Part shown: positions 1-64,000 of the stretch, one piece after another
How positions within the stretch are numbered: the stretch's first letter is position 1
Layout: each line of letters opens with the position of its first letter
Position numbers and translations under genes: made by a program
Assembly (NCBI GenBank): GCA_022736275.1
Contig: DZBJ01000003.1
Span: forward strand, 6,727 to 70,726
Length of the DNA: 64,000 bases
Source: Rikenella microfusus
Lineage (GTDB): Bacteria > Bacteroidota > Bacteroidia > Bacteroidales > VadinHA17
Reading direction: 5' to 3'
The notes under the pieces: generated by a model
Databases searched by the model: none
Told to the model about the DNA's origin: nothing
What the model saw: only the letters and a program-made list of their open reading frames with translations

Positions 1-94
1 TATCCGTATCGATCCATGATTCACATCCTGTGAATAACAGGACAAGTATTGCCAATAAGGCAATATTCGATTTATATAAACTTTTCATTTTCAT
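1..94 (-). CDS. SusD/RagB-family lipoprotein, N-terminal fragment (gene runs off the window start)
   Basis: My translation of the reverse complement from the ATG at 94 gives MKMKSLYKSNIALLAILVLLFTGCESWIDTD. This is a signal peptide with a lipobox Cys, located 25 nt downstream of the SusC stop in the usual susC-susD arrangement. Only 31 aa are visible, so the family call rests on context. Confidence 0.5.
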   Translation of the reverse strand, partial: MKMKSLYKSNIALLAILVLLFTGCESWIDTD

Positions 95-118
95 TGTTTT
101 TAAAGATTCTTTGAGTGT

Positions 119-3100
119 TTAGAATGAAAGTTTTACACCGAAAATATAGGCTCTGACACCGGGGCTGGCGAAATAATCAAAGCCCTGTCCGTTTGTAGCA
201 CCATAAACACTTACTTCCGGGTCTCCGCCCTTATATGGAGTAGAAACAAGCAGGTTATTACCTGTTGCATAGATTTCCAGCCCTTTAAGCCTGATCTTTG
301 AGAGCAAGGAATTATTAAAGATATAAGAGAGAGTGACTTCTCTCAGTTTAACCCAGCTGGCGTCTTCAACTGCCTGCGTTGCAGCTCCACCGCTGGTAAA
401 ACTGTTTTCCCCCCTGTACCATGTCTGGCTCTTAATAACTTCTGTTGTATTCTTAACCCCTTCTGATACTACATTTCCATTGGCATCGAGGTGACCGTAA
501 ACACCTTCGAATACTGTTGGAGTGTTTCTGTCGAGCGTTTCAACGGTTTGACCATAATAATTGAGGTTGAATCTTGTTCCGTTATTCACATTTCCGCCGC
601 TTTTAATGTCAACAAGCGCAGTAAGTGAGAATCCTTTATAGCTTAAAGTATTGTAAATATTCAGGGTCCAGTCCGGGCTTACTTTCCCGAGAGCAACAGT
701 TTTGGTTTTGTTGGTCCAGGGAAATCCGTCAGGGTGTGTGTCAGTCGGGTCATCATTGATAAGAACATTGCCATTGGCGTCTCTGTACCAGTCAAACCCA
801 AATATTGTAGCATAATCATAACCCACAGCTGCGTTAATCTGTGCCTTTGTATCTCCGTTAAGCAAGACATAGTCAATGTCCTGAGCAAGGGCGGTAACGG
901 GATTCTTCATTTTAGTGAAGTTGGACCTTATCTCCCACATGAAGTTTGCCGTTTTAACAGGTATGAGGTTCAGACTTATCTCAACTCCTTTACTCTCCAT
1001 TGACGCTGCATTCAAATATGATGACGAAAATCCGGTGGAGGCTGAAATTGGTACAGACAGCAGCAGGTCTATATTCTTATTGTAGAAATATGACATATCT
1101 AGGCCGATTCTGTCTTGCAGGAATTTCACCTCGGCTCCCACCTCGAAAGTTGATTGGGTTTCATGGTTCAGGTCAGGATTGCCTACCGTGTTTCCAACAG
1201 TGTAACCTGGAACACCCATGAATGGAAATGATATGCCTGAAGTATAATAATCTCCGGCACTTCCGGATGCATAGTAAGAGGATGTCCTGTATGGGTCAGC
1301 AATATTTGCTGTTTTTGCCCATGATGCTCTGATCTTGCCGAAACTGAGTATCTTATTGCCTTTAAGCGGGGCGAGTTCCGTAAGTATAAAAGCTGCACTT
1401 AAAGAAGGGAAAAGGGCTGACAGATTATCCGCCGGCATAGTGGTAGACCATTCATTTCTGAGAGTTGCTCCCAGGTAAAGCAAACTCCTGTAATCAACGC
1501 TGAGGTCAGCAAACAGGGCTGCTGTTCTGTATTCGGTGGTGCTTTGACCTGCTGTCTGCTTGCTGGTGTTATCAATGTTATATAAGCCAGGAATTGACAG
1601 ATCAGCTGTGTAAGCGGTAAGATATTTATAATATTGCTGGTAAATGTTTTGTCCCAGGTTAAGGTTAATCCCGATATCGCTACCTATCTTCCTGGTGATA
1701 GTTGCCATCAGGTCAGAATTGAACATGGAATGGAACTCTGTTCTTTCTCTGAGATAACCTTGCTGATTACCAACACTATACCAGTTGTATACATCCTGAA
1801 ATCTTCTGGTATACGAGTCCAACCCTACATTGTATGAAATGGTAAGCCAGTCAAGGACTTTGGCCTTTAAGAAAGTGCTTCCAACAAACCTGTCATTGTA
1901 GTCAAGGAAAAACTGTTCATTTGATGTCCAATAAGGGTTGTTGTAGGTTCCGTTGACACCGGTATACGTACGTTGTGTTCCATCAGGTAATTTGTACCCT
2001 GCAGCGTTATCAAAGGTGGCAGGGGTTCTGTAAAGTCCGATGCCTATGCCGGAACTTGTTCCTCCCTCACGGATAAGGTTGTTTTTGGTATGGGCATACA
2101 TCATGTTAGCACCGGTGGTAACTTTTTCAGATAGCTTTGTATCTGCGTTAAGTCTTAGTGTTGTTCTGGAAAAGGTGTTTTCCGGGACAATTCCTTTTTC
2201 CTGAAGGTTACCTATTGAGAAGAAATAGGAAGAGTTTTTATTTCCGGCCTCAATGCTTACATTGTTATTGTAAGTTATACCTTTCTGAAAGAAGTCATAC
2301 TGGTCATATGTCCTGACAGCCTCGCCGGTGTTTGTTGGTGCATAAAGGGGGTTGTTGCTTACAATTGCCCCGTCAACATCAAGTAAAGGATTGAGCCATA
2401 TTGCCGGGTCACGAGAATAGCTGCAGGTATCCAGTTGCGGACCCCAGGCGCCGTTGTATTTACTAGTCCATTTTCCGTTCAAACCCTGCCCGTACTCATT
2501 CTGTAGTTCAATGTGCCGGCCCAGTTCCTTAATTCCTATCGAAGAGTGTATGCTGACCTTCATCTTCTGATCTGTGGCACCCTTTTTTGTAGTGATTACG
2601 ATCACGCCATTTGATGCCTGTAATCCATAAAGCGCTGTGGCAGCACCGCCTTTCAGTACGCTGATAGAGGCTATATCATCCGGATTTAGGTCGATACTCC
2701 TTGAGGAGGAATAAACACCTGACTGGCCTGTACTGCCCCGATAGGAGGGCTCTGAGCTCATTGGCATGCCGTCGATCACAAATAATGGCTGGTTATTGCC
2801 TGTTAGTGACGCAGCACCCCTGATTGTCATATAGGACGCAGCTCCGGCATTGCTTGATGAGCTTGTCACCTGCAGGCCGGCAGCCTTGGCTGAGAGTGAG
2901 GAGACAATATCACTGTTGCCTCGCTTGTTCAGCTCTGTCCCTGTAACCTCCTGTACCGTATAGCCAAGGGCTTTCTTCTCCCTTGGTATACCGAGGGCAG
3001 TGACAACAACATCTCCAAGGGCATAAGCACTTGGCTGCATTGTAAGGTTGAGTACATTGCCCGTAATCTTAACCTCCTGCGGCTCCATACCGATAAATGA

Positions 3101-3313
3101 GAAGGCAAGAACATCATAGCCTGCGGGAACAGTAATTGTATATGTCCCCTGGTCATTTGTCACAGCTCCTGTAGTTGTCCCCTTTACTGAAACTGTCAGA
3201 AAAGGTAACGGATTGCCATCAGGATCTGTAACTTTTCCTGTAACCACTCTTTGACCAAACACCTGCATGCAGGCGAAAGCAAGGATGGCGAACAAAAGAA
3301 TTGTTTTTTTCAT
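119..3313 (-). CDS. SusC/RagA-family TonB-dependent outer-membrane receptor
   Basis: 1064 aa with a signal peptide. The N-terminal carboxypeptidase-regulatory-like domain reads VVTGKVTDPDGNPLPFLTVSVKGTTTGAVTNDQGTYTI. A plug region (DVVVTALGI..REKK) follows, and the beta-barrel ends in an aromatic residue (..GVKLSF). Confidence 0.9.
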   Translation of the reverse strand: MKKTILLFAILAFACMQVFGQRVVTGKVTDPDGNPLPFLTVSVKGTTTGAVTNDQGTYTITVPAGYDVLAFSFIGMEPQEVKITGNVLNLTMQPSAYALGDVVVTALGIPREKKALGYTVQEVTGTELNKRGNSDIVSSLSAKAAGLQVTSSSSNAGAASYMTIRGAASLTGNNQPLFVIDGMPMSSEPSYRGSTGQSGVYSSSRSIDLNPDDIASISVLKGGAATALYGLQASNGVIVITTKKGATDQKMKVSIHSSIGIKELGRHIELQNEYGQGLNGKWTSKYNGAWGPQLDTCSYSRDPAIWLNPLLDVDGAIVSNNPLYAPTNTGEAVRTYDQYDFFQKGITYNNNVSIEAGNKNSSYFFSIGNLQEKGIVPENTFSRTTLRLNADTKLSEKVTTGANMMYAHTKNNLIREGGTSSGIGIGLYRTPATFDNAAGYKLPDGTQRTYTGVNGTYNNPYWTSNEQFFLDYNDRFVGSTFLKAKVLDWLTISYNVGLDSYTRRFQDVYNWYSVGNQQGYLRERTEFHSMFNSDLMATITRKIGSDIGINLNLGQNIYQQYYKYLTAYTADLSIPGLYNIDNTSKQTAGQSTTEYRTAALFADLSVDYRSLLYLGATLRNEWSTTMPADNLSALFPSLSAAFILTELAPLKGNKILSFGKIRASWAKTANIADPYRTSSYYASGSAGDYYTSGISFPFMGVPGYTVGNTVGNPDLNHETQSTFEVGAEVKFLQDRIGLDMSYFYNKNIDLLLSVPISASTGFSSSYLNAASMESKGVEISLNLIPVKTANFMWEIRSNFTKMKNPVTALAQDIDYVLLNGDTKAQINAAVGYDYATIFGFDWYRDANGNVLINDDPTDTHPDGFPWTNKTKTVALGKVSPDWTLNIYNTLSYKGFSLTALVDIKSGGNVNNGTRFNLNYYGQTVETLDRNTPTVFEGVYGHLDANGNVVSEGVKNTTEVIKSQTWYRGENSFTSGGAATQAVEDASWVKLREVTLSYIFNNSLLSKIRLKGLEIYATGNNLLVSTPYKGGDPEVSVYGATNGQGFDYFASPGVRAYIFGVKLSF

Positions 3314-3424
3314 ACTGGAATGATTTAGTTTAGGGATGATTATTAGAGTTATTAAGCTGATTATACATATTTTTTATAATTTCTTATTAAATGTATATAT
3401 TAGATATCGTTAATAGCATTATTA

Positions 3425-4471
3425 TCATGACTTCTTTATTAAAAAAGATACCGGAATCAGTGAGAATGCCAGGATAATTACCAGCAGTGTCTTGTTTGTG
3501 GTTGTAGTATTATACAGATTGGTCGATTCAGAATACTTTGTTCCAGGTGAGACTGTTATCCCGTAGCGACTTGCCAGATCTTTTATATCAAGCATGTTTA
3601 TAAAAGGGATTCCTGATTCGCTCAATAAGGATATCACTCCGCGATCCCGGTCATTACAAAGGGTCATCTCATAGTGAAGCCCGTTGGGTATTTCCAGTGA
3701 ATGGGGACAATTGCCCAGAGCGGTCTCATTGCCCCCGATATTTATCAGCAGGGAGATATTTGCCTCTCTGAAGATTTCTGCTCGTTTAACAATAGATTCA
3801 TGAAGAGTTGCCGGAACATACAGATCAACCTTGTTTCTGTAGGCTGCATTATTTATTATTGACAAGCCTTCCGGCGAAAGCCCATGACCGGCATCATTGC
3901 CTGCTCCTGCAGAGACAATAGCCGAATTGAATTTCAGGCCATTTCTTTTCAGTGTTGTTTCCATGTCGATCCATGTTGCCCCGGGTTGATTGGCACCATA
4001 CGTGGAAGCCCCCAGTGAACTCATAACAACTGGTTCAATATCCATTGTCTGAAGGGCTGCAAGTGCAGATATTGCCAGGGAAGGGAACGAACCTGAGAGT
4101 ATTACTCCCACTTTGTCACCGGAGGTGACCTCTGCTTCATGCAATAATCTGACAATCAGCGCTGAGAAATCAGGGTTTGTGGAAGTCTCTTTGGCTTCCA
4201 GTGAACCGAGGGTTGTGGTAATCTCAGACCACTCGTCACCTATCATGAAATTGAATGGCACATTTGAGTGAGCATCAGCGACAATATTATTCTCCTTCTT
4301 AAATTGTTCAATTACGCCGAACATTCTTACCGTCAGGGCAACAGCCTCATCCATTTCATCACGGTAAACAAGTGGAATCTGCTTCCGGAATAAATTGACT
4401 GACACAGTCGTTCCGGTCACTAGGACCACGAATGCTATGAGTAATCTGATATTTAAACTCAGACGATTCAT
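3425..4471 (-). CDS. Poly-gamma-glutamate system protein (membrane-anchored partner that replaces PgsA next to PgsBC in some lineages)
   Basis: 348 aa with an N-terminal TM helix and a C-terminal hydrophobic segment. It overlaps the pgsC stop by 4 nt. The call comes from position and architecture, not from a recognised catalytic motif. Confidence 0.5.
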   Translation of the reverse strand: MNRLSLNIRLLIAFVVLVTGTTVSVNLFRKQIPLVYRDEMDEAVALTVRMFGVIEQFKKENNIVADAHSNVPFNFMIGDEWSEITTTLGSLEAKETSTNPDFSALIVRLLHEAEVTSGDKVGVILSGSFPSLAISALAALQTMDIEPVVMSSLGASTYGANQPGATWIDMETTLKRNGLKFNSAIVSAGAGNDAGHGLSPEGLSIINNAAYRNKVDLYVPATLHESIVKRAEIFREANISLLINIGGNETALGNCPHSLEIPNGLHYEMTLCNDRDRGVISLLSESGIPFINMLDIKDLASRYGITVSPGTKYSESTNLYNTTTTNKTLLVIILAFSLIPVSFLIKKS

Positions 4472-4896
4472 GTAATAAACAGTGAAATCTGGAATATTAT
4501 CAACGTCACGATACCCAGGCTCAGAAGGGTGGATGTTATCTTTTGTCTGCCCATCTCATTGGCTATCAGACCGGGAATTATGTAACCAATGGACTGCAGA
4601 TCGAGTTTCATTATTTCTGCCGGCTGGATCAGATTATCAATTAGAAGCTTAAGGAAGAAGCTGAGAAGGACCGCAAGCAGGAACTTCCTCCTGCTGTATA
4701 GTATAAAATACTGTGACGCCATCCTGATGATACCGTACACAATCATTGCAATAATGACAGTCATGGTAATCCTGTCAGGTTCGTAAATAAACAGAGCAAA
4801 ATATGCAGGGGCAATCACTCCGCCTGGCGATATCCCGGTTAACTCATAAAAGATAAATCCAACCACTAATCCGATGATAAATAGCTGGAGTATCAT
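4468..4896 (-). CDS. pgsC: Poly-gamma-glutamate biosynthesis membrane protein PgsC/CapC
   Basis: 142 aa polytopic protein. ILYSRRKF and GYIIPGLIAN match the ILYGRRKF and GIIVPGLIAN segments of Bacillus PgsC as I recall them. It has 4-nt overlaps with both neighbours. Confidence 0.85.
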   Translation of the reverse strand: MILQLFIIGLVVGFIFYELTGISPGGVIAPAYFALFIYEPDRITMTVIIAMIVYGIIRMASQYFILYSRRKFLLAVLLSFFLKLLIDNLIQPAEIMKLDLQSIGYIIPGLIANEMGRQKITSTLLSLGIVTLIIFQISLFIT

Positions 4897-6032
4897 CTTA
4901 GTTCATTAAGAATGTTAAATCCCTCTCCGCCAATGTTTCCCACGCCCGCCACAAATGATCCATCATCAACACTATTGGCTAGTATGCTCTTCAGGTTACC
5001 CCTGTCTCTTCTGGTCCAGCACTTAACTTTATCCCTATCAACTCCTGACCTTAACAATGTGTTTTTCGCCCTTCCTTTATGGTTGCCGGTTAAAATTATC
5101 GTCTCAAAAGATTGCATATCTCCGGCTATCCATTCTGAGAACAGATCGGTCCTGACTGGCCGGTCTGCACGGGTGTTAAGAATTACTGAGAGTTTACCCT
5201 GATGGTCTGATACGGTCTCCCAATGTGAGAGGAAGGTCTTGGTGGAATCAATATCATTTACTGAAAAAGCATTAAGGAACCTGATGTTCTTGCTGTTTGC
5301 ATGAATTGTTGTCAGGGGAGATGTGCTTTTTGAAATCCAGTTCATTATTCCCGTTTCAGATTGGCTCAGATCTATCCCTGCCTCTCTGCAGACTGCCAGG
5401 GCAAGAGCTACATTTTCCGGAAATACTTCATAAGGTAACCTTTCTCTCAGTCGATCTTCCAATGTCTCTGTTGTGATTACGGTGCTGTTTTTTGCCGATG
5501 CCTTTTCTTTGATTCTTTTTAAAAAGCCTTTCTCATTTGTAATGACCTTACAGTTTGCCGGTATAGCATTGCATATAGCTTCAGCCTGCGACTCAACGTC
5601 TTTACCCATCTCCTCACGGTGATCATCCCTTATATTTGTTATCACGTAGATATGGGGCTGAAAAACAAATCCCTCCAGTTTCATCAATTCAGGGGAAATT
5701 GACATACACTCCAGTACCATGACCTTCACTTTTCTCCTGAAGGCTGATAATAAAATGTTTATCTGTTCCTGTACCCGTGCGACTCCGTGTCTGACTATAA
5801 TCTGTGACACTCCGTTATGAATAATAGTAGGTATGATACCCGTGATCTTTGCCATTACATCCTGACGGGAAAATGAGATACCGGCTGCGACATATTCTGT
5901 TACTGAAGACTTACCCCTTGTTCCATTAACATGAATTCTCAAGGACATATAGCGGATACTCTTCTGGACCATCCGCTTTTCAATGAATAACAGACCAAAG
6001 ATTAATATCAATATGACAGATATTGTCAGCAT
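4893..6032 (-). CDS. pgsB: Poly-gamma-glutamate synthase PgsB/CapB (Mur-ligase-like amide ligase)
   Basis: 379 aa. An N-terminal TM helix is followed by the P-loop-like IHVNGTRGKSSVTE (Bacillus PgsB has NINGIRGKSTVTR). LECMSISPE and NIRDDHREEMG resemble Mur-ligase motifs. Confidence 0.9.
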   Translation of the reverse strand: MLTISVILILIFGLLFIEKRMVQKSIRYMSLRIHVNGTRGKSSVTEYVAAGISFSRQDVMAKITGIIPTIIHNGVSQIIVRHGVARVQEQINILLSAFRRKVKVMVLECMSISPELMKLEGFVFQPHIYVITNIRDDHREEMGKDVESQAEAICNAIPANCKVITNEKGFLKRIKEKASAKNSTVITTETLEDRLRERLPYEVFPENVALALAVCREAGIDLSQSETGIMNWISKSTSPLTTIHANSKNIRFLNAFSVNDIDSTKTFLSHWETVSDHQGKLSVILNTRADRPVRTDLFSEWIAGDMQSFETIILTGNHKGRAKNTLLRSGVDRDKVKCWTRRDRGNLKSILANSVDDGSFVAGVGNIGGEGFNILNELR

Positions 6033-6081
6033 GATTTTCGTTTGATGAGATCCCTAAACAGGAATATCAATTCATTAATTA

Positions 6082-7782
6082 TCAGTATCCTATGGCTATT
6101 CCTCCTCTTCTTTTGTCTGCGGATCCCGAATACTCGCCGGTTATGGGGTCTACAAATATCATTTGGGCCCCTCCGAAAAAGAGGTCTATGCCATTATAGA
6201 CTTTAACCTGGTGGCCCATCTTCTCAAGTTCTGAACAGACTTCCGGATTAATCCCTGATTCAACATGTAAATAATCTTCAAACTTCTGGCAATAAAACCT
6301 GGGAGCAAGGTTTGCTTCATTTACATCCATACCAAAATCGATAACATTTACTACAAGCTCAATAAGTGTTGTAGTAATGCGGCTTGCGCCCGGGCTGCCA
6401 AGTATCAGAAAGGGATTTCCGTTTTTTAGGATTATAGTTGGAGTGATCGATGTCCTGCATCGCTTGCCATTCTGCATATAATTGACATTCTCAACATTGT
6501 ATGAGAAGTTAGTCATTGCATTATTAAACAGCACTCCTGATACTGTTTGTCCTGATCCGAAAAAAAGTCCCAGTGTCTGTGTCAATGCTACTGCATTGCC
6601 ATCCTTATCTATCACTGACAGGTGGGTTGTATGTCCTTCCGCGGGTTCCATCACGAGCGCCGGCTCCTTCCTGAAAGCTTTGTCAAATGCCCCGGGATTA
6701 CCGTAGTCGGCATCCCTGTATCTTGGAGGATCTAGTTTTGACTGGTTGATGCTATTGTATCTTTCCAGAGCATAGTCTTTGGAAGTAAGGCCAGCTACTG
6801 GCACACTTACGAAATCTGGGTCTCCGAGGAACTGATACCTGTCAGCATAGACCAGTTTTTCGACCTCAGCCATTATATGCAATGTTTTTGCTGATTCACT
6901 ATAATGACCACTGGCTTGAAGATCGAAGTTCTCAAGCATATTGAGACCCTGGATCAGGCTTATGCCTGACTGTGGGATATTGGATGTGAGGATATCATAA
7001 CTCCTGTAAGTACCATTCAACGGTGAAGTGATCTCTGCCTGGTAGGATGAAAAATCTTTCTCTGTCAGGACCCCTCCCCGGTCTCTGATACCTTCTACAA
7101 AAGACTCTGCCAGCTGACCTTCGTAGAATCCATTTCTGCCCTTTTCAGCAATGGTGCGCAGGACCTTCCCCAGATCGCTCTGAAGAAGTAATTCTCCCTC
7201 CATCCTGGGAAAGCCATTCTCAAGGAATACAGACGCAGTGACCGAGTCACTCATTATGTTATCGATATTGTCAAGGATAAGCTTGGCGAGGGTCTGGTCA
7301 ATAGGAAAGCCATCTTCAGCATGTCTTACTGCCGGTTCCATGATCTTACTGAGTGGCAGGCTCCCGAATTTCTCATGTGCCATTAGAAGACCTGCGACGG
7401 TGCCGGGCACCTCTATTGCCTTGCCGGAATAATTATCCCGTCCCGACTTAAAACTAGCTTCAGAGGCCCTCTCTGAGCTTCTCCCGTAGTAATTGATAAA
7501 GTACGATTTATGTTCCTTTTTCAGGTATATTACCATCCCGCCGCCACCACCAAGGCCTGAACCGTCGGGTTCAACAACGCCAATTGTAAAAGCAGCTGCT
7601 ACTGCAGCATCAACAGCATTTCCACCGCTTTTAAGCATTTCTATTGCGGCAGCGGAAGCCAGCGGATGGGCCGTGGCAACAATCCCGTTCCTTCCGGTTG
7701 ACTGGGGCAGTGACTGTCCCAGGATACCTGCATTAAATACTAATGCAAACAGTACAATAAGTTGAAGAGTTATCTTTCTCAT
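6082..7782 (-). CDS. ggt: Gamma-glutamyltransferase (GGT/CapD family, Ntn hydrolase)
   Basis: 566 aa with a signal peptide. The autoprocessing and nucleophile site reads EGHTTHLSVIDKDGNAVALTQTLG, and GSPGASRITTT lies near the C-terminus. Confidence 0.9.
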   Translation of the reverse strand: MRKITLQLIVLFALVFNAGILGQSLPQSTGRNGIVATAHPLASAAAIEMLKSGGNAVDAAVAAAFTIGVVEPDGSGLGGGGGMVIYLKKEHKSYFINYYGRSSERASEASFKSGRDNYSGKAIEVPGTVAGLLMAHEKFGSLPLSKIMEPAVRHAEDGFPIDQTLAKLILDNIDNIMSDSVTASVFLENGFPRMEGELLLQSDLGKVLRTIAEKGRNGFYEGQLAESFVEGIRDRGGVLTEKDFSSYQAEITSPLNGTYRSYDILTSNIPQSGISLIQGLNMLENFDLQASGHYSESAKTLHIMAEVEKLVYADRYQFLGDPDFVSVPVAGLTSKDYALERYNSINQSKLDPPRYRDADYGNPGAFDKAFRKEPALVMEPAEGHTTHLSVIDKDGNAVALTQTLGLFFGSGQTVSGVLFNNAMTNFSYNVENVNYMQNGKRCRTSITPTIILKNGNPFLILGSPGASRITTTLIELVVNVIDFGMDVNEANLAPRFYCQKFEDYLHVESGINPEVCSELEKMGHQVKVYNGIDLFFGGAQMIFVDPITGEYSGSADKRRGGIAIGY

Positions 7783-7826
7783 GGAATTTGCTGTATCTCG
7801 TTTGTTATTGTCATAATATCAATCTG

Positions 7827-8372
7827 TTACTTGAAAAAGTTGCCAAGGGGTATTTCCGTCTCCGCAATTTTCACCACAAGGGTCAGGGGGATATTTTTAG
7901 CTTTGGAGATAGTGGTGAAGAATCCGTCTTCATCACCCTGCTTAACCACAAGCATAGATTTTGAGTTTTCGGCAACAATTTGATTGAAGGCATCTGACTG
8001 TCCTTGTCTGCGCGCACTGCCGCCTATATGAATCATCACAATCGGTATCTTAAGGTCATTTGCAGATTTTATAAGGGCCTTGACTCTCTCCATCTCCTCC
8101 TGCTGGCTTATCCCGGCAGCTCCCAGTCCCTTTGAACTGAAGCCCGGGACAATGATCAATGTCTTAAATCCCGTGAGGTCTGCCGACTTAGCCATCAGGA
8201 TGGTTGTTGCATTAAGACCCTGCCTCTGGGCAAGCATCTTAACCAGCTTAACATCTGCACTCTGCCCGGCAGATGATATAAGTACCGGTTGTTTAAATTT
8301 CTGTGCCTCAACTGATAGTGATGTAAAGAATAGAATCAGTATTGCAACGATCATTACACTTCTTGCTTTCAA
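7827..8372 (-). CDS. Secreted hypothetical protein (alpha/beta pattern, unknown function)
   Basis: 181 aa with the signal peptide MKARSVMIVAILILFFTSLSVEAQ. I recognise no motif. It sits in the operon between the AstE-like gene and ggt. Confidence 0.6.
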   Translation of the reverse strand: MKARSVMIVAILILFFTSLSVEAQKFKQPVLISSAGQSADVKLVKMLAQRQGLNATTILMAKSADLTGFKTLIIVPGFSSKGLGAAGISQQEEMERVKALIKSANDLKIPIVMIHIGGSARRQGQSDAFNQIVAENSKSMLVVKQGDEDGFFTTISKAKNIPLTLVVKIAETEIPLGNFFK

Positions 8373-8383
8373 ATTTCTATTTT

Positions 8384-9514
8384 TTAGTTCTTTAAATATT
8401 CACCCACTCCATTTTCCATAATCATATCATAGTCGGGCAGGTTTTCAACCACGATTTGCATCTCAGGATAGTAATAATTATAAGAGTTAATCAGCTCAAT
8501 GAAGCCCATAATATGCCTTCCGACACGATGTTCAATGGGTTCACCTGTCTCTTCCCTGTAAGCAATTCTTAACGCACCTGTTTCTTTTGCCTTTTTATAA
8601 TTGTCACAATCACCTCTCAGGACGAGGTCAACATTGGTCTCACCTCTTAATCTTCCCATAGAAGGATTACTGGTCTCCATGAGAAAGGGGATTGCGTTGG
8701 TATAGTCACCCCATTCCCGGTGGCTCAGGCCATGAAAATTCTTTGGAGATGTCTCAGGTGAAAACTGCAGCCCGGCCATCTCAAGTCCCAGTACGGCGTT
8801 CATAGCTATATCTTCATATTTTTCATTGTAGACAATAACATTTACAATCGGTACTTCCGGCGAGGATTCATGAAGATCGAAGGCAATATTTACATTCTCT
8901 TTTTTGATTATTTGAATAATTGCATAGGCCACCTTTTCAGTCAGGGTCCCGTCAGGCCGGCCCGGGTATGCGCGGTTAATATTTCTTGTTTCAAACCCGG
9001 ACAATTGCTGGTTTGAAGGATACTGTGCAAAAACCAGGGGATCAGGCCATTGATCAAGAGGATTTGTCACTCTCGAGCCAAGCCTGAACACCCGCGTGCC
9101 ATTTTTAGTCGGTATCTCATAAGATGAGGGGAAGCCTTCCATGGGATCAGAACAGGTAAATGCGCTGTTATTCAGCCGGGGGATAATGATCACCCTGCCA
9201 CAGGTGACCCTGAGGTTCTCGAGTATGACTACGGTTGAAAGAAAGGAAGCCGCTTCATTGGCATGGGTCCCGCCGCAAAGAAGAGCGGTACCACCTGCCA
9301 CGCCGCTGTCATACAGGTAGACTTCCGTATCACCGTTGGTGCCGGTGATGCCATCAAAATAATCGCTCAGCATTCCTTTACTTGTAAGGCTGGCGCTGGG
9401 ATACAATACCTCGGGGTGATGCATTTTACCGAATGCAATTGCTGCTATGACACCCATAGCAGCTGTTAAGATTGAGATTATGATGGTGGAGAGATGATTT
9501 CTGATCATAGCCAT
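8384..9514 (-). CDS. Succinylglutamate desuccinylase/aspartoacylase (AstE/AspA)-family zinc amidohydrolase, membrane-anchored
   Basis: 376 aa with an N-terminal TM helix (LSTIIISILTAAMGVIAAIAF). The GGTHANEAAS motif (H-x-x-E metal site) and the later DLHES are typical of the M14-like AstE/AspA fold. Confidence 0.65.
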   Translation of the reverse strand: MAMIRNHLSTIIISILTAAMGVIAAIAFGKMHHPEVLYPSASLTSKGMLSDYFDGITGTNGDTEVYLYDSGVAGGTALLCGGTHANEAASFLSTVVILENLRVTCGRVIIIPRLNNSAFTCSDPMEGFPSSYEIPTKNGTRVFRLGSRVTNPLDQWPDPLVFAQYPSNQQLSGFETRNINRAYPGRPDGTLTEKVAYAIIQIIKKENVNIAFDLHESSPEVPIVNVIVYNEKYEDIAMNAVLGLEMAGLQFSPETSPKNFHGLSHREWGDYTNAIPFLMETSNPSMGRLRGETNVDLVLRGDCDNYKKAKETGALRIAYREETGEPIEHRVGRHIMGFIELINSYNYYYPEMQIVVENLPDYDMIMENGVGEYLKN

Positions 9515-9660
9515 TACTTAATTTGAAGTAAACGAACAATGAAAATTAGCAGTACCATCGCTATGGCCAGTTGATTCCTCCATTTTTTCTCCTTCAGGAA
9601 TTCAATTATAACCACGAAGGTGACATAGGCAAGGATCAGTGTATAAATAACATATAGCAT
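9514..9660 (-). CDS. Small two-helix membrane protein (48 aa), absent from the supplied ORF track
   Basis: My translation gives MLYVIYTLILAYVTFVVIIEFLKEKKWRNQLAIAMVLLIFIVRLLQIK. That is two hydrophobic helices around a basic loop. Its stop codon (9514-9516) shares one base with the ATG of the downstream gene, and its ATG lies 10 nt after the permease stop. Confidence 0.45.
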   Translation of the reverse strand: MLYVIYTLILAYVTFVVIIEFLKEKKWRNQLAIAMVLLIFIVRLLQIK

Positions 9661-9669
9661 AACTCTGTT

Positions 9670-10935
9670 TTACAGTATCAAGTTTGATATTTCCTGGGCA
9701 AAGACAAGTATCAATATCCCTATTGTCATTGAAATAGCGATAGGGATGAGACATGTCTTCAGTATCTTAAAGTGATTTTTCTCTTCGATGATCTGGGCTG
9801 AGTATGCACAAATCAGTGCAGGAGGAGGCATCAAATCTCCCAGGGCAGCCATGAGCACGAGTACTGCGGTAACCACAAGGGTACTTTTACCAATAAATAC
9901 ATAGACAAGCGGTACACCAATTATTGATGCAGAACCATAGGCAGATCCCATGAAAGGCATAAGGCCGGCTGCGAGGTACCTTATTCCCTCAGGCAGGCCA
10001 AGTGCTGTTACTGCCAGGTAACCACGGACTCCCGTCAGGGCGAGTATCTGCAGAAACATCCCTACACCTACTAGGATAGCCATTACAGGCATAGCGCTGC
10101 TAAGTGCTTTTCTTGACACATCAATCAACCTGACCCCTTTCCGTGTTAACAACCCGAGAAGTGTTCCAAGTATAAAAATCAGCGGGACACCAAGATGAGG
10201 AACATACTCATGAAACCTTATTTCACCAATCATGTACAGGATGACGAAGACTATCGGCAGATAGAGTTTTAAACCATATTTCTCATCCTCTGTAGAATCA
10301 AGGTATTGCTTCACTTTTACAACATTGTAATCGCGAAGGTACCTGTACCTGAAATAGAGTGCAGTGATCAGGGCCGGAGGCATCGAGACAAGCAGGAGAG
10401 GGAGACCAAATCCGATATAGGGCATGTCAACGCCACCGCCTATGATCATCACCGGTATGCTGATTGGGGGGGCCACCTCACCGAAAACGGCTGCCATAGC
10501 TATGAGGGCACCAACAGCCAGCCTTTGCATACCAATGTTTATCAGTATAGGTGCAATCAGAGCCCCCGTAGTCAGGATACATGTTGATGACAAGCCGGTG
10601 AGCATACCCGGAAACATAACAAAAACAGTAATCACTATTATAAGAAGGGTTGGCTGCCGGTAAAAAAGCTTGAGAATGCCTCTGCTAACCCCTGCGAGTG
10701 CGCCGGTTTCCTGCATTACACGCATGAAAATCATCGCTGTTGAGATTATCAGAATAGCCTCAAGAAAGCCAAAACCTCCCTCTACCAGATGCCTAGCCGG
10801 TATACCCTGGCCCCCTGTGAGAGCTCCCACAACAGCTGCCAGCATGAGAGAAACACCTGCGGGCATCTTGAGAAGAAAGATACTTAATGCAAATGTTGCA
10901 AGCATGCAAATGAAAATGATCAACTCAATACTCAT
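9670..10935 (-). CDS. DctM/TRAP-large-subunit-like (ion-transporter superfamily) permease
   Basis: 421 aa polytopic membrane protein. The N-terminal region resembles DctM-type permeases. No DctP or DctQ partner of normal size is adjacent. Confidence 0.55.
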   Translation of the reverse strand: MSIELIIFICMLATFALSIFLLKMPAGVSLMLAAVVGALTGGQGIPARHLVEGGFGFLEAILIISTAMIFMRVMQETGALAGVSRGILKLFYRQPTLLIIVITVFVMFPGMLTGLSSTCILTTGALIAPILINIGMQRLAVGALIAMAAVFGEVAPPISIPVMIIGGGVDMPYIGFGLPLLLVSMPPALITALYFRYRYLRDYNVVKVKQYLDSTEDEKYGLKLYLPIVFVILYMIGEIRFHEYVPHLGVPLIFILGTLLGLLTRKGVRLIDVSRKALSSAMPVMAILVGVGMFLQILALTGVRGYLAVTALGLPEGIRYLAAGLMPFMGSAYGSASIIGVPLVYVFIGKSTLVVTAVLVLMAALGDLMPPPALICAYSAQIIEEKNHFKILKTCLIPIAISMTIGILILVFAQEISNLIL

Positions 10936-11039
10936 AAATGAAAGTTATGCAATATGCCGTTCCCAAAAGCCATGCCAGTATTCCAAGTTACTGATTTATA
11001 ATATAATATAAGAGACCGTCCATGTTTGTTTAGGATGAC

Positions 11040-11127
11040 CCGGGCTGAAAAAGCCCATTGGATTGAGGTAATTCAGCCCGGATCAGCCAGGGCAACAGGT
11101 GCCAGCGGCTTCTCCGGGCACCTTTTT
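11040..11127 (+). promoter_or_regulatory. Structured intergenic element with competing hairpins plus an intrinsic-terminator-like stem and T5; candidate attenuator/riboswitch leader or small RNA
   Basis: A perfect 10-bp stem pairs ccgggctgaa (11040-11049) with ttcagcccgg (11072-11081). A mutually exclusive local hairpin pairs gggct (11042-11046) with agccc (11052-11056). A second stem pairs aggtgcc (11097-11103) with ggcacct (11117-11123), and the run ttttt (11123-11127) follows, sharing its first T with the stem end. Confidence 0.3.
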
Positions 11128-11357
11128 GCTTTGTCCGTATATGGGAGCATTTGCCTTGAATTTAAAGCATATGATGAATGAAGGATGCAATAACAGAGCC
11201 GTTGCTTTCATAAGATGAGGTGCTTTAAAGAAATTGGCCTGTTTTTTGATCGTGGGTGCAAGTAGTTAAAGAGAAATCAAAAATTTATTTCTCATTCACT
11301 CATTTAGATTTCTCATTACGGGAGAATTAGTTAATGTGAAATTTCAGACAAAGATCA

Positions 11358-12320
11358 ATGGCAAAATCAAAGCAGAGGTATAGAAACATATACTTCTTTC
11401 TGTTGTTTTTATTAATATCGGTTCCATTTCTTGCAGCACAAGAGATACCTACTGCTGGTTTTATTGATGGAACAAATGGATACATTGGCTTTCTGCCTGG
11501 CAATATGCCGCTGGTTATTTCCATTCCACATGGCGGGTATTTGATGCCTGATGAGATTCCTGAGAGGCCATGTGTCAACTGTTCTAAGAATCAGGATATT
11601 TTTACCCTCGAGATCGGTATGGGAATAAGAGATGCAATATTCAGACAAACCGGTCACTACCCGTACGTCATTATTAATAATCTGCACCGGACAAGGTTGG
11701 ATCCAAATCGGAACATATCAGAAGCATCAGATGGAAATAAGAATGCAGAACTTGTTTGGCACCAGTTCCAGAATTGTATTGATAGTGCATGCTCAGAAGT
11801 AGAAAGCAAATTTGGGAAGGGGTTGTATATTGACCTTCATGGACATCGTCATCTGATTAAAAGGACAGAATTGGGGTACTTACTGAGTAATGAGGAACTT
11901 CAGTTAGAGGATGAACTTCTTGACCTGGACTCATTTGTGGAATTCAGCAGTATCAAGAGCCTGGTTGACAATAATTTAAATAGATTGTCATTTTCACAGT
12001 TGATTAGGGGTAAAGACAGTTTTGGAAGTTTATTTGAGGCGAAGGGCTACCCCACTGTTCCTAGCCGCGGAATTCCGTTTCCGGACTCCGGAGAGCCTTA
12101 TTTTAGCGGGGGTTATAACACAACCCGTCATGGATCATCCCAGGGTGGGACAATAGATGGGATACAGATTGAGCTCGATGAGGAGCTTAGAAGAGATATG
12201 TCAAAACGCGATAAATTGGTTGCCGATCTCGCATGTACTATGGTTGAGTTTCTTAAGATCCATTATTTCCCGGATGCTGATTTTCTCGGAGAGATGGCTC
12301 CCGGTAACAAACAACCGTAG
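11358..12320 (+). CDS. Secreted N-formylglutamate amidohydrolase (FGase)-family protein
   Basis: 320 aa with a signal peptide. ISIPHGGYLMPDEIPE and YIDLHGHRH resemble FGase-family metal and substrate motifs. The family assignment is from memory. Confidence 0.5.
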   Translation: MAKSKQRYRNIYFFLLFLLISVPFLAAQEIPTAGFIDGTNGYIGFLPGNMPLVISIPHGGYLMPDEIPERPCVNCSKNQDIFTLEIGMGIRDAIFRQTGHYPYVIINNLHRTRLDPNRNISEASDGNKNAELVWHQFQNCIDSACSEVESKFGKGLYIDLHGHRHLIKRTELGYLLSNEELQLEDELLDLDSFVEFSSIKSLVDNNLNRLSFSQLIRGKDSFGSLFEAKGYPTVPSRGIPFPDSGEPYFSGGYNTTRHGSSQGGTIDGIQIELDEELRRDMSKRDKLVADLACTMVEFLKIHYFPDADFLGEMAPGNKQP

Positions 12321-12358
12321 GGTAAGTCTCCAATAAAAGGACTGAAGTAAAAGTTTCA

Positions 12359-12385
12359 GGGGTGCTACTGCACCCCTTTTTTTTT
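12359..12385 (+). terminator. Rho-independent terminator after the FGase-like gene
   Basis: Stem ggggtgc / gcacccc with loop tact, followed by a T9 run. Confidence 0.75.
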
Positions 12386-12395
12386 GAGAAATCTG

Positions 12396-12425
12396 ATGCC
12401 GTCACAAACGGCATTTATTTTTTTT
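12396..12425 (+). terminator. Second, tandem terminator-like hairpin
   Basis: Stem atgccgt / acggcat with loop cacaa, followed by ttatttttttt. Confidence 0.55.
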
Positions 12426-12469
12426 GGTTCCGAAAAGTCCGGCTCATTTTTAATTCTTATTATTATTAG

Positions 12470-12477
12470 TATATTTG
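12470..12477 (+). promoter_or_regulatory. Candidate Bacteroidota -7 promoter box (TAnnTTTG)
   Basis: TATATTTG lies 37 nt upstream of the ATG at 12514. This is a motif match only. Confidence 0.3.
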
Positions 12478-12513
12478 TTAACCACGCTTTGAACTCAACC
12501 GCCTGGTCCAGTA

Positions 12514-13224
12514 ATGAATTGTATTATCGTTGATGACGACCCCGTTTGGCTCAGAACCCTTGAAGAGTTCGTGGGCAAATCCTCGTCCCTCTCACTGGTG
12601 GGAAGCTTCACGGAATCATTGTCGGCAAGAAACCTGCTGATGTCACGCAGGGACATTGAACTGATCTTCCTCGATATCCAGATGCCGGAGATGGACGGCT
12701 TCGACTTCCTGTCAAGCCTTGAGAATCCTCCTCACATAATATTTGTATCCGGAAGTGAGGAGCATGCATTCAAGGCTTTCAACTACAACGGTATTGACTA
12801 CCTTCTCAAACCGATCACCTATCCCCGCTTCTGCAGGGCTGTCGAGAAGATTATGAAATATTATGCTCCACGTCAGGCTCCGTCAGCCGTGGGTGAGGAG
12901 GAGATATTTATCAAGAAGGCATCATCACTCGTACGCCTTAAACTCAAAGAGATTCTCTACGTGGAGGCCCTCGAAAACTACGTCAGCGTCATCACTCGCG
13001 ACGAAAAGTACACCATACACTTCACCATGAGGGCCATCGAACAGCAACTCCCGTCAGGCCTCTTCGTCAGGATTCACCGTTCGTACCTCGTGAACAAGAG
13101 CGTCATCAGGTCGATCAGTGAAAACAGCCTGACCATCTTTGTAGGTAACACACCCAAGATCCTTCCCGTCGGAAAATCGTACCGTGACGGGATAATGAAC
13201 TATATCAACATAATGACGCGGTAA
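12514..13224 (+). CDS. LytR/AlgR-family response regulator (REC + LytTR DNA-binding domain)
   Basis: 236 aa. The receiver region reads IIVDDD...IFLDIQMPEMDGF...LLKP. The C-terminal LytTR region reads YVEALENYVSVIT...RIHRSYLVN. Confidence 0.9.
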   Translation: MNCIIVDDDPVWLRTLEEFVGKSSSLSLVGSFTESLSARNLLMSRRDIELIFLDIQMPEMDGFDFLSSLENPPHIIFVSGSEEHAFKAFNYNGIDYLLKPITYPRFCRAVEKIMKYYAPRQAPSAVGEEEIFIKKASSLVRLKLKEILYVEALENYVSVITRDEKYTIHFTMRAIEQQLPSGLFVRIHRSYLVNKSVIRSISENSLTIFVGNTPKILPVGKSYRDGIMNYINIMTR

Positions 13225-14412
13225 ATGCCGTCACTGAGGCAACTCTTCCTTGATCATCTCGGACAGACCTCTCCAACACCCCTTATGCTTCAGATAGAGA
13301 GGGCCGAAGGATCCTTTCTTTATGACAGTGACGGAAAGGATTATATCGACCTTATCTCCGGCGTCTCGGTGAGCAGCACAGGCCACTGCCACCCGGCTGT
13401 GGTGGCTGCAGTGCAGGAACAGGCCGCGCGGTACATGCATCTCATGGTCTACGGCGAAGTGGTGCAGAGCCCCCAGGTCCGGTATGCGGAACGCCTTGCT
13501 TCTCTTTTACCCCCGTCACTCCGGTCGGTCTTCTTTGTCAACTCCGGAAGCGAAGCCATAGAGGGGGCCCTCAAGCTGTCACGCAGACACACCGGGAGGA
13601 ATGAGATAATCTATTTCAGGAACGCTTACCATGGTTCAACCACAGGGGCCCTCAGCGTGCAGGGATCGGAGACCTACAGAAACGCATTCAGACCGCTGAT
13701 GCCCTCCACAACCATGGCCGAGTTCAACTCCCCTGATGCTCCTGCGAAGGTAAGCCAGAGCACCGCCGCTGTGATTGTTGAACCGGTGCAGGCTGAGGCA
13801 GGGGTGATAGAGCCTGCCGGCAGTTTCCTCGCTGACCTGCGGCACGCATGCGACAGGAACGGGGCCATGCTCATCTTCGACGAGGTGCAGACCGGCTTCG
13901 GACGCACAGGCAGCCTCTTCTCACTCATAAAATACAACGTAATCCCCGATATCCTTGTGCTGGCTAAGGCCCTGGGCGGCGGCATGCCACTTGGCGCCTT
14001 CATCGCTTCGCGAGAGATAATGTCATCCCTTGCCCATGACCCGGTCCTTGGCCATATAACCACCTTCGGAGGCCATCCGGTATGCTGCGCGGCCGGAATG
14101 GCATCACTTGAGGTGATCCTGAACGGAAACCTGACGCAGATGGCAGTGGAAAAGGAGCATCTTTTCAGGGAAGAACTTGAAGGAATGCCGATCAGGGAGA
14201 TAAGAGGTCAGGGCCTCCTGCTGGCAGTGGTGCCTGACGATAAGAAATTAATACCTGCTATTGTGGCACGGGCGCCGGAATACGGGCTGATGCTCGACTA
14301 TTTTCTCTTCTGCGATGAGGCATTCCGGATCGCACCACCACTGACAATATCAACCGACGAGATACGTCTTGCCTGTCAGCGCCTTAGAGAACTGATAAAG
14401 GCGGTGTCCTGA
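13225..14412 (+). CDS. Class-III PLP-dependent aminotransferase (acetylornithine/ornithine aminotransferase-like)
   Basis: 395 aa with NSGSEAIEGALKL, IFDEVQTGFGRTG and LAKALGGGMPLGA (PLP-Lys region). Its ATG directly abuts the response-regulator stop codon. Confidence 0.85.
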   Translation: MPSLRQLFLDHLGQTSPTPLMLQIERAEGSFLYDSDGKDYIDLISGVSVSSTGHCHPAVVAAVQEQAARYMHLMVYGEVVQSPQVRYAERLASLLPPSLRSVFFVNSGSEAIEGALKLSRRHTGRNEIIYFRNAYHGSTTGALSVQGSETYRNAFRPLMPSTTMAEFNSPDAPAKVSQSTAAVIVEPVQAEAGVIEPAGSFLADLRHACDRNGAMLIFDEVQTGFGRTGSLFSLIKYNVIPDILVLAKALGGGMPLGAFIASREIMSSLAHDPVLGHITTFGGHPVCCAAGMASLEVILNGNLTQMAVEKEHLFREELEGMPIREIRGQGLLLAVVPDDKKLIPAIVARAPEYGLMLDYFLFCDEAFRIAPPLTISTDEIRLACQRLRELIKAVS

Positions 14413-14440
14413 CCTGACTGACTGCAGCCGGCAGTGTAAA

Positions 14441-14473
14441 AGAATTAAGAATTAAGAATTATGAATTAAGAAT
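14441..14473. repeat. AT-rich heptanucleotide tandem repeat (agaatta x3, tgaatta, agaat)
   Basis: Read directly from the sequence: agaatta agaatta agaatta tgaatta agaat. Confidence 0.9.
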
Positions 14474-14513
14474 CAGATACTTAGGCTATTGTCTATTGCT
14501 TACTACCTGATTT

Positions 14514-14546
14514 GACTGCCGACTGCTGACTGCCGGTTGCCGACTA
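14514..14546. repeat. GC-rich heptanucleotide tandem repeat of (t/c)gactgc type
   Basis: Reads gactgc cgactgc tgactgc cggttgc cgacta. It contains the 21-mer actgccgactgctgactgccg (14515-14535), which is identical to 25268-25288. Confidence 0.9.
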
Positions 14547-14670
14547 ATGGCAGACCTTCAGACTTTAGACTTAACAGACCTGCCGCAGGCAGACTGACAC
14601 TCTGTCATACTTCCCCGCTGCGGCACACACTTTGAAGATCACGGCAGGATAATCACGAAAACTATATCAT

Positions 14671-16722
14671 ATGGAAAAGGGAAAAATCGGAGTTACTACA
14701 GAAAACATCTTTCCAATAATCAAGAAATTCCTCTACTCAGATCATGAGATCTTCCTGAGAGAACTCGTATCAAACGCAACGGATGCCACTCAGAAACTGA
14801 AAACATTTGCTTCAGCCGGCGAACTGAAGGGCGAACTCGGCGAAATGAGTATCAGCGTAAGCTTTGATCCGAAAAAGAAAACCATCACCGTTTCGGATAA
14901 CGGCATCGGGATGAGCGCCGAAGAAATTGATAAGTACCTCAACCAGATTGCGTTCTCAAGCGCAAACGAGTTCCTTGACAAATACCAGGACCAGGCAAAC
15001 GCCATCATCGGTCAGTTCGGACTGGGATTCTATTCGTCATTCATGGTTTCAGACAAAGTGGAGGTGATCTCCAAGACGTACCGCGACGGCGTGCCTGCCG
15101 TGAAGTGGACCTGTGACGGCAGTCCTGAGTATTCCATCGAAGAGACTGAGAAGGCAGGACGTGGCACCGATATTATACTGCACATAGACAAGGATTCAAA
15201 GGAGTTCCTCGATGAACAGAGGCTGGAGAATCTTCTGAAGAAATACTGCAGCTTCCTGCCGGTGCCGGTGCACTTCGGCAATGAGAAGGAGTGGAAAGAC
15301 GGCAAGATGGTCGACACGGGAAAACCGAAAGTGATCAACAATACCCGTCCCGCATGGACAATCAAACCATCAGAGCTGAAGGATGAGGATTACAACAAAT
15401 TCTATCATGAGCTCTACCCCATGGGTGAGGATCCGCTCTTCAACATCCACCTCAATGTCGATTATCCCTTCAAACTCACCGGGATACTCTATTTCCCCAA
15501 GATCAGGAACAACTTCGAGATACAGAAGAACAAGATCCAGCTCTACTGCAACCAGGTCTTCGTCACCGACTCTGTTGAAGGGATAGTGCCGGACTTCCTG
15601 ACACTGTTGCACGGTGTGATCGACTCGCCTGATATCCCCCTCAACGTCTCGAGAAGTTACCTCCAGAGTGATTCAAACGTAAAGAAGATTTCAAGCCATA
15701 TCACCAAGAAGGTGGCGGACCGCCTGGCTGACATATTCAAGAAAGACAGGGAGAACTTCGAAAAGAAGTGGGATGATCTCAAGCTATTTATAGAGTACGG
15801 CATGATCACAGAGGAGAAGTTCTATGAGAAGGTCTCCAAGTTTGCCCTGTTTAAGAACACCGCCGGTAAGTACTTCACCCTTGAGGAGTATGACAAGATC
15901 ATCAAAGAGAACCAGACTGACAAGGACAAGGCCCTGATTCACCTATACACCACTGATCCCGTGGCGCAGCATACCTACGTGGCCAAGGCGGCAGAGAAGG
16001 GGTATGACGTGCTGGTGCTTGACGGCCAGCTTGACACCCACCTGATAAACGCGCTTGAGTCGAAAGACCAGGGATCGAGGTTCGTGAGGGTCGACAGTGA
16101 CGTGATTGAGAACCTGATAAAGAAAGATGAGAGCCACTCTTCAAAACTATCAAAAGCGCAGTCTGATGACGTTGCCCAGGTATTCCGCAGCCAGGTTGCT
16201 GACAGTGACAAGGCCCGCTTCCATGTCAGGTCAGAGAGCCTTGATGAAAATGACCTGCCGATGGTCATCACCCAGAGCGAGTTCATGCGACGGATGAAGG
16301 ATATGGCGCAGTTCGGAGGAGGATACTCTTTCTACGGCGAGATGCCCGACAGCTTCGACCTGGTGCTGAACACCAACCATCCGCTGGTTGTAGCCCTGGC
16401 AGGTGACCTTGACAAAGAGCATGCTGACGAACTGAAGAAAAACAGCGCAGGGATAGAAAAGACCAGGGTTGAGATTGAATTCATGGAGAAGGAGCACGGC
16501 AAGAAGAAGCCCGAGGAGATCCCTTCAGTGGAGAAGGATGACCTGGAGAGACTCAGGGGAGAACTGAAGCAGCTTGAGGAAAAGAGAAAGGGCATCCTCG
16601 ATGGCTTCGGTAATGAACACAAGGCAGTCAGACAGATTATCGACCTCGCTATGCTGGCCAACAACATGCTTAAGGGAGAGGCTCTCAGCGCGTTCGTCAA
16701 GCGCAGTATCAGCCTCCTCTAG
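14671..16722 (+). CDS. htpG: Molecular chaperone HtpG (Hsp90)
   Basis: 683 aa with the GHKL ATPase N-terminus (FLRELVSNATDA, DNGIGM, IGQFGLGFYS). Confidence 0.95.
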   Translation: MEKGKIGVTTENIFPIIKKFLYSDHEIFLRELVSNATDATQKLKTFASAGELKGELGEMSISVSFDPKKKTITVSDNGIGMSAEEIDKYLNQIAFSSANEFLDKYQDQANAIIGQFGLGFYSSFMVSDKVEVISKTYRDGVPAVKWTCDGSPEYSIEETEKAGRGTDIILHIDKDSKEFLDEQRLENLLKKYCSFLPVPVHFGNEKEWKDGKMVDTGKPKVINNTRPAWTIKPSELKDEDYNKFYHELYPMGEDPLFNIHLNVDYPFKLTGILYFPKIRNNFEIQKNKIQLYCNQVFVTDSVEGIVPDFLTLLHGVIDSPDIPLNVSRSYLQSDSNVKKISSHITKKVADRLADIFKKDRENFEKKWDDLKLFIEYGMITEEKFYEKVSKFALFKNTAGKYFTLEEYDKIIKENQTDKDKALIHLYTTDPVAQHTYVAKAAEKGYDVLVLDGQLDTHLINALESKDQGSRFVRVDSDVIENLIKKDESHSSKLSKAQSDDVAQVFRSQVADSDKARFHVRSESLDENDLPMVITQSEFMRRMKDMAQFGGGYSFYGEMPDSFDLVLNTNHPLVVALAGDLDKEHADELKKNSAGIEKTRVEIEFMEKEHGKKKPEEIPSVEKDDLERLRGELKQLEEKRKGILDGFGNEHKAVRQIIDLAMLANNMLKGEALSAFVKRSISLL

Positions 16723-16756
16723 GAACAATACATTTGTTAAAGCCTTAATATTAAAT

Positions 16757-16783
16757 GGCGCCCCGCAGGGGCGTCTTTTTTTT
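16757..16783. terminator. Bidirectional terminator between convergent htpG and the 174-aa gene
   Basis: Stem ggcgcccc / ggggcgtc with loop gca, followed by T8. The T-run overlaps the stop codon of the minus-strand gene. Confidence 0.7.
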
Positions 16784-17306
16784 AGCCCATTATCCGGGCG
16801 AGTTCCGATTTAATGTAGCCGATGGCAGCCCGGCAGGGCTCCGTCTCCATCTCCATCACCTGCTCGATCAGGAGACGCGAGAGCTCTTCACCCGATGCCG
16901 CCGGGGGCAGCTGTGTGGCAACGCCGTTGATCATCCTGACAACCGTCCCGCGTGCGTTCTTAACCATCTCCCATGCCTCATTGCTCATATATATCTGCTG
17001 CGAGAGGTTATGCTCATATTCGCTCCTTACATTGCTGACCAGGGCTGAATGCAGTTGCTGGGCAGTCATCTCCGGCTGAGCCGTCCGCATGATGAGAGAC
17101 TCGGGCGAAATCCGCTCGAGAAACAACACCACTCTTTCATATGCCTGCAACTTCACCGGCGTGACGGTCTTTACCGTCTGAAGCAACAGATCCTGCCGCC
17201 TGCGGTCCTGGTCATCACGCAGCATGTTCCCTATCACCAGCCATGCCGTGATCATAACAAGCAAAGCCGGAAGCACTATTTTGAGAATCTCAAGGAAGGT
17301 TTCCAT
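16782..17306 (-). CDS. Hypothetical membrane-anchored protein
   Basis: 174 aa with an N-terminal TM helix (ILKIVLPALLVMITAWLVIG). No motif recognised. Confidence 0.6.
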   Translation of the reverse strand: METFLEILKIVLPALLVMITAWLVIGNMLRDDQDRRRQDLLLQTVKTVTPVKLQAYERVVLFLERISPESLIMRTAQPEMTAQQLHSALVSNVRSEYEHNLSQQIYMSNEAWEMVKNARGTVVRMINGVATQLPPAASGEELSRLLIEQVMEMETEPCRAAIGYIKSELARIMG

Positions 17307-17460
17307 GTCAGATGTGGTTGATTATTGTTAAGGCATGCAAATTAATCATTTTTATTCAAGGCAGGTAATCGCGACGAAGGCTGCAATAATCCCTTTTCTT
17401 TTTCACTTTTAACAATTACATTTGGCCCTTTCACAACTGGTTAACATTAAAAAATCAATT

Positions 17461-18654
17461 ATGGAGCATGTCAGCAGGAGAGTGCAGTCGCTCTCGGTAT
17501 CGCAGACTCTTGCCATGTCGCAGAAGAGTCAGGAACTCAAGGAGCAGGGTATTGACGTAATCAGCCTCAGCCTCGGTGAGCCTGATTTCAACACTCCTGA
17601 TGATATCAAGGAGGCAGCCAAAAAGGCAATAGATGACAACTTTTCGTTCTATTCCCCCGTGCCCGGATATCCGGATCTTAGGAAGGCAATATCCCGGAAA
17701 TTCAAGGAGGAGAACGGACTTGACTATTCACCTGAACAGATAATCGTTTCGGCAGGAGGAAAGCATACCCTGATGAACGTGGTTCTGTCTGTGGTAGACC
17801 CCGGAGAGGAAGTTATCCTGCTCGCCCCGTACTGGGTCAGTTACCTTGATCACATCACCTTTGCCGAGGGCAAGCCAGTGATAATTCAGACAACCATTGA
17901 GAGCGACTTCAAGGTAACGCCGGAACAGCTTGAGGCGGCCATCACACCAAAGACCCGCCTGCTGATCTTCAATTCGCCCTCAAACCCCACCGGGATGGTC
18001 TATACACGCGAGGAAATGGCAGCTCTTGTAATGGTGATAGAAAAATTCCCGCAGGTCATTGTCATCTCCGACGAGATTTATGAACACATTACCTTCACCG
18101 GCAAGCACATCAGCCTGGCAACATTCAGTTCGATAACCGACAGGGTAGTGACTGTCAATGGTGTTTCGAAAGGTTATGCCATGACGGGCTGGAGGATAGG
18201 CTACATGGGAGCCCCGCTCTGGCTGGCGAAGGCCTGCAACAAACTGCAGGGCCAGTTCACCTCCGGAGTATGCTCCATAGCACAGCGGGCTGCCCTGGCG
18301 GCAGTGAGCTCGAAAAGCGACTCCAAGGAGAAGATGCGTGAGGCATTCCTTCGTCGCAGGGACCTGATATGCAGCCTGCTCGGAGAGATACCCGGACTGA
18401 AGGTCAGAGTGCCCCAGGGTGCATTCTACGTCATGCCTGACATCAGCTCATTCATTGGCAAGAACTTTAACGGCCAGGTGATGAAGGATGCCGATGATCT
18501 GACATTCTTCCTTCTTGCGGAGGCACGGGTAGCTATGGTCAGCGGAACTGCATTCGGCGCAGATAAGTGCATACGGATATCATATGCCACCTCTGATGAC
18601 AAAATCACGGAGGCGGTGCGCCGGATAAAGGAGGCACTGGGGAAATTACAGTAA
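17461..18654 (+). CDS. Class-I PLP-dependent aminotransferase (aspartate aminotransferase-like)
   Basis: Motifs LSLGEPDF, NSPSNPTG and SKGYAMTGWRIGY (PLP-Lys). The ORF track starts at a TTG at 17422. I prefer the ATG at 17461 (MEHVSRR...). Confidence 0.85.
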   Translation: MEHVSRRVQSLSVSQTLAMSQKSQELKEQGIDVISLSLGEPDFNTPDDIKEAAKKAIDDNFSFYSPVPGYPDLRKAISRKFKEENGLDYSPEQIIVSAGGKHTLMNVVLSVVDPGEEVILLAPYWVSYLDHITFAEGKPVIIQTTIESDFKVTPEQLEAAITPKTRLLIFNSPSNPTGMVYTREEMAALVMVIEKFPQVIVISDEIYEHITFTGKHISLATFSSITDRVVTVNGVSKGYAMTGWRIGYMGAPLWLAKACNKLQGQFTSGVCSIAQRAALAAVSSKSDSKEKMREAFLRRRDLICSLLGEIPGLKVRVPQGAFYVMPDISSFIGKNFNGQVMKDADDLTFFLLAEARVAMVSGTAFGADKCIRISYATSDDKITEAVRRIKEALGKLQ

Positions 18655-18759
18655 ATCGTCTCAGATAAACGGTTCAATATTCAAATACCGTTCTCGCTCT
18701 GCCGGCCTCTGATCAGGCTGAGCATCCCCTTCCCATCAATCATTCCGGAATCAGTCAGA

Positions 18760-19335
18760 TCAATAGTTCTGGGCAAATACTTCGAAGTAATTGAAGGGAT
18801 GGAGGCATGCCGGGCAGTTCTTGAGAGGCTTGGTGCCAAAGTGAACATACCCGCACTTACGGCAGTACCAGAAGATCTTCTCCTCACGTTCAAAGACTTT
18901 GTTGCCCATCACGTTGGCCAGAAGCTTCCTGTACCTCTCCTCATGCACCTTTTCTGCAGATGAGATGGCTTTGAAACAGGTTGCTATCTCCTTGAAGCCC
19001 TCTTCTTCAGCTACCTTTGCAAATGACGGGTAGAGTTCAGCCCATTCTTCATGTTCGCCTTCTGCGGCTGCCTCGAGGTTTTTGCTGGTGGTAGAGGTCT
19101 TGCCTGCCGGGTAGGCAGCTGTGATCTCAACCATACCTCCCTCGAGATAACTGAAGAATCGCTTTGCATGCTGCTGCTCCTGCAGTGCCGTCTCAAGAAA
19201 GATGGCGGCTATCTGTTCATAGCCCTCTTCCTTTGCCACCTTGGCTGCAAATTCATAACGGTTCTTTGCCTGTGATTCGCCGGCAAATGCCTTCAGGAGA
19301 TTCTTCTCCGTACGGGTTCCTTTTATACCTTCCAT
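18760..19335 (-). CDS. rbr: Rubrerythrin
   Basis: 191 aa. A ferritin-like di-iron domain with E..H motifs is followed by a C-terminal rubredoxin-type CRKCG...CPAC. Confidence 0.9.
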   Translation of the reverse strand: MEGIKGTRTEKNLLKAFAGESQAKNRYEFAAKVAKEEGYEQIAAIFLETALQEQQHAKRFFSYLEGGMVEITAAYPAGKTSTTSKNLEAAAEGEHEEWAELYPSFAKVAEEEGFKEIATCFKAISSAEKVHEERYRKLLANVMGNKVFEREEKIFWYCRKCGYVHFGTKPLKNCPACLHPFNYFEVFAQNY

Positions 19336-19471
19336 TTTTTTATGATTAGATTGTTTTTATGGTTTATCCAGCGTTAAAAATAGAAATTTAATTTGATGAA
19401 GCAAAGCTGCAGAACTCCATGAACAAGATATTTGAGTACCTGCAGGCCGAAAGCGGACCCATGCATGATGT

Positions 19472-20104
19472 TCAGCCCTGTTTCCTTTTAATGAACTTTT
19501 TCTCCTCGCCTTTCAGAAGCCTTGAAATGTTTTTGGAATGGGTCAGTACCACGGCCACGGCGACCACAACAGCGAATATCTTAAACATGACTGACGGGGT
19601 ATGAAATACCGTCATGAGGAGCACAGGGAACATTATGACCGAGATCATCGAGCCGAGCGACACATAACCTGATATCAGCAGCATAACCAGGAATATGCCT
19701 GCACATGTAAGTGTCAGCCATGGCTGCAGGGCAAGGAGCACTCCGAAGGTGGTCGCTACGCCCTTGCCTCCGCGGAATCCGGCGAAGAGAGGGAAGACAT
19801 GGCCCAGAATGGCAGCCATGCCGCAAACAATCTGCAGCACAGTCATCTGTTCCGATCCGTGCGGGGCGGCATCAAGGAAGAGAGGAAGCGAGGCCGCAAG
19901 CCATCCCTTGAATAGATCAAACAGCAGAACAGGGATGCCGGTCTTCCATCCGAGAACCCTCACGGTGTTGGTTGCACCGGCATTGCCGCTGCCATGTTCC
20001 CTGACATCAATTCCGTGAAAAACCTTTCCTGCCCACACTGCACTTGGTATGGATCCGGCAAGATATGCCAGCACGATTGCCAGCAGTGATAAGGTGATAA
20101 CCAT
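19472..20104 (-). CDS. plsY: Glycerol-3-phosphate acyltransferase PlsY
   Basis: 210 aa polytopic protein with GSGNAGATN and FKGGKGVAT motifs. Confidence 0.9.
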   Translation of the reverse strand: MVITLSLLAIVLAYLAGSIPSAVWAGKVFHGIDVREHGSGNAGATNTVRVLGWKTGIPVLLFDLFKGWLAASLPLFLDAAPHGSEQMTVLQIVCGMAAILGHVFPLFAGFRGGKGVATTFGVLLALQPWLTLTCAGIFLVMLLISGYVSLGSMISVIMFPVLLMTVFHTPSVMFKIFAVVVAVAVVLTHSKNISRLLKGEEKKFIKRKQG

Positions 20105-20114
20105 ATGTTTTGTG

Positions 20115-21761
20115 TTACGGCTTTGGACCCGAAGATACGAGTTTTGCCGTTTCGGTGTTTGATGTGAACCTGCTGAAGTTCTTTATGAATTTTTCTGCAA
20201 GTGACCTGGCAGCCTGGTCCCATGCCTCACCGCTGACCCATGCCGTGCGGGGGTCAAGCAGCTCAGACGCCACCCCCGGTACCTCCAGTGGTATGTCAAG
20301 GTTGAATACCGGCAGGGTTACGAATCTGGCTTGATCAAGTGATCTGTTCAGGATGGCATCGATGATATTCCTGGTTGAGGGGAGATCAATTCGTTTTCCC
20401 GTTCCGTAAGGCCCGCCGGTCCACCCGGTGTTTACCAGCCATGCCTCAGCCCCATGCGCCCTCATCTTACGCGTGAGTTCACGGGCATAGATCAGCGGAT
20501 CAAGCAGCAGGAAGGCTGCCCCGAAACAGGCTGAGAAGGAGGGCTGGGGTTCAATGATACCCCGCTCGGTGCCCGCCAGCTTGGCTGTATATCCGCTCAG
20601 AAAATAATACTGTGTCTGCTCCTCTGTCAGCCTGGCAACAGGAGGAAGCACCCCAAAGGCATCGGCCGAGAGGAAGATGACAGTCTTCGCATGCCCTGCC
20701 CTTGATACCGGACTGACAATATTGTCAATATGGAAGATGGGGTAGGAGACCCTTGTGTTCTCAGTCTTGGCGGCACTGGTGAATTCAATTCTTCCCTCAG
20801 TGTCAACCACCACATTCTCAAGCAGCGCATCGCGCCGTATGGCCCTGTATATGTCTGGCTCGTGCTCCCTGCTCAGGTTGATGCACTTGGCGTAACATCC
20901 ACCTTCAAAGTTAAAGACCCCGGCATCATCCCAGCCATGCTCATCGTCTCCTATAAGAGCCCTCTCAGGGTCTGTTGAGAGAGTGGTCTTGCCGGTGCCG
21001 GAGAGGCCGAAGAAGATGGCAACATCACCCTTCTTCCCTACATTGGCAGAGCAGTGCATGGCTGCAACTCCCTTAAGCGGCAGGTAGTAATTCATTACCG
21101 AGAAGATGCCTTTCTTCATCTCTCCGCCGTACCACGAGCCTCCAATGAGAGCCATGTTCTCCGTAAGGTTGAAGAGTACAAAATTCTCTGAATGCATGCC
21201 GAACCGTTCCCATTCCGCGTTAACAGCCTTTGATGCCATCAGCACCACGAAACCGGGGACAAAAGTCTCAAGTTCATCCTCCGTTGGCCTGATGAACATG
21301 TTCTTGACAAAATGAGCCTGCCAGGCTACCTCCATGATGAACCTGACATTGATGCGGGTGTCGCGATTTGCTCCGCTGTAACAGTCGACCACGTAAAGTT
21401 TCTTCCCTGACAGCTGCCTGACAGCTATCTGCCTGCAGTGTTCCCATGCCTCGGCACTGAGAGACTTGTTATCCGAAACAGTGGCTGTCTCAGACCTCCA
21501 CCAAACCGTATTCTCTGTCTTGCTGTCACGTACAACGTACTTGTCTTTGGGTGACCTGCCGGTAAAGACCCCGGTATCGACCGCCACGGATCCTGTGTCT
21601 GTCAGTATACCTCTTTCAAATCCTGTCAGTTCGGACGAAAGTTCATCGTCATATAGCCGCTCATAGGATGGATTGTACACCAATTCTTTCACTCCGGCAA
21701 TACCGTATTGCTTTAAGATTTCTTCTGACATCATGGTTCTGGTGGTTTTGAAGTCCATCAA
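20115..21761 (-). CDS. pckA: Phosphoenolpyruvate carboxykinase (ATP)
   Basis: 548 aa with [13 protein letters not shown] (kinase-1a), IGDDEHGW and NTGW. The true start may be the internal Met at 21734. Confidence 0.95.
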
Positions 21762-21861
21762 AGTTAATAATATTAAGTATTATGACACCCTGAAAAAAAT
21801 CAGATCCTATGCTGCAAAAAAAATGTCCTTTTGGCTGTCCGGACTGAATAGCTATCTTTGA

Positions 21862-22797
21862 ATGGTAATACAAAACGAAATGAGAATAAAAGGTTCACTG
21901 TTGCTTCTGGCCCTCACACTGACCGTTTCTGCCCAGGAAATGAGGGTAAAGGGAGTGAGCAGAGTCAGACCTGAAGATAACGGGTCGTATCTTCTGACAG
22001 GCGTCGTCCCGGGGTCATCTTTTCTACTGGTTACAGGTGATGGTTACAAGGGGCTTTCGATGCTCAACACCCGCCGGGGAAGGCTAACCGTTATCAGCAC
22101 CGATCCGGGCGCCGGATATGAGCCCGCCGTAACGGCTGACGGTCAGAGGGTAATTTTCCGAACTGACAATATATCATATAACAGGAAATACTCGTCGGTA
22201 TATAGTTATGATATCAGGACACGGGACAGGAAACTCATGATGGATGCGGAGAGAGGTGTTCTGCCGCCGGCAGTATCAGGAAATGCCGTGCTCCTGAAAT
22301 CAGACGGTGAGACACGCATTGAAAATCCCGCTGCGGAGTCACTCAAATCGACAGGCGATGAGCTTTTTGTAGTAATAGAGGAGATGACACCGGTCCTTTA
22401 CCGTGGCGGTGAGAGAATGCCACTGAAGCCCAGCGGGGAGGGATACTATATATGGGTGTCACTTTCGCCAGACGGGTCGATGATACTCTACAATTTTCAG
22501 GGCAGGGATACCTATATTTGCGATACCGGAGGCAAGGTGCTGCATGACCTGGGTCGTGTCAATGCACCCCGATGGCTTGACAACCGGATCGTCATCGGGA
22601 TGGATGACAGGGATGACGGACATATGATAACTTCGTCAGAGCTGGTTTACTATTCGCTTCCTGACAGGAAAAGGAGTGTGCTCACGGATACGGAAAACAG
22701 GTCGGAAATGTTCCCTTACTCATTTGACGGGGGTAGGAAGATTGCATTCTCCACTGACAATGGTGAGATCTTTGTAATGAAAATAAGTATCAGATGA
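21862..22797 (+). CDS. Secreted TolB-like/beta-propeller-repeat protein (hypothetical)
   Basis: 311 aa with a signal peptide. Repeated segments such as PAVTADGQRVIF and LSPDGSMILY resemble TolB/WD40-like repeats. It overlaps the next gene by 4 nt. Confidence 0.5.
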   Translation: MVIQNEMRIKGSLLLLALTLTVSAQEMRVKGVSRVRPEDNGSYLLTGVVPGSSFLLVTGDGYKGLSMLNTRRGRLTVISTDPGAGYEPAVTADGQRVIFRTDNISYNRKYSSVYSYDIRTRDRKLMMDAERGVLPPAVSGNAVLLKSDGETRIENPAAESLKSTGDELFVVIEEMTPVLYRGGERMPLKPSGEGYYIWVSLSPDGSMILYNFQGRDTYICDTGGKVLHDLGRVNAPRWLDNRIVIGMDDRDDGHMITSSELVYYSLPDRKRSVLTDTENRSEMFPYSFDGGRKIAFSTDNGEIFVMKISIR

Positions 22798-25217
22798 AGG
22801 GACGGATCGGATTGTTGTTTTTGACTCTGCTTGCATTCTGCCAGGTCTCAGTGAACGGACAGAAGGCCGATTTCACCGGGATTAAAATCTTCGTGAATCC
22901 GGGGCACGGCGGTTATGACGGTGACGACAGGCACATGCTGGCAACCGACTTCTGGGAGTCTGAGGGGAACCTGGTGAAGGGGTTATTTCTGAGAGATCTT
23001 CTGCAAGCCCGCAATGCAATGGTTTACATGTCGCGTACTACCAACTATACCTCCGATGACCTGCCTCTTTCAACGATAGCGACTATGGCCAACACCGCCA
23101 ATGCCGATATTTTTATTTCAATACACAGCAACGGCTTTGACGGCACCCGCAACCAGCCGCTGGTTCTCTTCCGGGGATATGACAACCAGCCGGTCTATTC
23201 AGGGGCAAAGGTCATGGCAGAGATACTATGGGAGAAGCTCTTTGAGAAAAGCAACTGCTGGACACATACCTTCGAGTGGGTCAAGGGCGACTGGACATTC
23301 TACCCCGATTGGGGCACCCAGGGTCTTGGGGTCCTCAGAACCCTTAATATGCCCGGTGTGCTTTCTGAAGGATCATTTCATGATTATGTACCGGAGGGAT
23401 GGAGGCTGCGCAACAACAACCACCTGCACCATGAGGCATGGGCAATGCTCCGTGCCCTGGCCGAGTATGAAAATGTCACCCCTGAACCAACCGGGATAAT
23501 TGCCGGTACAGTCAGAGACAAGCTGACCTCACCGGAGTACTATTTCAAGCCGGGAACAAAGGACGAGGCAATCCCGATCAACAATGTAACGGTCACCCTG
23601 CTTCCGGGTAATATCTCCGTCACGACAGACAACCTGAACAACGGATTCTTCATGTTCGATTCGCTTGCTCCGGGGAATTACGAGATTATATGCAGCGGCC
23701 TTTCCGATTTCTTTAATGATACTTTAACCTCCACCGTTCTTGCCGGCAAGACGACACTGGCAGATTTCCTACCTCAGTTTGATACGATAAAAGTACCTGT
23801 TGTGACTGGAATGCTGCCATCGACTGCCGACAGCATCCCGTTTAACCAGGAGTTCACTTTTACCTTTAATATCCCCATGGACAGGAACAAGGTTCAGGCA
23901 GCCCTGGTGACAGAACCGGCCGTCAGTCTACTCTTCCAGTGGGATGCCAAAAGCAGGGTGATGACGGTTAGGCCCGAGGCCGGCTTTGCCAGCAAGACCT
24001 CCTATTTAATGAAACTTACGACAGGCACGTGTTCACAATGGAATGTGCCGCTGCAGGCTGATTACCAGGTCACTTTCGTGACAAAATCCCGCACAAGGCT
24101 TTTGACAGAAAAGATATGGCCCTCAGCCTCGCTGACCGGAGTGACCCTCTACCCGAGAATCACAGTCTGTTTTGACGCGCCCGTGAATCACACCTCCGCC
24201 ACTGAGGGCATCAGGCTTCTGAACATCGGGTCGGTGGCACAGGCAAAGGTGCGGGAGATATTTACCACTTCCGGCGGCAAGGGATCATACAGCTTTGAGC
24301 TGGCTGAGGCACTTCAGCTGAACAGTAACTATCGCATTGTCATGGATGCCGGTGTAAAGGATCTGGCAGGCGTTACTCTCGGTACGGCTGCCGAGATCTC
24401 ATTTGCCACCCGCACCAAATCATACCACGGCGGAAGCGTTGTGGAGTCATTTGACAATACTTCGGCCTTCTGGGATCCCGAGACCAGCGGAAGCACCGTT
24501 GGAACGGACAACCCTCTGACCACATTCACGGCATCGCATGATATATACAGAGTCGGTCCGCCATCTGGAAAACTCAACTATGTCTTTACAGGAGATGAGG
24601 GCGGGGTGTGCAGGGTCTTTGACACCGCCAAGCCCGGTATAGGCAGCAATACGAGCCAGCTCTTCGCAATGTGGGTCTGCGGAGACCTAAGTAACAACTA
24701 TCTCGAATACTGGTTCTACTCACCTGGATATGTCAATCAGATAGTGGCCGCCGCAACCATAAACTGGGCGGGATGGGACCTCATCTCAATTCCTGTCAGC
24801 AGTATCGGAGGAAGCGGTGAATGGCAGTATCACAGCGTTGTGGTGAGACAGTCAGCGGACGGATCCGGGAGTGGTACGATGTACTTTGACGATGCAATGC
24901 TCATCACACCAACAGGTATTGATGATCCCACAGACGCCGGTCCGGACCTGGTCATCTATCCCAATCCCCTCCTGACACAGGGGAGAGTGACCTTCTTCCT
25001 GCAGTCGCCTTCTCAGACCGAACTCAACATCTACTCATCCGAAGGCAGTCTGGTTGCAAACCTCTTCAGCGGTCGCCGTGGATCAGGTCCTCAGACAATT
25101 GAGTGGATCCCGGGCTCTGCACTGGCCCCTGGCGTCTACACCCTCAGGCTCAGCCTGCAGGAGGAGGGGAAGACCGGCTGGCAGCACACCTCCAGGAGGT
25201 GGGTCGTCGTAAAATAA
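22794..25217 (+). CDS. N-acetylmuramoyl-L-alanine amidase (Amidase_3) with Ig-like domains and a T9SS C-terminal sorting domain
   Basis: 807 aa. The amidase core reads IFVNPGHGGYDGDD...IFISIHSNG. A carboxypeptidase-regulatory-like segment (GTVRD...GNYEI) and SbsA-Ig-like repeats follow. The C-terminus LVIYPNPLLTQGRVTFF...GVYTLRL is typical of a T9SS CTD. Confidence 0.8.
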   Translation: MKGRIGLLFLTLLAFCQVSVNGQKADFTGIKIFVNPGHGGYDGDDRHMLATDFWESEGNLVKGLFLRDLLQARNAMVYMSRTTNYTSDDLPLSTIATMANTANADIFISIHSNGFDGTRNQPLVLFRGYDNQPVYSGAKVMAEILWEKLFEKSNCWTHTFEWVKGDWTFYPDWGTQGLGVLRTLNMPGVLSEGSFHDYVPEGWRLRNNNHLHHEAWAMLRALAEYENVTPEPTGIIAGTVRDKLTSPEYYFKPGTKDEAIPINNVTVTLLPGNISVTTDNLNNGFFMFDSLAPGNYEIICSGLSDFFNDTLTSTVLAGKTTLADFLPQFDTIKVPVVTGMLPSTADSIPFNQEFTFTFNIPMDRNKVQAALVTEPAVSLLFQWDAKSRVMTVRPEAGFASKTSYLMKLTTGTCSQWNVPLQADYQVTFVTKSRTRLLTEKIWPSASLTGVTLYPRITVCFDAPVNHTSATEGIRLLNIGSVAQAKVREIFTTSGGKGSYSFELAEALQLNSNYRIVMDAGVKDLAGVTLGTAAEISFATRTKSYHGGSVVESFDNTSAFWDPETSGSTVGTDNPLTTFTASHDIYRVGPPSGKLNYVFTGDEGGVCRVFDTAKPGIGSNTSQLFAMWVCGDLSNNYLEYWFYSPGYVNQIVAAATINWAGWDLISIPVSSIGGSGEWQYHSVVVRQSADGSGSGTMYFDDAMLITPTGIDDPTDAGPDLVIYPNPLLTQGRVTFFLQSPSQTELNIYSSEGSLVANLFSGRRGSGPQTIEWIPGSALAPGVYTLRLSLQEEGKTGWQHTSRRWVVVK

Positions 25218-25220
25218 AAA

Positions 25221-25250
25221 GTCCTCAGTCTACAGTCTTCAGTCCACAGT
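25221..25250. repeat. Heptanucleotide tandem repeat (cagtcNN)
   Basis: Reads gtcct cagtcta cagtctt cagtcca cagt, starting 4 nt after the stop codon. The core cagtc is the reverse complement of the gactg core in 25268-25292. Confidence 0.85.
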
Positions 25251-25267
25251 TAATCAATTACTTATAT

Positions 25268-25292
25268 ACTGCCGACTGCTGACTGCCGACTA
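25268..25292. repeat. Heptanucleotide tandem repeat (ctgcYga), second copy of the 14515-14535 21-mer
   Basis: Reads a ctgccga ctgctga ctgccga cta. Bases 25268-25288 are identical to 14515-14535. Confidence 0.9.
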
Positions 25293-25299
25293 AACAAAG

Positions 25300-25325
25300 A
25301 GGAGGCTCCAAACGTGCCTCCTTTT
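25300..25325. terminator. Bidirectional terminator between the T9SS amidase gene and ppdK
   Basis: Stem aggaggc (25300-25306) / gcctcct (25316-25322) with a 9-nt loop. The following T-run on the plus strand (25322-25325) shares its first T with the stem end. The minus strand has a T-rich tail. Confidence 0.6.
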
Positions 25326-25346
25326 CCTTGATTATATGGATCCAGT

Positions 25347-28076
25347 TTATTTCCTGGCCGCCCTGATGGCTGACTGTGCTGCTGCCAGCCTGGCTATCGG
25401 AACCCTGAAGGGTGAGCAGCTGACATAGGTGAGTCCGTTCCTGAAGCAGAACTCAACTGATGCCGGATCGCCGCCCTGCTCGCCGCAGATACCTATCTTG
25501 AGGTTGGGACGCGTGGCGCGTCCTTTCTCACAAGCCATGGCGATGAGCTGGCCTACACCGTCCTGGTCAATGGTCTGGAACGGGTCGGCTGCAAGCATCT
25601 TGTTGTCAAGATAGTCATGCAGGAAGCCACCTATATCATCACGGCTGAAGCCGAAGGTCATCTGAGTAAGGTCATTGGTACCGAATGAGAAGAACTCCGC
25701 GGTTTTTGCCATGCGGTCTGCAAGCAGCGTGGCGCGGGGAATCTCTATCATGGTGCCGTACTTGTTTTCAATCTTGCTGATTCCGAATTTCTTACAGACT
25801 TCATCATGAACCCTGTCATAGATTTTTTTGGTGACATCAAGCTCAGATACATCACAGGTAACGGGAACCATCAGTTCAGGTATCGGTTTCCTGCCTTCCT
25901 TCAGCAGCTCTGCTGCAGCCTCGAACATTGCCCTGATCTGCATCTCTGACACTTCCGGATAGGTAATGCCGAGGCGTACCCCACGGTGTCCCATCATCGG
26001 GTTCGATTCGTGGAGAGCTTCGCCTCTCTTGGCAATGGCTTCGATAGAAATACCGAGTGCCTTTGCCAGTTCAGCCTGTTTCTCCGCACCCTGCGGAACG
26101 AATTCATGCAGCGGCGGGTCAAGCAGACGGAACGTTACGGGGAGTCCGTCCATGGCCTCGAGAGTACCCTTCATATCCTTCTTCACGTAGGGGAAGAGCT
26201 CATTGAGGGCGCTGACGCGCTCGGCAATTGTATTGCTGAGGATCATCTTGCGAAGGATGAACAGGGGCTGCTCTGAGCCCTTTCCGTAGAACATATGCTC
26301 TGTACGGAAGAGGCCGATACCCTCTGCTCCGAATTCGCGGGCCATCTTTGCATCATCGGGGTTGTCGCAGTTGGTGCGGACACCCATTGTGCGGTTATTG
26401 TCAACCAGCTTCATGAAGGTCTGGAACCTCGGGTTCTCGGTTGCATCCATCAGTGCTATCGCACCGTTGTAAACATGACCCCTGGTACCGTTCAGGGTGA
26501 TGACATCACCTTCCTTCAGTACGAGATCTGAACCAGACAGCTTTATTTTCTTTCCTGTAAGGTCAACATGCATTCCTCCTGCGCCGACGATGCAGCACTT
26601 GCCCCAGCCACGTGCCACGAGGGCAGCGTGCGAGGTCATGCCACCGCGTGCCGTCAGGATACCTTCAGCAGCGCGCATTCCTTCAACATCCTCAGGGTTG
26701 GTCTCCTCACGAACGAGGATCACCTTTTCGCCCTTGCGGTTCCATGCTACTGCATCTTCAGCGGTGAAGACAATCTTGCCGACGGCGGCGCCGGGGCCTG
26801 CGGGCAGACCCTTGACCAGCGGGGTTACTTTCTTCTCTGCTGCCGGGTCGCATATAGGGTGGAGAAGCTCATCGAGCTGTGCGGGGTCAACGCGCATAAC
26901 GGCTGTCTTTTCGTCAATCAGACCCTCCTGAAGCATATCCATTGCCATGTTCAGGGCTGCGGTACCGGTACGCTTACCGGCGCGGCACTGAAGCATGAAT
27001 AACTTGCCTTCCTGGATTGTAAACTCGATGTCAAGCATGTCATGGAACGACTTCTCAAGAATGTTCCTGATCTCAACCAGCTCCTTGTAGGTGCCGGTCA
27101 TCGACTCCTGCATGCTGTGCAGCTGCTTGTTCTGTTCGTTCTTGGTGTCGTCATTGAGGGGGTTCGGGGTGCGTATACCGGCAACCACGTCTTCGCCCTG
27201 GGCATTGACAAGCCATTCGCCGTAGAAGAGGTTGTCACCCGTTGCAGGGTTACGGGTGAATGCCACACCTGTTGCAGATGAGTCTCCCATATTACCGAAG
27301 ACCATGGCCTGGACGTTGACGGCTGTTCCCCACTCATCAGGAATTCCCTCGATGCGGCGGTATGAAACGGCTTTCTTTCCGTTCCAGCTCTTGAACACCG
27401 CCTTTATGCTGCCCTCAAGCTGTTCACTTGCGTCATCCGGAAACTCGTTTCCGAGTGACTGCCTGATCCTCTTCTTGAACGCGTCGGCAAGATCCTTAAG
27501 CTCTTCAGCAGTGAGATCAGTGTCAGACTTGTAGCCCCTGGCGTGCTTGAACTCATCAAGCATCTCGTCAAGCTGCTTGCGTATGCCTTTGCCGTCAGCC
27601 GGCTCCATGCCTTCAGCCTTCTCCATCACAACATCAGCATACATCATTATCAGACGACGGTATGAGTCCCAAACAAAACGTGGATTGTCTGTTTTTTTGA
27701 TCAGGCCGGGGATGGTCTCCGAGCAGAGGCCTATATTAAGAACTGTGTCCATCATACCCGGCATCGAGCTGCGGGCTCCGGAACGGCATGACACCAGGAG
27801 TGCATTCTCCCTGTCACCGTACTTCATTCCCATAGCCTCTTCAGCCTTCTTCATTGCCTCCCATACCTCGGGCATGAGTTCTGCAGGCAGCTTAAGGTTG
27901 TTCTGGTAATACTCCGTGCATACATCAGTGGTGATTGTGAAACCGGCCGGTACCGGAAGGCCAAGGAGGCACATCTCGGCCAGATTGGCTCCCTTGCCGC
28001 CAAGCAGATTCTTCATCTCTGCCTTGCCCTCGGCTGTCCTGTTGCCGAAGGAATAAACGCGCTTAACTTTTGACAT
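25347..28076 (-). CDS. ppdK: Pyruvate, phosphate dikinase
   Basis: 909 aa with GGKGANLAEM, the phospho-His region GGMTSHAALVARG and the C-terminal PEP-utilising domain (GICGE). Confidence 0.95.
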   Translation of the reverse strand: MSKVKRVYSFGNRTAEGKAEMKNLLGGKGANLAEMCLLGLPVPAGFTITTDVCTEYYQNNLKLPAELMPEVWEAMKKAEEAMGMKYGDRENALLVSCRSGARSSMPGMMDTVLNIGLCSETIPGLIKKTDNPRFVWDSYRRLIMMYADVVMEKAEGMEPADGKGIRKQLDEMLDEFKHARGYKSDTDLTAEELKDLADAFKKRIRQSLGNEFPDDASEQLEGSIKAVFKSWNGKKAVSYRRIEGIPDEWGTAVNVQAMVFGNMGDSSATGVAFTRNPATGDNLFYGEWLVNAQGEDVVAGIRTPNPLNDDTKNEQNKQLHSMQESMTGTYKELVEIRNILEKSFHDMLDIEFTIQEGKLFMLQCRAGKRTGTAALNMAMDMLQEGLIDEKTAVMRVDPAQLDELLHPICDPAAEKKVTPLVKGLPAGPGAAVGKIVFTAEDAVAWNRKGEKVILVREETNPEDVEGMRAAEGILTARGGMTSHAALVARGWGKCCIVGAGGMHVDLTGKKIKLSGSDLVLKEGDVITLNGTRGHVYNGAIALMDATENPRFQTFMKLVDNNRTMGVRTNCDNPDDAKMAREFGAEGIGLFRTEHMFYGKGSEQPLFILRKMILSNTIAERVSALNELFPYVKKDMKGTLEAMDGLPVTFRLLDPPLHEFVPQGAEKQAELAKALGISIEAIAKRGEALHESNPMMGHRGVRLGITYPEVSEMQIRAMFEAAAELLKEGRKPIPELMVPVTCDVSELDVTKKIYDRVHDEVCKKFGISKIENKYGTMIEIPRATLLADRMAKTAEFFSFGTNDLTQMTFGFSRDDIGGFLHDYLDNKMLAADPFQTIDQDGVGQLIAMACEKGRATRPNLKIGICGEQGGDPASVEFCFRNGLTYVSCSPFRVPIARLAAAQSAIRAARK

Positions 28077-28121
28077 ACTAAATCTGATTATTTATTAATA
28101 AATCTGTTTTTTTTCGAACCG

Positions 28122-28129
28122 CAAAGGTA
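28122..28129 (-). promoter_or_regulatory. Candidate -7 promoter box (TACCTTTG on the minus strand) upstream of ppdK
   Basis: The reverse complement of caaaggta matches TAnnTTTG, about 46 nt upstream of the ppdK ATG. This is a motif match only. Confidence 0.3.
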
Positions 28130-28219
28130 ATAATAATGCGGATAAAATGAAATATCGTTTCTTCTATTTGCGGCGGGCCGGTTCTGGCAGGCCGGCTCAT
28201 CGGACGGCAGGCATAATTT

Positions 28220-29128
28220 CTATTTTCTGCGGGCCCTTGGATGGTACAATAGCATGGTATCCCTGAGATAGCTCCTGTCAATGTGAGTGTATATCTCGGT
28301 AGTGGTAATCGACTCATGCCCGAGCATCTCCTGCACTGCCCTCAGGTCAGCTCCGCCCTCAACCAGGTGGGTGGCGAAAGAGTGGCGGAGGGTATGGGGA
28401 CTGATATTTTTACGGATCCCGGCAGCCCTGGCAGTATTCTTAATGATATTGAAGACCATTACCCTTGACAGTTTCTTCCCCCGCCTGTTCAGGAAGAGTA
28501 TATTCTGGTCGGTGATTACGGGCAGCATTACCCTGTGTGCCATGTAATTGTCTATCTCTCTTAGCGCAACGGATCCCATTGGCACCAGGCGTTGCTTGTT
28601 GCCCTTGCCCGTGACACTGACGAATCCTTCGGCATGGTGTATGTCTGTCAGGCGCATGTTCACCAGTTCGGAGACCCTCAGCCCGCAGCCGTACATGGTT
28701 TCGATGATGGCCCTGTTCCTGTGCCCTTCGGGTGTGCTAAGGTCGATGGAAGCCACCATCCTGTCAATCTCGGCTACAGACAGCACCTCAGGCAGTTTCA
28801 TTCCCGTCCTGGGCGATTCGAGCAGCGCAGAGGGGTCATCAGCAATAATGTTTTCGATAATCATGTAGCGGCAGAATGACCTTATTCCCGATATCAGCCT
28901 GGCCTGAGTCCTTGCCGCTTCTTCGCTGCCCGCTGTGAAGGCGATGAAATCGCTCAGATCATTGTATGTAATATCTGAAGGCAGCCTGCCGTTCTTGTTT
29001 TCAACCAGGTACTCCTTCAGCTTGCGGACATCATTGATGTAGGCCGCAACACTGTTGGGGGAGAGTGAACGCTCTATCCTGAGGTACCTCCCGAATCCCT
29101 TCACCACTTCTGCCCATTGTATTGTCAT
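28220..29128 (-). CDS. xerD: Tyrosine site-specific recombinase XerD
   Basis: 302 aa with an N-terminal SAM-like domain. The catalytic residues lie in ..GLRVSEL.., HTLRHSFATHL and ..LGHESITTTEIYTH. Confidence 0.85.
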   Translation of the reverse strand: MTIQWAEVVKGFGRYLRIERSLSPNSVAAYINDVRKLKEYLVENKNGRLPSDITYNDLSDFIAFTAGSEEAARTQARLISGIRSFCRYMIIENIIADDPSALLESPRTGMKLPEVLSVAEIDRMVASIDLSTPEGHRNRAIIETMYGCGLRVSELVNMRLTDIHHAEGFVSVTGKGNKQRLVPMGSVALREIDNYMAHRVMLPVITDQNILFLNRRGKKLSRVMVFNIIKNTARAAGIRKNISPHTLRHSFATHLVEGGADLRAVQEMLGHESITTTEIYTHIDRSYLRDTMLLYHPRARRK

Positions 29129-29233
29129 CTGGTCAACTGTCCGGTCTCAAAGTTATACTATATAACCGTCATAAATCCGCTCATTTCTTTATTTTTGTAC
29201 TGGCGGCAATAACCACTGTGCCGGATTCATGGT

Positions 29234-29659
29234 ATGAAAATTACAATTATCAACGGGCCTAATCTCAACCTTCTCGGGAGAAGAGAGCCTGAGATTTATG
29301 GGAATGAAGGATTCGAGACGGTCATTAATGCCCTGCAGACCCGCTACCCCGGGATGACCATCACCTATAACCAGTCGAATGTTGAAGGTGAGCTAGTGAA
29401 CATGCTGCAGGAAGCAGGCGAAAGCTCAGACGGTGTGATCCTTAATCCCGGAGGATACACTCACACCTCGGTGGCAATAGCCGATGCAATAGCCGCAATC
29501 AGCATACCTGTCATTGAGGTGCATATCTCAAACATCCTGTCGAGGGAGGAGTTCCGGCATAAGAGCCTCACCGGGCCTTACTGCAGGGGAACGATAATGG
29601 GACTGGGCGTTGACGGTTATCGTCTTGCCATTGAGGCACTTATGAGTTTTTACGTATAA
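29234..29659 (+). CDS. aroQ: Type II 3-dehydroquinate dehydratase
   Basis: 141 aa with INGPNLNLLGRREPEIYG and NPGGYTHTSVA...EVHISN. Confidence 0.95.
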   Translation: MKITIINGPNLNLLGRREPEIYGNEGFETVINALQTRYPGMTITYNQSNVEGELVNMLQEAGESSDGVILNPGGYTHTSVAIADAIAAISIPVIEVHISNILSREEFRHKSLTGPYCRGTIMGLGVDGYRLAIEALMSFYV

Positions 29660-29666
29660 TTAGGTT

Positions 29667-31130
29667 GTGGCCATGGCAGAAACCATCATTAAAAAGAGAA
29701 CCAAGATCGTCGCTACCATCTCTGACAAGAACTGTGAGCCCGGTTTTCTTCGCAGCCTGCATGATGCGGGCATGGACGTAGTACGAGTCAACTCCGCCCA
29801 CCTTGATCCGGAGGGGGTGAAAAAGATTGTGGCAAATGTCAGAAGCGTCTCTGACAGGATAGCCATTCTCCTTGATACCAAGGGACCAGAAATCAGGACC
29901 ACTGCCTGTGATGAACCCATTAAGTTCTTGAAGGGGGAGAGTGTGATCATTGCCGGCAATTCGGATGAGAAAACAACACATTCGGTGATTAACCTCAACT
30001 ACCGCGATATTGCTGAGCATGTGACTGAAGGTGCAAGTATACTTATTGATGACGGTGAAATCGAGATCAGGATCACCGGCAGGGCGGGCGATACCCTTGT
30101 TGGCACAATGGAAAATGACGGCACCCTCGGTTCAAGGAAAACGGTTAACATTCCGCAGGCAAGAATTAATCTCCCTTCAGTAAGTGAGCGCGACCTTGGT
30201 TTCATCGATCTGGCAGTTAAGCTTGATATTGAGTTTATTGCCCACTCTTTTGTCAGGAATAAGGAAGATGTGATGGCAGTTCAGAGTCTGCTTGACAAGT
30301 ATTCAAGCGGGATCAAGATTATTGCCAAGATCGAAAACCAGCAGGGTGTTGATAATCTTGGGGAGATAATGGACCACTCGTACGGAATCATGGTTGCCAG
30401 GGGCGATCTTGCCATAGAGGTACCCTTTGAAAGGATTCCCGGCATCCAGCGAATGATCATAGAGAAATGCATTGAAAAGCGCAAGCCGGTGATTGTTGCC
30501 ACACAGATGCTTCATTCAATGATTGTCAGCCCGCGACCAACGCGTGCCGAGGTAAGTGATGTGGCCAATGCCGTTTACAGCCAGACTGACGCACTGATGC
30601 TCAGCGGCGAAACGGCAGCGGGCAGATACGCGCTTGAGTCGGTCCGAACAATGGCCCGAATAGCCTGCGAGATTGAGTGTGAAAAGGATAAGTACCTGGA
30701 GATGCCAGCCGGATCAGTCAGCGGCGCAGTATCTGCATACCTTGCTAAAGTGGCCGTAAAAACGTCAGTCAGGATCAACGCAAAAGCCATCGTGGCTGAT
30801 ACGGTCAATGGCACTGCAATAAGGAATATGGCAGCCTTCAGGGGTTTTAACCCCATTATTGCGCAGTGCTATACTTACCGCACAATGAGGGAGCTGACGT
30901 TGTCATACGGCGTGGTGCCTGTTTTTATTGAAAAGAGAATGTCCGTTGATGAGTTTATACATGTCTCACTGAAAGACCTTCTTAAACAGTATGATCTGAA
31001 GAATGAAGATATTATCGTACTGCTGGCCGGGAATTTCTCACGGGGTTCAGGCTTCTCGTTCATTGAGGTGGGAACAGTGGAATATCTCAAGGAGAGGGTA
31101 CGCATCAGTAAAGATGATCTGATGGCTTGA
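29667..31130 (+). CDS. pyk: Pyruvate kinase
   Basis: 487 aa with TKIVATI, DTKGPEIR, MVARGDL and ATQMLHSM. Confidence 0.95.
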   Translation: MAMAETIIKKRTKIVATISDKNCEPGFLRSLHDAGMDVVRVNSAHLDPEGVKKIVANVRSVSDRIAILLDTKGPEIRTTACDEPIKFLKGESVIIAGNSDEKTTHSVINLNYRDIAEHVTEGASILIDDGEIEIRITGRAGDTLVGTMENDGTLGSRKTVNIPQARINLPSVSERDLGFIDLAVKLDIEFIAHSFVRNKEDVMAVQSLLDKYSSGIKIIAKIENQQGVDNLGEIMDHSYGIMVARGDLAIEVPFERIPGIQRMIIEKCIEKRKPVIVATQMLHSMIVSPRPTRAEVSDVANAVYSQTDALMLSGETAAGRYALESVRTMARIACEIECEKDKYLEMPAGSVSGAVSAYLAKVAVKTSVRINAKAIVADTVNGTAIRNMAAFRGFNPIIAQCYTYRTMRELTLSYGVVPVFIEKRMSVDEFIHVSLKDLLKQYDLKNEDIIVLLAGNFSRGSGFSFIEVGTVEYLKERVRISKDDLMA

Positions 31131-31158
31131 TTTTTGATATGAAAACCGGTGTGCCGGC

Positions 31159-31620
31159 ATGAAAGTACTGTCTTTGTTCATATTGCTCCTGATCCATCCC
31201 GTTCATGTGTCTCTCACAGGAATTGAATATGACAAAATGAACAGGGTCTGGACGGTCTTTGTTAAGGTCTACAGTGATGACCTGGCTTCCGACATTGACC
31301 TCGGCCTGACAGGCGGCGGGGAGATATCAGGAGTGGAGACTGAGAGATATATTCAATATATTGCCGACAGGCTGATGATAATGGAAGATGGCAGACTGCT
31401 GAAGATGAATCTGCTGAATACAGAGTCTGACGGAATGGAACACAGATTCAGTCTTGAGGCTGCGGGAGGCAACAGGGTAAGCAACGTGACTGTGGTCAAC
31501 CGGATCATGGCAAGGCTCTATGATGACCAGGCAAACATGCTTCTCTTCAGTTGTGAAGGTCTGGAAGAGGGATACAGGTTCACTGCCTCTGACACGATGA
31601 AGATTTATGAAGTCAAATGA
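31159..31620 (+). CDS. Secreted hypothetical protein (DUF6702-like, recalled from the HPVHVS...DDL pattern)
   Basis: 153 aa with a signal peptide followed by HPVHVSLTGIEYD...VYSDDLASDI. The family name is from memory and unverified. Confidence 0.45.
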   Translation: MKVLSLFILLLIHPVHVSLTGIEYDKMNRVWTVFVKVYSDDLASDIDLGLTGGGEISGVETERYIQYIADRLMIMEDGRLLKMNLLNTESDGMEHRFSLEAAGGNRVSNVTVVNRIMARLYDDQANMLLFSCEGLEEGYRFTASDTMKIYEVK

Positions 31621-31632
31621 AAAGGTACTGAA

Positions 31633-34245
31633 ATGACAAAAAGAATAACAGCAGTTTTTATATTCCTGTGTCTGGCGTTTTCCACCGCCATTGCCACACA
31701 TAACCGTGCAGGGGAGATAACGTACCGCCAGATCTCCGATCTCACTTTTGAGGTGACGGTGACAACCTTCACATATACCCTAAGCAAGGCTGACAGACCC
31801 TCACTTGACGTTGAATGGGGAGATAACTCCCTGACCAATGTGGCAAGGTTTTCTGAGACATTTCTTCCGAACAATTACAAAAAGAACGTTTATGTTTCGC
31901 TGCACACCTATCCCGGCCCCGGAGCCTACAGGATAATTGTGCAGGACCCCAACAGGAACCTTGGCGTTGAAAATATTCCCAACTCGGTCAATGTCGTCTT
32001 TTCAATCTCAACCATTCTTATTGTAAATTCGGCTATAGGGAGAAACAGTACTCCTGTGCTGCTTAATCCCCCCTATGACAAGGCCGCTCTCGGCCAGATA
32101 TTCATACATAATCCTGCCGCCTTTGACCCTGACGGCGACAGCCTGTCGTACAAGCTGACGGTCTGCACCAAGGAAGACGGGAATCCCATTCTGAATTACA
32201 GTTTGCCTCCTGCATCCAGAAGATTCTATGTTGACTCCATCTCCGGTGACCTTGTCTGGGACGCACCAACGGCCATCGGTATTTATAATGTTGCAATGGA
32301 GATACAGGAATGGCGCAACGGACTCAAGATAGGAGTTGTTGTGAGGGACATGCAGATAGAGGTCTTTGAAACGGACAACCATCCGCCCGTTACCTCTCCG
32401 CTTCCCGATCTTTGCGTGGAGGTGGGCGAGACTGTCTCTGTAGACATAACAGCTACTGACATTGACGGAGACTCGCTGGCCATTCTTGCCACTTCAGGAA
32501 TATTCACCTCAGCCACATGTCCTGCAACCTTCACAACGCTCAACACGATCCCCGGACTGGTGACGGCAAGGCTCACCTGGGTGCCCTGCCACAGCACCGT
32601 CAGGCATCAGCCCTATGGTATTATTATCAAGGCTGAGGACTTCAACGATGAGCTGCAGCTGGTTGATATTGACAATATGAGCATAAAAGTCCTCGGACCC
32701 TCACCTCTACTGACCGCTGCTGTGCCCCAGGGCAAGTTCGTACAGCTCTCATGGGCCTCCTATGGTACCCAGGATATAGCCGGCTTCAGCATTTACAGGA
32801 GAGAAGGCACCTCGTCTCTTGTTGCAGACACCTGTTACGACGGCATACCTCCTTCGGCAGGTTTTGTCAATGTTGGGTATGCCTCAGGTTACAACACACT
32901 CACCTTTACTGACACCGACAACGGCGAGGGGCTTGAGGGCGGCACCGAGTATGCTTACAGGATTGTGGCAGTATATCCCAATGGCACGGAGAGCAAGCCA
33001 TCTAACGAGATAGTGACCTCCCTGATAACTGGCATACCACTTATAACCAATGTATCAATTCGCAATACTGACCCTGTCAACGGCTCCCTGACGCTGGCAT
33101 GGCAGAAGCCCAGCCAACTGGATACCATCCCTGCCACGGGACCATATGAATACCTGATCTACAGGGCTGAGGGGATAGCCGGAACCCTGTTCCAGCTCAT
33201 TCACACCCTGCCGACAGCTGATCTCAATGATACCGTTTACATTGATACCCTTATCAACACCCTGGATAAAGGATGGGTTTACAAGATAGAGCTTTACAAC
33301 AACGCCCCGGGAAACCGGTTCCTTATAGGAGATCCGGGCATCGCTTCGTCGCTGTTTCTTGTGGCATCTCCGGGCGACAGAAAGGTGAGGTTCACACTCA
33401 CCCGCAATGTCCCCTGGATAAACACCTCATACGATTTCTTCAGGCGAGAAGTCTCCTTATGGCAGCCTGTTGGGATGACAAACCAGCTCACCTTTGTGGA
33501 TGAAGGTCTTGTCAACGGCACCGAATACTGTTACTATGCCGTCTCAACAGGCGGCTACCAGGGAGCAGGCACACCAACGGGACTGATCAACTTCTCACAG
33601 CGGACCTGTGCTGTCGCAGTTGACAACGAACCGCCCTGCACACCTGTCCTGACAGTATCATCACAGTGTGACAGCCTCTACAACATGGCGCGGTGGACCA
33701 TCAGTGACCAACAGTGCTATGAAGACGTTGCAGGGTACAATCTTTATTATAAGCAGACCACGGAAGAGGAGCTCGGATTGCTGATAACCTTTGATGACAG
33801 GACGGTGCAAAAGTATATCCATAACCTTCCCGATTATGTTGCCGGATGCTACGCAATCTCTGCGTTTGACGATAACGGTAACGAGAGCGATCTGTCAATG
33901 ATGGTCTGCGTTGACTCGTGCAACTTTTACGAGATCCCTAATGTATTTACTCCAAATGGTGACGGTGCCAACGACTTCCTGGTTGCCAAGACCTCAGTGC
34001 TGGTTGAAAAGGTGGAGTTCCGGCTGTTCAACAGGGCAGGAGTACTGGTCTTCAGTACTGAGGAGCCCAGGCTCAACTGGGACGGCACATATGATGGCAG
34101 GGTCGTACCAACGGGTGTATATTACTACAGTTGCGAAGTGTTTGAACGCAGGATAAGCGGGCTTGAACAGTTCCATCTCAGCGGCTTTGTTCATGTGATT
34201 GCTGAAAAGGGTGCAGGTCCCGGAACTGTGGAAGGGAAAAAATGA
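31633..34245 (+). CDS. Large surface protein with a T9SS type-B (gliding-motility-associated) C-terminal domain
   Basis: 870 aa with a signal peptide. The N-terminal motif is HNRAGEITY, with Ig/FN3-like repeats after it. The C-terminus reads IPNVFTPNGDGANDFLV...WDGTY.GR.VP.GVYYY. Confidence 0.8.
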   Translation: MTKRITAVFIFLCLAFSTAIATHNRAGEITYRQISDLTFEVTVTTFTYTLSKADRPSLDVEWGDNSLTNVARFSETFLPNNYKKNVYVSLHTYPGPGAYRIIVQDPNRNLGVENIPNSVNVVFSISTILIVNSAIGRNSTPVLLNPPYDKAALGQIFIHNPAAFDPDGDSLSYKLTVCTKEDGNPILNYSLPPASRRFYVDSISGDLVWDAPTAIGIYNVAMEIQEWRNGLKIGVVVRDMQIEVFETDNHPPVTSPLPDLCVEVGETVSVDITATDIDGDSLAILATSGIFTSATCPATFTTLNTIPGLVTARLTWVPCHSTVRHQPYGIIIKAEDFNDELQLVDIDNMSIKVLGPSPLLTAAVPQGKFVQLSWASYGTQDIAGFSIYRREGTSSLVADTCYDGIPPSAGFVNVGYASGYNTLTFTDTDNGEGLEGGTEYAYRIVAVYPNGTESKPSNEIVTSLITGIPLITNVSIRNTDPVNGSLTLAWQKPSQLDTIPATGPYEYLIYRAEGIAGTLFQLIHTLPTADLNDTVYIDTLINTLDKGWVYKIELYNNAPGNRFLIGDPGIASSLFLVASPGDRKVRFTLTRNVPWINTSYDFFRREVSLWQPVGMTNQLTFVDEGLVNGTEYCYYAVSTGGYQGAGTPTGLINFSQRTCAVAVDNEPPCTPVLTVSSQCDSLYNMARWTISDQQCYEDVAGYNLYYKQTTEEELGLLITFDDRTVQKYIHNLPDYVAGCYAISAFDDNGNESDLSMMVCVDSCNFYEIPNVFTPNGDGANDFLVAKTSVLVEKVEFRLFNRAGVLVFSTEEPRLNWDGTYDGRVVPTGVYYYSCEVFERRISGLEQFHLSGFVHVIAEKGAGPGTVEGKK

Positions 34246-35462
34246 AAGGAATGAAAGAAATGAAGAAGATAATACTGTGCCTGACGATTGTGTTCGCCAC
34301 ACAACTGGTTGAGGGCCAGGATAGCTATGAAACCATCCTCAGGGCGGTGTCACTCTCTGAAAGGGGAAAAACGGATGAGGCTGCCAGCCTTCTTGCATCA
34401 GCGGGTGAGAAAGTCACCGGCGCTGACATGCTGGTTGTCAGGGGAGACATCTTCCTGAAGACCAGCAGGGTGAAGGAGGCGAGAAGCGACTTTATGGCGG
34501 CAGAAAACCTCAGGCAGGGATCAGGATTATATGGTCTGGCCGGTTGTGCTGCTGCCGACGGTGATGCCAGGGCTGCCGTCTCATATATGGAAGCTCACCT
34601 GAGGTCACAGTTCAGGAGGATTGAACCGGCAATACTCCTGGATGAAACCTTCAGGCCGGTAGCATCCTCACCCGAGTGGAAAGCAATATGGAAAAAAGAG
34701 TGGTACAGAGGATACGAGAGAAAGAGTTGGGAGATAGATTATTACATCAGGTCTGGACAGGTGGATCTTGCCCGGGAAGTCTGGGTTGAGCTTTCAGCAC
34801 TCTATCCGGATATGCCGGTAACGGAATACTCCAATGCGCGCATAATGATGAGCAGCGGCAGATACCGGGAAGCAGCCGATATACTGTCAAGGCTGACTGT
34901 CAATAAAGAAGCGCCTGCGGAGTGGCTTTACGCTCTTGCCGAGGCACGCACCGGTGAGGGCAGCTGGTATGCAGCTGCCGTGGCATACACCAGGTTGATT
35001 GATGCCTGCCATCCCGATCCTGACCTGATCCTGAAGAGATCAGCCATGCTTATCAAAGCAGGTGACAGGGAGGCGGCCAAGCGTGACATGCAGAGGTATC
35101 TGTCAATCGATCCGGATAACACAGTCGCACTGGGCCTGATGGGAAAGACCTACGCCGAGGAGGGTGCCATATATGAGGCCCTGCCATACCTGAATGCGAA
35201 TATTGAAAACCATCCCGGTGAGGCGGAAGCATTCCGCCTCCGCGGTGACGCATGGATGGCCGCACGAACATGGGAGATGGCGGCTGAGGATTATACCATG
35301 AGCCTTGACCTTGACCCTGATAACGGAGGCGTGAACCTGAACATGGGAATAGCCCTGATTAACAGCGGCAGGGCAGATGACGCCTGCCATTACCTCCGCA
35401 AGGCCAGTAAACTCGGGGAAAAGAATGCCGCGAAATACCTGTCGCAATACTGCATAAGATAA
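34242..35462 (+). CDS. Tetratricopeptide-repeat protein (secreted or periplasmic)
   Basis: 406 aa with a signal peptide and multiple TPR-like A/L/Y-rich helical repeats. It overlaps the preceding gene by 4 nt. Confidence 0.75.
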   Translation: MKGMKEMKKIILCLTIVFATQLVEGQDSYETILRAVSLSERGKTDEAASLLASAGEKVTGADMLVVRGDIFLKTSRVKEARSDFMAAENLRQGSGLYGLAGCAAADGDARAAVSYMEAHLRSQFRRIEPAILLDETFRPVASSPEWKAIWKKEWYRGYERKSWEIDYYIRSGQVDLAREVWVELSALYPDMPVTEYSNARIMMSSGRYREAADILSRLTVNKEAPAEWLYALAEARTGEGSWYAAAVAYTRLIDACHPDPDLILKRSAMLIKAGDREAAKRDMQRYLSIDPDNTVALGLMGKTYAEEGAIYEALPYLNANIENHPGEAEAFRLRGDAWMAARTWEMAAEDYTMSLDLDPDNGGVNLNMGIALINSGRADDACHYLRKASKLGEKNAAKYLSQYCIR

Positions 35463-35485
35463 CGCTCCGGGGTCAGAAATGATCC

Positions 35486-38400
35486 CTACCTTACATTCCT
35501 GGCTATCCTGTCATACAGATCTTTGGGCTTAAAGGGCTTAAGCACATAGTCATTGATGGAGAGGTTGTCAATCTTGTCATTGGCTTCAGACATGACTGCT
35601 GCTGTCAGCGCTACGATGGGTATCTGACTTATCCTTCTGTCGGGTGAACTGCGAATGATGCGCGTAGCCTCAATACCATCCATCACAGGCATGTGAAGGT
35701 CCATCAGGATAAGGTCATACTCCTGCCTTTCGATCTCTTCAAGGGCAAGGCTGCCGTTCTCCACGTGTGTTACTATGACGCCCCAGCTTTCAAGGAATTT
35801 GTTGGCGACGAAGAAGTTTATCTTGTTGTCTTCGGCAACGAGGATCTTCTTGCCGGTCAGCTCTTTCATGGTTTCCGTGGCCCCCTGATCAGTTGCCCGG
35901 GCTTCGGTGGCCGGCACACTGTATTCAATTGAGAAGGTGAAAACCGATCCCTTTTCCGGTTCACTTATCACACTGATCTTGCCGCCCTGCAGATCAACGA
36001 GACGCCTGCAGATAGCCAGCCCCAGTCCTGTGCCTCCGTACTTCCGGGTGGTATCGGCTGAAGCCTGAGCATAACTCTCAAAGATCTCCTCAAGCTTCTC
36101 TGTGGCTATCCCGATGCCGGTGTCCGCCACTGAGAACTCAAGCAAAACATGGCCCTCCTGGCGTTCCAGAACAGATGCCTTAAGTGTCACACCCCCCTCA
36201 GAGGTAAATTTGATTGCATTGGAGAGAAGGTTTGATATTATCTGGTTAAGCCTGATGGGATCACCGATAAGTTCCGACGGCAGATCGGCCGACTTCTCAA
36301 CGGTGAAGGAGATGCCTTTCTCCTGGGCCCGGTGACTGTAAGACCTCTTCATGTCATCAAGCATGCTGACAAGGTCAAACTCAGTCTTCTCAAAGACAAT
36401 CTTCCCGGCCTCCATCTTGTTGTAGTCAAGGATGTCATTGACCAGGGTGAGGAGATGGTTGGCAGAGAAGTGGAGCGTCTTGATGTACTCCATCTGGTCC
36501 TCGCGGGGATTGCTCTGATAGAGCAGGTTGGTGATGCCTATCACTTCATTCAGAGGGGTCCTGATCTCGTGGCTCATGGTAGACATGAACTGCTGCTTTG
36601 AGAACGCGGCCTCCTCGGCTCTCTTGCGGGCGGTGATAAGATTGTCAAGCATCCTGCGCCGCTGCAGAGTCAGTACAATCTGGTTGGCGATGAACTCAAA
36701 CACCTGCAGATCGTCATTGTTGAATGCATCAATTGACTTATAGTCCTGAAGGCATATTGCACCGATGACCTCATCATCCATTCTCAGCGAAACACCCATC
36801 CATATCTTGCATGGAGAGCCCACGAGGCTGATGGCGCCGGTCTTTTCTATCTTCAGGATGTCATTCTCATCGAGAAGCACTGACTTATTGTTCCTTATGA
36901 CCCATCCTGTCAGAGTGTTTTTGGCAGAGGTCTCCTGGAAGTGGTCACGCTCATCGGCAAAGAAGGGGAAGGTAAGAGTATCCTTTTCCCGGTTGTAGAG
37001 CGCAATGAAGAAGTTGTTGACATTCCATAGTTTGCCTATCTCCTGAACGATTGTCGGATAGATATCAAAAATGTCAGAATCCTGGAGGGCTACAGTTGAA
37101 ATGTTGTACTGTATCTCCTGCATCAGGCGGCTCTTGATCTCGCTCGTGATATCACGGTAGATGCCCAGGAAAGCTATGGTCTTGTCATTAGATATAACTG
37201 AAGAGGCTATGAGTGAGACATTTATCCTGTTACCCAGCTTGTCTCTCCTTATTGTCTCCAAAGTGCCGGTGCCGTTGGCGAGGGCTACCTCATCAATCTT
37301 TATGGCTTCATCACGAAACTCATCAGGCACAACGAGATCGTCTATCATCCTGTTGTTTGCCTCATCGGGTTCATAACCGAAGAGCTTGGTGAAGCCATTA
37401 TTGATCTTCATTATCCGGCCGTCGAAATCTGTGAGAACGATAGCTTCAGGGGCTGCGTCAATGAGGTGTTCCAGCATTGCCTTTTCATTTGAGAGCTTCC
37501 TCTCATAATCCTTGTGCTTGCTTACGTCGGTCAGCACGCACCTGTATCCTGTGACACGGTTCCTTATAATTATGGGACCGGCATGAAACAGCACCGATAC
37601 ATTGCGCTTCTGCTTATTGACCAGAACATATTCATCAAAGGTGATCTGCCCGGGTTTGGTCAGGTCTGACAGCTCCTTCATCAGCCTGTCAAGGCCCTCC
37701 GGCAGAAAGAGCTCCTGGAGCGATACTCCCTCCGTAAGATCATTATTGTCAAACCCCAGTGTAAGCATTCCCTGTGTGTTCATGAAGGTGACATGTCCCC
37801 ATGTGTCAATCTCCATGATCATCTCGGGCAGGAGTTCGGCAAAGGTCTCAAACACGATACCCTGCTTGAGTATCTCGCTCTCCCTCTCTTTCTGATGCCT
37901 GCCTGCCTCCCATGTGACTACGATGTCACCTGACGAAAGAAGCAGTCCGATATAAAATCCTCCCTCATCGCTGCCGTCAGGTGAAACAGGTACTTTGCAC
38001 GGACTTCTTTTGGCTTCGATATTTTCAAGGAGTGTGAGAAAAGCAGGATTCTCTGCAAACGGTGTCTCACCTATCTCTTTGCCCAGCATCTCCTTGCGGT
38101 CGTACTGCTCGACGTCCTCAGCCCTGAAATTGAAGTCGATGATAAAATACCCCTTGTCGTTCTCACGCCTTAATATCACCGCATAACTGCTCATCGAGTC
38201 AAATATCTCCCTGAGGATCTTTTCCGATTCTGCCCTGGCAAATCCGCTGTTCAGGGTGCTTATGTCATTGTAATAGGTGATGAGAAAGATGTCTTCACCG
38301 AAGATGAATGTGCGGGCACTGAAGAGGAATGTGCGCTCCTCTCCCGATCTCATGCGCAAACTGATCTCAAGGTCACTCACCCTCTTCAGGCGAGTCAGGA

Positions 38401-38689
38401 GCCTTATGTACTTGCGGCTTTGTATAAGATCAACATAAAGCTGGATATCCTCGGAGGTCTTGCCGACTATCTCTTCCTTGCTATAACCGGTTGTGTCAAG
38501 AAACGCCTGGTTTACTTCGATGTATTGCTGGGTCTCAAGATTGCTCAGGGTGATCAGCTGGTTGGTTGTGTTGAATGCCAGCTCTGGTATGTCTGCAAGA
38601 TGTTTCAGAGAGACCACAAATGCGGGTTGCGGATCAGATTTTCTGGTTTTCTCTTTGCGGGTTTCCATCTGATGGCTCTCTAAGTTCAC
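35486..38689 (-). CDS. Hybrid sensor histidine kinase/response regulator (multiple PAS domains, GAF, HisKA, HATPase_c, REC)
   Basis: 1067 aa with the H-box [15 protein letters not shown]-boxes DTGIGI and [14 protein letters not shown], and a C-terminal receiver (ILVAEDN...[13 protein letters not shown]...KP). Confidence 0.9.
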
Positions 38690-38765
38690 TACTCGTCCCG
38701 TGAGTGCGGGTTGTGTGCAGCAATAATTTTAATCTCAACTTTACAACGCTATTCGTCCGGCAATA

Positions 38766-39416
38766 TTATGCCTTCTCTCCCGTCTCCTTCTGATAATAAG
38801 CGCACCATTGCGCTAATCCGCAATTTTCACATAACGGTTTGCGCGCAGTACACGTATATCGGCCGTGAAGCAGAAGCCAGTGATGCGCCAGCGGTCGCTG
38901 CTCCTCCGGTATTTCCCTTGTCAGCCTCAACTCTGACTGCAGCGGGTTCTTTGCTCCGGGTGTAAGACCGATGCGTCGTGCAACCCTGAAGACATGCGTA
39001 TCAACTGCAATGACAGGATTTTTCCATACCACTGAGGTGATGACGTTAGCGGTTTTTCTCCCCACACCCGGGAGCAGTGTCAGTTCATCCCTGTCAGTGG
39101 GCATTACGCCACGGAAGCGGTTAACGATCATATCTGCCATGCCCCTGAGATGCTTTGCCTTGTTGTTCGGGTATGAACAGCTTTTAATCAGCTCCAAAAT
39201 CTCCTCCTGCGAGGCGCCGGCCATCGACCGGGCATCGGGGAACCGCTCAAAAAGGGCAGGGGTGATCATGTTGACCCGCTTGTCAGTGCATTGCGCAGTA
39301 AGGATAACAGCCACTGCCAGCTGAAAGGGGTCACTGTAACTGAGCTCTGTCTCTGCAACAGGCATATTGGCAGCAAACCATCCCATTACGCCATTGTACC
39401 TCTCACTGATCTTCAC
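38766..39416 (-). CDS. nth: Endonuclease III
   Basis: 216 aa with the HhH-GPD motif LPGVGRKTANV and a C-terminal 4Fe-4S cluster loop C..C..C....C. Confidence 0.95.
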   Translation of the reverse strand: MKISERYNGVMGWFAANMPVAETELSYSDPFQLAVAVILTAQCTDKRVNMITPALFERFPDARSMAGASQEEILELIKSCSYPNNKAKHLRGMADMIVNRFRGVMPTDRDELTLLPGVGRKTANVITSVVWKNPVIAVDTHVFRVARRIGLTPGAKNPLQSELRLTREIPEEQRPLAHHWLLLHGRYTCTARKPLCENCGLAQWCAYYQKETGEKA

Positions 39417-39532
39417 GGACCTCTGTTGTTTCAGGGGATTAAAGTAACATTTTTTTACTTTACCCCGATAATGCTACATAATGTGAATAAAATCATGGTA
39501 ATTATTTGTTCGGTTTACTATTTTTCGCCACG

Positions 39533-40585
39533 ATGGAGAATATCAGGATTAACACAGTAAACGGGAGGTCATTGGTTATCATGGGAGGAGACCTGAAGAC
39601 CGTCGGAGACCTCATCCCCGGCAAGGGGGTGTTCATCATCACTGACACGATCGTGAAGAAACTCTACGGAAGCACCTTCCCGGCAGGGGAGGTGCTTGAA
39701 ACAGAGCCCGGTGAGAAGAGCAAGACCCTGACTGTGGCAGGCGATCTCTGCAGAAGGCTGCTCGAGACAGGTGCCGACCGCTCCTCATTCATTCTTGGTT
39801 TCGGCGGCGGCGTTGTCTGTGACCTTGCCGGGCTGGTTGCCTCAGTCTATATGAGAGGAGTGAGGCATGCCTTTGTCTCCACTACACTCCTGTCGCAGGT
39901 TGATGCCAGCATAGGCGGCAAGACAGGGGTGAACCTGGGAGATTACAAGAACATCATCGGAACCTTCAGACAGCCTGAGTTTGTGCTTTGTGACCACCGC
40001 ATGCTATCAACACTACCCGCAGAGGAATATCGTTCGGGTATGGGTGAACTGATAAAGCATGCCGTGATCAGGGACCGGAACCTTTTCTTTGATATTGCCG
40101 CATCGCTCGACAGGATATTTGAACGTGACCCGTCAACAATCGGAGACTTTATCGCCCGGGCGGTCAAAATCAAGGCAGCCGTAGTAAGGCGTGATCCGCT
40201 GGAAAAGGGAATCAGGCGGATATTAAACTTCGGTCATACCTTCGGGCATGTGCTCGAGACATATTACAGGATCCCCCACGGCGTGGCAGTGACGCAGGGA
40301 ATGCTGATAGCCGCGGAGTTGTCGGTATGGATCGGAGAGTTGCCCCATGCTGAGTTCAGGATGCTTGAGGTGGCTCTGGCAGAGACGGGAATGAAGTCTG
40401 ATTATGAGCTTCCGCCAAATGTCGTAAGCCTTGTTTCAAAGGACAAAAAGAATATATCAGGCTCCCTTAATGTCGTTCTCCTGAGATCGGTGGGAAGGGC
40501 TTTTGTCAGAAATATCTCCCTGACGGAGCTGATATCCTTTGTTGAATATTATCGTGAGAGCAAAATGAGAAGTCAACCAGTTTAA
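39533..40585 (+). CDS. aroB: 3-dehydroquinate synthase
   Basis: Motifs GGGVVCDLAG, DASIGGKTGVN and NFGHTFGH. The ORF track begins at a TTG at 39506. I prefer the ATG at 39533 (MENIRIN...). Confidence 0.9.
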   Translation: MENIRINTVNGRSLVIMGGDLKTVGDLIPGKGVFIITDTIVKKLYGSTFPAGEVLETEPGEKSKTLTVAGDLCRRLLETGADRSSFILGFGGGVVCDLAGLVASVYMRGVRHAFVSTTLLSQVDASIGGKTGVNLGDYKNIIGTFRQPEFVLCDHRMLSTLPAEEYRSGMGELIKHAVIRDRNLFFDIAASLDRIFERDPSTIGDFIARAVKIKAAVVRRDPLEKGIRRILNFGHTFGHVLETYYRIPHGVAVTQGMLIAAELSVWIGELPHAEFRMLEVALAETGMKSDYELPPNVVSLVSKDKKNISGSLNVVLLRSVGRAFVRNISLTELISFVEYYRESKMRSQPV

Positions 40586-40594
40586 GGAAAGAAA

Positions 40595-41590
40595 ATGAAT
40601 ACACTCGGCACTATTTTCAGAGTATCAATTTTCGGGGAGTCCCACGGCGCGGCAGTGGGAGTGGTTATCGACGGTTGTCCGGCCGGTCTGCCCTTCTGGA
40701 GGGAGGAACTGATGGCTGACCTGTCGAGGCGCAAGGGGCTGCTGCCGGGAACAACCCCGAGGAAGGAGAGTGACGAGCCGGAGGTCATCAGCGGTATTTA
40801 CAATAATTTTACCACTGGCGGACCACTGGTGTTATGCACGAGGAACGCCGACTTCAGACCGGGCGACTACGAGCAGTTTTCCAGCATCCCGAGGCCGGGC
40901 CACGCAGATTTTACTGCCGGATATAAATACAAGGGTTTCAGTGATATGCGGGGTGGTGGTCATTTCTCCGGCCGCCTGACCTGGGGCATGGTTACTGCAG
41001 GATACTTTGCAAAGAAGATTCTCTCACCGGCAATAATCACTGCCAGCCTTATTGAAGCTGGAGGTGAGAAAGAGATCGCTGCTGCCATCGCAAAGGCGAT
41101 GGAGACAAATGATACGGTCGGCGGAGTGGTTGAATGCGTGGTCAGGAATGTCCCGAAAGGACTGGGCGAACCCTCATTCCTTTCAGTTGAGGCAGCCCTC
41201 GGACAGATTGCCTTCGGGATACCAGCGGTAAACGGGGTGGAGTTCGGTGCAGGATTTGCATCGTCAAGGAGCTACGGATCACAGCATAATGACCCGTTCG
41301 TCGACGCCCGGGGAAAGACCTCCACTAATAATGCGGGAGGAATCAACGGTGGAATAACCAACGGCAATGATCTGGTTATGAGGGTCTCTGTGAAGCCTGC
41401 TGCAAGCACCGGAGTGCCTCAGAAGACTTTTGATACTGAAAAGGGAGAGATGACTGAACTGGAAATAACCGGAAGACATGATTCATGCATCGCCAGGAGA
41501 ATTCCTGTCATCCTTGAGTCTGCAGTGGCAATGGGCCTTGCAGACCTCCTTATGATTGACAGGGCAATTAACGGTGTGAGGGAGAGATAG
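40595..41590 (+). CDS. aroC: Chorismate synthase
   Basis: 331 aa with FRVSIFGESHG, RPGHADF and GGGHFSGR. It is somewhat shorter than the E. coli enzyme. Confidence 0.9.
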   Translation: MNTLGTIFRVSIFGESHGAAVGVVIDGCPAGLPFWREELMADLSRRKGLLPGTTPRKESDEPEVISGIYNNFTTGGPLVLCTRNADFRPGDYEQFSSIPRPGHADFTAGYKYKGFSDMRGGGHFSGRLTWGMVTAGYFAKKILSPAIITASLIEAGGEKEIAAAIAKAMETNDTVGGVVECVVRNVPKGLGEPSFLSVEAALGQIAFGIPAVNGVEFGAGFASSRSYGSQHNDPFVDARGKTSTNNAGGINGGITNGNDLVMRVSVKPAASTGVPQKTFDTEKGEMTELEITGRHDSCIARRIPVILESAVAMGLADLLMIDRAINGVRER

Positions 41591-41626
41591 ACAACTTCCG
41601 TGCAGCAGCATTGCCCGTCCAGACCG

Positions 41627-42946
41627 TCATAACGTAAGCATCAGGATCTTGCCGGAATGATCGGTAACCCTGAACCGGTCATCGATCCGGTATCCCATAA
41701 CCCACATCACCTCATCATCCGAAAGCAGCAGAAGTACCCTTTCCTTTTCCGTAACAGGAATCTTCATATCGGTCAGGAAGTCACTTATCTTTTTCTTCTG
41801 CTTCATCCCCAGGGGCATGAACCTGTCACCTGGCTCCCAGTGCCTGACCCTTACCGGGAAGGATACCCTGTCCAGATCAAGACAGGCTGTCAGCGGACTT
41901 ACCGGAAGGGGATCACCGGAAGGATCCTTTATATGAAGTTCGGCAAACAGTCCTGACATTCGCATCTCATCTATTGAAGAGAAGCTGAAGTCAACAGGCT
42001 TTCCGGCATCTCTGGGGGTTATGATAATCCTTCCTCTGTCACAGAGGAGACGGTGGGTGGAGGTGTAAAGAGATTTTCCCGTTTGAGAACCGAGCAATGA
42101 GATCACCTCCTCAGTCTGCCGCGGGGAGATGCCAAAATCTCTGAAAAGCTCATAGATATGCGGACCGAGGGGCTTAAGGGACATGAGACCCGCTATGTCG
42201 GCTTCAGATATGTTTCCTGAATGACTCCTGATGAGAGTCTCACGGAGGTGTGCGGTACAGACCTCAACAATTGCCGAGGAGGCAGCCAGATGACTCATGG
42301 TATCGGTTATGGCATTCAGAACCCCGGGATTTACCTTCTCCATCTCAGGCAAAATCATGTGCCTGATTCTGTTGCGGGTGTATTTGATCTGCGCATTTGA
42401 GCTGTCTTCACGAAAGATTATCTTCTTTTCCGAGGCAAAGGCCGTGATCTCATCCCTGGTGGCAAAGAGGAGAGGCCTGATTATACCGTTACGGTGCTGG
42501 CTCATTCCGGTAAGCCCGGTGAGTCCGGTGCCCCTCAGCAGGTTGATAAGAAAGGTTTCCACGTTGTCATTCAGGTTATGGGCAACGGCCACAGTATCGA
42601 ACCCCTCTCGGCTTGCAAGTGAGCTGAACCATGCGTATCGCAGCTCGCGGGCAGCCATCTGGACAGATATCTTTTTTTTGGCGGCATGAGCCAGGGTATC
42701 AAATCTCATTGTGAAAAAGGGAATGTTGTGCTCACCGGCATAAGCGGCAACAAACTCCTCATCACCGTCAGATTCCTCTCCCCGGAGTGAGAAGTTACAG
42801 TGTGCTATCGCGTGTTCCTGGCCTGCATTGCAGTAGAGCCAGGCCATTACCATCGAATCGATTCCCCCGCTGACAGCAAGCAGCACCCTGCTGCCGCTGC
42901 TGAAAAGTCTTTCCTGTATGGCGAAATCGAGAAACTTCTGAAGCAT
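41627..42946 (-). CDS. tilS: tRNA(Ile)-lysidine synthetase
   Basis: 439 aa with the PP-loop motif AVSGGIDS and AHNLNDNVETFL. Confidence 0.9.
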   Translation of the reverse strand: MLQKFLDFAIQERLFSSGSRVLLAVSGGIDSMVMAWLYCNAGQEHAIAHCNFSLRGEESDGDEEFVAAYAGEHNIPFFTMRFDTLAHAAKKKISVQMAARELRYAWFSSLASREGFDTVAVAHNLNDNVETFLINLLRGTGLTGLTGMSQHRNGIIRPLLFATRDEITAFASEKKIIFREDSSNAQIKYTRNRIRHMILPEMEKVNPGVLNAITDTMSHLAASSAIVEVCTAHLRETLIRSHSGNISEADIAGLMSLKPLGPHIYELFRDFGISPRQTEEVISLLGSQTGKSLYTSTHRLLCDRGRIIITPRDAGKPVDFSFSSIDEMRMSGLFAELHIKDPSGDPLPVSPLTACLDLDRVSFPVRVRHWEPGDRFMPLGMKQKKKISDFLTDMKIPVTEKERVLLLLSDDEVMWVMGYRIDDRFRVTDHSGKILMLTL

Positions 42947-43029
42947 TACTTTTTGCTTTTTGCAAAGTTAAGCATCATGAATAAGATTGTGCTTCTCGTT
43001 CCATAAAAAGATACTCCGCTGAAGTTTTG

Positions 43030-44853
43030 TCACCGGAAAGGCAGCACCCCGGGAGGGCTAGGATCAAAATTCGGAGGTTTCAGTCTGACGACGCCGTCGA
43101 TGTCGAACCAAGATTTTTCCGAGTAGGGCGGTGTGTTCGGATACCAGGCGAATCTGATCTGCAAGGTGTTCAGCACAAGCTGATCATTCCTGATCCTGAT
43201 ACCGGCCCCGATGGCAGGAACGGTATAGGATCCTCCGCTGGAGAACCCCTCCGGTGCCAGTATCCCGACATCAGCAAATGCAAAAAGAGCGAACCTGAAG
43301 CCTATCAGACCCTTATTGATCAGCAAAACCGGCTCCATCGAGAATACCAGACGGGTTTCTCCGCCTATCGAATCGTTTCTGAAGCCTCTCACAAGGTCAC
43401 TGTTCTTCAGGTACAGAAACTCATCGGTATAGCGGTTGAAACCCCTTGTGTAATAAAGGTTGACGAAAGTCCTTACCTTAGACCTGCCTGCCTGCATCAG
43501 CGGGGTGAAATACCTGAAGCTGGCTTGCGTCATGCCCTGTTCCGTACGGCCCTGGTTATAAAACGTCGAAATGCTGGCTCCGCCATAGATATAGCCAATC
43601 CTTGTGAAGATATTGCCGAATGATATCTTTATCCCGGCATATGTCCTCCATTTGAATTCATTATTCTCCCTGCCGCCCAGCAGCTCAACCATATATCCGT
43701 ATGGAATGTCCTCTGTCCTTCCGTAACTGTATATGAGAGATGTATTTACAAATCTCTGTGATGAGATTGCCAGACTGCCTGTCACCATCTGGTAATTCTG
43801 AAGGCGGTAGTAGGAGAAATCATCTATCTCAGGCCTGCTGAAGACATTGTTGTGGATATACCTGCCGCTGAAAATCAGTCGTGTCACCCTGCTCCGGTCA
43901 ACCATGAACGCCCGTGACAGCCAGTAGTCCTGGTAGGTGTAACTGAGCGGTACCGCCTGCACCATTGTATCCAGATCTTCAGAGGTATATGTGAGCATCA
44001 ACGATGCTGACCATGCATATTTTGTATCCGAGGTCACGAACTCACGGCTGAACACGCCTCCCATCGTGGTTGTTCCCAGGCCGTCAGCGAATTCCAGGTC
44101 AAGGTTGGCGAGGGTACCCCTTATGTTTGTGACTGAATACCTGGCACCGAACCCGGGATAAGGGAATTCATTGAAGTTGTATGGCATCGACAGGGTCAGT
44201 TCATGGCCCATTCCTGCAAAGTTCTTGTCGAAAGCCCTGATCATGCCTCTTTCGACATCATCGAACCTGACACTGGCCCCGTACGGGTATTTTTCCCGGA
44301 CAATAACGGCGATATCTGCAAAGATGCTGTCAACGGCTACTATTATAATCCGGGCATCATCAACGAATGGCAATTCTCGCAGGAGACGTTCATTATCGGC
44401 CAGCCTCAGTGAGGATACAGTATCTCCTTCATTGAAAAGGAGGTACTTGTTCAGGACAAACTTCTTTGTTTTTGTATATGATGAATTTAAAAGCTTCTCA
44501 ACTTTTGACGGGTCATTCTCCTCCGGGTTATCTATGTTTGTGCCAAAGGCATTAAGCCGGATGATCTGCATGTTCCTTATTACCCTGCCTTCATATGCAT
44601 CGTAAGCTGAGGTGTTTTTCATGTTTTCCCTCGCTGAGCCCGGCGGCACGGGCCTGACAATGATCATGTCATAAAGCAGGCTGGTTATCCTGCGTTTCTC
44701 AGCCCTGACCTTCAGAGAGTCATAAAATGCTTTTGACAGCGTGTCATTCGGGGTCACCTCCTGGGCCTTCAGATGGGAGCCGGGAGAAAAGAGCAAGAGG
44801 TGAAAAAGCAAAAATGATCCGGGGAGTATGAATTTATTGACGCATGGCTTCAC
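43030..44853 (-). CDS. Omp85/BamA-TpsB-like outer-membrane beta-barrel with a POTRA-like N-terminal domain
   Basis: 607 aa with a signal peptide. The POTRA-like segment runs IRNMQIIRLN...GDTVSSLRLADNERLLRELPFVDDARIIIV. The rest alternates hydrophobic residues in a beta-strand pattern and ends in an aromatic-rich C-terminus (..GVLPFR). Confidence 0.5.
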   Translation of the reverse strand: MKPCVNKFILPGSFLLFHLLLFSPGSHLKAQEVTPNDTLSKAFYDSLKVRAEKRRITSLLYDMIIVRPVPPGSARENMKNTSAYDAYEGRVIRNMQIIRLNAFGTNIDNPEENDPSKVEKLLNSSYTKTKKFVLNKYLLFNEGDTVSSLRLADNERLLRELPFVDDARIIIVAVDSIFADIAVIVREKYPYGASVRFDDVERGMIRAFDKNFAGMGHELTLSMPYNFNEFPYPGFGARYSVTNIRGTLANLDLEFADGLGTTTMGGVFSREFVTSDTKYAWSASLMLTYTSEDLDTMVQAVPLSYTYQDYWLSRAFMVDRSRVTRLIFSGRYIHNNVFSRPEIDDFSYYRLQNYQMVTGSLAISSQRFVNTSLIYSYGRTEDIPYGYMVELLGGRENNEFKWRTYAGIKISFGNIFTRIGYIYGGASISTFYNQGRTEQGMTQASFRYFTPLMQAGRSKVRTFVNLYYTRGFNRYTDEFLYLKNSDLVRGFRNDSIGGETRLVFSMEPVLLINKGLIGFRFALFAFADVGILAPEGFSSGGSYTVPAIGAGIRIRNDQLVLNTLQIRFAWYPNTPPYSEKSWFDIDGVVRLKPPNFDPSPPGVLPFR

Positions 44854-45563
44854 TGTGTCTTTGAATTGGCATCCAGAACATCGTCAGAGTTAAACTGAAA
44901 CCCCAGCCTTTTCCCGGTTATCAGCCGTGAATGCTGAATCTTAGATTCTGCCTGACCTACGGAAGCGATCTTCACAGTGTCATATGGCGGCACCAGCAGA
45001 TCAAATTCGAGTGAATAGTTGATGGCGGTATAAACGACTTTTTGCAGTGACTCAATGCTGAAGGCTTCATTTCCGTAGTTGGTGAAAAGCATTCCCATCT
45101 GCCTTTTACCTTCGACAAAGTACTGGTTCTCATGGTTGATGAAAATACGGGCGATGAGATATCCCAGGTCATCGAGCCTTTGATATTTGAATGAGTCAGC
45201 CAGGAAGTTGTAAATGTTTATTATACCGCTGTAGGCGTTGAACTTGTTTTTCTGAATATATGCGGTTTTCCAGGCGGGATGTTCACGGTCAAACTGGAAA
45301 ATGTTGGAGTGCATGCTGAAGAGAAGCGTGTCGGCAGCAACCATCAGTTGCGCGTCAAAAGTACTCCTGTCAGTATATTCCATGCGTACCCTGGGGTCTA
45401 CTCCTCCAAGGTTGCCGTTCACCTCCTTCGCCAATTGCTTGAGTATCTCCTTGATCATCATGAAAACCGTTCCGGTATTGTCAAAGACCTTCTGCTTAAG
45501 TACGGACTTGGTCTTCAGGGTCTCAACTATCAATGCCTTTCTCTGGCCTGTATCGTCAGTCAT
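44850..45563 (-). CDS. Hypothetical protein without a signal peptide
   Basis: 237 aa with no recognised motif. It overlaps the downstream Omp85-like gene by 4 nt. Confidence 0.6.
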   Translation of the reverse strand: MTDDTGQRKALIVETLKTKSVLKQKVFDNTGTVFMMIKEILKQLAKEVNGNLGGVDPRVRMEYTDRSTFDAQLMVAADTLLFSMHSNIFQFDREHPAWKTAYIQKNKFNAYSGIINIYNFLADSFKYQRLDDLGYLIARIFINHENQYFVEGKRQMGMLFTNYGNEAFSIESLQKVVYTAINYSLEFDLLVPPYDTVKIASVGQAESKIQHSRLITGKRLGFQFNSDDVLDANSKTQ

Positions 45564-45628
45564 GATAATTATGTTTGCTCAACCGACTAAATTAATCTTT
45601 TAATTGAAATCAAATACGGGGCGGTGAA

Positions 45629-47104
45629 TTAATATGCCCTGGCAAAGAGCACCCTCCTGTGAGAAGGCTGGCCTGTAAGGATACATTTGCCCTCTTCCTC
45701 CGGACTGTTGAACGGTATCGCCCTGATGGTGGCTTTGGACAGGTTCTTGATCTTCTCCTCGGTCTCAGCCGTTCCATCCCAGTGTGCCATCACAAATCCT
45801 CCTTTGTTTTCAATGATATCCATAAACTCATCCCAGGTGTCAACCCTGTATGTATTACGGGTCCTGAATTCAAAGGCCTTCCTGTAGATGTTTTTCTGTA
45901 TCTCATCCATCAGGGTTGTTACATGCTCAACGATATTCTCACGACTCACGGTCTCCTTGGTCAGGGTGTCACGGCGCGCAACCTCTACAGTGCCTTCAGT
46001 TGCATCACGGGGGCCAATGGCCAGCCTTACGGGGACACCCTTCAGTTCGTACTCGGCAAATTTGAAGCCTGGTTTCTGGGTGTCACGGTCGTCATACTTT
46101 ACGGACAGACCTGCCTTTTCAAGCTTTTCCTTCATCTCAAGAGCTATGGCAGATATTGAGTCAAGCTGTTCATTTCCCTTGTATATGGGGACTATCACCA
46201 CCTGTATGGGTGCCAGCTTCGGAGGAAGAACCAGTCCGTTGTTGTCTGCATGAGCCATTACGAGAGCTCCTATAAGCCTTGTGGTCACACCCCATGAAGT
46301 GGCCCAGACGTAGTCAAGTTTGCCTTCGCGGCTGGTGAACTGAACATCGAACGCCTTTGCAAAATTCTGCCCCAGGAAATGACTTGTGCCTCCCTGTAGT
46401 GCCTTGCCGTCCTGCATAAGCATCTCAATGGTGTATGTATCAATGGCCCCCGCAAACTTCTCGCTCTCGGTCTTGACCCCCTTAATCACAGGCACAGCCA
46501 TGTAATTCTCAACAAAATCCGAATAGACACCCTGCATCCTCAATGCCTCCTCCTGAGCCTCTTCCATCGTGGCATGTGCAGTATGTCCTTCCTGCCAGAG
46601 GAACTCCGTTGTACGCAGGAAGAGCCTGGTGCGCATCTCCCACCTGACCACGTTCGCCCACTGGTTTATAAGCAGGGGAAGGTCACGGTATGACTGTATC
46701 CAGTCCTTGTAGGTGTTCCATATGATGGTCTCTGACGTGGGCCTGATAATAAGCTCCTCCTCCAGTTTGGCATCCGGATCCACAACAATGCCCTTCCCGT
46801 CAGGTGAAGTCTTCAGGCGATAATGGGTTACTACCGCGCACTCCTTCGCAAACCCCTCAACATGAGCAGCTTCCCTGCTGAAAAACGATTTCGGGATGAA
46901 GAGCGGGAAATAGGCGTTGACATGCCCTGTGGCCTTGAATTTCCTGTCGAGCTCAGCCTGAACCTTCTCCCAGATGGCGTAACCGTATGGTTTGATCACC
47001 ATGCATCCGCGCACTGCCGAGTTCTCGGCCAGATCGGCTTTGATCACCAGATCATTGTACCATTGTGAATAATTTTCCTCCCTGTTAGTAAGAAACTTGG
47101 CCAT
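45629..47104 (-). CDS. proS: Proline--tRNA ligase (archaeal/eukaryote-like type)
   Basis: 491 aa with class-II motifs (..IRPTSE.., ..[14 protein letters not shown]..). The C-terminal domain ends ..VLFARAY. Confidence 0.95.
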
Positions 47105-47194
47105 TCCGCAGTTATAGTATTAGAATAATTGTCAATCAGCAAAAAAGATTTCGTAAAAATAGACAAAACTAGCGAACCTAAAAGTAAGAGGCCC

Positions 47195-48586
47195 ATGAAG
47201 AAGAAAAAAATACTCACCGCTATCATCATTACGGCAGCCGCAACACTGTCCGCAGCATCATACGCTACACCACCGGAAGGTGACGGGCGGACCGGCAACA
47301 GCACCCCACAGCAGGTGGTTGTGAACAACTATTATCACGACGGAGGTTACGAATATGCATCGAGAATAAAGAGGTTTCACACTTCCTATGTGACTTTCGA
47401 CTTCTACTCGCCGGTGTTTACAGAGACCTACTGGTACAGGTACACTCCATATTCATGGGGTATCTCAATATATGACGACTGGTACTATTACGGTGCGGGT
47501 TTTTCACAAAATGCATGGAGGAGCGGATTCGGAGGCTCTTACTGGTGGGGCTTTGACCAGTGGAGGGGATATAGCCCCTGGATGGGTTACGGATGGAACT
47601 CGTGGTACGGTGGGAGCATAAGCTACAGCGTCAATTTTTACCTCGGCAGGCCACATTACCATTATCCGGTGGCATGCAACAGCTGGAACAGTTACCGTTC
47701 CGGAAACCACTACAGTGCTGTCACTGTAAACAATTACAACACTTACAACTATTACTACGGGTCAGAAAAGAGGAGCAGCTCCCAGGGCAATTCCATAAAT
47801 TATAACCCTGCAAATTCAAGCTCATCAGCACGCCGGTCAGGGTACACCTCAACCGGTGGCAGGAGCTCTGCTGCCGGAGCTGCCGCGGGAGCATCCGGCA
47901 GCGATGCCACTCAGCCCGGTTCCCAGAGCCGCTCGCAGGCTGGAACGCAGAGCCGTTCGCAGACAGGTACCCGGAGTCAGGCCCAGGCAGGCAGCCAGGG
48001 TCAGGCTCAGGCTCAGACAGGAAATCAGGGCCGCGACCAGACAGGTAATGCACCGGATGCTCACTCCGGAGGAGATAAGAATAATGGGAACAACGGTCTC
48101 CGCATGGGACAATACAGGAGAGGAGTTGCCGAACCCGCCGAGCCCGGAGATAACGGCCTGCCCCGCACCAACAATCCCAATGTGAATGACCGGACAGACC
48201 CGGGCAGGGAACAAGACAACGCTGCAGGCAACAGCGGCAGGCAGAACACCAGGACCAAACAGAACAACGGTGGCCAGCAGACCAGCCCATCACAGAACAG
48301 CAGTGGCCAGCAGCCAGGCACTCAGCAGGGCAGCAGCGGTCAGAAGTCTTCAGCAGACCGGGCGCCGGCAAGATCCATGCCCCGACGGCAGGTTCAGACC
48401 ATGGTGCATAACGCCACAGAAACCGGTGAGGCTATTGTGCGAAAGGAAACTCCGTCAGGCAACTCCTCACAAAAAGAAAAATCAGCTCAGCAGGGCAACG
48501 GGAAGAGGGCTGAAAACTCTTCCGAAGCAACTGCTGCGGGCAATGAATCAGGAAAAAGTACCACTTCTTCACGAAAGAAACGATAA
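47195..48586 (+). CDS. Secreted low-complexity protein with a Tyr/Trp/Gly-rich core and a Ser/Gln/Gly/Asn/Arg-rich disordered tail
   Basis: Signal peptide MKKKKILTAIIITAAATLSAASYA. It shares the VVNNYY motif with the next gene. The aromatic segment reads GSYWWGFDQWRGYSPWMGYGWNSWYGG. About 260 aa of polar tail end in SRKKR. The ORF track starts at a TTG at 47129. I prefer the ATG at 47195. Confidence 0.7.
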   Translation: MKKKKILTAIIITAAATLSAASYATPPEGDGRTGNSTPQQVVVNNYYHDGGYEYASRIKRFHTSYVTFDFYSPVFTETYWYRYTPYSWGISIYDDWYYYGAGFSQNAWRSGFGGSYWWGFDQWRGYSPWMGYGWNSWYGGSISYSVNFYLGRPHYHYPVACNSWNSYRSGNHYSAVTVNNYNTYNYYYGSEKRSSSQGNSINYNPANSSSSARRSGYTSTGGRSSAAGAAAGASGSDATQPGSQSRSQAGTQSRSQTGTRSQAQAGSQGQAQAQTGNQGRDQTGNAPDAHSGGDKNNGNNGLRMGQYRRGVAEPAEPGDNGLPRTNNPNVNDRTDPGREQDNAAGNSGRQNTRTKQNNGGQQTSPSQNSSGQQPGTQQGSSGQKSSADRAPARSMPRRQVQTMVHNATETGEAIVRKETPSGNSSQKEKSAQQGNGKRAENSSEATAAGNESGKSTTSSRKKR

Positions 48587-48658
48587 TTGGAAGCCTTGCC
48601 GGGCATAATTGGTACGGAATTTGTATAAATTTGTGGTAGATAACCACAGGAGGGTAAA

Positions 48659-50110
48659 ATGAAAAAGTTCTGGTACATAATTCCGGCAATAGTTCTGACA
48701 GCTGGCTCGTGCACATCAACGAGCTACACAGGAGCTTCCAATGACGACCTGTACTACAGACCATCGGAAGAACAGGTTACCCCATCAGCGGCCACCGTTC
48801 AGGCCGTAAGTACAGACCCGGCGTACTATGATAATATCTTTGCCGCCGACACCCTCATAGCCGACGAATACAATCCCGATAGCGAATATCTGGCTTACAA
48901 TACCGCTTCCGAGGCTGCAGTGGTAAACAACTACTACGGCAGCAGCGCTGCCGAAAGGATATACCTTTTCAATGACAGTTTCTATCCTTACTGGCAAGAT
49001 CCATACTATTATTCGCCATTCTCGATGAGCCTCAGCTTCGGGTTTGGATACGGCTACGGCTACGGGGGCTACTACGGATATCCTTATGGTTATTATCCCT
49101 ACTATGACTGGTACTATCCTTACTACGGCTGGGGCGGATATCCATACTATCCGTATTACGGCTATCCATACGGCGGTTGCTGCTATCCTCCCTATTACGG
49201 AAGTGGTGATTACTACGTCACTGAGGGCCGCAGGGGCGGCTACAGCACCATGTCCGGAGGCGCATACACCAGCTCTGATACCAGGAGCAAGTCCGGGTAC
49301 GCGCCAGCATCGGGGTCATATACCAGCAGGAGGCTTGGCTCCTCATCTGCAGGCACAGCAGCAACCGCAGGAACTGCTGCAATGGCAGCCACATCCGGCA
49401 CCCGCAGAACAGCCGCGGAAACCGGTACCTATACCAAGGCAGGAGGATCTGCAACTGATGTCGTAACAAGACCTGAATACACCCGCCGCGATGGCACTGG
49501 CGCAACCAGCCAGACACAGACCAGGACTCAGTCACAGGTAAGACCTGAGAGCGTTACGCAGGCTCAAACACAGACAAGAAGCCAGTCGCAGTACCAGACG
49601 CCGTCCAGAACACAGACGCAGACACAGTCACAGACGCAGACACAGTCACAGACGCCGTCCAGAACACAGACACAGACGCAGAGCGTGAACAGACCGCAGT
49701 ACCAAACTACCGAGCGGACTTACACCCCGAGCTACAACACCCCGAGGGTAACCTCAAGACCTTCATATAACACCACACGCAGCACTGAAACGACGCAGAG
49801 CAGCGGTACCGTCTACAACAGGAGCTCGTCATCACCCAGCAGAAGCTCATCGGGATACTCGCCCTCGAGATCATCTTCACCGTCGGTGCAGTACTCCACC
49901 CCCTCACGCAGCAGCTCATCGTCACCAAGCTATAACAGGAGCAGCAGCGGATCATCATACTCCGGCGGCGGCAGCAGAAGCTACAGCTCAGGCAGCTCCG
50001 GCGGTTCAAGCTCCGGCGGCAGCTACAGCGGAGGATCATCCTCAGGCTCATCCTCAGGCGGATCACGTTCGTCATCGTCCTCATCCTCTTCGGGCGGTTC
50101 CAGGAGATAA
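48659..50110 (+). CDS. Lipoprotein-like low-complexity paralog with a Tyr/Gly/Pro-rich core, Thr/Gln/Ser repeats and a Ser/Gly tail
   Basis: Signal peptide with lipobox-like LTAGSC. It has the VVNNYY motif and the segment GYGYGYGGYYGYPYGYYPYYDWYYPYYGWGGYPYYPYYGYPYGG. QTPSRTQTQTQSQTQTQS is repeated. The tail reads SSGGSSSGGSYSGGSSSGSSSGGSRSSSSSSSSGGSRR. Confidence 0.7.
   Translation: MKKFWYIIPAIVLTAGSCTSTSYTGASNDDLYYRPSEEQVTPSAATVQAVSTDPAYYDNIFAADTLIADEYNPDSEYLAYNTASEAAVVNNYYGSSAAERIYLFNDSFYPYWQDPYYYSPFSMSLSFGFGYGYGYGGYYGYPYGYYPYYDWYYPYYGWGGYPYYPYYGYPYGGCCYPPYYGSGDYYVTEGRRGGYSTMSGGAYTSSDTRSKSGYAPASGSYTSRRLGSSSAGTAATAGTAAMAATSGTRRTAAETGTYTKAGGSATDVVTRPEYTRRDGTGATSQTQTRTQSQVRPESVTQAQTQTRSQSQYQTPSRTQTQTQSQTQTQSQTPSRTQTQTQSVNRPQYQTTERTYTPSYNTPRVTSRPSYNTTRSTETTQSSGTVYNRSSSSPSRSSSGYSPSRSSSPSVQYSTPSRSSSSSPSYNRSSSGSSYSGGGSRSYSSGSSGGSSSGGSYSGGSSSGSSSGGSRSSSSSSSSGGSRR
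49595..49684 (+). repeat. In-frame coding tandem repeat (54-nt unit built from cagacN hexamers)
   Basis: cagacgccgtccagaacacagac begins at both 49595 and 49649, a period of 54 nt or 18 aa. Cagaca, cagacg and cagtca hexamers fill the interval between them. Confidence 0.85.
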
Positions 50111-50187
50111 ATTAACCGGCATACAGAAAACGTTCATGTTCCGCAAAAACCAGGAGCAACAGGGATTGTATACAAAAAAAACAGGAA

Positions 50188-51702
50188 ATGAAAAGGAAAA
50201 TAGCACTCACAGCCACCATCGTTCTGCTGCTCCCGCTCTGGGTCAGCAGCCAGACCCTGGATGATGCACTCAGGTATTCAAAGACCTTCTATCAGGGTAC
50301 TGCCAGGTTTAACGGCATGAGCGGTGCCTTCACCGCCCTGGGCGGCGACATCTCGGCCATAGGCATTAACCCGGCCGCAGCAGGAGTCTTCCGCTCAACG
50401 GAATTTGCGGTCACACCTATGGTCCTTTTCCGTGACCTGAATACCAATTATAAAGGTTTTGGCAATAATGACAGCTACTCCGGATTCATCCTGGGTCAGA
50501 TAGGAGTGGTCTCCGCCTTCGGTACAGGCAATAGCTCGGGATTGACAAATATGAGCCTGGCCTACACATTCAACAGGACAAACAACTACTTCCGAAATTC
50601 AATTATTGACGGAATCAATGATGACGGCTCAATGGCCGACTTCTGGGCTCTCCAGGCCAACGGCTACAGGACCGGCGAACTGACAGGGGCCCCCTGGATG
50701 GCTTATGAGGCTTACCTTATAGATACACTTTCAGGATACCTTGACCAGTATGCATCAATATTCTCATATTACGGTGATGGTCCACCAACATATGGTCAGC
50801 AGGTGAAGCGAACCATCGACAATGCCGGTTTCAGTAACGAACATACAATTGCCCTTGGTGCCAATATCAGTGACAAGATTTACTTTGGCATTGGTTTTGG
50901 AATAACAAGCATCTCATATTCAGGGCATTATGTTCACAGAGAAATTGATGAGGCTCAGAGGGTGTTTGACTTTGTTAACTTTACATATACTGATCACTTC
51001 AATGCCTCCGGCTCAGGCTGGAACTTCAAGGTCGGAACAATACTCAGACCAGTGGAATCACTCAGGCTGGGATTCAGTTTCACCACACCTACCTGGTACA
51101 ATATAGATGAGGTGTTCTATAATAACCTTACTGCGTTCCTCGACAATGATACACCTAATAACAGCAATGATGACGCAAGTCCTGTAATCAACTCTGATGA
51201 CATGGGGTATCGCTATCGCATTACCACTCCCTACCACATCAACGCGGGTATCGCTTACCAGATAGGTAATTTCGGGCTGATCAGCGCTGATTACGAGTTT
51301 ATTGATTATGGCAAGGCAAGACTGAGCGACGGCTCTGACGGTTATAACTTCAATGATGAAAATCAAGATATGGTAACCGAACTGGGTAGTGCGGGAACTT
51401 TCCGGATAGGAGCCGAGGCGCGTATTAGCGGATTCTATCTGAGAGGCGGTTACAGTTACACCGGATCTGCTTTCCAGGAAGGAACCCTGAATGAGAATGC
51501 AGACGCCAATGGCTACAGCGCAGGGATAGGTTACAGACACGATAACTTCTTTGTTGATATGTCAATGGTCTGGCTGAACAGCTACGAGGCCTATATGATG
51601 TATCCCGATGATCCGAGGAGCAATCCCCTTTACAGCAGTGATCCTGTGGACATGTTTACGAAAGATAAATACCTGTCGTTTACGGTTGGACTGAAATTCT
51701 GA
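50188..51702 (+). CDS. FadL/PorV-like outer-membrane beta-barrel protein (hypothetical)
   Basis: 504 aa with a signal peptide. The N-terminal segment GTARFNGMSGAFTALGGDISAIGINPAAAG resembles the conserved N-terminal hatch of FadL/OmpP1-type barrels. The protein ends ..SFTVGLKF. Confidence 0.55.
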   Translation: MKRKIALTATIVLLLPLWVSSQTLDDALRYSKTFYQGTARFNGMSGAFTALGGDISAIGINPAAAGVFRSTEFAVTPMVLFRDLNTNYKGFGNNDSYSGFILGQIGVVSAFGTGNSSGLTNMSLAYTFNRTNNYFRNSIIDGINDDGSMADFWALQANGYRTGELTGAPWMAYEAYLIDTLSGYLDQYASIFSYYGDGPPTYGQQVKRTIDNAGFSNEHTIALGANISDKIYFGIGFGITSISYSGHYVHREIDEAQRVFDFVNFTYTDHFNASGSGWNFKVGTILRPVESLRLGFSFTTPTWYNIDEVFYNNLTAFLDNDTPNNSNDDASPVINSDDMGYRYRITTPYHINAGIAYQIGNFGLISADYEFIDYGKARLSDGSDGYNFNDENQDMVTELGSAGTFRIGAEARISGFYLRGGYSYTGSAFQEGTLNENADANGYSAGIGYRHDNFFVDMSMVWLNSYEAYMMYPDDPRSNPLYSSDPVDMFTKDKYLSFTVGLKF

Positions 51703-51709
51703 AAGTTGG

Positions 51710-52357
51710 TTATATGTCAGCGGTATCCAGGGACCTCAGCAGCAATGCTCCGGTCCCTGGTCCGTTATTGAGCAGCAGGTCTATAATACTCAGCCTGGGT
51801 GTAAATCCCTGTTTTTCTCCGAATACCTGGGTGTAGGAGAGGTGGGAAAAACCTCTGATTGAAGGAGGCCTCTTGGGAGAAATGGAATACCGGTAATCGT
51901 CATGGTGGATTTTTTCGGGGGTAAATTTTTCGGTGAATGTTATTTCCGGGGTCAGTCCGGCTGCTTCGCAGACCGCCTTCAGGGCTTCTGTATTGAGATC
52001 AAGAAGGAAAATGCACTGCCTGGAAATAATCTGGCTGATGATATCATAATAGAATTCGAAGTAGGGAGCTGAAGCATAGGCTGAGGTGATCCCCCTGAGG
52101 TGAAGCTCCCTCCATCTCCTGGTGTTGTCAATCTTCAGGTCGCGTAGCGCCGTCTTGTGAAATGATCCCCTCAAGACAGGAACGATGATTGGAAGAGGCC
52201 CGTTGGCACCCAGTATCATGCACCTGTTGCGGTAGGTCTGCTTGATATAATTCTCATGCGCTTCAATGATTACCTTCCTGCAATGGGCAATCAGGCTGAA
52301 ATATTCAGCAGGAGGAAAGTAGGCCGTGGAAAGAAGCACCTCCCCGCTCATCTCCAT
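51710..52357 (-). CDS. WbqC-family protein (function unknown)
   Basis: 215 aa. The N-terminus LLSTAYFPPAEYFSLIA and ..YIKQTYRNRC.I fit the WbqC-like family as I recall it. Its ATG directly abuts the larB stop codon. Confidence 0.65.
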   Translation of the reverse strand: MEMSGEVLLSTAYFPPAEYFSLIAHCRKVIIEAHENYIKQTYRNRCMILGANGPLPIIVPVLRGSFHKTALRDLKIDNTRRWRELHLRGITSAYASAPYFEFYYDIISQIISRQCIFLLDLNTEALKAVCEAAGLTPEITFTEKFTPEKIHHDDYRYSISPKRPPSIRGFSHLSYTQVFGEKQGFTPRLSIIDLLLNNGPGTGALLLRSLDTADI

Positions 52358-53104
52358 TTAAAGCCTGTTGATCCTGCTTGCCGAGAAACCGGCCCCGAAA
52401 CCATTGTCAATATTCACCACCGTAACCCCTGCAGCGCAGCTCGTTAGCATTGCAAGTAGGGCCGAGAGACCTTCGAATGAAGCCCCGTATCCCACACTGG
52501 TGGGCACCGCTATGACCGGCATGTTGACCAGTCCTCCCACAACGCTGGCCAGCGCTCCCTCCATCCCTGCAATGACGACAGAAACCCTGCATCCGCGTAT
52601 CTCGGGCAGCTTGTCAACCAGCCTGTGTATGCCAGCCACACCTGCATCATAGATCCTTACAACATTGTTCCCCAGAAGCTCTGCAGTGACGGCAGCCTCT
52701 TCAGCTACCGGTATGTCTGAGGTGCCGGCTGTTATCACCGCTATTCTGGAAGAGGGAGGAACAATCTCCTTTTTCCTTATGCTTATGATGCGTGCAGTCT
52801 CATAGAAGACAGCATCAGGAAAAAAGGGGCTGATATATTCGAACATATCCTTTCCGGCCCGGGTACCTATTATATTGTTGCCATGTACCTCCATGGCGCT
52901 GAAAATGGCCCTTACCTGTTCATTGGTCTTCCCTGCGCAATAGACTATCTCAGGATATCCGGTCCGCAGCTCACGGTGATGGTCTATCCGCGCAAAGCCC
53001 AGGTCCGTATACGGGAAATCGCGCAGCTTCTCCATGGCTGCATCCACGCTCATGGTTCCCTTGCTGATCGCTTTCAATATCTTCTCAAGCTCGCCTGCAT
53101 TCAT
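52358..53104 (-). CDS. larB: Nickel-pincer cofactor biosynthesis protein LarB (NaAD carboxylase/hydrolase, PurE-like)
   Basis: 248 aa with ..ARIDHHRELRTGYPEIVYCAGKT.. followed by an AIR-carboxylase-like domain (VITAGTSDIPVAEEA...VVIAGMEGALASVVGG). Confidence 0.85.
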   Translation of the reverse strand: MNAGELEKILKAISKGTMSVDAAMEKLRDFPYTDLGFARIDHHRELRTGYPEIVYCAGKTNEQVRAIFSAMEVHGNNIIGTRAGKDMFEYISPFFPDAVFYETARIISIRKKEIVPPSSRIAVITAGTSDIPVAEEAAVTAELLGNNVVRIYDAGVAGIHRLVDKLPEIRGCRVSVVIAGMEGALASVVGGLVNMPVIAVPTSVGYGASFEGLSALLAMLTSCAAGVTVVNIDNGFGAGFSASRINRL

Positions 53105-53202
53105 GTTTTCTACTCTTTTTGTTCATACTGATACTTCAATGGCGCCGGGACTCTGTGGCAATGTCTTTGTAACCCGTTTTCCAATGAGTTAATTTGTTAT
53201 TG

Positions 53203-54501
53203 TTATCGCTTCACCTTTGCCATTATCTCCTGTATCACCTGTTTCATGGGGAGGCCGGTCTCCCCGGCAATGGCTGCACACCTGTCAGCCTCAGGCTTTG
53301 CGGAGACAAGCCGGCCGTTGAAAAAGGATTTCTTGATGACAACCTTCCCGAAGCGTGTCTCTGTCTCCTCAAACTCGCGATGCAGCATCTCCTTGATAAA
53401 TGGCATAACCCGCAGGCCTATGGTGGTTGATTCTGTAAAGAGTATCTCCCTTACGGCGTCCTTCTGCTCCTCCTCGCAGATGACACTGAGGGTGAAGGCC
53501 GGTCTTCCCTTTTTCATTATCACCGGAGTGAACCATACATCACCTGCTCCGGCTGCAAAGAGCCTGGCAGATATGTAATCCGATAATTCCGGATTCATGT
53601 CGTCAACATTGCACTCCACCAGGAAGGCCTGGTGCCCCTTCTCTTTAACATCAACTGCATCAGCAAGATGGACTCTGAGAATATTCGGACGTGCAGGATT
53701 CTTCTTCTGGCCTATGCCGTAGCCTGTGGCGCTTATGACGAAGTGCATGCCCTCCGGCAGAGGCTCGGCGAGGGCGGCGATGATCGCGGCTCCTGTTGGC
53801 GTGGTAGCCTCGAAGTTAACCCCCCCGGTCTGAACGGGAAAGCCTTCAATAATACGTGCTGTGGCAGGCGCCGGGACAGGAAGTAGCCCGTGCTCGCACC
53901 TGACCATGCCGCTGCCCAGCTCTATTGCAGAGACGTAGGCTTTATCAACACCCAGGGCCTCATAACAAATAGCAGCCCCGACGATATCCACTATCGAATC
54001 GATGGCCCCCACCTCATGAAAGTAAATCTCATTCACCGGTATGTCATGCACGGTGGCCTCAGCCACGGCTATCCGGCTGAATATCTTCATCGCCAGCCCG
54101 GTGACCTTGGTAGAGAGGGAACTCTCTTTTATTATCTTCTCTATGTCTGCGAGATTCCTGCGTCCGTCATGACTGACATGCCCGTGATCGTGATCGTGCC
54201 CGTGGTCATGGGAGTGATCATGCCCGTGGTCATGCCCGTGGTCGTGAGAGTGATCATCTCCAAGGTCATGCGGGTGATTATACCCGTTCCCTGAATCCTC
54301 CGGATCATCAGTCACCACGGTTACCCTGGTGCCTGACAGCCCGTGCCGCTGGTCGCGGGTGATCTCCAGCTTCCATCCCCCTACATTCAGTTTCTCAAGG
54401 CCGCTTATAAGGGTATCAGCGCTGACACCAAGATCGATCATGGCCCCCAGATTCATGTCACCGCTTATCCCCGAAAAACAGTCGTAATATAATATTCTCA
54501 T
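53203..54501 (-). CDS. larC: Nickel insertion protein LarC (NPN cyclometallase)
   Basis: 432 aa. The N-terminus is MRILYYDCFSGISGDMNLGAMIDLGV. A His/Asp-rich tract HPHDLGDDHSHDHGHDHGHDHSHDHGHDHDHGH is present. Confidence 0.9.
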   Translation of the reverse strand: MRILYYDCFSGISGDMNLGAMIDLGVSADTLISGLEKLNVGGWKLEITRDQRHGLSGTRVTVVTDDPEDSGNGYNHPHDLGDDHSHDHGHDHGHDHSHDHGHDHDHGHVSHDGRRNLADIEKIIKESSLSTKVTGLAMKIFSRIAVAEATVHDIPVNEIYFHEVGAIDSIVDIVGAAICYEALGVDKAYVSAIELGSGMVRCEHGLLPVPAPATARIIEGFPVQTGGVNFEATTPTGAAIIAALAEPLPEGMHFVISATGYGIGQKKNPARPNILRVHLADAVDVKEKGHQAFLVECNVDDMNPELSDYISARLFAAGAGDVWFTPVIMKKGRPAFTLSVICEEEQKDAVREILFTESTTIGLRVMPFIKEMLHREFEETETRFGKVVIKKSFFNGRLVSAKPEADRCAAIAGETGLPMKQVIQEIMAKVKR

Positions 54502-54657
54502 TTATTGTTTAGTTTTTTTAACATTTGGCGAGCAGCTTGCTCTGCTGCGGAAGCCCGCCTTCTCAGGCCGCTAATATAAGAATACGGAGCCGATATATTA
54601 AAAAAATTGTTTACTTTGCGTCTTCTTATTTTGGGGTCAATTTAGAGATTTGAGGGA

Positions 54658-55584
54658 ATGAAAAGACGAAATTTTTTACGCAGTTCGGTTGGAGCCGGAC
54701 TGGGGGCCGGAGCGTTGCTTAGCTTTGGCCGTTATGAGAAGGTTCTGGCAGGAAAGCCGCTTCCCGGCAGGTCCACATATGATCTTGTTGCAATTATGGG
54801 CGGAGAGCCTGCAGCCATGTTTGACATGGGAATCCAGGCTATGGGAGGTATGGGATCATTCGTCACCAAAGGACAGAAGGTACTGGTAAAACCAAACATA
54901 GGCTGGGATGTCATTCCTGACAGGGGTGCCAATACCAATCCTGCACTTGTAAAAAGGATAATAGAACACTGTTTGCGGGCAGGAGCCAAAGAGGTATATG
55001 TCTTCGACAATACATGCGATAACTGGATAAAATGTTACAAGAACTCAGGCATTGAACAGGCAGTGAAGGATGCCGGAGGCAAGATGGTTCCCGGCAATTC
55101 CGAGAGTTACTACCAGGAGGTCACCATCCCCAATGGCAAAAAGCTCACCAAAACCAAGGTTCATGAGCTTGTTATAAACAGTGACGTTTTTATTAATGTA
55201 CCGGTGCTCAAGCACCATAGCTCCGCAAGGATGACCGGCGCCCTCAAGAATATGATGGGAGTGGTATGGGATCGCGCATACTGGCACAGCAACGACCTTA
55301 ACCAGTGCATTGCCGATTATGCCCTCTACCCGAAAAAACCTTCACTGAACGTCACGGATGCATATAATGTGATGATGCGCAACGGACCGCGCGGCGTATC
55401 GAAGGAAGACCTGTCGAATATGAAAACACTGATGATCTCAACCGACTGGGTGGCTATTGATGCCGCCAGCGCAAAGTTTTTAGGAAAGGAACCGGCTTCC
55501 ATTGAACATATCGCCGTGGCAGCTGCCATGGGGCTCGGGAAGATGGATCTGGCAACAATGAATATCCACAGAATGAAAATGTAA
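54658..55584 (+). CDS. Tat-signal DUF362-domain protein
   Basis: 308 aa with the twin-arginine signal MKRRNFLRSSVGAGLGAGALLSF. VLVKPNIGW and PVLKHHSSARMTGALKNMMG match the DUF362 pattern as I recall it. Confidence 0.7.
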   Translation: MKRRNFLRSSVGAGLGAGALLSFGRYEKVLAGKPLPGRSTYDLVAIMGGEPAAMFDMGIQAMGGMGSFVTKGQKVLVKPNIGWDVIPDRGANTNPALVKRIIEHCLRAGAKEVYVFDNTCDNWIKCYKNSGIEQAVKDAGGKMVPGNSESYYQEVTIPNGKKLTKTKVHELVINSDVFINVPVLKHHSSARMTGALKNMMGVVWDRAYWHSNDLNQCIADYALYPKKPSLNVTDAYNVMMRNGPRGVSKEDLSNMKTLMISTDWVAIDAASAKFLGKEPASIEHIAVAAAMGLGKMDLATMNIHRMKM

Positions 55585-57153
55585 GTGTCAATGAAGTCAT
55601 CTGCACTGAAACATATTCGCACCGTATTTTCTGCTTTTGTACTCCTTCTGTTCGCATTCATATTCATTGATTTCAGAGGCATACCGGGGGAAAACTCCTG
55701 GGGGCCGATACTCTACCTGCAGTTCGCACCCTCACTTCTCAAGTTTATTATTGCAGGGGCTGTAACTGCGACTGGCTTCATTGCAGTGATAGTCCTGACC
55801 CTGCTCACCGGCAGGACTTACTGCAGCTTTCTCTGTCCGCTTGGTATCTTTCAGGATGTCATAAGCCGGGCGGGAGGGCTGATCAAGAGACGCTTCCGCA
55901 GGTACGGGTACAAGAAACCGTGGACTATCCTCCGCTATTTCATCCTTTTTCTGACTGCCGGAATACTTCTTCTCGGCGGGGTTTATGTACTTACCATACT
56001 TGACCCGTACAGCACATTCGGCCGGTTCATGACCTATTTTGCCAAACCTGCTGTTCTCTTTGTCAATAACCTGCTCGCATCTCTCCTGGGGAAATTTGAC
56101 ATTTATACACTTTACAGGGTTGACATTAAACCCAATGAGCTTGTCACTTACATTGTCCCGGTCTTATTCCTGCTGCTCATCGGGTTCCTTGCATTCAGGT
56201 ACGGCAGGCTCTACTGCAACACTGTCTGCCCTGTGGGAACCTTGCTCGGTCTGCTGAGCAAACTCTCTCTCTTCAGGATCAGGTTTGATGAGTCAAAATG
56301 CACACGTTGCGGCAGATGCGCCATGTCATGCAAGTCATCGTGCATTGACTTCCTAAACAAGCATATCGACGTTAGCAGGTGTGTCAACTGTTTCAACTGT
56401 ATTGACTCATGCAAGGAGAACGGTATGTCATACGGCCTTGTGAGGCTCAGGCGTAAAGTCACCAATGAGAGCACCACCGATGCTTCAAGGAGAAATTTCA
56501 TAGCCGGCTCACTGGTACTGCTTGCAGGAGGAACACAGCTTGTACGGTCACAGAACAGCGTGCCGAAGCCGACGAAAGACTCAACCGTGAAGGAAGACAG
56601 GCTATATCCTGTATCACCTCCCGGTTCTATAGGTATTACATCCTTTACATCAAGATGTACGGCCTGCTCACTATGCGTAACAGTATGCCCCACAAGTGTC
56701 ATCCAGCCATCCGTAAATGAGTATGGATTTGCAGGTATCATGCAGCCCAGGATGGATTTCCACCGCGGGTTCTGCATCTATGACTGCAACCGCTGCACTG
56801 ATGTGTGCCCCACAGGCGCCATAATGCCCCTGATGATGGAAGCCAAGCAACTGACACAATTGGGCAAGGCAGTATTTATTAAGGATAACTGCATTGTCAG
56901 TACCGAGAAGACTGCATGCGGCGCCTGTTCGGAGCACTGCCCGACCAAAGCTTGTCATATGGTTCCTTTTGAAGGAAACCTCCTTATCCCTGAGGTGAAA
57001 GATGATATTTGCATCGGATGCGGGGCCTGTGAATATGCCTGCCCCACCAAACCCTACAAGGCGATATTCGTTGACGGTAATCCCATTCATGAGGCAGCAC
57101 TGAAGCCTGAAACGAAGGAGCTTGAAGCCGTTCCGTCTGACTTTCCCTTCTGA
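55585..57153 (+). CDS. Membrane-bound polyferredoxin (NapH/NosR-like: TM helices, two CxxxCP motifs and about six 4Fe-4S ferredoxin motifs)
   Basis: 522 aa. The CxxxCP motifs are CSFLCPLG and CNTVCPVG. The Fe-S motifs are CTRCGRCAMSC, CVNCFNCIDSC, CTACSLCVTVCP, CNRCTDVCP, CGACSEHCP and CIGCGACEYACP. A GTG start abuts the previous stop codon, and an alternative ATG lies at 55591. Confidence 0.8.
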   Translation: MSMKSSALKHIRTVFSAFVLLLFAFIFIDFRGIPGENSWGPILYLQFAPSLLKFIIAGAVTATGFIAVIVLTLLTGRTYCSFLCPLGIFQDVISRAGGLIKRRFRRYGYKKPWTILRYFILFLTAGILLLGGVYVLTILDPYSTFGRFMTYFAKPAVLFVNNLLASLLGKFDIYTLYRVDIKPNELVTYIVPVLFLLLIGFLAFRYGRLYCNTVCPVGTLLGLLSKLSLFRIRFDESKCTRCGRCAMSCKSSCIDFLNKHIDVSRCVNCFNCIDSCKENGMSYGLVRLRRKVTNESTTDASRRNFIAGSLVLLAGGTQLVRSQNSVPKPTKDSTVKEDRLYPVSPPGSIGITSFTSRCTACSLCVTVCPTSVIQPSVNEYGFAGIMQPRMDFHRGFCIYDCNRCTDVCPTGAIMPLMMEAKQLTQLGKAVFIKDNCIVSTEKTACGACSEHCPTKACHMVPFEGNLLIPEVKDDICIGCGACEYACPTKPYKAIFVDGNPIHEAALKPETKELEAVPSDFPF

Positions 57154-57307
57154 CCCCCGCGGAAAATAGGCTTAAATTATCAGTGCCGGTCGGAAATTTA
57201 AACTTCGGGCCAGAAAATTCGAAAACATGATATTTGTCGTGCAAGGCAGAGGTTAATTCCATTAATTTGCGCTATCTTTTTATTGCGAAATTCAAACACG
57301 TAATTTT

Positions 57308-57727
57308 ATGAAACCCACACATATTGAGCATATTGGAATTGCCGTCAACTCAATAGCCGATGCTATTCCGTTCTATGAAAAGGTTCTGGGCCTGGAGTGC
57401 TACAACATCGAAGAGGTTGCTGACCAGAAGGTGAAGACAGCCTTTTTCATGGTCGGGCAGACTAAGATCGAGCTTCTCGAATCAACAGACCCCGAAGGTC
57501 CCATAGGTAAATTCCTGGAAAAGAGGGGAGAAGGAATTCATCACATTGCGTTTGCCGTTGAAAACATCGAAGAGAGGCTCAGGGAGGCCGAAGCTGCCGG
57601 TGTCAGGCTTATTGACGCTGCACCCCGGCGCGGAGCCGAAGGACTGAGCATTGCCTTCCTTCATCCGAAATCTACATTGGGTGTGCTCACGGAGTTTTGT
57701 GAAGACAAGAACAGGGAAAACAAATAA
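57308..57727 (+). CDS. mce: Methylmalonyl-CoA epimerase (VOC/glyoxalase fold)
   Basis: 139 aa with HIEHIGIAV...GIHHIAF...FLHPK. It is the first gene of the mmd cluster. Confidence 0.85.
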   Translation: MKPTHIEHIGIAVNSIADAIPFYEKVLGLECYNIEEVADQKVKTAFFMVGQTKIELLESTDPEGPIGKFLEKRGEGIHHIAFAVENIEERLREAEAAGVRLIDAAPRRGAEGLSIAFLHPKSTLGVLTEFCEDKNRENK

Positions 57728-57740
57728 ATAAAAAGGTTCG

Positions 57741-59300
57741 ATGAACAGTCAGGAAAGAATCAAACAACTCCTTGATTTCAGGGATAAAGCGCGTAAAGGC
57801 GGGGGAGATAAACGCATTGATGACCAGCACTCCAAGGGAAAGCTTACAGCCAGGGAACGAATTACAATGCTCGTTGATGAAGGCAGCTTTGAGGAGTATG
57901 ATATGTTTGTCACGCACCGGACCGAGGACTTCGGCCTGGCAGACAAGAAATATCTCTCTGACGGTGTGATCACCGGTCACGGTACTATTGACGGCAGAGT
58001 GGTTTATGTCTTCGCACAGGACTTCACAGTCTTCGGAGGCTCACTCTCAGAAACATTCGCCCAGAAGATATGCAAGATCATGGATCAGGCCATGCAGGTG
58101 GGTGCACCCGTCATCGGCATCAATGACTCGGGAGGCGCACGCATACAGGAGGGAGTAAGAAGTCTGGCCGGCTATGCCGAGATTTTTGAAAGGAATATAC
58201 AGGCCTCGGGCGTGATACCCCAGATATCAGCCATCTTTGGCCCATGTGCCGGTGGAGCCGTATATTCGCCTGCTCTGACTGACTTCATTGTTATGAGCCG
58301 CAAGAGCAGCTACATGTTCGTCACCGGGCCCAAGGTAGCCAAGGCTGTCACCGGTGAGGATATCTCCATCGATAACCTTGGGGGAGCAGGTGTTCACTCA
58401 ACCAAATCAGGTGTGGCTCATTTCACGGTGGAAGAGGAGAAGGAGGGTCTTGACCTGATCAGAAAACTGCTAAGCTATATGCCGCAGAATAACCTTGAGG
58501 AACCACCGCAGACAGAGTGTGATGACCCGATTGACAGGCTGGAGGATGAGCTGAATGATATCATCCCCGACAGCCCTAACCAGCCTTATGACGTTAAAGA
58601 CATTATCACAAGGGTGGTTGACTACCATGATTTTACGGAAGTTCATCAGGCCTATGCAAAAAACATAGTGGTCGGTTTTGCAAAGTTTGACGGAATGCCC
58701 GTCGGTATTGTTGCAAACCAGCCCTCTTACCTTGCCGGAGTCCTTGACATTGAGGCATCACGCAAGGCTGCACGCTTCATCCGTTTCTGCGATGCCTTCA
58801 ACATCCCGATAGTTACATTTGTTGACGTGCCCGGTTTCCTTCCCGGCTCAACACAGGAGTATGGCGGTATCATTATCCACGGCGCCAAACTGATGTATGC
58901 CTATGGCGAAGCCAGCGTGCCGAAGGTCACTGTGACACTCCGCAAATCTTACGGCGGAGCACATTGCGTCATGTCATCCAAACAGCTCCGCGGCGACCTC
59001 AACTATGCATGGCCTACTGCCGAGATAGCGGTAATGGGACCGCAGGGCGCAATAGAGATCCTCGATGGCAGGGAGATCAGCGAGATCAAGGACCCGGTTG
59101 AGCGCAAGGAGTTCGTCGCAAGGAAGGAAGAAGAATATCGCTCCAAGTTCGCCAACCCCTATGAGGCAGCCAGATATGGCTACCTTGACGATGTGATTGA
59201 ACCACGCAACACAAGGTTCAGGGTGATACGGGCTCTCAGGACCCTCTCCACAAAGAAGGACCCGGGACCAATGAAAAAACACGGTAACATACCGCTTTAA
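57741..59300 (+). CDS. mmdA: Methylmalonyl-CoA decarboxylase alpha subunit (acyl-CoA carboxyltransferase)
   Basis: 519 aa. It shows the propionyl-CoA carboxylase beta-like pattern (LTARERI..., [37 protein letters not shown]). Confidence 0.9.
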
Positions 59301-59309
59301 TCCGGAAAT

Positions 59310-59675
59310 ATGGCACAACAGTTACTACTATCAGCAGCAGCAGCGCCTGACCCTATTACCTGGTCCATTGTGGTGGTCGGGATAGGTGTTGTCTTCATCT
59401 CCCTTCTGATCGTCTACCTTTTCTTCAGGTACCTTCTCACCTTCATCCTTAACTTCAGGCTTCGCAGCTTTGCCCGCAAAAAAGGGATTGATCCCGCAGC
59501 GATTCAGACAGTCAAAACAATTCAGTCAGGTGAGGTCAATGCTGCCATCGCCATGGCTCTGTATTCATACTTCAATGAGCTGCATGATGTGGAGAGCGGA
59601 GTTATTACCATCAAGCGGGTCTCCAGAAACTACTCTCCCTGGAGTTCCAAGCTGTATAACATGAATAATCTATAA
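59310..59675 (+). CDS. OadG-family small membrane subunit of the Na+-translocating decarboxylase
   Basis: 121 aa with a single N-terminal TM helix, positioned between the alpha and biotin-carrier subunits. Confidence 0.65.
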   Translation: MAQQLLLSAAAAPDPITWSIVVVGIGVVFISLLIVYLFFRYLLTFILNFRLRSFARKKGIDPAAIQTVKTIQSGEVNAAIAMALYSYFNELHDVESGVITIKRVSRNYSPWSSKLYNMNNL

Positions 59676-59698
59676 GACCAGAATAAGACGATTGCAAG

Positions 59699-60133
59699 AT
59701 GAAAAGCTACAAGTTCAGGATAAACGGAAACCAGTACGAGGTTGATGTACTGGATGTTGACGGAAACATGGCGAAGATTGAGGTGAACGGCACGGTATAC
59801 GATGTGGAGATGCAGCGCGAGATCCCGAAGATCAAGGCTGTCATGCCGCCGCCTGCCCAGGTGAAGTTGGTGAAGGAGGCAAAACCTGCCGCCACCGTCA
59901 GTTCAGGGTCGGGTAAGGCTGCCGAGGTGAGGGCACCGCTTCCGGGAGTGATCCTGCAGGTGCTTGTGAGACCAGGTGATGATGTGAACGCCGGACAGAC
60001 CCTGTGCACACTTGAAACAATGAAGATGGAAAATGCCATCAAGGCAGATGGCGGCGGAAAGGTTACCGTTGTCAACATCACACCCGGACAGTCGGTTCTG
60101 CAGGATGAGGTACTAATCGTAATCAACCAGTGA
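59699..60133 (+). CDS. mmdC: Biotin carboxyl carrier subunit of the decarboxylase
   Basis: 144 aa. The C-terminal biotinyl domain contains LETMKMEN (an E-x-M-K-M biotinylation motif). Confidence 0.85.
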   Translation: MKSYKFRINGNQYEVDVLDVDGNMAKIEVNGTVYDVEMQREIPKIKAVMPPPAQVKLVKEAKPAATVSSGSGKAAEVRAPLPGVILQVLVRPGDDVNAGQTLCTLETMKMENAIKADGGGKVTVVNITPGQSVLQDEVLIVINQ

Positions 60134-61482
60134 TGGCAAACAGAAAAACATGGACCATGCTTGCCCTCCTGGTGATCGTCTCACTGGCATGGCTGGCATT
60201 CGTTAAACCTGAACAGGAGAAACAGCAGACCCTGGCTGACAGCGGTGTCGTTGCAGACACCTATGTCGCGTACAGTCAGGCACAAGTTGAGGCAGAGCCT
60301 AAGTTCATCGATGGCCTCAGACAATTCTGGGCTTATACCGGCTTCCGAAACGCCACCCGCGGACACCTTATAATGATGGTGATCGGTCTGGTATTCATCT
60401 ACCTGGCAATCAGGTATGAGTATGAACCTTTGCTGCTTGTGCCAATAGGCACGGGCATCCTGATCGGGAACATTCCCTTCTTTACTGACGGAGGCATGAA
60501 CCTGCAGGTTGGCATCTACCAGCAGGGGAGTGTACTTAACTACCTCTATTTCGGAGTGCTCAAAGGGATCTACCCGCCTCTCATTTTCCTGGGCATTGGC
60601 GCTATGACCGATTTCTCTTCGCTGATATCCAATCCAAGGCTGCTGATGCTTGGAGCAGCAGCACAGATGGGGATATTTGTTACGTTTATCGCTGCTCTGT
60701 TTGTAGGATTCAGGATGCCTGAGGCCGCTGCAATCGCTATTATCGGCGGTGCTGACGGCCCAACTGCCATATTCCTCTCTTCGCGGCTTGCCAACGGTTC
60801 AATTCTCGCGGACGGTACCGCTGTGAAGAATCTCATAGGCCCCATCGCCATCGCAGCATACTCATATATGGCCCTGGTGCCGGTGATACAACCTCCTATA
60901 ATGAGGCTGATGACATCTAAAAAGGAGAGGCTCATCCGCATGAAACCCCCCCGGGCTGTTACTAAGACGGAGAAGATCCTCTTCCCGATATTCGGACTGC
61001 TTCTGACATGCTTCATCTCCCCGAGTGCCCTGCCACTTCTTGGGATGCTCTTCTTCGGGAATATCCTTAAGGAATCAGGTGTTACAAAGCGCCTGGCTGA
61101 AACTGCACGCACTTCACTTATAGATATAGTGACCATAATGATCGGTCTCACCGTGGGTGCTTCAACACAGGCCGATGTCTTCCTGACAAAGGAGTCGGTG
61201 CTCATATTCGGCCTTGGAGCAGCTGCATTTGGTTTTGCCACCTTTGGAGGCGTTCTCTTCGCCAAGGTAATGAACCTCTTCCTCCCCGAAGGTGACAAGA
61301 TCAACCCGCTCATCGGAAATGCAGGGGTATCGGCAGTACCTGACAGCGCACGCGTCTCCGAAATGGAAGGACTCAAGGCTGATCAAACCAATCACCTTCT
61401 CATGCATGCCATGGGACCTAACGTTGCGGGTGTGATTGGATCGGCCATAGCCGCCGGGATACTTCTCAGTTATCTTGGATAA
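60130..61482 (+). CDS. mmdB: Na+-translocating decarboxylase beta subunit (OadB/MmdB family)
   Basis: 450 aa polytopic protein with ..IIGGADGPTAIF.. and ..GNAGVSAVP... It overlaps the carrier-subunit gene by 4 nt. Confidence 0.9.
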   Translation: MMANRKTWTMLALLVIVSLAWLAFVKPEQEKQQTLADSGVVADTYVAYSQAQVEAEPKFIDGLRQFWAYTGFRNATRGHLIMMVIGLVFIYLAIRYEYEPLLLVPIGTGILIGNIPFFTDGGMNLQVGIYQQGSVLNYLYFGVLKGIYPPLIFLGIGAMTDFSSLISNPRLLMLGAAAQMGIFVTFIAALFVGFRMPEAAAIAIIGGADGPTAIFLSSRLANGSILADGTAVKNLIGPIAIAAYSYMALVPVIQPPIMRLMTSKKERLIRMKPPRAVTKTEKILFPIFGLLLTCFISPSALPLLGMLFFGNILKESGVTKRLAETARTSLIDIVTIMIGLTVGASTQADVFLTKESVLIFGLGAAAFGFATFGGVLFAKVMNLFLPEGDKINPLIGNAGVSAVPDSARVSEMEGLKADQTNHLLMHAMGPNVAGVIGSAIAAGILLSYLG

Positions 61483-61520
61483 TTACTTATGTTTGTAATG
61501 AAATCACCATCAGAGGAGTT

Positions 61521-62735
61521 ATGAAACAGGCTACAACCGGAAATGCAGGACCAAAAGTAAGGTCTGACATTGAAATTACTCTAATAATCACAGACAATGG
61601 AGGAGTCGATCTTGAAATTAAATCCAAGGTCAAAAGCATGTATGGCACTGCTATTGAAAAACAGTGCCGCGAGCTGCTCCACCACTTCGGAGTCAAAAAC
61701 GCAAGGCTGATCCTGAATGATTCCGGAGCTCTTCCCTTTGTCATTGCGGCGCGCGTAGAGGCTGCAGTGAGAGCCCTGACAGCCACTGAGGTCTCATTCA
61801 TGCCGGAAATGATTGCTGAGAACCGTTACCTCTCCTCACGTGAAAGATTCAGGTTCTCAAGGCTATACCTCCCCGGAAACAGTCCAGGTATGTTCCTCAA
61901 TGCAGGACTTCATTCGCCTGACGGAATAATTCTCGATCTTGAGGATTCCGTAGCCCCTGACAGGAAGGATGAGGCAAGGATACTGGTAAGGAATGCACTC
62001 CGTGCGGTCAACTTCTACGGTGCCGAGCGTATGGTTAGGATAAACCAGGGAGAGCGGGGACTGGAAGATCTTGAGTATGTGATCCCTCATAACGTCCACC
62101 TGGTCCTTATTCCCAAATGCGAAAACGCACAGACGGTCATCAGGGTTGATGAAAAGATCAGGGCGATTAAGAAAGCGGCGGGTCAGACGGAAGAGGTGTT
62201 CCTGATGCCCATAATTGAGAGTGCCGCAGGAGTAGAGAAAGCGTATGAAACAGCCACTGCCTCATCCTCCGTTGTTGCTATGGCCATAGGCCTCGAGGAT
62301 TATACAGCTGACCTCGGTGTGCAGCGGACAAAGGAGGGCAGTGAATCGCTCTATGCAAGGAGCCGTATTGTGGTGGCTGCTAAAGCAGCAGGCATCCAAC
62401 CCATTGACTCAGTCTTCTCGGATGTGGGCGACATGGAGGGACTGCTTGCAAATGTCATCTCTTCCAAAGCCATGGGCTTTGAAGGAATGGGATGCATACA
62501 CCCGCGGCAGATTGCCGTGATAAGGCATGGATTCTCACCGTCAGATGATGAGACGGAGAGAGCCAAAAAGATCGTTCTGGCCTATCGCGATGCCCTGGCC
62601 AGGGGCCTGGGAGTGGTAGCCCTCGGTTCAAAGATGATCGATCCGCCGGTGGTGGCACGCGCAGAGAAAACAATAATGCTGGCCGTACGGCTTGGATTAC
62701 TGCCTGAAGACTGGGCGGAAGCAGAGGCTAAGTAA
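61521..62735 (+). CDS. citDE: Fusion of citrate lyase acyl carrier protein (CitD, gamma) with the citryl-CoA lyase beta subunit (CitE)
   Basis: 404 aa. Residues 1 to about 95 look like CitD (AGPKVRSDIEITL...NDSGALPFVIAARVEAA). The remainder looks like CitE/HpcH-type (LYLPGNSPGM...IILDLEDSVAPDRKDEAR...MGFEGMGCIHPRQI). Confidence 0.8.
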   Translation: MKQATTGNAGPKVRSDIEITLIITDNGGVDLEIKSKVKSMYGTAIEKQCRELLHHFGVKNARLILNDSGALPFVIAARVEAAVRALTATEVSFMPEMIAENRYLSSRERFRFSRLYLPGNSPGMFLNAGLHSPDGIILDLEDSVAPDRKDEARILVRNALRAVNFYGAERMVRINQGERGLEDLEYVIPHNVHLVLIPKCENAQTVIRVDEKIRAIKKAAGQTEEVFLMPIIESAAGVEKAYETATASSSVVAMAIGLEDYTADLGVQRTKEGSESLYARSRIVVAAKAAGIQPIDSVFSDVGDMEGLLANVISSKAMGFEGMGCIHPRQIAVIRHGFSPSDDETERAKKIVLAYRDALARGLGVVALGSKMIDPPVVARAEKTIMLAVRLGLLPEDWAEAEAK

Positions 62736-62756
62736 TAACACTAACGCAGATCCTGT

Positions 62757-64000
62757 CATGAAGATGGTTAACAATGCTGCCGGCCGCATGGTGCCGGATG
62801 AGATAAACGGTATGGAGGCCGTCCCCTTCAAGGGTATCGGCAAACACCGCCCGGCGGGAAGAAAACATGCACCTCCCATACCCACATGCATCGATTACCC
62901 GGAGGATAACAACAAGGTGATCTCCTCGCTCGCTGAGGCCCTTGAGCGTTGTGGACTGAAGGATGGCATGACCATTTCAACACACCATCACCTGCGCGAC
63001 GGAGACCTGGTCAGCAACCAGATCTTCCGGATCGCCTCCGAAAAGGGAATAAGAGATCTTGTCTGGCTGCCATCAGCCTCTTTTCCCTGCAATGACCCTG
63101 TGATAGAATACCTTGAGAACGGAACCATCAATCGCATTGAGGGAAGCATGAACGGTCCTCTCGGCATGTTCGTCTCTGAAGGGAAGATGAAGGGAATGGC
63201 TGTGCTCAGGTCTCACGGTGGCAGAGTGCAGGCCATCCAGGACGGAGAGGTGAAGATCGATATAGCCGTGCTGGCAGCACCGGCTGCGGATGCCTTCGGC
63301 AACGCAAAAGGTACCGGAGGTCCATCGGCTACAGGCGTGCTTGGCTATGCAAAGCCCGACTACCTCTACGCCGACAAGGTAATAGTTGTGACGGATAACC
63401 TGATAGACTTGCCATGTTTCCCGATGGAGATAGAGGGCAATTACGTGGATTTCGTTGTTGTAGTTGACAAAATTGGCATACCTGAGAAGATAGTATCAGG
63501 CACAACACAGATCACAAAGAGTCCTGACAGGCTTCTGATAGCAGAGCTGACGGCCTTGTTCCTTGAAAGGTCAGGGTTACTCCGTAACGGGGCCACGATG
63601 CAGGCAGGAGCGGGAGGCACCAGCCTTGCCATTGCTGTCTTCGTGCATGAGATGCTCAGGAAGAAGGGATGGAAACTAAGTTTCGGTTTCGGGGGCAGTA
63701 CAAAGTATATGGTAAAGATGCTGGAAGAGGGTCACATGGGAGCCATCCTTGATGCCCAGGCTTTTGATCTTGATGCCGTTAAGTCTGTTGAACAGAACCT
63801 GAACCATATCCCTTATCCGGTATTCAATGCATACAACTATCACTCGAAGGGCAACCTGACAACGATGATGGATATAATGATCCTGGGAGCAACCGAGATT
63901 GATACCACCTTCAACGGTAACGTGGTGACACACTCTGATGGTCTCCTTCTGCACGGTATAGGAGGGTGGCAGAATTGCCTCCATGCCCGTAATGTGATCA
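62757..64000 (+). CDS. citF: Citrate lyase alpha subunit (citrate CoA-transferase CitF), 3' end beyond the window
   Basis: This gene is absent from the ORF track because no stop codon occurs before the window end. My translation from the ATG at 62757 reads MKMVNNAAGRMVPDEINGMEAVPFKG...ISTHHHLRDGDLVSNQIF...RSHGGRVQAIQDGEVKIDIAVLAAPAADAFGNA...MQAGAGGTSLA. This is consistent with CitF. Confidence 0.85.

What the first reader, a model, noticed from the sequence alone, without database searches (positions are those of the whole stretch)
3425..10935. Non-canonical poly-gamma-glutamate operon: PgsB/PgsC embedded with GGT, an AstE/AspA-type amidohydrolase, unknown small proteins and a DctM-like permease
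Eight genes lie on the minus strand with gaps of 50 nt or less or with 1-4-nt overlaps. The order is permease, 48-aa membrane peptide, membrane-anchored AstE/AspA-like zinc amidohydrolase, secreted 181-aa unknown, GGT, PgsB, PgsC and a 348-aa membrane protein. The canonical Bacillus system is pgsB-pgsC-pgsA(-pgsE), and no PgsA/CapA-like gene is visible here. In B. anthracis the GGT-family protein CapD anchors or trims the polymer, so a GGT immediately upstream of pgsB fits a CapD-like role. An amidohydrolase from a family that acts on N-acyl-Glu/Asp, plus a dedicated permease, suggests a combined module that makes, trims and imports a gamma-glutamyl polymer or oligomer. The product could be something other than classical PGA. 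I do not know this gene combination as a characterised system in a diderm Bacteroidota.
Basis: partly seen in the sequence, partly recalled or inferred. Interest (0 to 1): 0.65.

Follow-up and report, generated by a model that had tools for sequence, protein, structure and literature searches.

The report
PgsA-less polyglutamate synthesis-and-recycling gene cluster
This Bacteroidales operon joins a variant poly-gamma-glutamate synthase to a fixed set of secreted gamma-glutamyl-cutting enzymes and a transporter; the same gene set recurs in many mostly uncultured bacterial phyla and I found no publication describing it.

Summary
Eight tightly packed minus-strand genes lie at 3425-10935. PgsB and PgsC pass their NCBIfam cut-offs. 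The 348-aa protein is TIGR04332, "poly-gamma-glutamate system protein", and sits where PgsA normally does. No PgsA (PGA_cap) match occurs in the listed ORFs of 180 aa or more that were scanned.

The combination is not local chance.
- In 48 species-level genome loci anchored on TIGR04332, 44 also carry the permease, the AstE-like hydrolase and DUF6305, and 39 also carry GGT. They span Bacteroidota, Zixibacteria, Ignavibacteriota, Marinimicrobia, Aminicenantes and others.
- In the reverse test, 26 of about 32 DUF6305-anchored metagenome loci carry pgsB-pgsC-TIGR04332.

The GGT lacks the lid loop, as Bacillus GGT does. The AstE-like enzyme keeps its zinc and carboxylate-binding motifs. A conserved sigma-54-type promoter precedes the permease. 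On the same contig the locus continues with SusC/SusD, an exported glutamate racemase, a sigma-54 two-component system and a type-IX-secreted FGase-like hydrolase.

Best reading (0.55): a make-trim-reclaim system for a gamma-glutamyl polymer. Product and enzyme activities are inferred, not shown. Novelty: new variant of a known kind.

The parts
10963..10977 (-). Sigma-54-type promoter motif TGGCATGGCTTTTGG, ending 27 nt upstream of the permease ATG
   Evidence: Sequence read and matched. TGGCA[CT]-N5-TTG lies within 200 nt upstream of the permease gene in 33 of 77 distinct loci. Shuffles give a mean of 0.08, and the background is 0.006 per 200 nt. A sigma-54-dependent NtrC-type regulator is encoded in the same locus.
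9670..10935 (-). Inner-membrane permease of 421 aa with about 11 hydrophobic segments; a distant DctM/GntP/CitMHS-type (ion-transporter superfamily) secondary transporter
   Evidence: PF06808 DctM scores 36 bits over residues 5-165 only, and PF03553 scores 24 bits. There is no NCBIfam hit and no PDB sequence hit. Sources name homologues 'TRAP large permease' or 'GntP'. It is present in 45 of 48 full-flank TIGR04332 loci.
9514..9660 (-). 48-aa peptide forming a two-transmembrane hairpin, always between the permease and the AstE-like gene; probably a small transporter subunit
   Evidence: Translation. It is conserved from Bacteroidota to Aminicenantes and Thermotogae (a 51-aa form), with the motif F-x-K-E-K-x-W-(R/K) ... 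LR(L/I)LQIK. tblastn finds it in 31 of 48 loci despite its short length. No Pfam or NCBIfam family matches.
8384..9514 (-). Membrane-anchored AstE/AspA-family zinc amidohydrolase (carboxypeptidase fold), with a single N-terminal transmembrane helix and an insertion of about 45 aa
   Evidence: PF24827 scores 32.5 bits against a cut-off of 25. PDB sequence hits are 3na6, 6twm (DoeB) and 2qj8, with aligned H84-x-x-E87, N-x-N-R181-x-x-P-G and D-L-H215-E motifs. These residues are invariant in 21 homologues. Weak similarity to Csd4/M99. Present in 46 of 48 loci.
7827..8372 (-). Secreted DUF6305 protein: a signal peptide plus a flavodoxin-like alpha/beta domain of about 155 aa; function unknown
   Evidence: PF19823 scores 164 bits. 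The AF2 model has pLDDT 88. Foldseek gives only weak matches, to SGNH esterases (E 1.6e-4, TM 0.3), ThiM and class-I amidotransferase domains. Invariant loops are SAGQSAD, PGFSSKGLGAAG and H-x-GG-x-x-RR-x-GQSD, with the residue after GG a near-invariant N (S in the window protein). Present in 45 of 48 loci. Of about 32 DUF6305-anchored loci with enough flank, 26 have pgsBC-TIGR04332.
6082..7782 (-). Secreted gamma-glutamyltransferase (T03 family), lid-loop-less, with catalytic Thr385
   Evidence: TIGR00066 scores 477 bits and PF01019 scores 484 bits. The lid-loop region aligns without gaps to the lid-less B. licheniformis GGT 4y23. Against E. coli GGT 2e0w there is a 10-residue deletion exactly at the lid loop. 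Small-chain alignments begin at residue 385. Present in 40 of 48 loci.
4893..6032 (-). PgsB: the ATP-dependent gamma-glutamyl amide ligase (Mur-ligase fold), with an N-terminal membrane anchor
   Evidence: TIGR04012 scores 246.8 bits against a cut-off of 222.7, and PF08245 scores 42 bits. The P-loop NGTRGKSS is visible in the translation. Present in 47 of 48 loci.
4468..4896 (-). PgsC: the four-transmembrane membrane component of the synthase
   Evidence: TIGR04011 scores 120.5 bits against a cut-off of 96.45, and PF14102 scores 121 bits. Four hydrophobic segments are predicted. It overlaps pgsB and the next gene by 4 nt each.
3425..4471 (-). TIGR04332 'poly-gamma-glutamate system protein': transmembrane helices at both ends with an alpha/beta domain of about 290 aa between them, probably periplasmic; it occupies the PgsA position
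   Evidence: TIGR04332 scores 273 bits against a cut-off of 100, with no Pfam match. The AF2 model has pLDDT 88.6 and pTM 0.85. There is no significant PDB fold neighbour (best E 2.5e-3, TM 0.2) and no PDB profile hit. The C-terminal tail is rich in K/R and there are two invariant Cys residues. The family comprises 1238 clusters at 50% identity.
119..3313 (-). SusC/RagA TonB-dependent outer-membrane transporter, same strand, 111 nt downstream; a Bacteroidota-specific extension of the locus
   Evidence: TIGR04056 scores 616 bits. It follows TIGR04332 in 22 of 25 full-flank Bacteroidota loci and in none from other phyla. On the same-genome contig L154 it is followed by SusD, the racemase, the histidine kinase, the sigma-54 regulator and the FGase-like protein with a T9SS tail.
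11358..12320 (+). Divergently transcribed, secreted FGase-family (N-formylglutamate-amidohydrolase-like) protein; a candidate gamma-glutamyl amide hydrolase
   Evidence: PF05013 scores 32.9 bits against a cut-off of 28.9, over residues 51-124 only. It was found next to the module in 32 loci (counting the window), including Marinimicrobia and Ignavibacteriota. There are no PDB sequence hits, even with a profile. FGase-family proteins are the nearest structural neighbours of the PGA hydrolases PghL and PghP (PMC6506827).

Best explanation
The locus is a self-contained system that makes, trims and reclaims a gamma-glutamyl polymer, most likely poly-gamma-glutamate.

Proposed steps (inferred unless marked otherwise):
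1. PgsB, a cytoplasmic ATP-dependent ligase, works with PgsC and the TIGR04332 protein, which replaces PgsA. Together they polymerise glutamate and deliver the chain to the periplasm or cell surface.
2. The chain is shortened there. The lid-less GGT works from the free gamma-glutamyl (amino-terminal) end.
3. The membrane-anchored AstE-like zinc enzyme acts as an N-acyl-glutamate-type carboxypeptidase, working on the carboxy-terminal end or on gamma-Glu-Glu.
4. FGase-like hydrolases and possibly DUF6305 assist.
5. An exported racemase interconverts the released D- and L-glutamate.
6. The DctM-like permease with its 48-aa subunit takes the products back in.
7. Expression starts from a sigma-54 promoter in front of the permease gene and is controlled by the NtrC-type two-component system of the locus.
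8. In Bacteroidota, SusC/SusD and a type-IX-secreted FGase-like enzyme add capture of polymer fragments at the outer membrane.

What is shown: gene identities, motifs, conservation, linkage and the promoter motif. What is inferred: the product, every activity, the topology and the transport direction.
For: - Synthase triad. PgsB, PgsC and TIGR04332 are all above curated cut-offs, and the last two junctions are 4-nt overlaps.
- Linkage across species. Of 48 TIGR04332-anchored loci with full flanks, 47 have pgsB/pgsC, 44 have permease + AstE-like + DUF6305, and 39 also have GGT. At least eight labelled phyla are represented.
- Reverse test. 26 of about 32 DUF6305-anchored metagenome loci carry the synthase triad, and three more are cut inside pgsB.
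- Co-inheritance. Divergences of all seven proteins are tightly correlated (Spearman rho 0.89-0.94).
- Every accessory enzyme belongs to a family acting on gamma-glutamyl or N-acyl-glutamate amides. These are the lid-less GGT, the AstE/AspA enzyme with zinc and carboxylate-binding motifs intact, and FGase-like proteins, whose fold family is nearest to the PGA hydrolases PghP and PghL.
- Predicted extracytoplasmic location. Signal peptides or membrane anchors are present on GGT, DUF6305, AstE-like, FGase-like, TIGR04332 and the racemase.
- Racemase. All 32 racemase-like neighbours have an N-terminal hydrophobic, signal-like segment (31 of 32 above the hydropathy threshold used). The two catalytic Cys motifs are present in 32 and 31 of the 32.
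- Independent recovery module. L094-L096 have SusC/SusD + AstE + p48 + permease + DUF6305 + GGT without an adjacent synthase. This indicates that these genes form a breakdown and uptake unit of their own.
- Regulation. A sigma-54 motif is conserved upstream of the permease gene, and a sigma-54 activator lies in the locus.
- Precedent from established knowledge. B. subtilis pairs pgsBCAE with pgdS and uses Ggt to consume PGA. B. anthracis carries the GGT homologue capD inside capBCADE.
Against: - No chemistry. Nothing shows that a polymer is made or what it consists of.
- Francisella capBCA may be a TIGR04332-type relative. That rests only on an annotation string. It has no demonstrated PGA product and an unknown function.
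- Co-transcribing a synthase with several hydrolases from one promoter looks wasteful unless the activities are separated in space or time.
- The permease, the 48-aa peptide, the AstE-like enzyme and DUF6305 are about as tightly linked to pgsBC as TIGR04332 is, including in lineages labelled as monoderm (L068, L074). They could therefore be parts of the synthase machinery rather than a recycling arm.
- The topology of the AstE-like domain is ambiguous by charge bias.
- DUF6305 has no convincing structural or functional analogue.
- The FGase-like match is marginal and partial.
- Sampling bias. The TIGR04332 loci were retrieved with two peptide motifs taken from Bacteroidota sequences. The linkage figures therefore describe this subfamily and not all TIGR04332 systems.
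Confidence: 0.55

Rival explanations
1. The locus is mainly a scavenging system for environmental poly-gamma-glutamate or gamma-glutamyl peptides, a peptide version of a Bacteroidota utilisation locus. A surface hydrolase cuts the polymer. SusC/SusD import the fragments. Periplasmic GGT, AstE-like and FGase-like enzymes reduce them to glutamate. The racemase converts D-Glu, and the permease imports it. PgsBC-TIGR04332 plays a secondary part, for example re-polymerising surplus glutamate as an external store.
For: - The Bacteroidales locus has every element of a utilisation locus: SusC/SusD, a T9SS-tailed hydrolase-like protein, periplasmic exo-enzymes, an inner-membrane permease and a dedicated sensor-regulator pair.
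- L094-L096 keep SusC/SusD plus the five breakdown and uptake genes without an adjacent synthase.
- An exported racemase fits catabolism of D-Glu-containing polymer.
Against: - The synthase triad accompanies the module in about 90% of loci in both directions.
- Its divergence tracks the module.
- SusC/SusD are confined to Bacteroidota, whereas the synthase-plus-module core spans many phyla.
- A pure catabolic system has no need of an ATP-dependent gamma-glutamyl ligase.
Confidence: 0.17
2. The product is not classical high-molecular-weight PGA. The PgsB-type ligase with TIGR04332 could build short gamma-glutamyl oligomers, or gamma-glutamylate an envelope component or small molecule. GGT and the zinc amidohydrolases would then edit or remove that modification, and the permease would move the precursor or the released product.
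For: - PgsB passes its equivalog cut-off only narrowly (246.8 against 222.7) and is the least conserved core protein, with a median 42% identity.
- TIGR04332 has a fold with no solved neighbour and no similarity to PgsA.
- The only studied candidate relative, Francisella capBCA, is needed for virulence, yet no PGA capsule role was found.
Against: - PgsB and PgsC still meet models built as equivalogs of the PGA synthase.
- All accessory enzymes fit a homopolymer of glutamate without needing another substrate.
- No gene in the conserved core suggests a second building block or an acceptor.
Confidence: 0.15
3. The permease, the 48-aa peptide, the AstE-like protein and DUF6305 are integral parts of the synthase rather than a recycling arm. 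Together with TIGR04332 they would replace PgsA and PgsE. Possible roles are glutamate supply at the membrane, chain release or length control, and handing the polymer outward.
For: - They are linked to pgsBC about as tightly as TIGR04332 is (44-46 of 48 loci), including in loci labelled Bacilli, Clostridia and Thermotogae that lack GGT.
- The permease, small peptide and AstE-like genes stay adjacent through all rearrangements.
- Canonical systems also need a small membrane peptide (PgsE/CapE; established knowledge).
Against: - L094-L096 keep these genes with GGT and SusC/SusD but without an adjacent synthase.
- Transporters of this superfamily move small solutes, not polymers (established knowledge).
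- Some TIGR04332 loci lack the module altogether (L045, L070).
Confidence: 0.1

Closest known systems
Bacillus subtilis pgsBCAE with pgdS and ggt (secreted gamma-PGA)
   Same: It has a PgsB ligase and a PgsC membrane partner above family thresholds. The synthase is genetically coupled to polymer-cutting enzymes. The GGT lacks the lid loop, like the Bacillus enzyme, which is known to consume PGA from the amino-terminal end (established knowledge).
   Different: No PgsA (PGA_cap) was found; TIGR04332 sits in its place and has an unrelated fold. There is no NlpC/P60 PgdS. The hydrolases here are instead AstE-like and FGase-like zinc enzymes plus DUF6305. GGT lies inside the operon. A dedicated permease with a 48-aa subunit is present. 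The host is a diderm, and control is by sigma-54 with an NtrC-type system.
Bacillus anthracis capBCADE (anchored capsule)
   Same: A GGT-family gene is embedded in the synthase operon. A small membrane peptide is encoded in the cluster.
   Different: The GGT here is much closer to ordinary GGT than to CapD: 341 bits to B. licheniformis GGT and 335 bits to E. coli GGT, against 180 + 80 bits to the two CapD chains. The small peptide is a two-helix hairpin tied to the permease rather than to the synthase genes. There is no CapA. Anchoring to peptidoglycan cannot be tested here.
NCBIfam TIGR04332-type triad (pgsB-pgsC-'poly-gamma-glutamate system protein'), possibly including Francisella capBCA
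   Same: The 348-aa protein is a clear member (273 bits against a cut-off of 100) and lies directly after pgsB-pgsC. A paper lists Francisella 'capA' under the same product name.
   Different: The family is defined only by annotation, and I found no functional study of it. The Francisella link was not checked by sequence, and that locus is described as three genes of unknown function. The five to ten extra conserved genes found here are not part of that description.
Bacteroidota polysaccharide utilisation loci (SusC/SusD-based)
   Same: The locus has an adjacent SusC/SusD pair, a surface- or T9SS-targeted hydrolase-like protein, periplasmic exo-acting enzymes, an inner-membrane permease and a dedicated sensor-regulator.
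   Different: It has no carbohydrate-active enzymes, and the enzymes point to a polyamide substrate. The regulator is a classical histidine kinase with a sigma-54 activator. The locus also encodes the synthase for its presumed substrate.
TRAP (DctPQM) transporters
   Same: The large membrane protein has DctM-like similarity and is annotated as a TRAP large permease by several sources. It is accompanied by a small membrane protein and a secreted protein.
   Different: The DctM match covers only residues 5-165 at 36 bits. The small partner has 48 aa and two helices, whereas DctQ has four. There is no DctP or TAXI binding protein. DUF6305 is a single flavodoxin-like domain of about 155 aa.
Phage-type gamma-PGA hydrolases PghP/PghL (PF05908)
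   Different: None of the locus proteins gave a PF05908 match or a PDB sequence match to PghP or PghL. Activity on PGA is inferred only.

Membership tests
Canonical PgsBCA(E)/CapBCA(DE) PGA synthetase | PgsB/CapB amide ligase | tested here: met
   TIGR04012 equivalog scores 246.8 bits against a cut-off of 222.7, and the Mur_ligase_M domain is present.
Canonical PgsBCA(E)/CapBCA(DE) PGA synthetase | PgsC/CapC membrane protein | tested here: met
   TIGR04011 scores 120.5 bits against a cut-off of 96.45, and PF14102 scores 121 bits.
Canonical PgsBCA(E)/CapBCA(DE) PGA synthetase | PgsA/CapA (PGA_cap, metallophosphatase-like) third component | tested here: not met
   No PGA_cap match in the ten locus proteins or the 30 further ORFs of >=180 aa scanned. 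A few listed ORFs were not scanned. The third position is held by TIGR04332, which has no Pfam match and no PDB fold neighbour. The rest of the genome could not be checked.
Canonical PgsBCA(E)/CapBCA(DE) PGA synthetase | Small membrane peptide PgsE/CapE next to the synthase genes | tested here: inconclusive
   A 48-aa membrane peptide exists. It is a two-helix hairpin that always lies between the permease and the AstE-like gene, not beside pgsBC. No family model was available for comparison.
Canonical PgsBCA(E)/CapBCA(DE) PGA synthetase | Product is gamma-linked polyglutamate | not testable with these tools
   This needs expression followed by hydrolysis with chiral analysis, or an anti-PGA blot.
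TIGR04332-type PGA system (pgsB-pgsC-TIGR04332) | TIGR04332 protein above the curated cut-off | tested here: met
   273.4 bits against a cut-off of 100, covering profile positions 3-304 of 307.
TIGR04332-type PGA system (pgsB-pgsC-TIGR04332) | Immediate adjacency to pgsB and pgsC | tested here: met
   There are 4-nt overlaps in the window. pgsB and pgsC were found in 47 of 48 full-flank loci.
Gamma-glutamyltransferase (T03) | Full-length GGT domain with the autoprocessing catalytic Thr | tested here: met
   TIGR00066 scores 477 bits. The T385-T-H motif aligns with the start of the small chain of solved GGTs.
CapD-type or Bacillus-type polymer-accepting GGT | Absence of the lid loop over the gamma-glutamyl pocket | tested here: met
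   There is a 10-residue deletion relative to E. coli GGT at the lid loop. That region aligns without gaps to B. licheniformis GGT.
CapD-type or Bacillus-type polymer-accepting GGT | Orthology to CapD and transpeptidation of PGA to the cell wall | tested here: not met
   Similarity to CapD (180 + 80 bits) is well below that to ordinary GGTs (335-341 bits). The transpeptidase activity itself cannot be tested here.
AstE/AspA zinc amidohydrolases | Catalytic domain with the His-x-x-Glu ... His zinc site and the N-x-N-R carboxylate-binding motif | tested here: met
   PF24827 scores 32.5 bits against a cut-off of 25. The motifs align to 3na6 and 6twm and are invariant in 21 homologues.
AstE/AspA zinc amidohydrolases | Membership of a characterised equivalog (AstE, aspartoacylase, DoeB) | tested here: not met
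   The best match is DoeB TIGR02994 at 41.6 bits against a cut-off of 402.7. The protein carries an N-terminal membrane anchor and an insertion of about 45 aa that is absent from solved members.
TRAP transporter (DctPQM) | DctM large subunit | tested here: inconclusive
   PF06808 scores 36 bits against a cut-off of 23.8, but only residues 5-165 match the second half of the profile. There is no NCBIfam match.
TRAP transporter (DctPQM) | DctQ small subunit and a DctP or TAXI binding protein | tested here: not met
   No such Pfam or NCBIfam match occurs among the locus proteins. The small partner is a 48-aa hairpin.
Bacteroidota SusC/SusD utilisation locus | Adjacent SusC-SusD pair | tested here: met
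   SusC is in the window (TIGR04056, 616 bits). SusD is the next gene on the same-genome contig L154 and in L001.
Bacteroidota SusC/SusD utilisation locus | Carbohydrate-active enzymes for a glycan substrate | tested here: not met
   None of the locus proteins has a glycoside hydrolase or lyase domain. All the enzymes are amide-bond enzymes.
PghP/PghL gamma-PGA hydrolases (PF05908) | Sequence membership | tested here: not met
   The FGase-like and AstE-like proteins give no PF05908 match. Neither single sequences nor profiles hit PghP or PghL in the PDB.

The most novel reading that the evidence does not exclude
The conserved core could be an extracytoplasmic 'glutamate bank' of a kind not yet described. 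Glutamate would be polymerised with ATP and exported by a PgsA-less synthase. It would then be withdrawn on demand under sigma-54/NtrC control through previously unrecognised parts:
- a membrane-anchored AstE-type exo-gamma-glutamyl carboxypeptidase
- DUF6305 as a new polyglutamate-binding or -cleaving family
- an exported glutamate racemase
- a two-subunit secondary transporter (a DctM-like protein plus a 48-aa hairpin)

In Bacteroidota this core would be fused to SusC/SusD and type-IX secretion. That would be the first utilisation locus devoted to a polyamide rather than a glycan.
Probability: 0.3. Interest if true: 0.8.

Novelty: new variant of a known kind. Interest (0 to 1): 0.62.

Why it matters
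Poly-gamma-glutamate biology rests almost entirely on Bacillus and a few other Firmicutes. Production by diderm bacteria is barely documented.

This locus shows that a PgsA-less synthase with a fixed accessory set is widespread. Roughly a thousand sequence clusters of TIGR04332 exist, and they occur in sediment, digester and gut lineages of the Bacteroidota-Ignavibacteriota-Zixibacteria-Marinimicrobia group and beyond.

If the reading is right, several things follow:
- DUF6305 gains a functional context, as do an unnamed 48-aa peptide, an orphan transporter branch and a divergent AstE/AspA branch.
- An exported glutamate racemase is predicted.
- SusC/SusD-type uptake would apply to a polyamide.
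- New gamma-PGA synthases and depolymerases would be available for biotechnology.
- A comparative handle would exist on the unexplained Francisella capBCA virulence locus.

Tried and rejected
- **TIGR04332 as a divergent PgsA.** It has no Pfam match, no PDB profile hit and no significant fold neighbour. The idea of homology to PgsA or any known enzyme gains no support.
- **DUF6305 as a stand-alone copy of a TIGR04332 sub-domain.** Both have an I-G-G-N loop, but hhalign gives probability 1%. Rejected.
- **FGase-like protein as a PghP/PghL homologue by sequence.** Neither the single sequence nor an 18-member profile hits anything in the PDB. Only the literature-based fold relation remains.
- **T9SS-tailed proteins downstream of TIGR04332 in loci without SusC (clusters c18, c19) as FGase-like.** hhalign gives probability 2%. 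Rejected.
- **Fusion proteins as functional hints.** The long TIGR04332 representatives are either a tandem duplication or carry unknown extensions without Pfam matches. Uninformative.
- **The 48-aa peptide as PgsE/CapE.** It travels with the permease, not with pgsBC. Considered unlikely but not excluded.
- **Simple sigma-70 and terminator scans.** Nothing above shuffle expectation for promoters, and there was no convincing internal terminator.
- **My first sigma-54 pattern.** It had the spacing off by one and hit an unrelated site. It was corrected.
- **Literature.** Searches for DUF6305, the TIGR and Pfam accession numbers, pgsB+pgsC+Bacteroid*, PgsB+cryo-EM and PGA+SusD found nothing relevant. 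One search was wasted because 'SusC' matched 'susceptible'. The two Francisella CapA papers were not held.

Full report
**1. Observation**

The eight minus-strand ORFs are present exactly as described:
- permease 10935..9670
- 48-aa peptide 9660..9514
- AstE-like protein 9514..8384
- 181-aa secreted protein 8372..7827
- GGT 7782..6082
- PgsB 6032..4893
- PgsC 4896..4468
- 348-aa protein 4471..3425

Spacings are 9, -1, 11, 44, 49, -4 and -4 nt. A SusC/RagA gene follows on the same strand after 111 nt (3313..119). An FGase-like gene is transcribed divergently (11358..12320).

**2. Identities**

Scans against Pfam and NCBIfam gave:
- PgsB: TIGR04012, 246.8 bits (cut-off 222.7)
- PgsC: TIGR04011, 120.5 bits (cut-off 96.45)
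- GGT: TIGR00066, 477 bits
- AstE_AspA_cat: 32.5 bits (cut-off 25)
- 181-aa protein: DUF6305, 164 bits
- permease: DctM, 36 bits over its N-terminal half only
- 348-aa protein: NCBIfam TIGR04332, 'poly-gamma-glutamate system protein', 273 bits (cut-off 100)

No PGA_cap (PgsA/CapA) match appears in the ten locus proteins or the 30 further ORFs of 180 aa or more that were scanned. The 12.5-14.4 kb genes, ORF 61521-62735 and four nested ORFs were not scanned. The rest of the window encodes housekeeping functions.

**3. Conservation, forward test**

I aligned TIGR04332 homologues and used the alignment to fetch 80 loci from one-genome-per-species assemblies, with 10-kb flanks. I then mapped the window proteins onto them by tblastn.

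In the 48 loci with at least 7 kb upstream:
- 47 have pgsB and pgsC.
- 46 have the AstE-like gene.
- 45 have DUF6305.
- 45 have the permease.
- 40 have GGT.
- 39 have all six, and 44 have permease + AstE-like + DUF6305.

The order permease-p48-AstE-DUF6305-GGT-pgsB-pgsC-TIGR04332 is colinear in all 25 Bacteroidota loci. It is also colinear in loci labelled Zixibacteria, Krumholzibacteriota, Ignavibacteriota/Melioribacteraceae and Marinimicrobia.

The set is rearranged but still linked in Aminicenantes-type loci (which lack GGT) and in loci labelled Clostridia, Bacilli and Thermotogae. Through all rearrangements the permease, the small peptide and the AstE-like gene stay adjacent.

Identities of the seven proteins to the window copies fall together (Spearman rho 0.89-0.94).

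One caveat applies. The loci were retrieved with two peptide motifs from Bacteroidota sequences. The figures therefore describe this TIGR04332 subfamily.

**4. Conservation, reverse test**

I fetched 73 metagenome loci anchored on DUF6305. Of about 32 with enough flank:
- 26 carry pgsB-pgsC-TIGR04332.
- 3 end inside pgsB.
- 3 (L094-L096) have SusC/SusD, AstE-p48-permease and DUF6305-GGT, followed by housekeeping genes and no adjacent synthase.

The accessory genes are thus nearly always tied to the synthase. They can nevertheless stand alone as a unit together with an outer-membrane importer.

**5. Further conserved neighbours**

I clustered all ORFs of the 80 loci and scanned examples against Pfam. 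This added:
- An Asp/Glu-racemase-family protein in 32 loci. These include Zixibacteria, Ignavibacteriota and Marinimicrobia, where it lies directly before pgsB.
- FGase-like proteins in 32 loci (counting the window), some with type-IX secretion tails.
- A histidine kinase (27 loci) and a sigma-54-dependent NtrC-type regulator (26 loci).
- SusC (27 loci) and SusD (23 loci), in Bacteroidota only.

All 32 racemase-like proteins carry an N-terminal hydrophobic, signal-like segment before the DSGxGG start of the domain; 31 of 32 exceed the hydropathy threshold used. The two catalytic Cys motifs are present in 32 and 31 of the 32.

A contig encoding the identical TIGR04332 protein (L154, GCA_973317435.1) shows the locus continuing past the window edge. 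The order is SusC, SusD, racemase, kinase, sigma-54 regulator, then an FGase-like protein with a Por_Secre_tail.

**6. Regulation**

TGGCATGGCTTTTGG lies at 10963-10977 on the minus strand and ends 27 nt before the permease start codon.

TGGCA[CT]-N5-TTG is found within 200 nt upstream of the permease gene in 33 of 77 distinct loci. These are all the loci whose permease is at least 65% identical to the window copy. Shuffled sequences give a mean of 0.08, and the background density is 0.006 per 200 nt.

With a sigma-54 activator in the locus, this argues for one regulated unit starting at the permease gene. Related sequences inflate such counts. However, the motif persists where the coding identity is only 65-78%.

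**7. Component details**

*GGT.* Catalytic Thr385 is present. The lid-loop region aligns without gaps to the lid-less B. licheniformis enzyme. There is a 10-residue deletion against E. coli GGT exactly at the lid loop. By score it is an ordinary GGT rather than a CapD orthologue.

*AstE-like protein.* It has one N-terminal transmembrane helix. The H84-x-x-E87, N-x-N-R181 and D-L-H215-E motifs align to solved AstE/AspA and DoeB structures and are invariant in 21 homologues. This family removes N-acyl groups from amino acids that have a free alpha-carboxylate. The C-terminal residue of gamma-PGA, or gamma-Glu-Glu, presents exactly that chemistry (inference).

*DUF6305.* It has a signal peptide and a confident flavodoxin-like model (pLDDT 88). 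Fold matches are weak. Three loops are conserved and rich in Ser, Gly and Arg. Whether it binds the polymer or cleaves it cannot be decided here.

*TIGR04332.* The model is confident (pLDDT 88.6), with transmembrane helices at both ends. The C-terminal tail is rich in K/R and there are two invariant cysteines, which suggests a periplasmic domain. No solved structure resembles it.

*48-aa peptide.* It is a conserved two-helix hairpin found across phyla.

*Permease.* It has about 11 hydrophobic segments and no PDB relative by sequence. Sources annotate it inconsistently as a TRAP large subunit or as GntP.

**8. Interpretation**

Every enzyme in the conserved set belongs to a family that makes or breaks gamma-glutamyl or N-acyl-glutamate amide bonds. 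All the presumed hydrolases and the racemase are predicted to be exported. The simplest coherent model has three parts:
- a synthase triad that exports a gamma-glutamyl polymer
- an extracytoplasmic trimming set
- a recovery transporter

In Bacteroidota an outer-membrane capture layer is added.

Precedents are pgsBCAE-pgdS with Ggt in B. subtilis, and capD within capBCADE in B. anthracis (established knowledge).

The stand-alone modules in L094-L096 favour a breakdown and uptake role for the accessory genes. I put this model at 0.55.

The rivals are:
- mainly scavenging of exogenous polymer (0.17)
- a non-PGA gamma-glutamyl product (0.15)
- accessory genes acting as integral synthase parts (0.10)

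**9. Relation to what is known**

The pgsB-pgsC-TIGR04332 triad is recognised by NCBI's annotation model. I found no functional study of it, nor any mention of DUF6305 or of PGA together with SusD-type loci, in the searchable library.

A Francisella paper lists 'capA' as 'poly-gamma-glutamate system protein'. A review states that capBCA is needed for virulence but that its function is unknown and capB/capC are not involved in capsule production. This is a lead that I could not check by sequence.

The PghL structure paper shows that FGase-family proteins and carboxypeptidases are the nearest structural neighbours of known PGA hydrolases.

**10. Verdict**

The system is a new variant of a known kind: a PGA system with a different third component and a conserved, undescribed accessory set. 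Function still needs experiments.

Noticed in passing
L154:15940-16923 (same-genome contig, beyond the left edge of the window); also L001:15932-16915: A glutamate-racemase-like protein with an N-terminal signal-like segment. All 32 homologues in related loci have such a segment and keep the catalytic Cys motifs (32 and 31 of 32). An exported MurI-type racemase is unusual.
   Followed up: partly
L037:11023-12318, L036:11005-14253 and relatives (clusters c19 and c18): In loci that lack SusC, the gene just downstream of TIGR04332 often encodes an unknown secreted protein of about 420 aa or about 1050 aa, some with a type-IX secretion tail. It shares motifs such as C-P-H ... Q-P-H-G-F. There is no Pfam catalytic domain and no relation to the FGase-like family by hhalign.
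   Followed up: partly
L044:4783-7366, L047:4784-7369, L056:6424-7293: Marinimicrobia-type loci carry a second, shorter secreted AstE-like protein. It also matches Peptidase_M99 (Csd4-type gamma-D-Glu-mDAP carboxypeptidase, 38 bits). L044 and L047 also carry a second GGT.
   Followed up: partly
L094:1743-12294 (also L095, L096): SusC/SusD with AstE-p48-permease and DUF6305-GGT, but no pgsBC or TIGR04332 within 4.5-6.6 kb. The accessory module stands alone here.
   Followed up: partly
window 12514-14412 (+): A LytTR response regulator and a class-III aminotransferase sit beside the FGase-like gene. They are conserved only in the closest Bacteroidales loci (10 and 8 loci). GC content rises to 0.51-0.56 here, against about 0.44 in the operon.
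   Followed up: partly
window 47129-51702 (+): Three consecutive ORFs of 485, 483 and 504 aa have no Pfam match. The only other sigma-54-like motif match in the window (50886-50900) lies inside the third ORF and is probably chance.
   Followed up: no
window 43030-45563 (-): Two adjacent ORFs of 607 and 237 aa have no Pfam match. They lie between tilS and proS.
   Followed up: no
window 52358-57153: An AIR-carboxylase-like gene (LarB-type) and a nickel-insertion gene (LarC-type) lie next to a DUF362 protein and a multi-4Fe-4S protein. This may be a nickel-pincer cofactor maturation cluster.
   Followed up: no
window 28220-29128 (-): A tyrosine recombinase (phage-integrase family, XerC/D-like) lies between the pyruvate phosphate dikinase and pyruvate kinase genes.
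   Followed up: no
window 31633-34245 (+): An 870-aa protein whose only Pfam match is a CHU_C type-IX secretion signal domain. A TPR protein follows it.
   Followed up: no
P0409: One representative of the TIGR04332 family is a tandem duplication of the whole domain (618 aa). Others (P0464, P0499) carry C-terminal extensions of about 300 aa and unknown type after the second membrane helix.
   Followed up: partly

Follow-up and report, generated by a model that had tools for sequence, protein, structure and literature searches.

The outer-membrane barrels PorV, PorQ and PorP/SprF, parts of the system for type IX secretion (T9SS), dock partner proteins, and the gene for a barrel of this kind often lies directly 3′ of the gene for its partner. 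Related barrels include FadL, TodX and TbuX (Pfam PF03349), which carry an N-terminal hatch with an NPA motif; to our knowledge, no FadL system characterised so far is paired with a lipoprotein gene. Such a pairing is found for BamG, a FadL-family barrel, and the lipoprotein BamH, and likewise for BamG2 and BamH2 (PDB 9hiv, 9hjm and 9n2d; PMC12578637, PMC12611786). BamG holds BamH by a conserved N-terminal extension (PMC12578637), this extended and highly conserved N-terminus gripping the conserved N-terminus of BamH and its lipid anchor (PMC12578637, PMC12611786), and the genes of BamG2 and BamH2 form a putative operon (PMC12578637). Proteins whose C-terminal domain (CTD) is of type B are reported to associate with PorP-like proteins (PMC9143113).

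The locus studied here shares parts of these arrangements. The window, that is, the whole stretch of 64,000 nucleotides that was analysed, carries three co-oriented genes (A, B and a barrel gene) beside a divergent proS:

45629..47104, (-) strand: proS, prolyl-tRNA synthetase (Pfam tRNA-synt_2b, HGTP_anticodon and ProRS-C_1 matches on orthologues)
47195..48586, (+) strand: gene A, ORF of 463 aa from ATG, predicted secreted non-lipidated paralogue; signal peptide (~aa 1-24), shared core module, W/Y/G-rich block and basic polar tail ending KKR
47291..47470, (+) strand: A core module common to B, aa 33-92 (...QQVVVNNYY..YASRIKRFH..FDFYSPVFTETYWYRYTPYSWGISI); hhalign, translation checked
48626..48633, (+) strand: candidate Bacteroidetes -7 promoter, TAAATTTG, 33 nt upstream of the B start codon; pattern search
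48659..50110, (+) strand: gene B, 483 aa, predicted lipoprotein; ORF and alignment
48659..48778, (+) strand: B signal peptide and lipobox (LTAGS-C18; Cys18 codon 48710-48712), then the conserved N-terminal segment
48893..49039, (+) strand: B core module common to A, aa 79-127 (AVVNNYY..AERIYLF..FYPYWQDPYYY); hhalign, translation checked
49040..49228, (+) strand: B Tyr/Gly/Pro block, aa 128-190; composition, translation checked
49568..49682, (+) strand: imperfect (ACACAG)n / 18-54-nt tandem repeat in the B tail, encoding (TQ)n and TQTQSQ; Tandem Repeats Finder
49679..49783, (+) strand: B tail motif, aa 341-375 (QSVNRPQYQTTERTYTPSYNTPRVTSRPSYNTTRS); translation checked
50087..50107, (+) strand: B C-terminal SSGGSRR, its terminal basic pair conserved in the A and B families
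50188..51702, (+) strand: barrel gene, 504 aa, predicted FadL/PorV-superfamily outer-membrane beta-barrel
50251..50400, (+) strand: barrel N-terminal hatch, aa 22-71 (QTLDDALRYS...GTAR...NPAAAG), NPA motif at 50368-50376; translation checked

In the window, 77 nt separate B from the barrel gene on the same strand. When the three intergenic regions were searched for the pattern TAnnTTTG, TAAATTTG was the sole match; we take this pattern to be the Bacteroidetes -7 promoter consensus, and the reading of the site as a candidate promoter is based on it. The sequence-only reading had described two secreted, aromatic-rich proteins followed by a barrel, and the features it named (signal peptides, lipobox, VVNNYY, aromatic blocks, basic tail ends and barrel) were all found where it had placed them.

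Both A and B are genuinely coding, as that reading assumed. An ORF of similar length (~420-500 aa) is retained in ~70 species, together with the lipobox Cys and a C-terminal Arg-Arg. Over 66 distinct DNA sequences, the conserved residues of the tail motif R-T-Y-T-P-S-Y-N-x-P-R have an entropy of 0.19 bits at the first codon position, 0.05 at the second and 1.33 at the third, and this third-position signature indicates that the B tail is coding and that its motifs are under purifying selection. The Ser codons of the tail are mixed, like those of other window genes, so the Ser runs do not result from DNA slippage. ORFs of 100-216 aa do occur in other frames and on the opposite strand across 47700-50100, and the region is often fragmented by public gene callers, as would be expected if A and B were chance open frames in low-complexity DNA and the barrel alone were a real gene. 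That artefact, to which we give a negligible probability, is refuted by the codon signature, by a frame and C-terminal GGRR-stop retained in ~70 species though length varies, by the conserved lipobox and N-terminal motifs, and by one architecture common to 999 profile-matched clusters.

Of 76 species loci, 69 have the barrel gene immediately 3′ of B, the remaining seven contigs ending before the barrel position, with no counter-example to this order among the 76. The pair is also kept in seven much more distant Bacteroidota contexts, one of them a Salibacteraceae (Flavobacteriales) MAG; there the other neighbours differ, the barrels are 30-34% identical, and the called genes of B and barrel are 15-119 nt apart. 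Of the 71 informative species loci of close relatives, 34 carry A and 37 lack it, and A was not found in any of the seven distant contexts. The co-occurrence that had been proposed for all three genes thus extends to B and the barrel, in deep synteny, and not to A; gene order indicates that the conserved unit is B plus barrel, not three genes. Upstream of the lipoprotein gene and divergent from it, proS is found in all close relatives and in six of the seven distant contexts. With proS beside it, the pair is surrounded by housekeeping genes and appears to belong to the gene core of the lineage. In the seven distant contexts no catabolic gene co-varies with the pair, and no T9SS genes were found near the locus.

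The B family comprises ~1000 clusters at 50% identity (999 at E ≤ 1e-3 in a profile search), and ~70 B orthologues were recovered full-length. Members with a source name are all "hypothetical protein" from MAGs, and the family is without a matching model in Pfam or NCBIfam. The sources are uncultured organisms throughout, and many MAG titles indicate sediment, biofilm or reactor samples. A lipobox is present in 82 of 92 distant representatives, which have a DD(L/V)YY motif 8-14 residues past the Cys, and a terminal basic pair ends 74 of 92 wider-family representatives. From its conserved lipobox Cys, B is predicted to be a lipoprotein with an N-terminal lipid anchor, in line with the earlier assignment. 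The rule quoted for surface lipoproteins asks for at least two acidic residues among the first six (PMC12578637); the six positions that follow the lipid Cys hold none in 77 of 82 B family members. Neither a T9SS C-terminal domain nor another Pfam or NCBIfam domain was found in A or B. B thus lacks the canonical Bacteroidota lipoprotein export signal, and both proteins are without a known surface route, which leaves the extracellular location proposed by the sequence-only reading unproven.

After the lipobox, the N-terminal segment of B reads C-[ST]-S-x-x-[YF]-x-G-x-x-x-D-D-L-Y-Y-R-P-S, with C18, D29, D30, L31 and Y32 invariant in the alignment, as are F104, F108, P110, Y111, W112, P115 and Y117 in the core. 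Tyr makes up 45%, Gly 25% and Pro 13% of residues 131-190, and distant members carry exact GWGYPYY repeats at the position of this block; the YxWGxW-type repeats suspected earlier gave no Pfam family match at E ≤ 1. In the tail, the tandem-repeat region shows insertions and deletions among orthologues (alignment columns ~330-420), the motif at aa 341-375 has the highest block identity anywhere in B (0.82), with a related Y-[ST]-x-P-x-Y-x-K-P-R-S-S in distant members, and nearly all complete orthologues (~70 full-length) terminate ...GG(R)RR. Modelled by AF2, aa 1-204 reach a mean pLDDT of 44.6, and I, L, V and M together make up only 5.6% of the mature protein, B being apparently fully disordered, without a predicted fold. 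Its Tyr-rich head is acidic (pI 4.05) and its Ser/Thr/Arg tail of ~290 residues basic (pI 11.1), the medians over 72 orthologues being 4.05 and 11.5.

In composition and block layout, B resembles FUS-type Tyr/Arg "sticker" proteins, mussel foot proteins, resilin and plant Gly-rich proteins, with aromatic/Gly and Arg/Ser segments, almost no aliphatics and opposite block charge, a grammar that drives self-association in those proteins. Unlike these non-homologous proteins, B would be lipid-anchored in a bacterial envelope; it has only 8 [GS]Y[GS] triplets. A self-associating or adhesive aromatic-rich material is possible. Extracellular loop EL3 of Bacteroidota BamA, likened to B by composition, is also Tyr/Gly/Asn-rich, disordered and at the outer membrane, but is a 38-residue loop inside BamA and not a separate protein (PMC12578637).

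Gene A carries the VVNNYY motif and its polar tail terminates SRKKR, the basic pair at the C-terminus being conserved. Its 25 homologues are mostly 336-370 aa long (a few shorter ones are probably truncated), with a core identity of 43-70%, and the core module is the most conserved stretch (identity of 10-residue blocks, 0.64-0.80). Compared by BLASTP, A and B gave low-complexity similarity only; hhalign of the family profiles aligned A 33-92 with B 79-127 over ~49 columns (99% probability, E 3.5e-18), which upholds the proposed paralogy and, on profile evidence, assigns it to a core module of ~50 residues. The A profile also matched the distant single-copy lipoprotein family (99.6% probability, E 1.4e-24). 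A is a duplicated non-lipidated copy that roughly half of the close relatives carry.

The barrel protein has a signal peptide (aa 1-21) and ends ...GLKF. Its AF2 model (pLDDT 88.7, pTM 0.81) found EcFadL, BtBamG, PaFadL, TodX, FjBamG and PgBamG as best Foldseek matches (E 1e-15 to 1e-13), fitting BtBamG, PgBamG and FjBamG as well as FadL (target-normalised TM 0.63-0.65). The model thus bears out the earlier FadL/PorV-like call, placing the protein in that superfamily with equally good structural matches to FadL, TodX and BamG, and predicts a plugged monomeric FadL-type fold with an NPA hatch motif. CsgG and FapF were not found among the 50 Foldseek matches listed, and with this fold a CsgG/FapF-like barrel was rejected. 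By sequence, profile searches of PDB chains gave TbuX as the best match (E 2.6e-4), with a P. aeruginosa FadL homologue also among the nearest, and retrieved no BamG chain even at E ≤ 10; the barrel is ~100 residues longer than BamG and is not a BamG orthologue. Pfam UPF0164 and Toluene_X match barrel orthologues (Toluene_X 7 of 15, best E 6e-11), and the window barrel itself reaches no Pfam gathering score. Distant orthologues have sub-threshold NCBIfam PorV_fam and PorQ matches (E 6e-12 to 2e-8, 35-46 bits vs a cut-off of 90); the window barrel has none, and its ~500 aa differ from the 326 positions of the PorV_fam profile.

Down to 31% overall identity, Q22, D26, L28, R29, S31, G37, A39, R40, G46, A47, G52, N61 and P62 of the barrel are invariant. 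The first strand begins at residue 72 in the AF2 model, the N-terminus is ~7-8 residues longer than that of TbuX in the alignment, and a long insert (residues 145-203) is likewise conserved. The barrel thus shares with FadL, TodX and TbuX the predicted fold, the NPA hatch and a C-terminal aromatic residue, but differs from them in its longer invariant N-terminus, its scores below every Pfam gathering cut-off and its obligatory pairing with a lipoprotein gene in a housekeeping, not catabolic, locus.

In the reading we favour, tentatively and at a probability of roughly 40%, B and the barrel would make up a two-gene docking module of the outer membrane, ancient in Bacteroidota and extended here by A, that builds a self-associating layer. 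B would be exported through the lipoprotein pathway, held by its N-terminal lipid and remain essentially unfolded, with an acidic Tyr/Gly/Pro head and a strongly basic Ser/Thr/Arg tail bearing conserved short linear motifs and the terminal Arg-Arg. The barrel would be its membrane docking partner, not a secretion pore, and the two would likely touch through their nearly invariant N-terminal segments. Anchored B, with A joining through the shared aromatic module, may then coat one face of the outer membrane with a hydrated, self-associating layer held by Tyr-Arg and head-to-tail electrostatic contacts.

Docking is suggested by the parallel with BamG, which grips the lipidated N-terminus of BamH, and with PorV, PorQ and PorP/SprF, which share the barrel superfamily and hold partners of their own. 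The favoured reading is supported because the barrel directly follows B without counter-example, because the pair persists among differing distant neighbours, and because the genes are on the same strand with short gaps, for which BamG2/BamH2 adjacency is a precedent. The barrel model, FadL-type and equally close to BamG, the sub-threshold PorV/PorQ matches, the invariant barrel N-terminus, longer than that of TbuX and comparable to the conserved extension by which BamG holds BamH (PMC12578637), and the conserved B segment after the Cys also argue for it, as do the disorder and charge blocks of B and purifying selection on its tail motifs. Against it, B is without the canonical export signal, so surface docking would need a route outside the known ones. 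B also differs from BamH, a folded crescent-shaped scaffold with such a signal, and a CTD of type A or type B is lacking in A and B. By sequence, TbuX and the P. aeruginosa FadL homologue are the nearest solved relatives, and neither BamG nor PorV is. The barrel also retains the NPA hatch motif seen in FadL proteins that transport and, whereas in BamG the N-terminus is conserved and the loops are variable, its 145-203 insert is conserved and would fit a small-molecule site.

These last points would suit a nutrient-uptake pair, in which the barrel is a FadL/TodX-type channel and B a sticky Tyr/Trp-rich capture arm that concentrates hydrophobic or aromatic substrates (for instance long-chain fatty acids, or aromatics from lignin and humic matter) and hands them on, much as SusD serves SusC. 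The Toluene_X matches point the same way, as do the conserved hatch and N-terminus, both of which matter for FadL transport (mutant structures are among the Foldseek matches), and the aromatic-rich head could bind such ligands. Lignin- and humic-derived aromatics are common in digesters and sediments, in keeping with the sample types in many MAG titles. We nevertheless consider uptake doubtful: the housekeeping setting beside proS is not a catabolic or regulated locus, no catabolic genes co-vary, we know of no FadL system that uses a lipoprotein partner, the long basic Ser/Arg tail with its conserved motifs has no evident role in ligand capture, and B lacks a surface-export signal. Because of that lack, B could instead be a periplasmic spacer or tether on the outer membrane's inner leaflet, its disordered chain filling or spanning the periplasm and its basic tail and Arg-Arg binding peptidoglycan or anionic lipids, with A as a soluble periplasmic co-polymer and the barrel as an anchoring or assembly partner, or tied to B by co-regulation alone. 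The missing acidic residues (PMC12578637) and T9SS domain fit this placement, as does a ~290-residue tail of pI 11.5. The N-terminal lipid and conserved basic C-terminus recall the layout of Braun's lipoprotein, but B ends in Arg, not in the Lys by which Lpp is covalently attached. Such a tether, which we regard as improbable, would also leave the strict pairing with a FadL-type barrel without a reason, a 45%-Tyr block is without known precedent in periplasmic tethers, and the comparable EL3 of BamA is extracellular (PMC12578637).

The sequence-only reading, which is partly supported as a whole, had likened the locus to curli (CsgA/B with CsgG) and Fap (FapC with FapF), with A and B as fibre subunits (major and nucleator) and the barrel as secretion channel. 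The likeness is one of gene logic only: two paralogous exported proteins precede a barrel, as in csg and fap loci, their blocks are aromatic/Gly-rich, down to the exact heptads of distant members, and another export route is not evident. The modelled barrel fold, FadL-type with its own N-terminal hatch, already weakens the analogy. CsgA and FapC carry long imperfect repeats, which A and B do not have; no sequence similarity or Curlin or Fap Pfam match was found, the aromatic block is rich in Pro and Gly, half of the lineage can do without A, which all the distant contexts lack, and B would be lipid-anchored, as fibre subunits are not, so that an amyloid system of this kind is very unlikely. 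The pair of B and barrel is real, widely conserved and uncharacterised in uncultured Bacteroidota, and it probably marks an undescribed cell-envelope module rather than a curli-like amyloid system.

Three co-oriented open reading frames occupy 47195-51702, as the sequence-only reading had described, and the first two, A and B, both contain VVNNYY. The features of this cassette and its divergent flank are as follows:

45629-47104, divergent flank of the cassette: proS
47195-48586, + strand: gene A, 463 aa, with a signal peptide, VVNNYY, a W/Y/G-rich block and a basic polar tail ending in KKR
48659-50110, + strand: gene B, 483 aa, with the lipobox LTAGS-C18, VVNNYY, a Tyr/Gly/Pro block and a tail ending in GGSRR
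49568-49682, within B: imperfect (ACACAG)n / 54-nt tandem repeat encoding (TQ)n in the B tail
50188-51702, + strand: barrel gene, 504 aa, starting 77 nt past B, with the C-terminus ...GLKF

The other flank consists of the convergent genes for WbqC, LarB and LarC, and the wider window is ordinary housekeeping Bacteroidota DNA (aroB, aroC, tilS, nth, a SusC-like receptor and htpG). The window gave no match in an Rfam scan and no gene in a tRNA scan, and a sigma-70 promoter and terminator scan, using a promoter model that is the wrong one for Bacteroidota, gave nothing above shuffled expectation.

Other parts of the window were also recorded. The gap between LarB and LarC (53105-53202) is only 98 bp; a 265-aa PP-loop (LarE-like) gene that lies there in most relatives is missing, as it is in the related contig L006. 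Positions 1-12000 have a GC content of 0.43-0.45, compared with 0.47-0.55 elsewhere in the window, and may be a compositionally distinct island; the genes there encode a SusC-like TonB-dependent receptor, a gamma-glutamyltranspeptidase and Mur-ligase-like, AstE/AspA-like, DctM-like and FGase-like proteins. Downstream of proS (43030-45563, − strand) are two unannotated genes with a 4-bp overlap, named p607 and p237 for their lengths in residues. The p607 product has a signal peptide and a weak match to BamA (TIGR03303, E 1.5e-4) but no Pfam or PDB sequence match, and p237 (237 aa) has no match at all. Both genes adjoin proS in all close relatives, p237 is also found in the distant locus L093, and the two may be an uncharacterised Omp85-like pair.

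Several frames are open in the low-complexity DNA of A and B, so ORF length alone is little proof that they are genes. That both are conserved as coding was confirmed by their homologues, their kept frame and termini, a codon-position signature and mixed serine codons. For the core of A, 25 homologues were found, 43-70% identical. In B, the frame and the lipobox cysteine persist in about 70 full-length orthologues from different species, whose tails vary in length, and ...SGGRR is the C-terminus of nearly all of them; a basic pair also closes the A orthologues. Within B, conservation peaks at aa 341-375 (RTYTPSYNTPR...RPSYN, block identity 0.82), which lie inside the "disordered" tail. At the conserved residues of this stretch, the entropies of codon positions 1, 2 and 3 were 0.19, 0.05 and 1.33 bits among 66 distinct DNA sequences, the mark of purifying selection on a protein. 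The tail uses a mixture of serine codons, like the genes around it, and the (TQ)n segment is the only DNA-level repeat.

This segment is indel-variable among orthologues, and L001 and L002, two almost identical copies from metagenomes, are set apart by two residues in the terminal serine run of B. Public gene calls on L006 (3111-5927) split A and B into small spurious ORFs, many database entries of the family are marked "partial", and several long-read metagenome-assembled genomes (MAGs) carry frameshifted B tails. Seven of 76 genome contigs stop within or just past B. The loci concerned by these observations are L006, L030, L041, L042, L048, L049, L079 and L084. The A/B family is a blind spot for assembly and gene calling, and its systematic fragmentation or truncation by gene callers, together with frequent contig breaks, leaves it under-represented in protein databases.

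In 76 species-level genome loci, all from uncultured Bacteroidales, one strand carries p607, p237 and proS in this order; (A), B and the barrel gene come next on the other strand, followed by WbqC and LarB. The barrel gene directly follows B in 69 loci, the other seven contigs ending first, and no locus among the 76 has room for a barrel gene and lacks one. As the whole block is syntenic in these loci, this conservation could reflect relatedness alone, and seven distant contexts were therefore examined, in which the barrel is 30-34% identical and proS about 71%. A lipoprotein gene directly followed by a barrel orthologue was found in all seven, with other neighbours differing. In six (L088, L090, L091, L092, L093 and L095), proS is the divergent upstream neighbour; the fragment upstream in L094, a Salibacteraceae contig, does not match proS. 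Gene A is present in 34 informative species loci and absent from 37, in which the 161-627 bp between proS and B are too short to accommodate it. The proposed synteny with the barrel therefore stands for B (69 of 76 loci and 7 of 7 distant contexts) and falls for the triad: the conserved unit is B plus barrel, not three genes. We consider the pairing of B with the barrel highly probable.

The paralogy of A and B, which BLASTP reports as low-complexity similarity only, was borne out by comparing the two family profiles, of which 49 columns aligned with 99% probability (E 3.5e-18) over the shared pattern VVNNYY..Y..RI.RF...FYP.W.D..YY. When the N-terminal profile of B was searched against 1.84 billion representatives, 999 clusters were retrieved at E ≤ 1e-3, of which 230 reach E ≤ 1e-10. 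Distant members of the family, each a single lipoprotein 400-590 aa long, have a common architecture, read from the N-terminus:

lipobox, then (Y)DD(L/V)YY 8-14 residues past the cysteine, then a polar acidic linker
full, A-like core: ITNNYY..Y.YS.RIKRF..YYD.YYTN.YWYDYNP.SWGVSIY
past the core: GWGYPYY-type repeats, YYGPRG and a long polar region
tail: Y-[ST]-x-P-x-Y-x-KPRSS, repeated SYS.PSRSS and a C-terminal GGRR

Against this distant family, the A and B profiles score 99.6% and 100% probability, values that low-complexity composition probably inflates. We infer that the ancestral state was one lipoprotein, duplicated within the clade of the window; B would then have retained the anchor together with the N-terminal and tail motifs but only a shortened core, and in A the core would have stayed complete and the anchor disappeared. 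Gene A itself was presumably lost repeatedly later.

Neither A, B nor ten distant B-family members match any Pfam or NCBIfam family (E ≤ 1 for A and B), which does not bear out the suggested link to YXWGXW repeats. Por_Secre_tail or any other type IX secretion (T9SS) C-terminal domain of Pfam or NCBIfam is likewise absent from A and B, and the A core gave only noise against PDB sequences (E > 3). All source names read "hypothetical protein" and come from Bacteroidota MAGs, one of them Salibacteraceae; all 155 relatives in the genome collection are MAGs, as is every named member among 30 sampled clusters. A literature search on Tyr-rich or disordered Bacteroidota lipoproteins returned nothing about this family.

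The composition of B is extreme. Tyr makes up 45% of its aromatic block, Gly 25% and Pro 13%; in the tail, Ser, Thr and Arg account for 29%, 16% and 10%, and the mature chain, with 62 Tyr and 31 Arg, contains 5.6% Ile+Leu+Val+Met. Across 72 orthologues, the median pI is 4.05 for the head and 11.5 for the tail, and AF2 gave no fold for residues 1-204 (22 sequences, pLDDT 44.6). B is a conserved block polyampholyte with aromatic and Arg "stickers".

B has the features of a signal peptidase II substrate, namely a signal peptide and the lipobox L-T-A-G-S-C18, whose cysteine is invariant in two B alignments; a lipobox was found in 82 of 92 distant representatives. After the lipidated cysteine, B of the window reads C-T-S-T-S-Y-T. 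For Bacteroidota surface lipoproteins, the stated rule is two or more acidic residues among the first six (PMC12578637). B has no such LES-type export signal, and 77 of 82 representatives of its family have no acidic residue in the six positions past the cysteine; the DD motif, 8-14 residues past it, lies outside them. Without this signal in B, and without a T9SS C-terminal domain in either protein, both would be periplasmic by known rules, and surface exposure would need a new route.

Two D-T-L sites were noted, one in B (48848-48856, aa 64-66), invariant in the aligned close orthologues, and one in the barrel (50722-50730, aa 179-181, D179-T180-(L)), invariant or nearly so. We take both to fit the Bacteroidetes general O-glycosylation sequon D-(S/T)-(A/I/L/V/M/T). 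Glycosylation has been reported for BAM subunits (PMC12578637). The composition of the aromatic blocks of A and B also has a parallel in BamA: loop EL3 of the Bacteroides thetaiotaomicron protein is extracellular and disordered, has 13 Tyr in 38 residues and is invisible in cryo-EM; this loop, whose function is unexplained, is enriched in Tyr, Gly and Asn across 861 Bacteroidota BamA homologues (PMC12578637). This odd composition therefore recurs at the Bacteroidota outer membrane.

The barrel was modelled with AF2 from 50 orthologues (pLDDT 88.7, pTM 0.81), with residues 22-71 non-strand and N-terminal to the first strand. The model and Foldseek show a FadL-type fold with an N-terminal hatch inside the barrel. 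The best 26 Foldseek matches in the PDB were all FadL, TodX, CymD or BamG (E 7e-15 to 7e-9), led by E. coli FadL, BtBamG (9hiv_F), P. aeruginosa FadL, TodX, F. johnsoniae BamG and P. gingivalis BamG (E about 1e-15 to 1e-13, target-normalised TM 0.60-0.65). By sequence, the window barrel has no match to PF03349, falling short of the FadL/TodX family HMM threshold, scores 18.1 bits against UPF0164 (cut-off 21.4) and does not match PorV_fam (NF033709) or PorQ (NF033711) at E ≤ 1. Among its orthologues, 7 of 15 match Toluene_X (best E 6e-11) and 10 of 15 match UPF0164, while distant ones reach 35-46 bits for PorV_fam (cut-off 90) and 30 bits for PorQ (cut-off 220). The fold together with the weak family-profile matches indicates a separate clade of the FadL/PorV/UPF0164 superfamily, and the label "FadL/PorV-like" was right.

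Profiles built from 50 and from 15 barrel orthologues retrieved only TbuX (2.6e-4) and PaFadL (0.06) among all PDB chains at E ≤ 10. The linkage to proS and an equally good structural match had raised the idea of a BamG orthologue; it was rejected, as these sequence profiles retrieved no BamG chain at E ≤ 10, with 9hiv_F, 9hjm_F and 9n2d_B in the structure library. The locus tags on either side of bamG in F. johnsoniae and B. thetaiotaomicron, looked for in the literature, yielded nothing on its neighbourhood. Conservation in the barrel is highest at the N-terminus (Q-x-x-D-D-A-L-R-Y-S ... G-T-A-R ... N-P-A) and holds down to 31% overall identity; N61 and P62 of the NPA hatch motif are invariant over this range and A63 nearly so, and the motif aligns with NPA of TbuX. 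The first ten residues of the mature barrel are nearly invariant, and an alignment with TbuX gives the barrel about 7-8 more residues at this end.

PorQ and PorP/SprF hold T9SS partner proteins. Proteins with a type B C-terminal domain are reported to associate with PorP-like proteins (PMC9143113). PorV holds T9SS partners as well (PMC12578637), and BamG has a conserved and extended N-terminus, with which it grips BamH at the latter's conserved, lipidated N-terminus (PMC12578637, PMC12611786); the BamG N-terminus is about 10-12 residues longer than that of FadL (PMC12578637); BamG2 and BamH2 lie in a putative operon (PMC12578637, PMC12611786). The FadL fold has thus been used repeatedly as a protein dock in Bacteroidota. 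Obligate adjacency, the order of partner then barrel, and invariant N-termini in both proteins favour a docking pair here too. In the reading we prefer, to which we give a probability of about 0.4, the barrel would anchor or position B at the membrane, and B, with A where present, would form a self-associating hydrated layer. An uptake channel of the FadL type, served by B as a sticky capture lipoprotein, would account for the affinity of the barrel to TbuX, its NPA motif and its conserved insert at 145-203, and we regard it as a doubtful alternative. The missing export signal of B and its basic C-terminus would instead suit a periplasmic spacer or tether, a role we think unlikely.

The curli/Fap-like system that the sequence-only reading had proposed, in the form of amyloid secretion, is very improbable and was not upheld. 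The barrel is of the wrong kind, being FadL-type with no CsgG or FapF among the 50 Foldseek matches listed; A is dispensable (absent from 37 of 71 informative loci); B is lipid-anchored; the aromatic block is rich in Pro and Gly; and neither A nor B matches a Curlin or Fap family of Pfam at E ≤ 1. A further reading, which we judge rather improbable, is that the pair defines a type of envelope module not yet described in Bacteroidota. The wholly disordered, lipid-anchored block protein would be nucleated at its dedicated barrel, and Tyr-Arg contacts would give a membrane-bound, gel- or condensate-like coat, either at the cell surface or within the periplasm. The module would be shared by Bacteroidales-like and Flavobacteriales lineages at least, known so far from metagenomes only. 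Such a coat would put the sticker-and-spacer grammar of eukaryotic condensates to structural use in a bacterial outer membrane.

The whole of the evidence for the A/B/barrel module is computational. Barrel-lipoprotein pairs are an organising principle of the Bacteroidota outer membrane (SusCD, BamG-BamH, T9SS anchors), and to our knowledge all characterised lipoprotein partners of such barrels are folded. The pair described here is of this known kind; its novelty lies in the extreme composition of B, which is apparently 100% disordered, and in a new barrel clade. Deep divergence has not broken up the pair, and B has conserved short motifs and conserved termini and is unannotated in any library. 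If B and the barrel dock, the repertoire of the FadL fold as a protein anchor would be wider, B would be a first case in which a disordered yet conserved lipoprotein serves as part of the envelope, and the Tyr/Gly/Asn-rich loop of BamA might be read in the same way.
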